DNA of 36,370 nt from assembly GCA_017445365.1 (NCBI GenBank), contig JAFSUH010000183.1, forward strand, positions 1 to 36,370. The letters are read 5' to 3'. Of the stretch, positions 1 to 36,370 are shown piece after piece. Numbering within the stretch: position 1 is the first letter of the stretch; every line of letters begins with the position of its first letter. The notes beneath the pieces were generated by a model. That model saw nothing but the letters and a program-made list of their open reading frames with translations, had not been told where the DNA came from and did not search any database. This DNA comes from Kiritimatiellia bacterium (GTDB lineage Bacteria > Verrucomicrobiota > Kiritimatiellia > CAIQIC01 > Lenti-01). Both the position numbers and the translations under genes were made by a program.

Positions 1-823
1 CGACCGCGCCCCCTTCTTCCGCAAGCAAACGCGCCTCGCGTTCGGCCCACGGGCGGATGCGCCCGATGGCGGTTTCCGGGTCCCACGGAAGCGAGAGGTC
101 GCTGAGCACCAGCGCGAACAATCCCGCGAGGACGGGCGTCGGCACCCCCGGGAACCGGCCGTCCTGCGCGCAGAGGAGGGCCATCACTTCGCTGCGGATT
201 TCCCAGCGCGAGCGCTCGAGCGCCAACCCCTGCGGCAGGGTCCGCCGGAACACCTCGCGCGCGGCGCGCCAGTTGCGCGAACTGCGGTAGCCGTACGCAT
301 CCGCCCCCTCCGGCGGCACCTCGCGCGCGATGGCGAGGATGTCCGGGCGCACGCGCTGCCACGTTTTCTCCGCCCAGACGGCGACGACCGCCTCGCGCAC
401 GTCGTTCCACGCCGCCTGCAGCTGCCGGGCGCCGTGGACGCCCTTGAGGGCCGCGCGCACGCGCTTTTCGCCGTCGCGGAGGAGCGCCTTCGTCTCCCGG
501 TCGCAATCGCCGCGGGTCTCCTGGTAGATCAGGAACCGCGCGAGGGCGCGCAAGGCCTTCCGCCAGCCGTCGCCGTCCCCGCCGTCGGCGGGAAGGGAGT
601 CGGGGCGGCGCGGGGAAAGGAGCGACCAGAGGGCGAGGACGGGGGCGGCCCAGGCGGCGAGGGCGACGGCCGCGGCGGGGGCGAACAGCGCGGGGCGGGC
701 CTGCCGGACGTGCCAAAGCAGGAGGAGGCCCGTGGCGGCGGCGAGCAGGCCCCACCAGAGGAAGAGGCCGCGCATTTCGTACACGGCGGCGCGCAGCGGG
801 CTGCGGTAACGGATTCGGCTCAT
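1..823 (-). CDS. Hypothetical membrane protein, 3' end outside the window
   Basis: Read by hand; absent from the ORF track because it has no stop in the window. ATG at 823, open to the left edge (MSRIRYRSPLRAAVYEMRGLFLWWGLLAAATGLLLLWHVRQ...), two N-terminal hydrophobic segments, GC-rich third positions. Confidence 0.7.
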   Translation of the reverse strand, partial: MSRIRYRSPLRAAVYEMRGLFLWWGLLAAATGLLLLWHVRQARPALFAPAAAVALAAWAAPVLALWSLLSPRRPDSLPADGGDGDGWRKALRALARFLIYQETRGDCDRETKALLRDGEKRVRAALKGVHGARQLQAAWNDVREAVVAVWAEKTWQRVRPDILAIAREVPPEGADAYGYRSSRNWRAAREVFRRTLPQGLALERSRWEIRSEVMALLCAQDGRFPGVPTPVLAGLFALVLSDLSLPWDPETAIGRIRPWAEREARLLAEEGGAV

Positions 824-937
824 GGATTCGCCTCGGGCATGGGGTTTCCTTGGGGAGGAGGCGACTCTACACGATTCGCGGGGTTTGGCAAAGGGCCGGG
901 GGCCCGTTTTCCGCGGCACCCGCCGCGCCTCCGGCCG

Positions 938-988
938 TTTTGCCAATGCTTGGCAAAACCGGGCCGTTTTTGCCGAACATTGGCAAAA
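938..988. repeat. Paired palindrome element (REP-like), copy 1
   Basis: TTTTGCCAATGCTTGGCAAAA (938-958), linker CCGGGCCG, TTTTTGCCGAACATTGGCAAAA (967-988). Confidence 0.85.
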
Positions 989-1070
989 TGCGGCTTGGAG
1001 GCGGCGGGGGGAAAACGCTAGGATGCTTCCGTTCCCCTCCCCTTCCTCCCCTCTCCGGAAAGGATTCCCC

Positions 1071-4000
1071 GTGAAAGCCAAATGCTTCCCCCTCCCCGCG
1101 CTGCTCGTTTCCTGCGCCCTGTCCGCTTGGGCGCTTCCGTCCGAACCCGTGTTCGACCCGCCGGCCGGCGTCTATCCCGACGCGGGCGAAAGCATTTCGG
1201 TGGCGATTGCCGCGGAAGACGGCTGCACCATCTGGTACACGACCGACGGGTCGCGGCCCGTTGCCACGAACGCCGCGGGGGAGGCGGTGCGGAGCGCGAC
1301 GGCGCGCGAATGCACCGGGGCGGTGGCCCTCGCCAACGGCCGCGAAACCGGCGAAAACGCGACGAGCCTCATCATGTCGGGCGAAAACGAAAACGACCCC
1401 TACGACCCGTGGTACGCGCCCGCGGAGCCGCCCCGGACGATTCCCGTCCTCCGCGCGGCGGCGGTGGACGCGGAGGGGAACGTTTCGCCCGTCGCCTCCG
1501 CGAGCTACCTTTTGGGCGACATGGCGACGCGCTACGGCAAGACGCCGGTCGTTTCGATTTCGACGGAACGGAGCGACCTGTGGGCGACGGACGCGGCGGA
1601 GGGCTACGGCATCTACCGCTATCCCCTGGCGGCGAACAAGAGCAAGGTTCCCGGCGCGTACGTCGAGTTCTTCGAAAACGGCGCGCGGCAGTTCGCCCGC
1701 TGGATCGAGTTGCGCGTGCAGGGAACGAGCACCCTCAAGCGGCCGAAGAAGTCGCTGCGCCTGACCGGGGCGAAGGGCTACGCCCCCGTCAAGATCAAGA
1801 AATCGCCGTTTTCCTACCAGTTCTTCCCCGGCAAGGATTGCACCGATTTCTCCTGCGTGGTCCTGCGCATGGGCGGCAACGACTGGAACCAGGGCATCGT
1901 CCGCGACATGCTTTCGCAGGCAATCAACAAGCACGGCATCGTGGACGTGCAGTACGGCAACGCATGCATCGTCTTCCTGAACGGCGTCTACTGGGGCATC
2001 AACGAAATCCGCGAGCGCTGGGAGCCGGGGTACTTCAAGTACCAGCACGGCCTCGAAGAGGAGGAGTTCTCGCTCCTGGAATACGGCGGCGGCGAGCAAT
2101 ACCCGCAAGTGGACCAGGGGCTGGGCGAGGACGACCCGCCCCGGACCAACCGGCCGTACGCGGACTTCTGGGCCATCCTCCGCACCATCGAGGAGGAATA
2201 CGGCGACGACCTTTCCCGGGAGGAGGCCTGGGAGTGGTTCACCAACCGCGTGAACCCCGCGAGCGTCATCCAGCACTTCGGCGCCTCCCTCTTCGCGGGC
2301 AACGGCGACTGGCCGCAGAACAACCAGCGCTTCTGGCGGGCGTGGGACACGGGCATCGACCCGGCGCGCGACCCGCTCTGCGACGGCCGCTGGAACTGGA
2401 CCTTCCACGACTGCGACTTCTCCTTCACGCTCCCCTTCCCCTACGTCAAGGACTTCGAGACGGGCACCTTCGCGGCCTTCGACCCGTACACGTTCATCTA
2501 TTACGACGAAAGCGTCGGCACCGTCGGAACCTTTTTCGAGGACGCCGCGCGCGTCTTCAAGGCGCCCGTGGGGAGCAACGAGGAGTTCCGCAACCGCTAC
2601 TTCGCGTTCGTCCATCTCTCGCTGGCGACCGCGTGGCGGCACGACGTCACCTCCGCCGTTCTCCAACAGTGCGCCGACCTCTTCCGCGAAGCGGGCATGG
2701 ACGAAAACGGCGCGCGCTGGCGCCAGCCGCAGACCGCGGCCGACTGGGAGAAGAACATCGCGGCGATCGACCGGTACCTCGCCGCGCGCCCCGAAGCCTT
2801 CGCGTGGCAGACGCGCCGCCGCTACGGCTTGGGGCCGTTGCGCGATCTGGTCCTTGACATCGAAGGCGACGGCGCCATCGAAGCGGGCACGTTGACGCTC
2901 GATGCGGCCGGTTCGACGCCCGGCGTCTCCTTCCCGCTGGACGTGGCCATCCCCAACGACGTCGCGGTCGAACTCACCGCCGTCCCCGCGAAGGGCGCCT
3001 CGTTCGTCGGGTGGTACGAAACGACCGCGAACCTCCCGGCGGCGGAGGCGGAAGCGACCGCGGAAGACTTCGCGGCGAACTACGCGAGCGCGTCCTATCC
3101 GCAAGATTCGCTGGGGACCGGTTGGGGAAGCTGGCTCGTCGAAACCAACGGCGCATACGCCGGGACGTGGACGGGGGAGAGCCAATACGCGCCCATCCAC
3201 CTGCGAAGCGAAAACGGCGCGTCGTTCGGCCTGTACGCCAACGGCGAAGGCACCGTTTCCGTCCGCCGCGAACTGGCCGGCGGCACCGTTCTCGCGGTCG
3301 GCGAAACGATGTCCGTGGATGTCGGCTTCGGCGTCGCGGGCGAGCCGGGCGCGGGCGTCGCCTTCGTTTCCGCGGACGACGCGTCGCGGCCCGTCGAGCT
3401 CATCCTCGCCTCCGGCGGGGCCGAAGGCGAGTGCTACCGGTTGCTGGTGAACGGGACCGCGTTCACCTTGGACAACTTCCCGCACGTCGTGGGCATGCCG
3501 ATCCGCCTCGCCCTGACGCGCACCGCGGAAAGCGCATACGTCCTCCGGCTGATCCGCGGCGGCGAAACCTTCGCCACGGCGGTCGCCATCCCGGAGGAAA
3601 TCACCGGCATCCGGCTGTACAAGAACGCCTACGGCGACGCCTCCGATTGGTGGAACCTCTGGTTCGACCGCCTGCGCGTCGCGCCCGACACCTTTGCCGA
3701 CGGCGCGGAACTCCTCGCAAGCGAAATGGGCGAAACGGTGTTTTTCGAGGACGGCAGCGCCATCGACAACTGGACCGCCGACCACGACGCCTCGTCCGGC
3801 GGCGCGGCGGGCAGCTGGCAGAACACCGAAAAGCTCTGCAACATCGGCTTGCCGAGCCTCGGACTTTGGGCCAACAACGGCGCGACCGCGAAGCTCCGCC
3901 GCCGGTTCGGGTTCGCGCTTTCGACAAATTGCGTTCTTTCCGTCGATTTCCAGAACAACGCGATTTCGGAAGAAAACGCGGCCGCGGGCATCAACTTCCT

Positions 4001-6047
4001 GACCGCGGACGGCGAGTCGTTCACCTTCATCGCCGCGCAGGGCGAAAGCAACTACCTCTGCGTCGTGGACGGAACCCCGATCGACACCGGCGTCCCCGTC
4101 CGTTCGACGGGCGTGCGCCTCGCCGCGACGGTGACGGGAGAGAACGCGATTTCGCTTGACATTTCGGGAACCGTCCTCGCGCTCGCCGCCGACGGCGCCA
4201 TCACGGGGCTCGAAGTCTTCAACGCGAGTTGCGGCAACGGCCCGCCCTGCAACGTGTACGCGAACCGCGTGTGGGTGACCAAGCCCGCCGGTTCGCCGGA
4301 CGTCACGCCGATCGACGACCCCGACCCGCTTCCCGTCGAGGACGTGGACCCGGCATCGGAAGACGGCACGCCCGCGTTCTACGAAGAGGGCGACGGCATG
4401 CTCAACTGGTCGTTCGCCGGATACGACGGCGTTTCCTCCGGGTACTGGATCGACCGGGCCGGCGACAGCGCGCCGGGGCTTTTCACCAACGCGCTCGGCC
4501 TCTGGGCCAACAGCGGCGCCGAAGTCACCGTCACGCGCGATTTCGCCTCCGCGGCCGGCGTCAACGCGGCAAGCGGCGTCGTCGTCCGTTTCTCCTTCGA
4601 AAACGGCGCCATCTCCGAGGAAGGCGGCGAAGTCGGCTGGGAACTCCTGAAAGTGGAGCACCGCCGGACGGGCGTCGTCACCCGGGTCGTCGGCGGCGCC
4701 TCGCTCGCGCACGGGGCCGCCAACTACGTCTGGACCGACGGGACGCCGCTCGCCGCCGCTTCCACGGGCGGCGCGCAGCACGTCCGCATCGCCTTCACGA
4801 CCCCCACCAACGCGGTCGTCTCCTTCCTCGGAACCACGCAGGAAGTTTCCTTCGCCGCGGAACCGGAGGCCATCCGCGTCTTCAACCGCTCCGCCGGTTC
4901 GGGAAGCGCCTGCAACGTCTTCGTCAACCACTTGGCCGTCTGGACGGGCGTCGATTCCGCCTCCGACGGCGGCGGCGACGGCGACGGAACCACCGTCTTC
5001 TCCGCGGACGGGAGCGACATCGTCAATTGGGATTGCTCCGGCAACCAGGACGACACCTCCGGATACGGAGCGGAAGCCAGCGCCCTCTTCGACGGGGCGG
5101 AGACGATGTATTTCTACGCCAATTCCGGCGAAACCTCTTCCGGCGTGCGCACGTTGCCCGCCGAAGCGGCCTTCGACGACGGGTGGACCTTCTCCTTCGC
5201 CTTTGCACACGGCGCCATCGCCAACGACGACGCCTCGGTCGGCTGGGCCTTGCAGGACGCGGACGGGGGGGAATTGGTCTATTTCCTCGCTTCTCCGCAG
5301 CAAGACGCGTATGTCCTCGGCGGTTCCGCCGCGACGGTGACGGCTTCGGGGGGAAGCGTGTCCGTTTCCGCCGGCGCCGTCCACCGCGTTTCGCTCGCCT
5401 TTTCCGCTTCCGGCGCATTTACGATTTCGCTTGACGGAACGGAATTGGCCGGCGTGGCGTCGTCCGCCGCCGTCCGCCGCCTGCGTTTCTGGAACTGCAA
5501 CGCGGGCGCGGACGTCAACCTCCTGGTCAACGACCTGCTCGTCACCCGCCCCGCCGCCTCCGCCTCTTCCGCGCGCGCCACCGCCCGAACGGCGGCGAAG
5601 GCGGCGCCGCGGGGGTTGACGGAAACGCTGCTTTCGACGGAGCGAACCATCACGGTGACCGCGACAACCGCCCGTTCGCTCGTCGCCCGCTTCACGGAAG
5701 CGGAAGGAAGCGTCTACGAAACCTGGGCGGCGGAACACGGCGTCGAGCCGTGGGGAACGAACGCCGCCACGGGCGTGGCGTACGCGGAGGAGTACCTCCG
5801 GGAAACCCAGGCGGCGGAGGTCTCGCAAAGCGCCGCGGGCGGGCGGTACGCGGTGCACATCCAAGGCGCCGACGGCATCGCCCTCGCAACCGAGGTCAAC
5901 GACGAACTGACGGACCCCGACGGCTGGCGCGCCCCGGCGGAGGGGGAACTCGTGGAGACGGAAGAAGGAAGCGGCGTCTACGACGTTTTCCCGACGAACG
6001 CCGCCGGCACCCTCTTCATCCGCCTCAAGCTCTCCCCGGCGGAATAG
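1071..6047 (+). CDS. Large secreted CotH-kinase family protein: signal peptide, chitobiase/FN3-associated domain, CotH kinase, four repeated beta-rich modules, C-terminal sorting-like tail
   Basis: GTG start at 1071 after AAAGGA. Signal peptide (MKAKCFPLPALLVSCALSAWA). PVFDPPAGVY...IWYTTDGSRP is typical of CHB_HEX_C/FN3-associated domains. CotH motifs KKSLRL, VFLNGVYWGINEIRE, GNGDWPQNN and HDCDFSF are present. Confidence 0.85.
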   Translation: MKAKCFPLPALLVSCALSAWALPSEPVFDPPAGVYPDAGESISVAIAAEDGCTIWYTTDGSRPVATNAAGEAVRSATARECTGAVALANGRETGENATSLIMSGENENDPYDPWYAPAEPPRTIPVLRAAAVDAEGNVSPVASASYLLGDMATRYGKTPVVSISTERSDLWATDAAEGYGIYRYPLAANKSKVPGAYVEFFENGARQFARWIELRVQGTSTLKRPKKSLRLTGAKGYAPVKIKKSPFSYQFFPGKDCTDFSCVVLRMGGNDWNQGIVRDMLSQAINKHGIVDVQYGNACIVFLNGVYWGINEIRERWEPGYFKYQHGLEEEEFSLLEYGGGEQYPQVDQGLGEDDPPRTNRPYADFWAILRTIEEEYGDDLSREEAWEWFTNRVNPASVIQHFGASLFAGNGDWPQNNQRFWRAWDTGIDPARDPLCDGRWNWTFHDCDFSFTLPFPYVKDFETGTFAAFDPYTFIYYDESVGTVGTFFEDAARVFKAPVGSNEEFRNRYFAFVHLSLATAWRHDVTSAVLQQCADLFREAGMDENGARWRQPQTAADWEKNIAAIDRYLAARPEAFAWQTRRRYGLGPLRDLVLDIEGDGAIEAGTLTLDAAGSTPGVSFPLDVAIPNDVAVELTAVPAKGASFVGWYETTANLPAAEAEATAEDFAANYASASYPQDSLGTGWGSWLVETNGAYAGTWTGESQYAPIHLRSENGASFGLYANGEGTVSVRRELAGGTVLAVGETMSVDVGFGVAGEPGAGVAFVSADDASRPVELILASGGAEGECYRLLVNGTAFTLDNFPHVVGMPIRLALTRTAESAYVLRLIRGGETFATAVAIPEEITGIRLYKNAYGDASDWWNLWFDRLRVAPDTFADGAELLASEMGETVFFEDGSAIDNWTADHDASSGGAAGSWQNTEKLCNIGLPSLGLWANNGATAKLRRRFGFALSTNCVLSVDFQNNAISEENAAAGINFLTADGESFTFIAAQGESNYLCVVDGTPIDTGVPVRSTGVRLAATVTGENAISLDISGTVLALAADGAITGLEVFNASCGNGPPCNVYANRVWVTKPAGSPDVTPIDDPDPLPVEDVDPASEDGTPAFYEEGDGMLNWSFAGYDGVSSGYWIDRAGDSAPGLFTNALGLWANSGAEVTVTRDFASAAGVNAASGVVVRFSFENGAISEEGGEVGWELLKVEHRRTGVVTRVVGGASLAHGAANYVWTDGTPLAAASTGGAQHVRIAFTTPTNAVVSFLGTTQEVSFAAEPEAIRVFNRSAGSGSACNVFVNHLAVWTGVDSASDGGGDGDGTTVFSADGSDIVNWDCSGNQDDTSGYGAEASALFDGAETMYFYANSGETSSGVRTLPAEAAFDDGWTFSFAFAHGAIANDDASVGWALQDADGGELVYFLASPQQDAYVLGGSAATVTASGGSVSVSAGAVHRVSLAFSASGAFTISLDGTELAGVASSAAVRRLRFWNCNAGADVNLLVNDLLVTRPAASASSARATARTAAKAAPRGLTETLLSTERTITVTATTARSLVARFTEAEGSVYETWAAEHGVEPWGTNAATGVAYAEEYLRETQAAEVSQSAAGGRYAVHIQGADGIALATEVNDELTDPDGWRAPAEGELVETEEGSGVYDVFPTNAAGTLFIRLKLSPAE

Positions 6048-6069
6048 CGCCGGCCGAGCCGGTCTCCCG

Positions 6070-6099
6070 GGCCCCGCGCGCCTCCGCGCGGGGCCTTTT
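6070..6099 (+). terminator. Intrinsic terminator after the CotH gene
   Basis: 11-bp stem GGCCCCGCGCG/CGCGCGGGGCC, loop CCTC, followed by TTTT. Confidence 0.7.
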
Positions 6100-6255
6100 C
6101 CATGGCCCGGCATCGGCAAAATGCAAAACGGCGCGGCGATTGCCGCGCTGGCGGGCGGAGCGGATTGACTTTTCCCTTCCGGCACGGGCAAACTGCCCGC
6201 ATCCATCCCCCGCGGGCGGAAGCCCGCGGCAAACCCGCAACCCCAAGGAGTCCAC

Positions 6256-7416
6256 ATGGCATACCGCATCAACCTCAACGGCATTTCCTTCCACGGCAAG
6301 GGCGCCATCGCCGAAATCCCCGCCCTTCTCAAGGCCGGCGGCTTCAAGAAAGTCTTCGTCGCCACCGACCCCGGACTTCTCGCCATCGGCACGACGGCGA
6401 AGGTGACCGACCTCCTCAAGGCCGCGAAAATCAAGTTCGACCTTTTCAGCGACATCAAGCCCAACCCGACCATCGAAAACGTCAAGGCGGGCGTCAAGGC
6501 GTTCAAGGCGTCGAAGGCGGATTGCATCGTGGCGATCGGCGGCGGCTCCGCGATGGACACGGCGAAAGCCGTCGGCATCATCGCCACCAACCCCAAGTTC
6601 TCCGACGTGCGCTCCCTCGAAGGCCTTTCGCCCACGAAGAAGCCCGCGGTCTTCACCATCGCCGTCCCCACCACCTCCGGCACCGCGGCGGAAGTGACCA
6701 TCAACTACGTCATCACCGACCGCGCGAAAGACCGCAAGTTCGTCTGCGTGGACCCGCACGACATCCCGCAGATCGCCGTTGTCGATTCCGGCATGATGCT
6801 TTCGATGCCCGACAAGCTCGCCGCCGCGACCGGCATGGACGCTTTGACGCACGCCATCGAAGGCTACGTCACGCGCGCCGCCAACGACATGACCGACATG
6901 TTCCACTTGAAGGCCATCGAGCTGATTGCCGCGAACCTCCGCCAATCCGTCAACGGCAAGGGCGCGAAAAAGGAAGCGGCCCGCGAGAAGATGGCCCTCG
7001 CCCAGTACATCGCGGGCATGGGGTTCTCCAACGTCGGCCTCGGCATCGCCCACTCCATGGCGCATCCGCTCTCCGCGTTCTACGACACGCCGCACGGCGT
7101 CGCCTGCGCGATTCTCCTCCCGCCCGTCATGAAGTTCAACGCCCCCGCCACGGCCAGGCGCTACATCGACATCGCCCGCGCCATGGGCGTCAAGGGCGCC
7201 GACGCGATGCCCCTGGCGAAGGCCCGCAAGGCCGCCTGCGAGGCGGTGGCGAAGCTCGGAGCCGACGTCGGCATCCCGCCGGACTTGAAGGGCATCGTGC
7301 AGGCGAAGGACATCCCCTTCCTCGCGCATTCGGCTTACGTCGATGCGTGCCGTCCCGGCAACCCGCGCGACGTCACCGAAGAGGAAATCGCAAAGCTCTA
7401 CAAGTCCTTGATCTGA
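6256..7416 (+). CDS. fucO: Lactaldehyde reductase (iron-containing alcohol dehydrogenase)
   Basis: AAGGAG RBS. The segments PNPTIENV, AIGGGSAMDTAKAVGII, DVRSLEGLSPT, PTTSGTAAEVTINYVITD, KFVCVDPHDIP, GMDALTHAIEGY and HSMAHPL..YDTPHG closely follow FucO. Confidence 0.92.
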   Translation: MAYRINLNGISFHGKGAIAEIPALLKAGGFKKVFVATDPGLLAIGTTAKVTDLLKAAKIKFDLFSDIKPNPTIENVKAGVKAFKASKADCIVAIGGGSAMDTAKAVGIIATNPKFSDVRSLEGLSPTKKPAVFTIAVPTTSGTAAEVTINYVITDRAKDRKFVCVDPHDIPQIAVVDSGMMLSMPDKLAAATGMDALTHAIEGYVTRAANDMTDMFHLKAIELIAANLRQSVNGKGAKKEAAREKMALAQYIAGMGFSNVGLGIAHSMAHPLSAFYDTPHGVACAILLPPVMKFNAPATARRYIDIARAMGVKGADAMPLAKARKAACEAVAKLGADVGIPPDLKGIVQAKDIPFLAHSAYVDACRPGNPRDVTEEEIAKLYKSLI

Positions 7417-7581
7417 TTTCCCTTCGCCCCTCTCCCGGCGCGCGGCCTTGCCACGCGCCTTTTTCGTTGTCCGCGCCGGTGCGCCGGTGGCACGTCGCTG
7501 GCGGCGCTTCCGCTTCGAAGGCGTTTTTCCGATGTCTGGCACGATTCAAAGGCGGGGCGGGACGGGGACCCCGGCGGGCCG

Positions 7582-7631
7582 TTTGCCAATGTTTGGCAAA
7601 TTCGGCCCGTTTTTGCCAAACGTTGGCAAAA
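7582..7631. repeat. Paired palindrome element (REP-like), copy 2, between convergent fucO and vsr
   Basis: TTTGCCAATGTTTGGCAAA (7582-7600) and TTTTTGCCAAACGTTGGCAAAA (7610-7631). The linker resembles the reverse complement of the copy 1 linker. Confidence 0.85.
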
Positions 7632-7648
7632 CGCCTTCCGGGCGTTTT

Positions 7649-8119
7649 TCAATTCCCGGCCTTGGCCGCGAACCGGCGGAGGCGGGCGTCCAGCCATTCC
7701 AGCGTTTTGTCCCGCCGCTTGCCTTCGAGCCCGCAGGTCCAAAGCACCACGACGCCCCACCCTTCCTCCCGCCAAAGCGCCTCGTGCCGTTCGTCCCGCC
7801 GCACGTTCGCGCGGAACTTCGCGTTCCAGAACGCCCGATTCGTTTCCGGCGTCGTCGCTTGGGGGCAGAAGGCCGTCCAGACGAGCTTCCGCCCGTCCCA
7901 CTCCCAGCCGTGCCGGTGCCAGAAGCACCCGCGGATTTCGATCAAGGTACGCGCCCGCGGCACCACGATGTCCGGCCGCCCCGTGAAGCGCCGGTCGCAG
8001 GTACGGAACCGCCACCCCCTCGCGTGCAGGAACTTCCGCACGAGCAGCTCCGGCTTCGTGTCCCGCGACCGGATCGCCGCCATCATCCGGCTCCTCGTCT
8101 CCCGGCTCACCGTGTCCAT
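7649..8119 (-). CDS. vsr: Very-short-patch repair endonuclease
   Basis: MDTVSRETRSRMMAAIRSRDTKPELLVRK, GRPDIV, IEIRGCFWHRH, FWNAKFRANVRRD and GWGVVVLWTC are Vsr signatures. The same cluster carries a C5 MTase. Confidence 0.9.
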   Translation of the reverse strand: MDTVSRETRSRMMAAIRSRDTKPELLVRKFLHARGWRFRTCDRRFTGRPDIVVPRARTLIEIRGCFWHRHGWEWDGRKLVWTAFCPQATTPETNRAFWNAKFRANVRRDERHEALWREEGWGVVVLWTCGLEGKRRDKTLEWLDARLRRFAAKAGN

Positions 8120-8121
8120 GG
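8076..8121. repeat. 46-bp direct repeat, copy A (5' end of the intact vsr)
   Basis: 45/46 identical to 9484-9529. Confidence 0.95.
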
Positions 8122-8150
8122 GTTCTTGTCCGGGTTCCGCCCGCGCCCGT

Positions 8151-9362
8151 TCAGTAAAGCAGGCCGAACATCCACAGGGGAATCCGGTGGCGGAATCCGA
8201 TTTCGGTGCCGTCCACGGCGAGGTACCCGTCCGCTTCGTCCGCGATTTGCGCGAACGTCTTGTTCTTGCCCCCGACCTCGAAAACCCACTTGCCGTCCAC
8301 GAGGAAGTCGCCCCGTGCCGGATAGTTCACCGTGCGGACCTGCCGGACTTGGTTGAAGAAGAACGTTTCCCGGATGGTTCCCGCGTCGGGCGAAGGCGAA
8401 AGCGCGTACATGAGGTTCGGGTCGCCGAGATAGATTTTGTCCGGCCGGGAAAGTCCCTTCAGGCTGCGGGCGCGGTCGGAGAGCAGGCCGAGAAGGCCAC
8501 CCCGTTGGAGCGCATCCAGCATTTTCAGCCCCTGGTTCCGGTCCGTTTCCAGTTCGCGGCAGAGTTTTTCGAAATTGACCTTCTGCGGGACCCGTTCCGC
8601 GAGAATCATCAGCATTTTCCGCGCCTTCCGGATGGTCGCGGGGGAGATTTCCTCGACGGCGGGGTAGTCGCTTTCGAGCACCTGCGCGGCCACCTGCGCG
8701 AGCCTTTGGGCGAAGCCGCGCTTCACTTCCTTGAAAAACGGGTAGTACCCGCTTTTGACGTACGCCTCGAACGCGGGGAGCACCCGGATGCGGGAGCAGA
8801 TGCCTTCGGCAATGGGAACGTGTTGTTCGAGGAGCCGTTCGAACGGGACGGCGGGCACGTCGAGACCGCACGCGAAAAGAAGGTATTCCCGGAAGGACAA
8901 GCCCGGCAGGTCGTAGACGATCTGCCGCCGCGAGAGATCGCCCTGCATCCTGTTCAGCCGCAGCATCGAAGAGCCGGTATAGACGAAATGCAAGCCGGGG
9001 AAATCGTCGTACAGGTTCTTGAGAAGCGTCTGCCAGTGGGGGACATGGTGCACCTCGTCGAGGAACACGTGCGTCCCGCCGTGCGTGAAATGGTCTTCCA
9101 CGAGCTCGGCGACGTCGTGCGCGGCGAACCAAAGGGCGTCGAGCGAGGCGTAGAGCGCTTTCGCCGGGTCGGGAAACGCTTCCCGGATGCGCTGGAACAT
9201 GGCGGTCGTTTTTCCGCAGCCGCGGGGACCCCTGATGCAGATCAGCCGGTCGTCCCAGTCGATCGCCGCGACGGGCGCGCGCCGGAACGCCATCGAAACG
9301 GCGGCGATCCGCCGCCGGAAGCTCCGGTCCAGTTTGGCAAAGTCTTTGGTCGATTGTTCCAT
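8151..9362 (-). CDS. AAA_14-type ATP-binding protein with C-terminal DUF4143-like/nuclease-like domain
   Basis: Walker A IRGPRGCGKTT, Walker B FLDEVH, YTGSS, DLSRR, KIYLGDPNL, RETFFFNQ, GDFLVD...FEVGGKNK. Confidence 0.85.
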   Translation of the reverse strand: MEQSTKDFAKLDRSFRRRIAAVSMAFRRAPVAAIDWDDRLICIRGPRGCGKTTAMFQRIREAFPDPAKALYASLDALWFAAHDVAELVEDHFTHGGTHVFLDEVHHVPHWQTLLKNLYDDFPGLHFVYTGSSMLRLNRMQGDLSRRQIVYDLPGLSFREYLLFACGLDVPAVPFERLLEQHVPIAEGICSRIRVLPAFEAYVKSGYYPFFKEVKRGFAQRLAQVAAQVLESDYPAVEEISPATIRKARKMLMILAERVPQKVNFEKLCRELETDRNQGLKMLDALQRGGLLGLLSDRARSLKGLSRPDKIYLGDPNLMYALSPSPDAGTIRETFFFNQVRQVRTVNYPARGDFLVDGKWVFEVGGKNKTFAQIADEADGYLAVDGTEIGFRHRIPLWMFGLLY

Positions 9363-9386
9363 TGCGTTTGTATCCTTGCGAATGCG

Positions 9387-9416
9387 AATTTATGTGATAC
9401 GTCATGCATCCGTCAA
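9387..9416 (-). promoter_or_regulatory. Putative sigma70 promoter for the AAA_14 gene
   Basis: TTGACG-18 nt-TAAATT on the minus strand in an AT-rich gap ~25 nt upstream of the ATG. Confidence 0.4.
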
Positions 9417-9443
9417 CGAAAATTCATGTTTCAAGACACGATT

Positions 9444-9527
9444 TCAAAGGAACAAACCATGTCCGGAAACACGATTCCGGCCTGCCGCCATCATCCGGCT
9501 CCCCGTCTCCCGGCTCACCGTGTCCAT
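9444..9527 (-). pseudogene. Truncated vsr 5' stub (MDTVSRETGSRMMAA, then unrelated sequence and a stop)
   Basis: The first 15 codons duplicate vsr. The ATG lies 9 nt after the stop of the DUF2357 gene. Confidence 0.8.
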
Positions 9528-9529
9528 GG
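9484..9529. repeat. 46-bp direct repeat, copy B
   Basis: 45/46 identical to 8076-8121. Confidence 0.95.
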
Positions 9530-9536
9530 CCGGTTC

Positions 9537-11708
9537 CTACCGCTTCAGCGAAAACAACCAGTATTCCGCGTGTCCCGGCTTCGGATATCCCATCCCGGAG
9601 AGTTTTTCGCGGGAAACCCGTTCCACGCCCGTGATGAAAAACACCTCCACGTCGGCGGTTCTCCTCCCGCGCGGCGGCGCGGCCAACGCCAGGATCCGTT
9701 TCCGCCGGGCGTCCGCCTCCGTCAGGATTCCCTTTCCCTCCGCCTCTTCGCACGGCAGGGGATAGAGCAGGCGCTTTTCCACCCACGCGGTTTTTTCCGA
9801 TTCCGCGCCGTGGCTTGTTCCGTAGAGCGTCAAATCTTCCGCGGCCCCCGCGATGCCGTCGACGAACGCCGACGTTCCCCGTGTCGGGATGGTGCCGTCG
9901 AGGTGGGCGTGCGCGTCCGCCTTCCCGAGGATTCCGCGGATGCACGCTTCCAGCGGCCCGAGATGTCCCGGCAGCAGCGGAACCGCCCCGATGTTTTCCC
10001 GCCGGATCGATTCCGCGTAATCCCCGCAGAGATGCGGCTCCGGCCTGCCCGGATAGAGCACGTAGGCCCCGATGGTTTCGCGTTTCAGTTCCGTCTTCCC
10101 GAGCCGGTAGAGGATGGCGTCCCGGTAGCGGTGCATGTCGTCGATGGCCGCGCGCGGCGAAGCGTCGATTTCCCTCCCGCCTTCCGTCTTCGTCGCGATG
10201 CGGTATTTCGCGTCGAAGAGGTAGGTGAACGTCGATTCCCCGTCGACAATCGACAGCACGATGTCCGGCCGCTGCGGGTTGAGTCCCGCCATCGTCCCGC
10301 CGTCGGCGCACTCCTCCGCCGGGTACGTCTTCTGGTAGGAAAGCAGGCACCGCCGCGACCCGTCCGAAAACGCCACGTCGATCTTGCAGAGCTGGCCGCC
10401 GTCCCCGCTTTCGTCCGTCAGCTCCGGCGCGTCCAGGAGTTCGTCGGGCGAACGGTCCCGCCACTCCTGGCTTTCCGGTTCGCCGAAATGCGCCTTCAGG
10501 ACGTCCCGCATCTTGAGGAAGCACCAGAATTCGTAGAGCGTGCTGATCGGCCGGTATCCGACGTCGATGTCGTCGCCTCCCGGACGGAGCGCCGACTTCA
10601 GTTTCAGCCATGCCGTGAGGATTTGCGCGTATCCCGTGCTTTTCTGCATCACGAGGCTCTGCTGGCGGAACCCCTCGAACCGCGACACGCCCCGGAAGAA
10701 CGGATGCCGCGCCAGCCGTTCCAGCCGCCGCGCCCGTTCGGCGATGCCGTCCTTCCAGCCCTGCGAGACGGCCTCCTCGTCCTCCAGCCGCCCGCCGAAC
10801 TCCCGGAGGCGCCGTTCCAGTTCCCGCAGCGTATGGAGCACGAAGCGGTTTTCCGGCGTGTCGCTCTCCGCTTCCAGCCGTTCCGTACGGAAGAACTCGT
10901 GCGCGCGCCGGTCGCCGTCCAGGCGGTGGAAGCAGGCGGCCAGTTGCGGCGTCCAGCGCCGGATGCGGTCGGCGCGCCGCCAGTCGTCCATCGCCAGATA
11001 CCGCCGGTGGGGATTCCCGGCGATGCGGCGGCAGGCGCCCTCGTAGTAGTCGAACACCTCCAGCAGGATGTCGTACCAGCTTTTCCCGTCCGGTTCGCCG
11101 CCCCGGTCGAGGGCCGCCCCCCAAAACGTCTTGCTGAGGAACGCCCGCACGATGTTCGGCTTTTCCGCGTCGATAGTCCGGACGATTTCCCCGTAGTCGC
11201 GCACCACGTTCATTTTCACGGAAACCACCGTGGATTCCAGCCGCACCGTCCGCTCCGTGCCGTCGTCGAAGGAAACGCGCAGGTCGAGCCGGAACCGCCC
11301 CGGCTCGTTGACGAAGTCCAGCGTCCCGACGAGGACCCCGCCGTCGAAGTTGAAGGCGTCCGCCACGCTGGCCATCCGGTGTTCCACGCGCACGTCCCGC
11401 ACTTTCCGTCCCCCCGCCTCCCCGAAGTCCCCCCGGAAGAAGTAGCGCGTCTCGAAAAACACGGGCAAGGCCTTCACGGGTTCGCCGCCCGCGGCGAATG
11501 CCCGTTCCGGGCCGTCCCCCGCGAAGCGGAACGTGCAGTCGGCGTTCGCGGAATACTCCGTCAAAAGCTTCGACTGGTCCTCCGGGAAATCCTCCAGGAT
11601 GCGCTTCCGGTAGGCCTCCTGTTTGCCGCCGATGTCGCCCCGCACCTTGAGAACGAGCCCGACGGACGGCACCGCCGCCCGGAACACCTCTGTCGCACCC
11701 TGCGCCAT
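9537..11708 (-). CDS. DUF2357 + PD-(D/E)XK nuclease (McrC-like restriction subunit)
   Basis: GTLDFVNEPG, DTPENRFV, LVMQKSTGYAQI and ISTLYEFWCF (DUF2357), then QRPDIVL...LFDAKYR and DDMHRYRDAI (nuclease). Lies downstream of an McrB-like gene. Confidence 0.85.
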   Translation of the reverse strand: MAQGATEVFRAAVPSVGLVLKVRGDIGGKQEAYRKRILEDFPEDQSKLLTEYSANADCTFRFAGDGPERAFAAGGEPVKALPVFFETRYFFRGDFGEAGGRKVRDVRVEHRMASVADAFNFDGGVLVGTLDFVNEPGRFRLDLRVSFDDGTERTVRLESTVVSVKMNVVRDYGEIVRTIDAEKPNIVRAFLSKTFWGAALDRGGEPDGKSWYDILLEVFDYYEGACRRIAGNPHRRYLAMDDWRRADRIRRWTPQLAACFHRLDGDRRAHEFFRTERLEAESDTPENRFVLHTLRELERRLREFGGRLEDEEAVSQGWKDGIAERARRLERLARHPFFRGVSRFEGFRQQSLVMQKSTGYAQILTAWLKLKSALRPGGDDIDVGYRPISTLYEFWCFLKMRDVLKAHFGEPESQEWRDRSPDELLDAPELTDESGDGGQLCKIDVAFSDGSRRCLLSYQKTYPAEECADGGTMAGLNPQRPDIVLSIVDGESTFTYLFDAKYRIATKTEGGREIDASPRAAIDDMHRYRDAILYRLGKTELKRETIGAYVLYPGRPEPHLCGDYAESIRRENIGAVPLLPGHLGPLEACIRGILGKADAHAHLDGTIPTRGTSAFVDGIAGAAEDLTLYGTSHGAESEKTAWVEKRLLYPLPCEEAEGKGILTEADARRKRILALAAPPRGRRTADVEVFFITGVERVSREKLSGMGYPKPGHAEYWLFSLKR

Positions 11709-11711
11709 GAC

Positions 11712-13244
11712 TCAAGTCTTCACGAACCACCCGCCCGTCCGCTTGGAACCGCGATATTCAATTTTGTTATGAGAGGCCAAACGGCCTAAAACGCGGCGGA
11801 TAGAGCGGGTGGAGGTCTTGATTTCGAGAAAAATAGCTTCCAGTTTTATTCCGGGGTGATTGTGAATCACTTCCAAAACGGCCTGATCTTGAGCATCTGT
11901 ATCGTATGGCTTCACTTGGTTTATCTGGCCACTCTTAGCCTTTATTGGGCCACTTTCCGGATTTATCTGGCCACTTTCCGCGTTTATTTGGCCACTCTCG
12001 GAGTTTATCTGGCCACATTTTGCTTTATCGTGCCACTTTGTCTGGCCACTTTCGCCCTGCGCCATGACGGTGACACGAAACTCCGTCCGCTTGTTGACGT
12101 CGAACTGCGCGGGAGGATTGCCGTTTTTCTGCAACTCCCGGTTGGCCTTGGCGATTCCGCGGTTGTATTTGTTCACCATGCCCAGAACCTTCATCGCCTC
12201 GGCCAGAAGCGGATTCCGATAATCGTTGACGAAAGGGAAATTCTCCGGCTTGGCCCGCCCGTAAAGTCCGCCGGCGTTGGAAATCTCGATCCGGTTCTTC
12301 TCGTATTCGTAGAACTTGACGGGAGCGTTCCCCAGAAAATAGTCCCGGTGGATGATGGCGTTCATCAAAAACTCGCGCAACGCCCAGGCGGAATACCGGG
12401 AAACGGGGTCTTCCCTCATGGCGGTGGCCAGAACGGGACGCGTCGCCGCCGGCCCCGTCTTGACGAACACGTCCAGTTCCTGAACCATTCTCACCAGCGG
12501 CCCGCGGAAAACGTTTTCCTGAAGCACGTCTCCGGCATTGTCCGCCCCGGCGAACTTGACGTATTGCACGTAAGCCGACGGGATGAAGCGTTCCGGATGC
12601 TTCGCAAACAAAAGAACACCCAGATTTGTCGGACACCCCTTTTCTGGGCTGTAAAACCTCAAGGCGCTCATCTGCTCGATGGTCGTGCGGTCGTCGTCCT
12701 CGATGACCTGGGCGTCGATGGCTTTGGGCAGATAGAAGGCTTTGAAGAGCGAGATGTCCAAATCGGTCATCTTCGTGCGTTCGCAAGGAAGCTCCTCGTC
12801 CCTTGCTCCGAATCGCGCACGGCGTTCTGTGAGAATGTGGATGTCATCCTCCCGTGCCTTGCACCTCCGCGGTCCCAGTCGAATCCAGACCTCCCCGTTG
12901 TAGCGGATGGGCGGATAGGCCGAAGGAAACACCTTAATGACGATGACATCGCCCTCCTTCAACGAAAACTTCTCCATGGACATCGACGGCGGCGGCAAAA
13001 GGTTGCCGTCCGTCTTCAGCCCGCCCAACGACGCCCACCGCTCGTCGTCGATGCGCCGCCCGGAAATCTTTCCGTCGTCATCGACGCCGAGAAGCAGATA
13101 CCCGGCCTCCTCGCTGCCCGAAATGTCGTTGGCGAACGCGCAAATCGCCTGCCCGATTTTGTCCGCCTTGTCGAATGCACGGGTGCGCTCGACGTGTTCG
13201 TCCTCGAACGCCCCGATCAGTTGCCTGAGTTCCTTTTCGTCCAT
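11712..13244 (-). CDS. Schlafen/AlbA_2 domain protein with HATPase_c_4 (RecG-C-like) domain and C-terminal winged HTH
   Basis: EDEHVERT...ICAFAND...GYLLLGVDDDG (AlbA_2); ALREFLMNAIIHRDY, IEISNAGGL, YRNPLLAEAMKVLGMVNKYNRGI (HATPase_c_4); IEYRGSKRTGGW (wHTH end). Confidence 0.85.
   Translation of the reverse strand: MDEKELRQLIGAFEDEHVERTRAFDKADKIGQAICAFANDISGSEEAGYLLLGVDDDGKISGRRIDDERWASLGGLKTDGNLLPPPSMSMEKFSLKEGDVIVIKVFPSAYPPIRYNGEVWIRLGPRRCKAREDDIHILTERRARFGARDEELPCERTKMTDLDISLFKAFYLPKAIDAQVIEDDDRTTIEQMSALRFYSPEKGCPTNLGVLLFAKHPERFIPSAYVQYVKFAGADNAGDVLQENVFRGPLVRMVQELDVFVKTGPAATRPVLATAMREDPVSRYSAWALREFLMNAIIHRDYFLGNAPVKFYEYEKNRIEISNAGGLYGRAKPENFPFVNDYRNPLLAEAMKVLGMVNKYNRGIAKANRELQKNGNPPAQFDVNKRTEFRVTVMAQGESGQTKWHDKAKCGQINSESGQINAESGQINPESGPIKAKSGQINQVKPYDTDAQDQAVLEVIHNHPGIKLEAIFLEIKTSTRSIRRVLGRLASHNKIEYRGSKRTGGWFVKT
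11920..12053. repeat. In-frame 21-nt tandem repeat (ESGQINx) in the AlbA_2 protein linker
   Basis: Units with a TTTATCTGGCCAC-like core start at 11920, 11941, 11962, 11983 and 12004, with degenerate units beyond. Confidence 0.85.
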
Positions 13245-13259
13245 ACCCGTTCCCTTTCC

Positions 13260-14816
13260 TTACGGCCAAAACGTCAGATATTCGTCCGGGCGGGCGAGAA
13301 TCGCCTCCATCATCTTCGCGCTCATGCCCTCCGCCGGAACCTTGTCCTTGAGGCCCGGCAGGTTCTTTTCCCCGCCTTCGCCCTTGACCTTGTGCCCGTT
13401 GAAGAGGACATCGACGATTCTCCGCTCCCCGTGGATGCGGGGCAGGAGCTTCATCAGCACCACGTGGTCGAGCGCCTTGGCCGCGAATGCCTTTTTCGCC
13501 GCGTCCCCGGCCGCCGCCGTGTCGAATCCCTCCAGCTTCGCCAGCGCCGCTTCGTAGAGCGCGTATTCGTTCGCGAACCGGTAGGCCACGACGAAGGCCG
13601 TGTTCGCCAGCGGCTCGTTGATGCCGTCCAGGAGGGCGCTTTCGATTCCGCCCACCGCGCCGCGCACGCCGCCGTCGAGGAAGAAGCGGATGCCGTCGTC
13701 GTCGAGCAGTTCCTCTTCGGACGGCTTCCGGACGTTTGCCATGCCGCCGAAATCCGCTTCGGTCATGAGCAGCGTCATCGCCCGGTCGAGGACCTTGCGG
13801 GAGAACTGGCACGTCGTCTCGTCCATGTTGACGGTGCCGACCACGAACAGGTTCTTCGGGATGGTCAGCCCGTGCGCGGCGATCCATTCCGCCGCCTCGA
13901 CGGATTCGGCCCCTTTCATGACCTGCCCGAGGAACTCCGGGTCCGCTTCTTCCCCAGACCGCTCCGTTTCCACCAGCGGGTCGGTGAGCCAGACGCCGTT
14001 TTTCTCCTCCATGCTCTCGATGGCGCTCAGGTATTCGGCGAAATATTGCTCCACCGGTGCCAGGTTCATCTCGTCGAGGCAGACGAAGAACGGCGTCCCG
14101 GGATGGGCATGGGCCTTGCAGAGGAACGAGACGAACGGCGTGTTGACGAAGTGCCGCCCGCCCATTTCGGAGAAATACCCGAGAAGGTCGGACGAATCGT
14201 GCCAGTTGGGCTTCACCTGCACCATGCAGTAGTTGCCCGGGGCCGTCCGCCCCTCTCCTTCCGCCGCCAGCGCCTCGTCGTTGCACGTCATGTAGGCGAG
14301 CCGCCGCACCAAGCGGCTCTTGCCGGTCCCGGAATGCCCCGCGAGGATGGCGAACGGCTTGGTCCTGAGCGCCGCCGCCAGCCGCTGCAGCATCCCGTCG
14401 CCGCCGAACGCATCCGCCAGCGACCGGGCCCCGTGCTTTTGCGCCGCCTGTGCATCGACCCGTTTCCATTGCTTTTTCATGATTTCCTCCCGGGTTGCTT
14501 TGTCTCCTACATCCGCATGGACAACGGGAATCTGTCCCAAAACCATCTTTGCCATTTTTGCCAGAGTCCCCGCATAACCGTATTCAAATCGGTCAATCTC
14601 CGTTTTTCCGACGAGTTTTTCTCTCGCGGTTTGAGACGGCATGTCGGGAGATTCCCTGTATGCCTCCACCCATTCAGCGAGCAAAGCCTTGGAAATCGTG
14701 CGGACGCCAACCGCACCGTTCGAAACCGACTTTACGCTGTAGCAAAGCCTGTCTTCATCCAAAACAACCAGCGAATCATCCTGGGTTTTGTCGCCAACGC
14801 TCAATTCTTTTTGCAT
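13260..14816 (-). CDS. McrB-like AAA+ NTPase (DUF2357-associated type) with an unassigned N-terminal domain
   Basis: Walker A ILAGHSGTGKS, VQVKPNWHDSSDLLGY, Walker B CLDEMNLAPVEQYFAEYLS, signature GTVNMDETT..FSRKVLDRA, and MKLLPRIHG. Confidence 0.88.
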   Translation of the reverse strand: MQKELSVGDKTQDDSLVVLDEDRLCYSVKSVSNGAVGVRTISKALLAEWVEAYRESPDMPSQTAREKLVGKTEIDRFEYGYAGTLAKMAKMVLGQIPVVHADVGDKATREEIMKKQWKRVDAQAAQKHGARSLADAFGGDGMLQRLAAALRTKPFAILAGHSGTGKSRLVRRLAYMTCNDEALAAEGEGRTAPGNYCMVQVKPNWHDSSDLLGYFSEMGGRHFVNTPFVSFLCKAHAHPGTPFFVCLDEMNLAPVEQYFAEYLSAIESMEEKNGVWLTDPLVETERSGEEADPEFLGQVMKGAESVEAAEWIAAHGLTIPKNLFVVGTVNMDETTCQFSRKVLDRAMTLLMTEADFGGMANVRKPSEEELLDDDGIRFFLDGGVRGAVGGIESALLDGINEPLANTAFVVAYRFANEYALYEAALAKLEGFDTAAAGDAAKKAFAAKALDHVVLMKLLPRIHGERRIVDVLFNGHKVKGEGGEKNLPGLKDKVPAEGMSAKMMEAILARPDEYLTFWP

Positions 14817-14889
14817 TCAAGGCCCTCAGGTTGTTTTTGACACAAACGACATTCTCAACCCCAAAAACACCTCTCCCCCAGCCTGAATA

Positions 14890-15438
14890 TCACTTCCGCA
14901 ACTTTTTCGCAGTATGGACAGAAGCCGCAAGCAACTTGGCAATCTCTTTCCTCCACCAGTCAATCCCCCGTTGCAACCACTCTCGGCAATCGTCACATCC
15001 CCACTTTTCGGTATCGGCCATGGGCAAATAGGTGTTTTCCCAGTTGACAGCATGTTCTTGATCGACCATCACCCACATTTCATCGACATAGGAAGGTCTC
15101 ACCTCGTAAAAACAGGCATCATTCTGCTCTCCATGTATGAACCTGTGATAAACTAAGTAATCGTCACTATCGCATTCATCGTAACTTGTCTGCTCGCTAT
15201 ATTGCTGCTTTAGGGTGGCAAGCTCGGCACGGCGCTTTGTCCAAAGCGGATTGATGGCAGGATATTGTTGGATATCGTATTTCAACAGCACATCTTCGAC
15301 ACTGCGCAACGCAAGCAGACAAAATGTCCAATAAATCCTGAATAGTTGTTTGTCTTCGTGCGGCACGTTCTCCAAAAATCCCATAGCCCGCTGACAATCA
15401 TCAAGAACTTGGGTGGCTTTCAATTCTGTTGCAATCAT
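14890..15438 (-). CDS. Hypothetical helical protein, possibly HEPN-like
   Basis: CAGGAG RBS, co-oriented within the cluster, predicted helical. FRIYW..CLLALRSVEDVL...FIHGEQN recalls HEPN-like families but lacks a canonical RxxxxH. Confidence 0.65.
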   Translation of the reverse strand: MIATELKATQVLDDCQRAMGFLENVPHEDKQLFRIYWTFCLLALRSVEDVLLKYDIQQYPAINPLWTKRRAELATLKQQYSEQTSYDECDSDDYLVYHRFIHGEQNDACFYEVRPSYVDEMWVMVDQEHAVNWENTYLPMADTEKWGCDDCREWLQRGIDWWRKEIAKLLAASVHTAKKLRK

Positions 15439-15508
15439 GACATCTCCTGAGTCCTGTGGTCATTTTTCATTGGCAAACTTGATTCAGTAAGCTTCAGATA
15501 AAACTTTG

Positions 15509-16543
15509 TCAGAAAAGTAACTTTAAAATCGCTTCTCCTTGTGCCTTCGCCATCGGAGGAGGAAACGCCTCGCCAATCATGGATGCGACTTTCCCGAAGC
15601 CCAATTCGTGGGGAAACCGATATGTCTTTGGAAAACCTTGGAGTATCAGGGCTTCTAGCATGTTGATGCCCCGATTTTCGGATGGATGGATGAAACGCCC
15701 CTTTGACGGGTTACCGCATCCTCGCGTGATGGTAGGCGCGACATCATCCCATGCCATCCGCCCGTAAACATCCCGGAAGCCTTGTGGATAACGTTTATGG
15801 CATCCCAGCGCCATGGCTTCTGGCAAATCCGACCTGTTCTCCTTGATATGCTCAATGCGGGCCTGCACGACTGATGAAAAATGTTGCCGAAGTCCGGCAA
15901 GATGCCGCGCCGATTCCCATCCCTTGCCTGAAGGAATTTCAATGTTTTTGATGGCATCCGCAACGGTTATCCGCAAAGGACTCTTTTGGGGGAGCACAGG
16001 CCTTTTCTTGAGCCGGCATCCAATCAAAATCATGCGTTTGCGCCGTTGGGGCACATTGAAGTCCTTGGCATCGAGAACTCCATCCACAAACTCATAGCCC
16101 CATCTCTCGGCGAGATGTTGTTTGAAAAGTGCCAATCGACTGTCCTTCAACAATCGGGGGACGTTCTCGATCAAGATGCATTTGGGATGGAACGCCTCGA
16201 CAAACCGCTCCATTTGGAAGATGAGTTCGTTCCTCGGATCGTTCGCAATCTCGCCGTTGTGGGTACGGATGGAAGAAAACCCCTGGCACGGGGGACATCC
16301 CGCCAGCAAATCCAGCCGACCGCGACGCAGACCGAGTTTTTTCTTCACCTCCAAGGGATTGACCTTGCGAATGTCATCCAAAAGAAGCGTATTGGGATGA
16401 TTCAACTTGTAGGTATCCCGGGCCTCCTGCCGGATTTCGCAACACGCCAAAACCTTGAACCCTGCATCCTCGAGCCCCTGACTCAATCCGCCGCAACCGG
16501 AGAATAAATCAATGGCCAAATGCCGCTTACTTTTATTCTTCAT
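15509..16543 (-). CDS. DNA (cytosine-5)-methyltransferase
   Basis: Motif I DLFSGCGG, IV GCPPCQGFS, VI ENV, VIII VPQRRKR, IX-X EALILQGFP...IGEAFPP. Start taken at ATG 16543, which overlaps the end of the REC gene. Confidence 0.93.
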   Translation of the reverse strand: MKNKSKRHLAIDLFSGCGGLSQGLEDAGFKVLACCEIRQEARDTYKLNHPNTLLLDDIRKVNPLEVKKKLGLRRGRLDLLAGCPPCQGFSSIRTHNGEIANDPRNELIFQMERFVEAFHPKCILIENVPRLLKDSRLALFKQHLAERWGYEFVDGVLDAKDFNVPQRRKRMILIGCRLKKRPVLPQKSPLRITVADAIKNIEIPSGKGWESARHLAGLRQHFSSVVQARIEHIKENRSDLPEAMALGCHKRYPQGFRDVYGRMAWDDVAPTITRGCGNPSKGRFIHPSENRGINMLEALILQGFPKTYRFPHELGFGKVASMIGEAFPPPMAKAQGEAILKLLF

Positions 16544-18026
16544 CGGCAGGCTTCTCCCCGCGAAGGTCGCGTGACAGCGAAGGTTGATCGACCCCCACAC
16601 GCCGTATGCGTGACATATAACGACTCACTAGACGATTCAGAATATCTTGGCGGAACACTCCGGCAGGAGTTATTGGCGCCTTTAATTCATCTTTCTGTTT
16701 TGCCACCATGGCAGTTGCCTCATGCCAGAAAACGTACGCTTGTCCTTGAAAGCGCAATGTTGTCTTGCCTCTTGGATCCCTTTTGAGCTGATCATAATCT
16801 GGAAAATTAACACCATTTTCATGGTGCGAAAGCATCTTTTTCCCACGCAAGAACAGGAAAGATTTGGCACGCACGCAATCACAAGCTGCAGAAATGCAAA
16901 CGGCAATGTCGTCGCTGTTGTCAAACATGTTGCGGTACACTTGTCCCGGGCATACTTTTTGATCTTGCAGTTCACAAGCACTTTTCTTTTCGCAGAATTC
17001 TGTATAGGCCTCAATTTCCGAAACAAAACCTGCAACACACGGGATATTCCTTGCCTTTGACAATTGTTTGTACTGATTTGCCGTCAACTTTGACTGAGGC
17101 ACGTCACAAACGCACTTTCGGACCGAATCCAACAGGCCTTTGATACTTGAATCTGTGGTCGACAACAGTTGCTCCAAATTGTCCGTAGCGGCATTTGACG
17201 GCTTCAACATGTCCATGTCCAAGGAATCAAGTGGCAAAGCCAAAACAAGAGAGGCCAAATCTTCTAACAAGTTTGACGTCAAGCATTCCTGGATCTCCTC
17301 ACAACACTTACTCTCAGTATCTGTATCACCCGATTTCCACAAATTGCCGCGTTCCACCAAAATTCCGCTATCCGTTTTTTCTGGAAGCGCAGCAAGCCAC
17401 CGCGGGGCCAGGTCTTTGATCCGCCCTGCAATTTCCAATGCAACCACATGAAGGTAATCCGGACAGACTCCAAGCAAAGCCGCATGTATCCGAGTTATCA
17501 AATTCTCTTCTCTGAATTGGTTCTTTTGCAAGCTCAACAAGAACTGACCTGAATTGTTTTTCCACAGCCCATTTGACGGCTCTTGCTTGAAGGAAGGATC
17601 CAAATTTGCATAGTTATTCTTTGATAGTTCCTTCCTCGACAGGATTACAATAAACCTGAATCCTTTATCGGAACCCAATAGCTCCTTAATGATTTTCTCC
17701 GCGAAATCACTGGAATCCGTAGTTCCCAACATCCAATCGATAATAACGACATCAGCTTGTCGGGCGAGTTGGCAACATGAACGAATTGCTCCGTCGATCT
17801 CTGGCCGATCTGCATACGGATCGGCGACAGGCCTTGCTTCGGGGAACCCCATCATGTGGCATAGCAAGCCGGCCTTGGTGAATTCATTGAACTTGTCTTG
17901 GAAAATAGGGTTTGTCCCTTCTTCAGAAAGACCTTTGTCCAAATGGATTTCATCGTCGATCCACAAAACGGACTGGCAATATTGCCGTATGATTCGTTCT
18001 CGGATTGCTTGTGCTTTTTCGTCCAT
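16533..18026 (-). CDS. Response-regulator receiver domain protein with a long non-HTH C-terminal region
   Basis: SVLWIDDE acidic pocket, VVIIDWMLG phospho-acceptor Asp, IVILS. C-terminal CISAACDCVR. Starts 13 nt after the kinase gene. Confidence 0.8.
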   Translation of the reverse strand: MDEKAQAIRERIIRQYCQSVLWIDDEIHLDKGLSEEGTNPIFQDKFNEFTKAGLLCHMMGFPEARPVADPYADRPEIDGAIRSCCQLARQADVVIIDWMLGTTDSSDFAEKIIKELLGSDKGFRFIVILSRKELSKNNYANLDPSFKQEPSNGLWKNNSGQFLLSLQKNQFREENLITRIHAALLGVCPDYLHVVALEIAGRIKDLAPRWLAALPEKTDSGILVERGNLWKSGDTDTESKCCEEIQECLTSNLLEDLASLVLALPLDSLDMDMLKPSNAATDNLEQLLSTTDSSIKGLLDSVRKCVCDVPQSKLTANQYKQLSKARNIPCVAGFVSEIEAYTEFCEKKSACELQDQKVCPGQVYRNMFDNSDDIAVCISAACDCVRAKSFLFLRGKKMLSHHENGVNFPDYDQLKRDPRGKTTLRFQGQAYVFWHEATAMVAKQKDELKAPITPAGVFRQDILNRLVSRYMSRIRRVGVDQPSLSRDLRGEKPADEE

Positions 18027-18039
18027 TTTTCACCCAGCT

Positions 18040-20976
18040 TCAAAGAATCTTTGACAAAACAAAATTGGCACCTGTCAACCCTCCAAGTTCGGGTTCGTCT
18101 GCCAAGATAAGGTCAAAGCCAAATTCCTTTAATGACTCTCGGGCAATGTACAAACCAAGGCCCTGTCCACCAGGACGTCGGGAAAAGCCCGGTTCGAAAA
18201 TGTATGGAGCATCCATCTTTGAAACTCCAGGGCCAGAATCAGACAGTACCAATGAGCCGTTAGCTGACACCGAGAGTCTTACAGCAGGGATTAGTGTTCC
18301 CTGTTTCGCCCAATAAAGGGAGTTTATGAAAAGGTTGTGGATTGCACCAAGGAACACAGGCCGATTCAATCCGGACCACTGGGCTAATTTAAACGAGTCA
18401 GTAAATTCACCATACACCAATTCAAGTTCCTTGACGAATCTGCGTTTCAAAAAATCCTCAATTTGGGAGCCTGTAAGACTTTCGCTCTTTGAACTACGAC
18501 GGCGTATGAGTGGATCCATCAAACGTATACGCTCTTCAATGATACCAAACGAATCCTTCAGTGCTTGAAGGCGCGTCAAATCCTCTCCCGAAAGTCGCTT
18601 GGAAAGTTTCTGGATAGTATCACGAACAATATCCACTTGCTTCTCATACTCATGCGTTGCCGTCTCGAATACGAGACCCAACTGCGCAGCAGTGACTATG
18701 TGGGAATGTTGCTCGCGCAACATCTGCAACTCGCGCGTCTGATCGGAGAGAACAAAGACGCCATTTTCGCCATCCGTAAGATGTTGCAAATTTGCACAAA
18801 GAGTTTTAAGCCGTGGAAGCACATTAGACTCCAACTCGTCAACCTCAGCTTGGATTGCCATTTCAAAAATTTCGACAGCTTGGCCCGAGCAATCCGCTGC
18901 CACTATCCGAGGCGTCAAACCATTCAAGTAATTGTCGCGAACCAGCTTTAAATTTCCGATTTCCCTTTCTACATAATCGTTTAATGCAGGAGATAGTTTT
19001 TCCACCTGCTTGAATGGTTCTGCTACTAGATTTGATATCCTTTTACGAACGAGTTCATCAACATTCTGTAATCGAACCAAGAAATGTCGTTCACGTTCTT
19101 TCATTGGGCGGACATGCGCCGCCATTTTTTGAAAATCTTGTTCTTCGCGGGCAATCTCTCCTTGCAGATTTGTGATTTGAACAGCACGTTTGGAAATGTA
19201 ATCTGTAATAATTTCCCAAGCATCACCGCATATGACAACACCATCTGGTGGTTCAGCAACGGAGGTTTGCAACTCGTTCAGGTATTCACGCAGTTTTTCA
19301 ATGGCCACCTCGCACTCGTGCAATCCTTCAGCAGAAATCGCATTCATTGTACGATTGAGCAACTGGCGCGAATGCCTAACGGCAACAACAATTGTCTCTT
19401 TGAAATTATCTAGCCATCCACGGGCATAACGTATCCTGGTTTGATACTCTTCCTTTTCCCGCTCAAGTCGCGCCTGTGCAGCCGCTTTTTTCTTCTCTTC
19501 ACGCAAGCGTCGTTTATCTTCACGATCCGCCTTGCGACCGAGGAAACGGTCTGCAATATCCACAAATACATCTTCAAGCCAGAAACGAAGGCCTCGACTT
19601 GCACCATTAACGATGAAGCCCTCCCGTCCCGCTTTTTCCTTGATTTGGTTACTATCTGCTGGAAGAAAAACCCCGCCGAACATCCGCAAGTGCGAAAAAT
19701 AATAGCGGCCAGCATTCTTGAGACGCCGTTGTTCAAAGCCCGCAAAATCGCTGTCCGGTGCACCATATGGTTGAACATGGACGCCGCCTTTATAAATGGA
19801 AAAGCCACCAGCATACTGCAAACGCATATCCATTTGACGATGCAAATCTGGTGGTAAAAATGAAATTGCAGCCGTTCCTTGCACATATCCAATTTCGATT
19901 AAGAACCGGCCCGGCGTTCGCATGCCCAGCGGCAACCTCTTCAATTGTCGACTGTATCTTATTTTTTCGGATTGATAATTGGCGATATATCCCTTTGCAA
20001 ATCCATTCTCGGAAACTTCAATGCGGATATGGTGATCGCATTTCTCGAAATCGTCAGGACTCCAATAACGGTATTTCTTATCCTTGCGAACAGGCGTTCC
20101 GTTTTTGAAGACTTCAATACGGAACGGCCTGACTTCTTCAGAATGGAATGGGTCCCAAAAACTGGAAAAAGCATTGACCGACTTCAGTTCGTAAGCGGAA
20201 GCGTCTTCCAACTCGTCCGTTCTCACAGGCGAAGTTCTGAATAAATCGCGGAGATCTTCGTTCGTGTGTACGCACAGGAACGTTGTTCCCATTTCAAAAT
20301 CACATTTCAATTGGCTCAATATCTGTTCCGATGGAATTGTAATATCGGACTGTAGCTCACGGCGAAGCGATTCGTCCCATGTCTCGTCGTGAAGGATGCC
20401 ATCGACAAGAGGGGACTGTCTCAACGACGAAAAAACGGTCTCAAATTCCTCTGGACTTGGGCCATGGTCAAACTCGGCACATGGAATGGGCAAATCCGTA
20501 AGCAATTTGGTCGGATGCCGGAAAAGATGCCAGTGGACGATGCACAACGTCCCACGTTTTTTGGATCCTTCACCCCAAACCGACCAAAGGACGGTCATTC
20601 GACCCAGGGAAGCGACCGAGAGTCTGCCGATTCCTTTTTCGCCATACGTTGTTTTGAGCCATTCCTTCTGCTCTGGCGTCGCGAATTCAGTCCATCCGTC
20701 ATCTTCTTTCTTGGCGAATTTCGATTCGGTGGCAAGAACAAGCCATTTCCCGACCACATCTTCCTTGCAACGCATTCCAAGACCATCGTCGTGAATGGAC
20801 AAAAAACCGATGCCGTTGCTGTGGTCTGCATCGAAATAATCAACTTGAACACGTCTTGCTCCCGCATCAAGAGCGTTTTTGAAGAGTTCACCGGTAGCCG
20901 TTGGTGCATCGGCGATTTGCTGCCTCCCCAACAAATCAATTACACGGGCTCTGCTTCTGAAGTTTTCAATTGCCAT
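18040..20976 (-). CDS. MORC-like GHKL ATPase - coiled coil - histidine kinase fusion
   Basis: N-terminal FRSRARVIDLLGRQQI, ELFKNALDA, DDGLGM, GEKGIGRLS; central charged helical region; C-terminal H-box ATHEY, N-box HNLFINS, DSGPG, IFEPGFS, GQGLGL. ATG 20976 preferred over GTG 20985. Confidence 0.88.
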   Translation of the reverse strand: MAIENFRSRARVIDLLGRQQIADAPTATGELFKNALDAGARRVQVDYFDADHSNGIGFLSIHDDGLGMRCKEDVVGKWLVLATESKFAKKEDDGWTEFATPEQKEWLKTTYGEKGIGRLSVASLGRMTVLWSVWGEGSKKRGTLCIVHWHLFRHPTKLLTDLPIPCAEFDHGPSPEEFETVFSSLRQSPLVDGILHDETWDESLRRELQSDITIPSEQILSQLKCDFEMGTTFLCVHTNEDLRDLFRTSPVRTDELEDASAYELKSVNAFSSFWDPFHSEEVRPFRIEVFKNGTPVRKDKKYRYWSPDDFEKCDHHIRIEVSENGFAKGYIANYQSEKIRYSRQLKRLPLGMRTPGRFLIEIGYVQGTAAISFLPPDLHRQMDMRLQYAGGFSIYKGGVHVQPYGAPDSDFAGFEQRRLKNAGRYYFSHLRMFGGVFLPADSNQIKEKAGREGFIVNGASRGLRFWLEDVFVDIADRFLGRKADREDKRRLREEKKKAAAQARLEREKEEYQTRIRYARGWLDNFKETIVVAVRHSRQLLNRTMNAISAEGLHECEVAIEKLREYLNELQTSVAEPPDGVVICGDAWEIITDYISKRAVQITNLQGEIAREEQDFQKMAAHVRPMKERERHFLVRLQNVDELVRKRISNLVAEPFKQVEKLSPALNDYVEREIGNLKLVRDNYLNGLTPRIVAADCSGQAVEIFEMAIQAEVDELESNVLPRLKTLCANLQHLTDGENGVFVLSDQTRELQMLREQHSHIVTAAQLGLVFETATHEYEKQVDIVRDTIQKLSKRLSGEDLTRLQALKDSFGIIEERIRLMDPLIRRRSSKSESLTGSQIEDFLKRRFVKELELVYGEFTDSFKLAQWSGLNRPVFLGAIHNLFINSLYWAKQGTLIPAVRLSVSANGSLVLSDSGPGVSKMDAPYIFEPGFSRRPGGQGLGLYIARESLKEFGFDLILADEPELGGLTGANFVLSKIL

Positions 20977-21845
20977 ATTGCACACCCTGTTATTTCCGCT
21001 TTTTTAGCGGGACAACGGAACACATCGGAATCAGTTGGGAGGAGAAAACCGGCATGGGCACAACATCCTGTGGAAGAAGCCTTGGCAACCTAGCATCCCG
21101 ACCCCTTCCCCGGCAATCACCGATTCCCTTGCCGATAGCGCCGAGGAGAGTGGAGGGCGTTGGAAAATGCTTTGCCAACAAGGGGGAACGGCATGAGGAA
21201 GGCCTTTTGCGAAAGCGGACAAGGACGAACCCGCGCTTGCGCGGGGTTCCGATGCCGTTTTTTCGCGTTTTTTTCGGTTTGGGAGGCCGTTTTTTGCCGA
21301 TTTTTTCGAAATTTCGTAAATTTTTGGACGATTTTTTGGCGTTTTGTCGATTTTTTGGAAAATTTCGGCAAATTTCGGCAAATTTTTCCCGTTTTCAATC
21401 CCTTTTCGGCCATTTACCTGCCAAAATGCCGTCCCCCCTCCCCGCACGCTCCCCCTTCGCCCTCTCAATCCCGCGGGCGGGGTTCCCGGGACGGCCTTTT
21501 CGGTCGCTTCCCGGGCCAGCACGGCCCTTCCGGCGGCTTCGTCGGTGTTTCCTGGCACGTTTTTCCCGAAAAACGCTTTCTTTTGCCGCATCCCCGCTTG
21601 GCAACTTCGCCCATCGGGAGGCTCCCCGCCTACGGCAAATTTGGAATCGAAATTTGCCGCCAGTCCGACGCCAACTGTCACGACAAAAACACGCCAAACG
21701 TCACAATGGAGGCCGAACAATCCCGTTTCCGAGCGGCCATTAGGCGACTTTTTTCCATCAGTTCCGTAAAATCGGCGTCCTTTTTTACATTTGTGCCGTA
21801 AAAAAGGCGGGACATTCCGTCCGGGAATGTGCTAGTTTCATCGCC

Positions 21846-23051
21846 ATGAAAACAAAATCCCGTGCCATTCTCGGCTCCAGCCGCAGTTTTTTCCTCTTCG
21901 GTCCGCGCGGAACGGGCAAGACCACATGGCTCAAGGAAACATTTCCGGATGCCGTTGTCATCGACCTTCTGGCCCCGTCCGTCCGGCGCCGGTTCCTGGT
22001 GCAACCGGAGCGGCTTGCCGAAATCGTGGAGGGGCGGAACGGAACGGATACTTTCGTCATCGACGAAGTCCAACGCGTTCCGGCCCTTCTGGACGTCGTC
22101 CATGAACTCATCGACACGAAGCCGGGGTTGCGTTTCGTCCTCACGGGATCGAGCGCCCGGAAACTCAAACGGAGCGGCAACGTCGATTTGCTGGGAGGTC
22201 GCGCCGTGCAACGATTCTGCCATCCGTTCCTCGCCTGCGAAATGGGGAAGGACTTTTCGCTTCCCCGTGCCTTGCGCCAAGGCATGATTCCCCTCGTCGT
22301 GCGGCAGCCCGAAAAGGAGGCGGCCGACATCCTCCAAACCTATCTGGACCTCTACATCCAGGAGGAGGTGACGACCGAAGGCGTGGTCCGCAACCTCGAC
22401 GCCTTCGCCCGCTTCCTCGAAGCTGCTTCCTTCTCCCACGGTTCCGTCATCTCCGCAAGCGGAATCGCCCGGGAGAGCGGCGTCAAGCGTTCGACCGTCG
22501 ATGGCTATTTCGCCATCCTCCGGGACATGCTCCTGACGGCACGGCTTCCCGTGTTCGCCAAACGCGCCAAACGGGCGCTCGTCGCACACGACAAATTCTA
22601 TTTTTTCGACGCGGGCGTTTTCCGCGCCCTCCGTCCGGCCGGACCGCTCGACCGGCCCTCCGAAATCGACGGAGCCGCGCTCGAAGGCCTCGTGTTCCAG
22701 CATCTGCGCGCCTGGAACGATTATTCCGGCGCCCCCGATTTCCTCGGATACTGGCGGACCAAGGCGGGGGTCGAAGTCGATTTCGTCCTCTACGGAGAGA
22801 AGGACTTCGCCGCCATCGAAGTCAAGAACGCGGCAACCCTGCATCCGTCCGATTTCACCGGCCTGAAGTCCTTCCGCGAAGATTATCCGGAAGCGCGGAC
22901 CCTCCTGCTCTACCGCGGCGAAACGCAATTCCTCCGCGACGGTATCCTCGTCGTTCCGGCGGAGAAGTTCCTCCGCTCGCTGGTTCCCGGACGGCCGCCG
23001 CTCGAAGCGTTTTCCGGAGAGGCGGCTTCCGCCTGCGCGGGAACGGATTGA
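21846..23051 (+). CDS. AAA_14 + DUF4143 ATP-binding protein
   Basis: LFGPRGTGKTT, VIDEVQR, LTGSSARKL, LLGGRA, KFYFFDAG, YWRTKAGVEVDFV, AIEVK. Confidence 0.88.
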   Translation: MKTKSRAILGSSRSFFLFGPRGTGKTTWLKETFPDAVVIDLLAPSVRRRFLVQPERLAEIVEGRNGTDTFVIDEVQRVPALLDVVHELIDTKPGLRFVLTGSSARKLKRSGNVDLLGGRAVQRFCHPFLACEMGKDFSLPRALRQGMIPLVVRQPEKEAADILQTYLDLYIQEEVTTEGVVRNLDAFARFLEAASFSHGSVISASGIARESGVKRSTVDGYFAILRDMLLTARLPVFAKRAKRALVAHDKFYFFDAGVFRALRPAGPLDRPSEIDGAALEGLVFQHLRAWNDYSGAPDFLGYWRTKAGVEVDFVLYGEKDFAAIEVKNAATLHPSDFTGLKSFREDYPEARTLLLYRGETQFLRDGILVVPAEKFLRSLVPGRPPLEAFSGEAASACAGTD

Positions 23052-23282
23052 AAACGGGATGATTGGTTGCCCGCGGTGGGATGCCGGATTTGCCGGAGGC
23101 ATGGCCGGAATCGGGAGCCGGGAACGGTTCGTTCACTTCGAAAATGCGCTTCCGGCAAAGCAGGGCGCGACAAAACGCGATTTCTGGAGTTGCGGCAAAA
23201 ATGCAGCACAAATTCCCCCGTTTTCGGCGAAAAAGGGGGAAAGAAGAGGAGGGACGGAAGCGGGAAAAGAGACTTAAAAATA

Positions 23283-23308
23283 AAAAATCCCCGGGAAACG
23301 GGGCTTTT
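23283..23308 (-). terminator. Probable terminator downstream of the tRNA pair
   Basis: CCCCG/CGGGG stem flanked by an A-run on the left and a T-run on the right, immediately 3' of tRNA-Arg. Confidence 0.5.
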
Positions 23309-23311
23309 CGA

Positions 23312-23388
23312 TGGTGTGCCTGGCGGGGATCGAACCCACAACCTTCAGCTCCGGAGGCTGACGCTCTGTCCAATTGAGCTACAGGCAC
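23312..23388 (-). tRNA. tRNA-Arg(CCG)
   Basis: GTGCCTGTAGCTCAATTGGACAGAGCGTCAGCCTCCGGAGCTGAAGGTTGTGGGTTCGATCCCCGCCAGGCACACCA: cloverleaf, anticodon CCG, encoded CCA. Confidence 0.96.
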
Positions 23389-23390
23389 GT

Positions 23391-23464
23391 TGGTTGTCCC
23401 ACATGGATTCGAACCATGACTAACAGATCCAGAGTCTGCTGTGCTACCGTTACACCATGGGACA
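23391..23464 (-). tRNA. tRNA-Gln(CTG)
   Basis: TGTCCCATGGTGTAACGGTAGCACAGCAGACTCTGGATCTGTTAGTCATGGTTCGAATCCATGTGGGACAACCA: anticodon CTG, encoded CCA. Confidence 0.96.
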
Positions 23465-23475
23465 GACGCCCCGGA

Positions 23476-23518
23476 AACTTACTTTCTTTTTGCCCGCTGT
23501 CAAGTTTCCGCCTATGAT
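23476..23518. promoter_or_regulatory. Overlapping divergent promoters for the tRNA pair and ptsP
   Basis: Minus strand: TTGACA(23503-23498)-16 nt-TAAGTT. Plus strand: TTGCCC(23490)-17 nt-TATGAT(23513). Confidence 0.55.
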
Positions 23519-23544
23519 GCCCTTCCAACCCCGCACCTTCCCCC

Positions 23545-25848
23545 ATGAGCCACACCCAGAAAGACAATGTCGCCCTCATGTGCGACGTCGCCGAACTCAC
23601 AGGCCTCTTCGATTCCTCCCAGGGACTCGACGCGTTCCTCGGCCGCATCATCTCCACCGTCGCCTGGCACATGCGCGCCGCGGTCTGTTCCATCTTCCTC
23701 TACGACCCGTCCGCCCGGCAGCTCGTCCTCCGCGCCAACCAGGGGCTCAACCCCGACTTCGTCAACCGCCTCCGCGTCGCCATCGGCGAAGGCCTCACCG
23801 GCCGCGTCCTCGCCCGCCGCGGGCCCGTCTGCATCGGCAACGTCCATTCCGACCCGGACTACCGCGTCATCCCCGGCCTCTACGAGGAGCGTTACACCTC
23901 CTTCCTCGGCGTGCCCATCCTCCGCAAGAGCTCGCCCGTCGGCGTCATCGTCCTCATGGACCCCGTCGAGAACTACTTCACCACCAACGACGTTTCCGCC
24001 CTCCAGATCATCTCTTCCCAGCTCGCCGGCGTCATCGAGAACGTCCGCATCCTCCTCTCCGTCCGCGAAGGCCACGCCGCGCGTTCCGTCCCCGCCGGAC
24101 CGGCCGACGGCGGCGCCGACCCCGGCGGGACCTACCTCGTCCAGGGCCGCGGCGGCGGCCACGGCGTCGTCTTCGGCCTCTCCACCCGCATCAACCACTA
24201 CCTGCACGCCTCCGAAGAGGAGGCCGGGCGGCACAACGGCCTGACCGAAGCCGACTTCGACCGCGCCCTCGCCGAAACCGAGCGGCAGCTCCTCGACATG
24301 CAGCGGACCCTGCGCGACCGCCTCCACGAGGCCGCGAGCCTCATCTTCGACGCCCACGTCCTCATGCTCAAGGACGATGCCTTCTCCGGCAAGATCCGCC
24401 AGCGCATCCGCGGCGGGTACAACCCCTGGGCCGCCACCGTCGAGGCCGTCCGCGCGTACGCGAAGGCCTTCGCCGATTCGCCCCTCCCCGCCTTCCGCGA
24501 GAAAGTCCTTGACGTCGAGGACCTCGGCCGCCGCCTCCTCAACAACCTCTCCCCGGACGAAGGCGGCGACGGCATCGACTACAAGGGGCGGATCATCGTC
24601 GCGGAGGAAATCCTCCCCAGCGACCTTCTCAAGTTCTCGGTCGAAGGGGTGACCGCCATCCTCCTCCTCGGCGGCGGGCAGACTTCCCACGTCGCCATCC
24701 TCGCGCGGGCCCTCCGCATCCCGCTCGTCTTCGCGGGCGACCGGCGGCTGATGCGCCTGCCGGAGAAGACGCCCCTCCTCGTCAACGCGCAGACCGGCGA
24801 AATCGTGGTCCGCCCGGACCCGGCGGCCTGCCGCGAATCCCTCGAACGCGCCGCGCGGGAGAAGGAACTTCCCCCGCCGCCCGCCGACGCTTCGCCCGCC
24901 GCGCTGGCCGACGGGACGCGGGTGCGGCTTCTCGCCAACATCAACCTGCAGAGCGAACTCGCCGTCGCCAACCGCTTCCGCGCGGAGGGCATCGGCCTCT
25001 ACCGCACGGAATTTCCGTTCATCATCTCCAACACCTTCCCGACGGAGGAGGAGCAGTTCGCGCTTTACATCCGCGTGCTCGAGCAAGTTCCTTCCGGGCC
25101 GGCCGTCTTCCGGACGCTGGACATCGGCGGGGACAAGGCGCTGTCGTACTTCCCCCTCCAGCACGAGAACAATCCCTTCCTCGGCCTGCGCGCGTTGCGC
25201 TTCACGTTGCAGAACCCGGAAATCTTCCGCACGCAGTTGCGCGCGCTCATCCGCACCGCGGCGGCGGCGGAACCGGGGCGGGTGAAGGTGATGTTCCCCC
25301 TGGTGGCGTCGCTCGACGAGTTCATCGCCGCGCGCGAACTCGCGCTTTCGTGCGTGGAGGAACTGCGCGCGGAAGGGAAGGACTGCCGCCTGCCGCCGCT
25401 CGGGGTGATGTTCGAAATCCCGAGCGCCGTGTTCCTCGCCGACGAACTGGCGGCGGCGGCGGACTTCATGTCCATCGGCGCGAACGACCTGACGCAGTAC
25501 ACCCTCGCGGTGGACCGGACGAACCAGTCGATGAGCCCGTGGTACGCGCCTCACCATCCGGCGGTGCTGCGGTCGCTGCAACGCATCGTTTCGGCCGCCA
25601 ACCGCGCCGGAAAGCCGGTCTCGTTCTGCGGGAACATGGCAAGCAATCCGCAGATGATCCCGTTTTTGATCGGCATCGGCCTGCGCACGCTGAGCCTCGA
25701 CCCGCAGCGCATCCCGGTCATCCACGACATCATCGCGGGGCTGACGGCGGACGGGGCCGCGCGCCACGCGCGGGACCTGCTGGCCCTGGGCCGCCTGAGC
25801 GAAGTGGAGCGCTACCTCGCCGAAAACGCCCCGCCGCGCACGGTCTGA
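23545..25848 (+). CDS. ptsP: Phosphoenolpyruvate-protein phosphotransferase with N-terminal GAF domain (EI-Ntr type)
   Basis: GAF domain (CSIFLYD...LVLRANQGLN...GEGLTG), phospho-His motif TSHVAILARAL, GIGLYRTEF, RTLDIGGDK, ENNPFLGLRALR, SIGANDLTQY. Confidence 0.93.
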   Translation: MSHTQKDNVALMCDVAELTGLFDSSQGLDAFLGRIISTVAWHMRAAVCSIFLYDPSARQLVLRANQGLNPDFVNRLRVAIGEGLTGRVLARRGPVCIGNVHSDPDYRVIPGLYEERYTSFLGVPILRKSSPVGVIVLMDPVENYFTTNDVSALQIISSQLAGVIENVRILLSVREGHAARSVPAGPADGGADPGGTYLVQGRGGGHGVVFGLSTRINHYLHASEEEAGRHNGLTEADFDRALAETERQLLDMQRTLRDRLHEAASLIFDAHVLMLKDDAFSGKIRQRIRGGYNPWAATVEAVRAYAKAFADSPLPAFREKVLDVEDLGRRLLNNLSPDEGGDGIDYKGRIIVAEEILPSDLLKFSVEGVTAILLLGGGQTSHVAILARALRIPLVFAGDRRLMRLPEKTPLLVNAQTGEIVVRPDPAACRESLERAAREKELPPPPADASPAALADGTRVRLLANINLQSELAVANRFRAEGIGLYRTEFPFIISNTFPTEEEQFALYIRVLEQVPSGPAVFRTLDIGGDKALSYFPLQHENNPFLGLRALRFTLQNPEIFRTQLRALIRTAAAAEPGRVKVMFPLVASLDEFIAARELALSCVEELRAEGKDCRLPPLGVMFEIPSAVFLADELAAAADFMSIGANDLTQYTLAVDRTNQSMSPWYAPHHPAVLRSLQRIVSAANRAGKPVSFCGNMASNPQMIPFLIGIGLRTLSLDPQRIPVIHDIIAGLTADGAARHARDLLALGRLSEVERYLAENAPPRTV

Positions 25849-25974
25849 AGTGCCGGAGGCGGTGCCGTCCGGCACGTTGCACCCCGCGAAGCAAAGCTCC
25901 GCGGGGGCCCCGTTGTTTTGCGGCGGCCCCGCGCAACTCCGTTGCGCGCGCCGCCGCTTCCGTTGTCAAGCGAA

Positions 25975-26024
25975 TTTGCCAATGTCCGGCAAAATTCGCT
26001 TGTTTTTGCCGATGTCCGGCAAAA
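25975..26024. repeat. Paired palindrome element (REP-like), copy 3, between convergent genes
   Basis: TTTGCCAATGTCCGGCAAAA (25975-25994) and TTTTTGCCGATGTCCGGCAAAA (26003-26024). Confidence 0.8.
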
Positions 26025-26055
26025 CATTCCCGCGCGCGGGGAACGGCGACGGCGG

Positions 26056-27708
26056 TCAAAAACGCAAGCGGTAGAAGCGCCGGGGGGCGCCTTCCCCGGC
26101 CGGAACGGCGAGGATGCCGTCTTCCGCCGCGACCGCGCCCGCCGCCGCCGTCCACCCGTCCTCCGCGCCCAATGCGCCGGTCGTCTCCACCCGGAAATCG
26201 TACGCCAGCAGGGCCGGATCCACCGCGAGCCGCACCCACCCCGCCGCCGCTTCCCCGCCCGAAGCGAATGCCAGGCCCCGCAGGCCCTCCGCCGGCGTTT
26301 CCGGCGCGCCGGGGTCCGCACGGCACAGGCAACCGTCGTCGCCGATGAACCATCCCGCCTCCGCCAGCGGGAATTTCCCGCGGTAGCGCGCGACCGCCGG
26401 GAAAGGCGCGGCATTCGTGAGCGCCTGCCATCCTTCGCGATACTCTTCCGGTTCCAGCCCGTACGTCTCCCCCGGCCGCGTCAGGACGCCCGTCAACGCC
26501 ACCGGCGCCGCGTTGCCGGCCAAGGCGATGGCACTTCCGATCTGGATGCTCCCCGCCATCGAAAGGCCGCTCCCGGCATGGTCGATGTCGTTCCCCGCCG
26601 TTTCCGCCGCGTTGCCGGACACCGCCCCGCCGAGCAACAGCAGTTCGCCGAAATTTTCGACGCCCCCGCCGAAACCGCCCGCGCGGTTGGAGACCAGCGA
26701 CGCGCCGGAAAGCTCGAACGTTCCTTCGTTCACGTAGGCCCCGCCGCCCGAATCCGTCGCTTCGTTGTCCGCCACCGTCCCGGCCGCAAGCCGCGCCGTC
26801 CCGCCGAAATGGACGATGCCGCCGCCGCATCCCGCGACGCGGTTCCCGTCCCCTTCCGCGCGGTTGCCCCGGATGTCCCCGCCCGACATCGCGAACGTGC
26901 CGAAATTGGCAAGGCCGCCGCCGTGCCCGTTCTTCCCGCCGTAGCCGAGGATGTACACCCCGTCGGAAAAATTGGTGCAGGTCGCGAGGTTCGAGGCGAC
27001 GGTGCCGCCCGCAAGCGCGAAGGTTCCCGCGTTGCACACCCCGCCGCCGCTTCCGCCCCAGTCCGCCGTGTTGAAGAAATTGCCGTCGTGGCAGACCCGG
27101 TTGCCGCGGATGGCGCCGCCCGTCATGCGGAAGGTCCCGAAATTGGCGACCCCGCCGCCGACGTACGTCGCGCAGTTGCCCGCGATCGCGCCGCCCGCCA
27201 TCTCGAAGGCGCCCTCGTTTTCGACCGCCCCGTAAAAGCCGAGGTGGCCCGTGAGCGCCGCGCCGTCTTCCAGGCGGAACGCGGCCCCGCTTTCCACCCG
27301 CACCATCTGCGGCGGGAGTTCCGCGGGGGCGTACCCCGCCGGGAGCCTCCCGTCCCCTCCCCCGTCGAACACCAGCGTCGCCGCCCCGCCGCCGCCCGTC
27401 CCCGCCAACGCGAAGGTCGCGGGCGCTTCCACGGTGAACCATCCGTTCGTGGCGAACGCCGCATTGGTCCCCGCGCGCACGCGCCGCACCGCGGCGCCGT
27501 CGTCCACGAGGGCGACGCTCCGGGACACCGCGACCGGGGAAGCGAGCAGCGCGTCCGCTTCCAGCACGATGGTTTCCCCGTCGCCCGCCGCGGCGAACGC
27601 CGCCTCCAGCGTCGCGAATTCCTGCGTCCCGACGCGCGCCACCGCGCCGGCGGCGGAAGCGCCCGCCGCCAGCCACGCCATCGCCGAAACCAGCCATCCG
27701 TGCCGCAT
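26056..27708 (-). CDS. Secreted Gly-rich repeat (beta-helix-like) surface protein
   Basis: Signal peptide; VARVGTQEFATLEAAF; repeated GGGVxNxGTFxMxGGxIxGN units; C-terminal RRFYRLRF. Confidence 0.8.
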   Translation of the reverse strand: MRHGWLVSAMAWLAAGASAAGAVARVGTQEFATLEAAFAAAGDGETIVLEADALLASPVAVSRSVALVDDGAAVRRVRAGTNAAFATNGWFTVEAPATFALAGTGGGGAATLVFDGGGDGRLPAGYAPAELPPQMVRVESGAAFRLEDGAALTGHLGFYGAVENEGAFEMAGGAIAGNCATYVGGGVANFGTFRMTGGAIRGNRVCHDGNFFNTADWGGSGGGVCNAGTFALAGGTVASNLATCTNFSDGVYILGYGGKNGHGGGLANFGTFAMSGGDIRGNRAEGDGNRVAGCGGGIVHFGGTARLAAGTVADNEATDSGGGAYVNEGTFELSGASLVSNRAGGFGGGVENFGELLLLGGAVSGNAAETAGNDIDHAGSGLSMAGSIQIGSAIALAGNAAPVALTGVLTRPGETYGLEPEEYREGWQALTNAAPFPAVARYRGKFPLAEAGWFIGDDGCLCRADPGAPETPAEGLRGLAFASGGEAAAGWVRLAVDPALLAYDFRVETTGALGAEDGWTAAAGAVAAEDGILAVPAGEGAPRRFYRLRF

Positions 27709-27813
27709 GGCGCCACCATACCCCGCCGTCCCCGCTTCCTCCAGCCCATTCGGGACCGGCCGCGCCGATCCGCCCGCCCGGGAAACCCGCGCGGATTTTC
27801 CGGGGAAGGGCGC

Positions 27814-27842
27814 TTGAAAACGGGAAAGCGCGCGCGTAGAGT
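27814..27842 (+). promoter_or_regulatory. Putative sigma70 promoter of the ParB-like gene
   Basis: TTGAAA-17 nt-TAGAGT. Confidence 0.5.
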
Positions 27843-27914
27843 CCCGCGCGCCGCCAAAAGCGGAAGGCCGGCAACGCCCTCCTTTCCCCCACCCCGCACC
27901 CGAAGGATTCCCCC

Positions 27915-28700
27915 ATGCTCACCACCAAACGCTTCGATTACGTCCCCTACGACGCACTCCGCCAGCACCCCTCCATCCTCAACCACCGCCCCCTCAACCT
28001 CTCCAAGGTCGACCACTACGCCGAGGACATCCTCGTCAACGGCCTGCTCGAACCGCTCGTCGTCTGGGAGCGCAACCCCGGCGAGTTCTACCTCGTCGGC
28101 GGCTTCCACCGCTACAACGCCATCGCGAAGATCCGCGCCGCCCACCCCGGGTACTTCGACCGCATCGACGTGCGCGTCGTCCACGGCGACCTCGACGAAA
28201 TCCAGGCCCTCAACCTCAAGCTCAACGCCGACCGCCTCGACGCGCGCATCACCGATTACTTCGACGCGATCGTCTTCATGTCCAACGCCGGCTGGAACAC
28301 CGCGCGCATCGCCTCGTTCCTCGACAAGTCGCCCGCGTGGGTGGACGACATCCTCCGGTACGCGCCGAAGCTCGACGGCCGCGTCCGCCGCCTGCTCGAA
28401 GAAGGCAAGATTCCCTGGGCGCGCGCCAAGGCCATCACCAAGAAGGTGCTCGCGTCCGAACCGGGCAGGGAGCGCGAGACGCTGGAAGCGGAACTCGCGG
28501 CGTTGAACGGCTTCGCCCTCAAGCCGAAGAAGCTCCTCACCTTCCGGCGCGCGACGAGCCGCCTGGAAAAGGCCGGCAAGCAGACGTACTCGCTCTCCGG
28601 CGCGGACCTCGCGGCGCTCCTGAAGCTCGTCCGCGGCAAGGAAGTGGACGACGCCTCCCTCGCGCGCGTCCGCAAGGCCCTGCCGGGCCTCTTCCAGTAG
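27915..28700 (+). CDS. ParB/Srx N-terminal domain protein with HTH-like region
   Basis: AAGGA RBS. ILVNGLLEPLVVW...YLVGGFHRYNA is the ParB-type nucleotide-binding motif. WNTARIASFLDKSPAWVDDIL is HTH-like. Confidence 0.8.
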   Translation: MLTTKRFDYVPYDALRQHPSILNHRPLNLSKVDHYAEDILVNGLLEPLVVWERNPGEFYLVGGFHRYNAIAKIRAAHPGYFDRIDVRVVHGDLDEIQALNLKLNADRLDARITDYFDAIVFMSNAGWNTARIASFLDKSPAWVDDILRYAPKLDGRVRRLLEEGKIPWARAKAITKKVLASEPGRERETLEAELAALNGFALKPKKLLTFRRATSRLEKAGKQTYSLSGADLAALLKLVRGKEVDDASLARVRKALPGLFQ

Positions 28701-28729
28701 CGCGCGGCGCCAGCCCCCGGCTCCAGGCG

Positions 28730-28855
28730 TTTTGCCAATCCTTGGCAAAACCGGGTCGTTTTTGCCAATGTTCGGCAAAATGAACCCCGCGTAAAGGCAA
28801 ATGATTTTGCCAATGTTCGGCAAATTTGCACGATTTTTGCCAATGTTTGGCAAAA
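28730..28855. repeat. Two paired palindrome elements (four palindromes) between convergent genes
   Basis: Units at 28730-28750, 28759-28780, 28805-28824 and 28834-28855, consensus TTTTGCCAATGTTYGGCAAAA. Confidence 0.9.
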
Positions 28856-28929
28856 TGCAAAAAATCGCGCGTCCTTGCTTCTTTCCTTCTTGCTTCGCGT
28901 GGCCTGCGGCGGCATCCCGCCGCCGCACG

Positions 28930-29754
28930 CTACGCGTTGCCCCGCGGCTTGGGGAAGCGGCCGACGAGCGCGTCCGAGGCGATTTTCTTCGCTTCGTCGC
29001 CGAAGTCCGCCTTGAGCATCCAGCGGAGGAATCCCGGTTCGTTCCGCGCGACGTCCTTCAGGGGGCGGCCGGAATTCTTGCCGAAGTTGAGCACGACTTC
29101 GCCGTTCTGCCAGCGGAACTTCCGCTCGCGGTCCACGAGCGAGGGGTCGGGCGGGACGGAATACTCGTAGAGCGAGGCGACCGTCGTCGGCAGGTCGCCG
29201 TAACGCCGGAACTGCCCCGAAAGCACTTCCACCGTGGCGATGGCGTCGCCCATCGCGTCGTGCGCTTCGGCGTGGTCTTCGCCGCAGTAGAACTTGAGCG
29301 CCGCGGAAAGCGTGCGCGGCTCGCGCTTGAAGTAGATGCGCTGGACGTCGAGGATGTCGCGGCCGGAGACCTTGAACTCCATGCCCGCGCGCGCGAACTC
29401 GCAGCAGAGCAGGTCGATGTCGTACCCGAGGATGTTGTAGCCGCCCAGGTCGCACCCTTCGAGGTCCTTCCTGACGACGGGCGCGAGGTCCGCGAAGGTC
29501 GGCGCGTCGGCGACGTCGGCGTCGGAAATCCCGTGGATGGCGGTGGCTTCCGCGGGGATGGGAACGGTGGGGTTGACGAGGTAGTAGATGCGCCGCGGGG
29601 CCGCCTCGGCGCCGGGCTCGTAGCGGAGGATGGCGACGGAAACGATGCGGTCGGTCTTCTTGTTGAGGCCCGTCGCTTCGAGGTCGAAGAAGGCGAGCGG
29701 GCGGGAAAGGCGCAACCCCGGCGGCAGCGCGGGAAGGGAAAGGTCGGTAGTCAT
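28930..29754 (-). CDS. DEDDh 3'-5' exonuclease (DnaQ / DNA polymerase III epsilon-like)
   Basis: ExoI FFDLEATG, AIHGISD, ExoII GYNILGYDI, ExoIII AHDAMGD, C-terminal NFGKNSG. Confidence 0.9.
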   Translation of the reverse strand: MTTDLSLPALPPGLRLSRPLAFFDLEATGLNKKTDRIVSVAILRYEPGAEAAPRRIYYLVNPTVPIPAEATAIHGISDADVADAPTFADLAPVVRKDLEGCDLGGYNILGYDIDLLCCEFARAGMEFKVSGRDILDVQRIYFKREPRTLSAALKFYCGEDHAEAHDAMGDAIATVEVLSGQFRRYGDLPTTVASLYEYSVPPDPSLVDRERKFRWQNGEVVLNFGKNSGRPLKDVARNEPGFLRWMLKADFGDEAKKIASDALVGRFPKPRGNA

Positions 29755-30056
29755 GGTCCGGCGAGTCTACACCCCCCCCGCCCCCCGACGCAAACCGGGT
29801 GCCGGATGCAACGCGCGGGCCGCGCCCGGACGTGACCAAGGGAATCGCCATCAACGAGCATTTGGTGCGCCACGGGCCAAGTTGAGCATCGCCGACGAGT
29901 GGCAGCGCTTCGGCCGCCGGCAGGTGGACGGCGCGGAAGCGGCCCCGGACGGAGACGCGCCGTCGCCCCCCAGCGGCAGGACGGCGGGTTGCCGGGCTTC
30001 GGCAACTTCGGGCGGGATTTGTCCGCCCCCTTCTCCGGCAGACAAGGCCCAGGGCG

Positions 30057-30129
30057 AAAAAGCGGGACCGGCGAACCGGTCCCCAGTCTTAAAACGACTT
30101 CGGCATGTAGCCTTGTTGTGATAAGATGC
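30057..30129 (-). ncRNA. tracrRNA, predicted ~73 nt; 5' end inferred
   Basis: The minus strand reads GCATCTTATCACAAC (anti-repeat to GTTGTGATTTGATGC), nexus AAGGCTACATGCCG, hairpin AGTC-GTTTTAA-GACT, terminator GGGACCGG-TTCG-CCGGTCCC-GCTTTTT. Confidence 0.85.
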
Positions 30130-30135
30130 AGATGC

Positions 30136-30163
30136 ATTCAAACAGACGACTTAGAAATGTCAA
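30136..30163 (-). promoter_or_regulatory. Putative tracrRNA promoter
   Basis: TTGACA(30163-30158)-16 nt-TTGAAT. Predicts a start near 30129, the first base of the anti-repeat. Confidence 0.5.
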
Positions 30164-30182
30164 GAAAACCTTGGAGAAAACC

Positions 30183-33100
30183 ATGAAGAAAGCGTTGGGT
30201 CTCGATTTGGGGAGCAACTCGCTCGGTTGGGCGATTCTGGACAACGACACGGGGGCCATCCTCGATTCGGGCGTGCTGGTGTTCCCGGAGGGCATCAACC
30301 CCGCCGATGATTCACTGCAGACGCCCGCCGCCATACGCCGGGCCGCGCGCATGGCCCGCCGCATCAAGTTCCACCGGAAAATCCGCAAGTGGCAACTGCT
30401 CTCCGTCCTGCTGGAGCACGGGATGTGTCCAATCACGAAGGAGGAGCTGGCGGCCTGGAAAGCCCACGGGTGCTATCCCACGGCTAACCAGGCGTTCATC
30501 CGCTGGCTGAAGGCGACCGACGCGAGCAATCCCTACTGCGACCGCGCGGCGGCGGCGTCCGGGCCGGTAGCGCCGGAAGTGCTGGGCCGGGCGCTCTACC
30601 ACCTCGCGCAGCGCCGCGGCTTCAAGAGTTCCCGCAAGGATGCGGCGGAGGCGGACGCCGACGGGGGCGACGACCGCAGCGAAACCGGGAAGGTCAAGAC
30701 GGGCATCCAGGCCCTGACGACGGAAATCCGCGCCTCGGGTTGCAAGACGCTGGGGCAGTACTTCCGGAAGTGCCTCGAAGAGGACCGCCGCAAGCCCGCC
30801 AAGCGCCGCATCCGCGCCCGCTACACGGGCCGAATCGAACACTACGAAGCGGAATTCGCAGCCATCATGGACGCCCAGGGCGCAACCATCACCCCGGACC
30901 TCCGCGAAAGCCTGCACAAGGCGATTTTCTACCAGCGGCCGCTCCGTCCGCAGACCCATCTCGTCGGGCCGTGCCTCCTCGAACCGAAGAGTCCGCGCGC
31001 GCAAATCGCGCATCCGGCGTTCGAAGAGTTCCGGATGCTGGCGTTCATCAACAACCTGACGCTGGAAGACGCCGCCGGCGAGTGGCGTGACGCCGTGGGG
31101 AATCCGCTGTATCCGCTGACCGCGGCGGACCGGGCGCTCGTCCGCAAGGCGTTCATGAAAGCCTCGCCGACCTTCAAGTTCGGGGACATCGCCAAGCTCT
31201 TCAAGAAGGACCCGCGCTTCAAGCGGGACCACCTGCGCTTCCATTACTACCGCAACGAGGAAACGCTCCCCAGTTGCATGCTCCTCCACCGCCTCGGGGA
31301 CATCTTCGGAAAGGGGGACGACGCCGACCCGTTCTCCTACCAGGCCGAATTCGACGCCCTGACCTTCCATGACGACACCGACAAACTGCGCGCTTGGCTG
31401 GCGAAGCACCATCCCGAGCTCCCCGAAGACGCCGCCGAACGCTTCCTGAAGCTCCGCCCGCGCGAAGGAAACGCCCAGTATTCCCTGAAGGCGATCCGCC
31501 GCATCCTTCCCTATCTCCGCGAGGGCCACGTCCTCTCCGACGCCCGCTTCTTCGCCAAGCTGGCCGACATCATCCCCGACTTCGCCGCCCGCAAGGACAG
31601 CATCCTGCGCGCCCTGCTCGACATCGAAGAAGCCTACCGCCGCGAGCGCGCCAACCGCTCCCGCGAAGGCGCCGCGCGCGACCAAGCCCCGCTCGTTCCC
31701 CTGATGGACCGCTGGCGCGCCTGGCTCGAAAAAACCTGCGGCGTGGACGAGGAGAAGTGGAAGCGCCTCTACCTGCGCGACGAAAGCCCCTACGCCCCCC
31801 AGACCGAAAACCGCGGCACGCCCCTTGCCAAGCCGCGCCTGCCGCGCGTCGAGCTTGGCATGATCCGCAACCCCCTCGTGCAGCGCTCCATGACAACCCT
31901 CCGCCGCCTCGTCAACTACCTCGGCGACCACGGCAAAATCGACCCCTCCACCACCATCCGCATCGAACTCGCCCGCAACGTCAACGACTACGCCACCCGC
32001 AAGGCTTGGCAAGCTTGGCAGAAGAAGCGGCAGGACCAGCGCGAAGACGCCCGGAAAGCCATTGCCGAGGCCGGCACCGCCCCGACCGAAGACCTCGTCG
32101 ACCGCTACATCCTCTGGCAGGAACAGGGGTGCAAGTGCCTCTACACCGACAGGAGCATCTCCCTGACGGATTTGCTGAACGTCTCGCGGAACGCCCCCTT
32201 CGACATCGAACACACCATTCCCCGGAGCCAGTCCGGCGACGACTCCCTGGCCAACAAGACCCTCTGCGAGATGGCCTACAACCGCCAGACCAAGAAAGGC
32301 CGCATCCCCCGCGATTGCCCCAACTGGGACGAAATCGAACTCCGCCTCCAGCCGTGGCGCGAAAAGCTCGAACAGCTGGAGAAGGGCGTCAAATCCGCCC
32401 AGGGCAAGGCCCGTGCCGCAACCGACCCCCAGGCCCGCGCCAACGCCCGCATCAAGGCCCTCTCCCTGCGCTTCGAACGCGACTACTGGCGCGACAAACT
32501 GCGCCGCTTCGACGCCACGCGCGAACAGCTTGCCTTCGGTACCGGGGAACTGGCCGGATTCAAGAAACGCCAGCTCGTCGATACCGGCATCATGGCCCGC
32601 CACGCCGTCGCCCTCCTCAAGTGCCTCTACCCGCACACCTACCCCGTCAACGGCACCGCCACCGCCTTCGCCCGCAAGGCCTGGGGCATCCAGACCGACG
32701 AAGCCAAGGACCGCAACGAGCACACCCACCACGCCACCGACGCCATGGTCATCGCCGCCTTGAGCCCCGCCCGCTTCAACGCCATCTGCTCCGCCCTCAA
32801 GGACGACGGCCGCGACCGCCGCCGCCCGTGCGACATCTGCCCGCCGCCCTACCGCGACTTCGCCCAAACCGTGCGCCAGGCCACCGACCGCATCCCTGTC
32901 AAACACATCCTCCGCCAGACCACCCTGCGCCAGAGTGCCAAGCGCAATGTTCTCGCCAAAGCCCACGCCCCCAAGGGCAACCCCGACGGCAAGCCCGTCA
33001 AGGCCGTCCTCTCCCGCGGCGATACCGTGCGCGGCGCGCTCCACAAAGACACCTTCTACGGCTGCATCCGGGTCCCGGGAAGCGCCGAAAAGAAATTCGT

Positions 33101-33869
33101 CGTCCGCAAGCCCCTGGAAGGGAAACTCTCCGACATCAAGGCCCTCGCGGGCAGCATCGTGGACCCGACCATCCGCGCCATCGTGGAAGCCGCCGTCCAA
33201 TCCGCCGAAGCCTCCGGCAAGACCGCCTTCCTCGCGGGAGAGATCGCCATGCCCTCCGGCGTCCCCATCCGCCGCGTGCGGGTGTATGCCTCGTCTTCCG
33301 TCGGCCCGGTCCGTTTGCGCGACCATGCCATGCCATCCCGGCACGACCACAAGACTCCCTACTACGTTTCGACCGCCGAAGGCAGCAATTTCCGGCTGGA
33401 CTTGTTCCTGAAAAACGGACGCTTTTCGGCCGTTCCAGACAATTCCCTCTCGTGGGCGCAGGATCACAAGAAGCCGGAGTTCGTCCCCTTGCACGGACGG
33501 GAGGGATTTCTGGGATACGTCAAGCCCGGCAGCATGGCCTTGGTCCATGCCCCGGACAATCCCGAAGAACTGCGGACGCTCGCACCGGCAAGTCTCCGCA
33601 ATCGCCTTTACAAGGTCGTCAAATTCGAAAAGAATGGACTGATGACCTTGCGTTTTCATGCAGAAGCACGGCCAAGCACGGTCCTGTCTGCAACTTTGTC
33701 GTCGGCGGGCAAACGCGGAAAGGGTGAATCCTCAATTTCATTGGATAGTCCACATGAGCTGTTGAGAATCAGTCCTTCGACCTACCGCAACCAAGTCCTG
33801 TTCGAAGGCATCCATTTCCGGATGCTTCTGGACGGGACCATCCGCTTCCTGGATACGGACAAGGCATGA
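30183..33869 (+). CDS. cas9: Type II-C CRISPR-associated endonuclease Cas9 (1228 aa)
   Basis: RuvC-I GLDLGSNSLGWA, Arg-rich bridge helix, RNPLVQRS, RuvC-II IRIELAR, HNH DIEHTIPRS..DDSLANKTLC...N, RuvC-III HHATDA. GGAG RBS before ATG 30183. Confidence 0.97.
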   Translation: MKKALGLDLGSNSLGWAILDNDTGAILDSGVLVFPEGINPADDSLQTPAAIRRAARMARRIKFHRKIRKWQLLSVLLEHGMCPITKEELAAWKAHGCYPTANQAFIRWLKATDASNPYCDRAAAASGPVAPEVLGRALYHLAQRRGFKSSRKDAAEADADGGDDRSETGKVKTGIQALTTEIRASGCKTLGQYFRKCLEEDRRKPAKRRIRARYTGRIEHYEAEFAAIMDAQGATITPDLRESLHKAIFYQRPLRPQTHLVGPCLLEPKSPRAQIAHPAFEEFRMLAFINNLTLEDAAGEWRDAVGNPLYPLTAADRALVRKAFMKASPTFKFGDIAKLFKKDPRFKRDHLRFHYYRNEETLPSCMLLHRLGDIFGKGDDADPFSYQAEFDALTFHDDTDKLRAWLAKHHPELPEDAAERFLKLRPREGNAQYSLKAIRRILPYLREGHVLSDARFFAKLADIIPDFAARKDSILRALLDIEEAYRRERANRSREGAARDQAPLVPLMDRWRAWLEKTCGVDEEKWKRLYLRDESPYAPQTENRGTPLAKPRLPRVELGMIRNPLVQRSMTTLRRLVNYLGDHGKIDPSTTIRIELARNVNDYATRKAWQAWQKKRQDQREDARKAIAEAGTAPTEDLVDRYILWQEQGCKCLYTDRSISLTDLLNVSRNAPFDIEHTIPRSQSGDDSLANKTLCEMAYNRQTKKGRIPRDCPNWDEIELRLQPWREKLEQLEKGVKSAQGKARAATDPQARANARIKALSLRFERDYWRDKLRRFDATREQLAFGTGELAGFKKRQLVDTGIMARHAVALLKCLYPHTYPVNGTATAFARKAWGIQTDEAKDRNEHTHHATDAMVIAALSPARFNAICSALKDDGRDRRRPCDICPPPYRDFAQTVRQATDRIPVKHILRQTTLRQSAKRNVLAKAHAPKGNPDGKPVKAVLSRGDTVRGALHKDTFYGCIRVPGSAEKKFVVRKPLEGKLSDIKALAGSIVDPTIRAIVEAAVQSAEASGKTAFLAGEIAMPSGVPIRRVRVYASSSVGPVRLRDHAMPSRHDHKTPYYVSTAEGSNFRLDLFLKNGRFSAVPDNSLSWAQDHKKPEFVPLHGREGFLGYVKPGSMALVHAPDNPEELRTLAPASLRNRLYKVVKFEKNGLMTLRFHAEARPSTVLSATLSSAGKRGKGESSISLDSPHELLRISPSTYRNQVLFEGIHFRMLLDGTIRFLDTDKA

Positions 33870-34768
33870 TTGCGAAAACGCTGGCGTTCGGTTCTCCCGG
33901 AAAGTTGAGCCTCAAGGACCGGCAACTGGTCTATGACGGGGAAGACGGCGTCCACCGCACGTTTCCCGTCGAAGACTTGGGGTTCGTGTTCATCGAAACG
34001 GGACGGGTTCTCGTGACTTCCGCCTGCCTGCAAGCCTTGTCGGAAGCCAATGTCGCCGTGGTGGTTTGCGGTCCTTCCCACCTCCCACAGGCCCAGTTGC
34101 TGCCCTTCGAGGCGAACGCCACCATGCAGGAAACCGCGGAAGCCCAGTTGGAAGCGACCCCGGCGGCGCAAGGGCGCCTTTGGAAGCGGATCGTCCAAGC
34201 CAAGCTCCGCAACCAGGCCGCCCTGCTTTCGGCATTGGGACAACCGGGCGGCGGACGCCTCGAAAACTTGGCTTCGGCTGTCAAAAACGGCGATCCCGCC
34301 AACTGCGAGGCGCAGGGGGCGAGGATTTATTTCCAATCGTTGGCCCCCACCGCGGATTTCCGGCGGAACCCGGACGGTGTTTGGCCCAACGCGGCGCTCG
34401 ATTACGGCTACGCCGTCCTGCGGGCCGCCGTCGCCCGCGCGCTCGTGGGCTCCGGACTCGTCTGTTTCCGCGGCATCCACCACCACAACCGCTACAACCC
34501 CTTTTGCCTGGCCGACGACGTGATGGAGGCATACCGTCCTTTTGTCGACCAGTTCGTCTTCGGCCCGGATGCTCCCGCGCGTTCTTCGCCGGATGGCAAG
34601 TTGACCCCGCCTATCAAGGCGGCGCTCCTCTCCTGCCTGACGTGCGATGTCGCCATCGGCGGGCTCAAGCGGCCCTTGATGATTGCCCTTTCGTCCACTT
34701 CGGCGTCGCTCGCCCGGTGTTATCTGGAAAAAACGCCGGACATTTCCTTGCCCGCCTTTCTCCCGTGA
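33866..34768 (+). CDS. cas1: Type II Cas1
   Basis: ATGA overlap with cas9; EAQGARIYF, NAALDYGYAVLRA, GIHHHNRYNPFCLADDVMEAYRP. Confidence 0.95.
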   Translation: MIAKTLAFGSPGKLSLKDRQLVYDGEDGVHRTFPVEDLGFVFIETGRVLVTSACLQALSEANVAVVVCGPSHLPQAQLLPFEANATMQETAEAQLEATPAAQGRLWKRIVQAKLRNQAALLSALGQPGGGRLENLASAVKNGDPANCEAQGARIYFQSLAPTADFRRNPDGVWPNAALDYGYAVLRAAVARALVGSGLVCFRGIHHHNRYNPFCLADDVMEAYRPFVDQFVFGPDAPARSSPDGKLTPPIKAALLSCLTCDVAIGGLKRPLMIALSSTSASLARCYLEKTPDISLPAFLP

Positions 34769-35109
34769 CGCCTTCCCATTCCGCCCTCAACGGTTACGAC
34801 CTGATGTGGCTCTACGTCATGTTCGACTTGCCCGTGGAAACCAAAGCCCAGCGCAAGGCCTCCGCGCGTTTCCGGAAAGACCTCCTGAAAGACGGATTCG
34901 CCATGCACCAGTTTTCCGTGTACATCCGCCATTGCGCTTCCCTGCAATCCGCCGCCGTCCACATCGAGCGCGTCCGGCAACTGGTCCCCGACGAGGGGTT
35001 TGTTTCCGTCCTCAAGGTCACGGACAAACAGTTCGGCGAAACCATCCACATCCAAGGCCGTAGGGCCAAACCACCGCCCCCTTCTCCGGCGCAGCTCGAG
35101 CTTTTTTGA
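34765..35109 (+). CDS. cas2: Cas2
   Basis: GTGA overlap with cas1; MWLYVMFDLPVET, FRKDLLKDGF.M.QFSVYIR, TDKQF, QLELF. Confidence 0.95.
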   Translation: MTPSHSALNGYDLMWLYVMFDLPVETKAQRKASARFRKDLLKDGFAMHQFSVYIRHCASLQSAAVHIERVRQLVPDEGFVSVLKVTDKQFGETIHIQGRRAKPPPPSPAQLELF

Positions 35110-35212
35110 GAAAAATCGGCAGGACGGGCTCGAATTTGGCCTTGCCCGCCTCTTTTCTCCCGTCCCAAATCATTGAGAAATGACGGACACCAAAGGTGTT
35201 TCAAACACCAAT

Positions 35213-36367
35213 AGTGTACGTCATTCTCAAAGAGCATCAAATCACAACGGTCGCGATCGACACGGCGACGGAAGCCAAGTGTACGTCATTCTCAAAGAGC
35301 ATCAAATCACAACGTTATCGGAGTCGAGGATACGTATCTTACTAGTGTACGTCATTCTCAAAGAGCATCAAATCACAACCATGCGCGCCCATTTGCGCGA
35401 GCAGGCGTTAGTGTACGTCATTCTCAAAGAGCATCAAATCACAACGCGTTGCGGAAAACCGCCTTTCGAGGCTCGAGTGTACGTCATTCTCAAAGAGCAT
35501 CAAATCACAACTGAGGGGGGCGCCCATGCGGCGGGCGGCGGAGTGTACGTCATTCTCAAAGAGCATCAAATCACAACATGTTGGTCATGCACAGCACCAG
35601 GCCGCAAAGTGTACGTCATTCTCAAAGAGCATCAAATCACAACTGGGGGTGGCGCGGAGGTGCCAGCGGTCGAAGTGTACGTCATTCTCAAAGAGCATCA
35701 AATCACAACGCCGCAGCACGTGGGCGTGCAGGACCTGGAGTGTACGTCATTCTCAAAGAGCATCAAATCACAACCCAGCTCGAACTTGGTGGGAGCGAGG
35801 CGGAAGTGTACGTCATTCTCAAAGAGCATCAAATCACAACAGCTCGTCCTACGACCCGATCGCGCAGATCAGTGTACGTCATTCTCAAAGAGCATCAAAT
35901 CACAACCCTGGAGCACCATGATTGGCAGGGCGCCACAGTGTACGTCATTCTCAAAGAGCATCAAATCACAACTTTTTTCTTGACATGGTTTTCCACTAAA
36001 TAGTGTACGTCATTCTCAAAGAGCATCAAATCACAACGAGGCGGTGGCGGTGGCGTGCTGCCCGGCAAGTGTACGTCATTCTCAAAGAGCATCAAATCAC
36101 AACGAGGGGAGCGAGCGGAACTGCGACCCGAAGAGTGTACGTCATTCTCAAAGAGCATCAAATCACAACCGGCGTACTTCGCCGCAACGGCATGCACCTA
36201 GTGTACGTCATTCTCAAAGAGCATCAAATCACAACGTTCTGGCGTGTGGAGATGCAACAGCGCAAAGTGTACGTCATTCTCAAAGAGCATCAAATCACAA
36301 CATCCAAGCCCTGCTTGGGAAGTCCAAGAAGAGTGTACGTCATTCTCAAAGAGCATCAAATCACAAC
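35213..36367 (-). CRISPR. Type II-C CRISPR array: 18 identical 36-nt repeats and 17 complete spacers (29-30 nt); continues past the window
   Basis: The plus-strand repeat is AGTGTACGTCATTCTCAAAGAGCATCAAATCACAAC. The crRNA orientation GTTGTGATTTGATGCTCTTTGAGAATGACGTACACT (minus strand) is inferred from tracrRNA complementarity. No csn2 or cas4 lies between cas2 and the array. Confidence 0.98.
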
Positions 36368-36370
36368 TGA

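Follow-up and report, generated by a model that had tools for sequence, protein, structure and literature searches.

The HEF_HK/Response_reg_2 'two-component-like' pairs (PF19191, PF19192) were described in a computational survey of 644 genomic regions (Bellieny-Rabelo, Pretorius & Moleleki 2021, PMC8011034), in which the kinase and receiver genes show 91.6% linkage, a C5 methylase gene is adjacent and Vsr is frequent, and whose authors speculated that the pair controls restriction-modification (RM). The supplement over these regions counts HNH_2 82 times, Vsr 38 times, EcoRII-C 26 times and DUF2357 once, and the published table includes Prevotella sp. HUN102, with a McrB+DUF2357 set that also comprises AlbA_2+HATPase_c_4 (PMC8011034). 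Our literature searches found no experimental study of this family, in agreement with the initial annotation of the locus discussed here, which knew of none for the full combination of genes. Among experimentally tested systems, Ambrosia (2025 preprint, 10.1101/2025.09.30.679545) comes closest; the accessible part of the preprint lists genes for an XRE protein, an N6-adenine MTase, a HATPase kinase, a REC protein with a wHTH and a type IV HNH protein; it reports that the system defends P. aeruginosa, that the D60A substitution in the receiver abolishes defence, that reporters inside the cluster are induced upon infection and that the receiver acts on transcription. ParaMORC ATPases have been found in RM operons (Iyer 2008, PMC2292703; Anantharaman 2013, PMC3710099) and, as far as the accessible text of the latter goes, the paraMORC-HEPN (Ymh) proteins of RM neighborhoods have the clamp fused directly to a HEPN RNase domain.

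The window analysed here, i.e. the whole stretch of 36,370 nucleotides, is the entire contig of a metagenome-assembled genome (completeness 66%), which limits the confidence in the interpretation given below. The co-oriented cluster of the initial annotation was recovered in full: all genes named there were found at the coordinates given for them, on the minus strand, in one orientation and separated by short gaps. Three of them, encoding a kinase-like protein, a receiver protein and a C5 cytosine DNA methyltransferase, form a trio that is a member of the HEF_HK/Response_reg_2 family and has thus already been described computationally. The proposal that kinase and receiver are tied to C5 methylation and RM genes was therefore reasonable but not new, and the reservation that the combination might already be catalogued proved largely justified for the trio, because the family, its linkage and the speculation about RM are all published (PMC8011034). 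We lean, with moderate confidence, towards interpreting the locus as a composite island of two adjacent systems, in which a phosphorelay would gate the toxin-fold domain of the receiver itself and not McrBC.

The kinase-like protein (981 aa; 18040..20985, minus strand, likely start at 20976) contains the Pfam domains HATPase_c_3 (residues 29-154), HEF_HK (768-829; the DHp domain, with H778) and HATPase_c (882-968; the CA domain), with scores of 36.4, 27.2 and 42.6 bits, respectively, all above the cut-offs. Comparison with 17 homologues (25-83% identity) identified invariant motifs in the N-terminal part (E33/N37/D40, D66-G68-G70, G115-R121) and in the core (H778-E779, N884/N888, G918-P919, F930, G940/G942/G944), so the H, N and G boxes are indeed intact, with the exception of the third Gly of the G1 box, which varies. 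The AF2 model (pLDDT 74.5) comprises a GHKL domain with a beta domain, followed by about 360 residues of long helices and a CA domain, and is devoid of a membrane-like N-terminal part. Foldseek matched it over about 500 columns to MORC2/3/4, SMCHD1, TRAP1 and MutL, and over about 230-260 columns to DHp-CA kinases, including ZraS/CpxA. The earlier view of a MORC-like GHKL ATPase joined to a histidine kinase is borne out by these results: as modeled, the protein is a soluble paraMORC-type GHKL ATPase connected via a helical stalk to a DHp-CA core, and the beta domain after the GHKL domain appears to be transducer-like.

The receiver protein (497 aa; 16533..18026, minus strand), whose gene is separated from that of the kinase by 13 nt, matches Response_reg_2 with 43.8 bits (Pfam cut-off 27). 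Its REC domain encompasses about residues 15-188 (REC fold Z 9.8), with D97 and K168 invariant and D24-D25 conserved in at least 90% of a 29-sequence alignment. The initial annotation was correct in considering the phosphoacceptor Asp intact, but not in regarding the protein as devoid of an output domain, as it overlooked about 300 residues beyond REC. These include a helical middle part (residues 190-346) and a conserved C-terminal domain (residues 356-477) with the MazF/CcdB fold, in which C377, C382-D383-C384, R459, R465, R469 and R476 are invariant. In the AF2 model (pLDDT 78 overall, 75-93 across residues 360-470) the C-terminal domain is similar to E. coli MazF according to Foldseek (prob 1.0; TM by target 0.62-0.75 among the matches listed), and VIA reported MazF structures (Z 9.6, rmsd 2.7 over 103 aa; Z 9.4; Z 8.8) as well as CcdB (Z 8.7). 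The independent model of the Atlas likewise has a PemK_toxin cluster (TM 0.74) and a CcdB cluster (TM 0.77) as neighbors. At E<=1e-3, a profile of the domain matched 318 representative proteins; almost all of these are 460-650 aa long and carry it at the C-terminus, and an N-terminal Response_reg_2 domain was present in 20/20 long matches scanned; the MazF/CcdB-fold domain is a family-wide feature. Pfam, on the other hand, reported no match on residues 190-497, and hhalign of the C-terminal profile against 25 PemK sequences gave probabilities of only 0.6% (local) and 0.1% (global). Owing to this lack of sequence or profile similarity, membership in MazF/PemK (PF02452) or CcdB (PF01845) was rejected; the likeness is at the level of the fold, and the toxicity is a prediction. 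No antitoxin-like gene was recognised by Pfam in the stretch. We found no mention of a MazF/CcdB-like C-terminal fold in Response_reg_2 proteins in the literature, and this domain on the receiver is what is new here.

The ATG of the C5 methylase gene (15509..16543, minus strand; PF00145 187.8 bits, TIGR00675 162 bits, PADLOC MTase_II/DruM) overlaps the 3' end of the receiver gene by 11 nt, as noted previously. It is followed by a 182-aa ORF (14890..15438, minus strand) with no match in Pfam, PADLOC or NCBIfam and only unnamed clusters in the Atlas; its homologues at the same position were found only in the related loci L019 (63%) and L021 (81%), and we regard it as accessory to the low-GC module, which carries it in some relatives.

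According to the mechanism we propose, module A, the low-GC part at about 14.5-21 kb, would consist of the kinase, the receiver, the translationally coupled methylase and the 182-aa ORF. The methylase would mark the cell's own DNA; the MORC-like clamp would sense the state of DNA, e.g. unmodified invading DNA, leading to autophosphorylation of H778; the phosphate would be passed from H778 to D97 of the receiver; and phosphorylation would release or assemble the MazF/CcdB-fold domain, causing growth arrest by RNA cleavage or gyrase poisoning. Since the receiver would thereby carry its own effector, module A would be self-contained. Its autonomy is suggested by the occurrence of the trio without a nuclease: on a Rhizobium plasmid it is accompanied by Vsr only, on a Pseudoalteromonas plasmid no nuclease is listed, in L014 (a complete genome) it is flanked by housekeeping genes, in L003 it is found with only Vsr and mobile-element genes, and in L012 (a 13-kb contig) with only an integrase and a tblastn match to Vsr. 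The coupling of a clamp to an effector has a precedent in the paraMORC-HEPN fusions, as far as these are covered by the accessible text (PMC3710099). We speculate, with less confidence, that Response_reg_2 proteins in general might be phosphorylation-gated toxins, and the trio a self-contained, methylation-aware abortive infection system with no nuclease of its own, widespread across bacterial phyla. The MORC-like clamp kinase would then read the methylation state or foreign DNA and arm the receiver domain by His-to-Asp transfer, two proteins doing together what a single one does in the paraMORC-HEPN fusions; this generalisation is possible, but we would not count on it. An argument against a toxin effector comes, by analogy, from the Ambrosia receiver, which the accessible part of the preprint reports to work through transcription; likewise, the helical middle part of the window receiver could be a nucleic-acid-binding output.

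A scheme of that kind, with a kinase that responds to infection and a receiver that, once phosphorylated, induces the methylase together with a neighboring modification-dependent nuclease, which would be McrBC here and GmrSD or HNH_2 elsewhere and would cut the newly made 5mC DNA, appears unlikely to us. It could draw on the dependence of Ambrosia on the receiver Asp and on the induction of its reporters (10.1101/2025.09.30.679545, accessible part), and also on the partners of the trio, many of which resemble type IV enzymes (GmrSD in L001 and L029, McrBC in four loci, HNH_2 in L015 as well as in the 82 published cases). However, neither Pfam nor the listed fold matches, which barely cover the middle part, revealed an HTH or wHTH in the window receiver, Pfam found no XRE gene in the stretch, the methylase is of the C5 and not the N6 type, and the trio is found without any nuclease. 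The identity of the locus with Ambrosia itself was rejected in a comparison by gene content, as region 7649-20985 contains, according to Pfam, no XRE, N6-adenine methylase, REC wHTH or type IV HNH.

Downstream of module A lies module B, which would be a separate restriction module of the McrBC type. The McrB-like AAA+ NTPase (518 aa; 13260..14816, minus strand) matches AAA_5 with 28.1 bits, above the Pfam cut-off, and PADLOC PDC-M26A (4e-40), while the NCBIfam McrB equivalog scored 23.6 bits, far below its cut-off (637). Its N-terminal domain is a short variant; homologues of 515-521 aa that cover 99-100% of residues 1-140 exist, and since this form recurs elsewhere, the protein is probably intact. 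A SLFN_AlbA_2 + HATPase_c_4 gene (11712..13244, minus strand) is inserted between McrB and McrC, as it is in L021 (79% identity). The McrC-like nuclease (9537..11708, minus strand) carries DUF2357 and the PD-(D/E)xK domain PDDEXK_7 (112 and 100.6 bits in Pfam). DUF2357 corresponds to the N-terminal domain of McrC, according to the accessible text of PMC10542128. Further neighbors are an AAA_14/DUF4143 ATPase (8151..9362, minus strand; Pfam, PADLOC candidate PDC-S01), overlooked previously between the DUF2357 and Vsr genes, and the Vsr very-short-patch repair endonuclease (7649..8119, minus strand; TIGR00632 108.2 bits, cut-off 97.85; PF03852 90.7 bits, cut-off 27). MADS (mad1-mad8) was rejected, as only a weak mad8 match (4.4e-5) was obtained for the McrB-like protein and none for the other nine proteins scanned.

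The initial annotation regarded all these genes as a single system, in the manner of a LlaJI-like RM: the methylase would protect self DNA, McrB/SLFN/McrC would cut, and the kinase and receiver would gate methylation or cleavage. Its co-orientation and tight spacing are real, and the neighborhood survey of kinase homologues that it called for placed McrB+DUF2357 downstream of the trio in 4/7 loci of the close clade for which 5 kb or more of downstream sequence was available, in addition to the window. Together with the Prevotella sp. HUN102 set, this recurrence exceeds a single chance juxtaposition and counts against a division into two modules, as does the arrangement in the window and L002, where no second methylase stands between the trio and McrB; in the window, the C5 enzyme of the trio, two genes from McrB, is the only methylase. 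The short-N-terminus McrB, being probably intact, also speaks for one system. However, McrB/DUF2357 was found in 0/7 distant loci and 0/2 plasmid loci, and the single appearance of the term DUF2357 in the supplement stands against the far more numerous HNH_2, Vsr and EcoRII-C (PMC8011034). In 3/4 of the positive loci (L021, L027, L030) a second C5 methylase precedes McrB, that of L021 being 25% identical to the methylase of the trio; no remnant of such a gene is left in the window. The composition of the DNA changes as well, with 46-50% GC in the trio and the 182-aa ORF (about 14.5-21 kb), 57-67% in the McrB/Schlafen/McrC(DUF2357) part (8-14.4 kb) and about 65-73% in the rest of the contig. 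This step at about 14.4-14.5 kb, overlooked in the initial annotation, recurs in the independent contig L021, and a recombination joint lies inside McrB. Given also that the trio occurs alone and that the receiver has a conserved C-terminal domain of its own, one integrated system including McrB/DUF2357 is weakly supported, and we judge it rather improbable. The composite interpretation is based on the GC step in both contigs, on the extra methylase and the different, roughly 300 aa longer McrB N-terminus of L021, on the uneven identity between the window and L021 (65.6% at the DNA level for the kinase gene and 46% at the protein level for the receiver, against 81-84% at the DNA level for the backbone from methylase to McrC), and on the variation of partners among close relatives, which are GmrSD, EcoRII, NgoFVII or McrBC.

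A role outside defence, in which a MutL-like clamp, a Dcm-type methylase and Vsr would serve as an epigenetic or very-short-patch-repair accessory with a housekeeping phosphorelay, would agree with the frequency of Vsr beside the trio (L003, L012, L015, L017 and the plasmid match H1, besides the published 38), the resemblance of the kinase GHKL module to MutL and MORC and the stimulation of Vsr by MutL, but is very improbable in view of the sporadic, mobile-looking distribution (7/401 genomes of the phylum, 0/8 in the same family), the setting in defence islands alongside integrases and IS elements, the rapid divergence of the receiver gene among relatives and the toxin-type fold at its end.

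The family is widespread: the 2021 survey covered 644 regions, and the receiver C-terminal domain is found here in 318 representative clusters. If that domain is a toxin-type effector, the family would amount to an immune module coupled to 5-methylcytosine and complete with sensor, relay and effector, no longer a mere regulator of nearby RM systems, and MORC-type clamps would be linked to His-Asp signaling; this prediction offers clear point mutants. For this locus, the main outcome is that what looked like one exotic system is a mosaic of kinds already known.

Compared with the HEF_HK/Response_reg_2 family, the window kinase has the 'group 1' architecture HATPase_c_3+HEF_HK+HATPase_c (174/222 in the paper), with an adjoining Response_reg_2 gene and C5 methylase and with Vsr and RM genes close by; however, the window order is kinase-receiver-methylase, whereas most published rows put the methylase first, and the paper gives the receiver no other known domain, whereas that of the window has the MazF/CcdB fold. 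Ambrosia, compared by gene content and as far as the preprint is accessible, likewise unites a methylase, a HATPase kinase, a REC protein and a nuclease in one cluster, but its methylase is N6-adenine-specific and that of the window is C5. With the paraMORC systems, in the accessible accounts, the window shares a MutL/MORC-like GHKL+S5 module tied to cytosine methylases, Vsr and nucleases, and with Ymh the coupling of the clamp to a toxin-type domain (RNase-type in Ymh), although here the proposed link is a His-Asp relay onto a second protein and not a fusion, and the fold is MazF/CcdB-like and not HEPN. LlaJI has C5 methylases directly before McrB, and so do the sister loci; the window resembles McrBC and LlaJI in pairing an AAA_5 McrB-like NTPase with a DUF2357+PD-(D/E)xK McrC, but differs in the Schlafen/AlbA_2+HATPase_c_4 gene between the two and, from LlaJI, in the absence of the module's own methylase. 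Finally, residues 356-477 of the receiver share their fold with MazF/PemK and CcdB, but in the window this domain is not a separate toxin and follows, in the same protein, a REC domain and a linker of helices.

The contig is the entire 36,370 bp available around the locus in this metagenome-assembled genome (MAG; 2.3 Mb in 248 contigs, 65.8% complete). Its minus strand carries, between 7649 and 20985, nine genes of identical orientation, annotated with Pfam, PADLOC and NCBIfam. They encode a kinase-like protein of 981 aa (HATPase_c_3 29-154, HEF_HK (PF19191) 768-829, HATPase_c 882-968), a receiver protein of 497 aa (16533-18026; Response_reg_2, PF19192), a C5 methylase, a 182-aa ORF, an McrB-like protein (AAA_5; PADLOC candidate PDC-M26A, 4e-40), a protein with the Pfam domains SLFN_AlbA_2 and HATPase_c_4, a DUF2357+PDDEXK_7 protein called McrC-like according to PMC10542128, an AAA_14/DUF4143 protein (PDC-S01) and a Vsr homolog identified by family match. 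The initial annotation named all of these except the AAA_14/DUF4143 gene, and was right that the methylase ATG lies within the end of the receiver gene, with an overlap of 11 nt. The 182-aa ORF matched no family in Pfam, PADLOC or NCBIfam, and an Atlas feature search returned only unnamed clusters for it. A scan of 7000-23500 for promoters and terminators revealed no excess over shuffled sequences (5 sites vs 5.5, and 27 vs 24.1), and therefore provides evidence neither for nor against an operon. MADS was rejected as the identity of the locus by PADLOC.

A second AAA_14/DUF4143 ATPase is encoded on the plus strand at 21846-23051 (PDC-S01, 1e-55), so that the stretch from the kinase to Vsr is bracketed by two such genes; a homolog (53%) of the AAA_14/DUF4143 ATPase is also found upstream of the kinase-receiver-methylase trio in another locus (L026). 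Genes for tRNA-Arg(CCG) and tRNA-Gln(CTG) lie just past the island (23312-23464, minus strand), and the flanking host genes encode a CotH-domain protein of 1741 aa (822-6047, plus strand), an Fe-alcohol dehydrogenase (6256-7416) and a GAF+PEP-utilising, PtsP-like enzyme (23545-25848, plus strand). The far end of the contig (30126-36370) holds a type II CRISPR-Cas locus, with a Cas9 of 1247 aa (HNH_4, RuvC_III, Cas9_a), Cas1 (33866-34768), Cas2 (within 34066-35109) and a repeat array (36 nt, at least 17 copies) that extends from 35213 to the contig end.

The alignment of 17 homologs of the kinase-like protein (25-83% identity) revealed that the N-terminal GHKL motifs (E33, N37, D40, D66-G68-G70, G115-R121) are invariant; the H box (H778-E779) and the N, F and G2 boxes likewise do not vary. 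In the AF2 model (pLDDT 74.5), long helices spanning about 360 residues separate a GHKL+beta domain from a CA domain; Foldseek matched the model to MORC2/3/4, SMCHD1, TRAP1 and MutL over ~500 columns, and to DHp-CA kinases of the ZraS/CpxA type over ~230-260 columns. The nine co-oriented genes, their domain matches, the invariant kinase motifs and the AF2 and Foldseek results therefore confirm the gene cluster as originally observed. According to a 2026 preprint, the conserved T/N tied to phosphatase activity, four residues past the His, is missing from PF19191; the alignment places a K at this position after H778, which would fit a one-way switch.

Conservation of the receiver protein spans its full length (86 matches, 85 of them with PF19192). 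The AF2 model (pLDDT 78) is divided into a REC domain (15-188), which resembles response regulators with Z up to 9.8 (VIA), a helical part (190-346) and a C-terminal domain (356-477), to which Pfam assigned no family. For the latter, Foldseek reported E. coli MazF (prob 1.0, E 2e-4, TM by target 0.62-0.75 among the matches listed), and VIA reported S. aureus MazF (Z 9.6, rmsd 2.7, 103 residues), MazF-mt3 (Z 9.4), MazF-mt1 (Z 8.8) and CcdB (Z 8.7). The Atlas's own receiver model has a PemK_toxin cluster (TM 0.74) and a CcdB cluster (TM 0.77) as structural neighbors, while an Atlas feature search with residues 350-480 returned unnamed clusters only. Because the C-terminal profile, compared by hhalign with 25 PemK sequences of relatives, reached a probability of only 0.6% (local) or 0.1% (global), we rejected membership in the MazF family; judged from the models, the likeness to MazF and CcdB is at the level of the fold only. 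The profile of this domain retrieved 318 representative proteins at E<=1e-3, nearly always matching at the C-terminal end of proteins of 460-650 aa. Among 40 of the 150 listed matches scanned with Pfam, Response_reg_2 was found at the N-terminus of all 20 proteins of 534-651 aa and of one of 380 aa, while the 19 short proteins (140-334 aa), which may be fragments, matched no Pfam family. The receiver protein is thus predicted to carry an output domain beyond REC, for which the invariant residues C377, C382-D383-C384, R459, R465, R469 and R476 are candidate functional residues. A predicted complex of two copies of the domain (score 0.15, mark 0.42) weighs neither for nor against dimerization.

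Members of the HEF_HK/Response_reg_2 family were found in 7 of 401 genomes of the phylum, the present one included, and in none of the 8 genomes of the same taxonomic family; the loci surveyed came from species genomes (4), metagenomes (16) and the 400 other genomes of the phylum (6), and two plasmid loci were also examined in full. The clade of the window, most of it recovered from metagenomes of gut and rumen, provided seven loci with at least 5 kb past the methylase. Four of them (L002, L021, L027, L030) contain McrB and DUF2357 genes downstream of the trio, McrB being preceded by another C5 methylase in three; L001 and L029 contain GmrSD with a further methylase instead, and in L025 one more methylase is accompanied by unknown genes. 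Among shorter loci, NgoFVII is seen in L023 and EcoRII with Vsr in L017. McrB/DUF2357 was detected by tblastn and Pfam in none of seven distant loci. There the trio is accompanied by housekeeping genes only (L014, a complete genome), by Vsr and integrase-type genes (L003 by Pfam, L012 with Vsr by tblastn only), by HNH_2 and Vsr (L015), by Mrr and Shedu-like genes (L016) or by an Eco57I-type gene (L004), or it is inserted, as methylase-kinase-receiver, between HsdS and HsdR of a type I R-M operon (L013, G267:C1:302500-322499). An NTase/HEPN-like pair and RhuM are also located near the latter trio. A Rhizobium plasmid carries kinase-receiver-methylase-Vsr followed by IS66, and a Pseudoalteromonas plasmid methylase-kinase-receiver with no nuclease listed in the (incomplete) PLSDB gene tables. 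A Pseudomonas syringae plasmid match (H10) was discarded as a remnant of only 237 nt that lies beside an IS3, with methylase ORFs in fragments. In the supplement of PMC8011034, terms (counted as such, not as regions) include DUF2357 once, HNH_2 82 times, Vsr 38 times and EcoRII-C 26 times; the sole DUF2357 entry, from Prevotella sp. HUN102, also lists AlbA_2+HATPase_c_4. Thus, co-occurrence with McrB/DUF2357, the check suggested initially, holds for four of seven loci of the close clade but for none of the distant ones and a single supplement entry: the McrBC neighbor is common in this clade, and is not a trait of the family.

The island is a mosaic. Between ~14.5 and 21 kb its GC content is 46-50%, and between 8 and 14.4 kb it is 57-67%, compared with ~65-73% in the remaining contig, except for the low-GC region of the CRISPR array. 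A chimeric contig was rejected as the origin of this step, because L021, an independent metagenome contig, shares both the arrangement and the step. DNA identity between the two is 65.6% for the kinase gene, 81.5% for the methylase and the 182-aa ORF, and 83.9% for McrB (C-terminal 410 aa), SLFN and McrC; protein identity is 46% for the receiver (16533-18026 vs L021:9992-11458), 67% for the kinase, 87% for the methylase and 93% for McrB. The receiver is far more diverged than the surrounding genes, with the kinase intermediate, a pattern that points to exchange of cassettes or to diversifying selection acting on the kinase-receiver pair. L021 also contains 2.2 kb missing from the window, which encode a McrB N-terminus longer by ~300 aa and another C5 methylase; the latter shares 25% identity with that of the trio, and the window contains no remnant of it. 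N-terminal truncation of the window's McrB was rejected, since homologs with 515-521 aa align over 99-100% of the first 140 residues; the short N-terminus, encoded by DNA of ~50% GC, therefore represents a natural variant. The 860 bp of uneven GC (43-65%; 20986-21845) upstream of the kinase gene contain no ORF with a family match; in L021 and L002, this place is occupied by a further C5 methylase gene directly adjoining that of the kinase.

Beyond the presence and conservation of the domains, we infer that the methylase would act as a self-marking enzyme and that the MORC-like clamp, joined to the kinase core, would sense a state of the DNA; upon sensing, H778 would be phosphorylated and the phosphate passed to D97 of the receiver, whose C-terminal domain could then be released or assembled, leading to growth arrest. 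As it combines a putative self-marking enzyme, a clamp-kinase, a receiver and a toxin-type fold, and is also found without a nuclease, the trio is most likely a self-contained module. The initial annotation's interpretation of a phosphorelay-controlled restriction system is supported in part, as the kinase-receiver pair does accompany C5 methylase and R-M genes, but McrB-SLFN-McrC is best read as a neighboring module of McrBC type. An integrated LlaJI-like system keeps real weight, and so does a role in repair or epigenetics. Two further C5 methylase genes are present in the genome (contigs C139 and C109); the Vsr of the window hence need not belong to the methylase of the trio and may serve any of the three.

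The trio belongs to a known, computationally described family. HEF_HK, together with Response_reg_2, was defined by Bellieny-Rabelo et al. 2021 (PMC8011034), who reported linkage of the two genes for 91.6% of 644 regions, found the architecture of the present kinase to be the commonest (174/222), and noted a C5 methylase next to the pairs and Vsr as a frequent companion; signaling to R-M systems was their speculation. The locus was initially regarded as not known to be characterized, which stands for experiments, as our full-text search found none on this family, but not for its computational cataloguing. Nor did we find a paper linking a receiver domain, a fused MazF toxin domain and a two-component context. 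What is new here is the predicted toxin-fold output domain of the receiver and the mosaic anatomy of the locus. The DefensePredictor paper (2026) places a HATPase+REC system among its predicted, not its validated, systems. Among systems tested by experiment, Ambrosia (2025 preprint) comes nearest, likened to the window by the description of its gene set. It combines a HATPase kinase and a REC-wHTH protein with an XRE regulator, an N6 methylase and a type IV HNH nuclease, and its defense is abolished by the receiver change D60A. Transcriptional control of a methyl-dependent nuclease, as in Ambrosia, also keeps real weight for the window. Iyer et al. 2008 had assigned GHKL proteins of this sort (paraMORCs) to R-M operons that also encode cytosine methylases and Vsr, and paraMORC-HEPN fusions in R-M neighborhoods provide a direct-fusion precedent for the coupling of clamp and effector.
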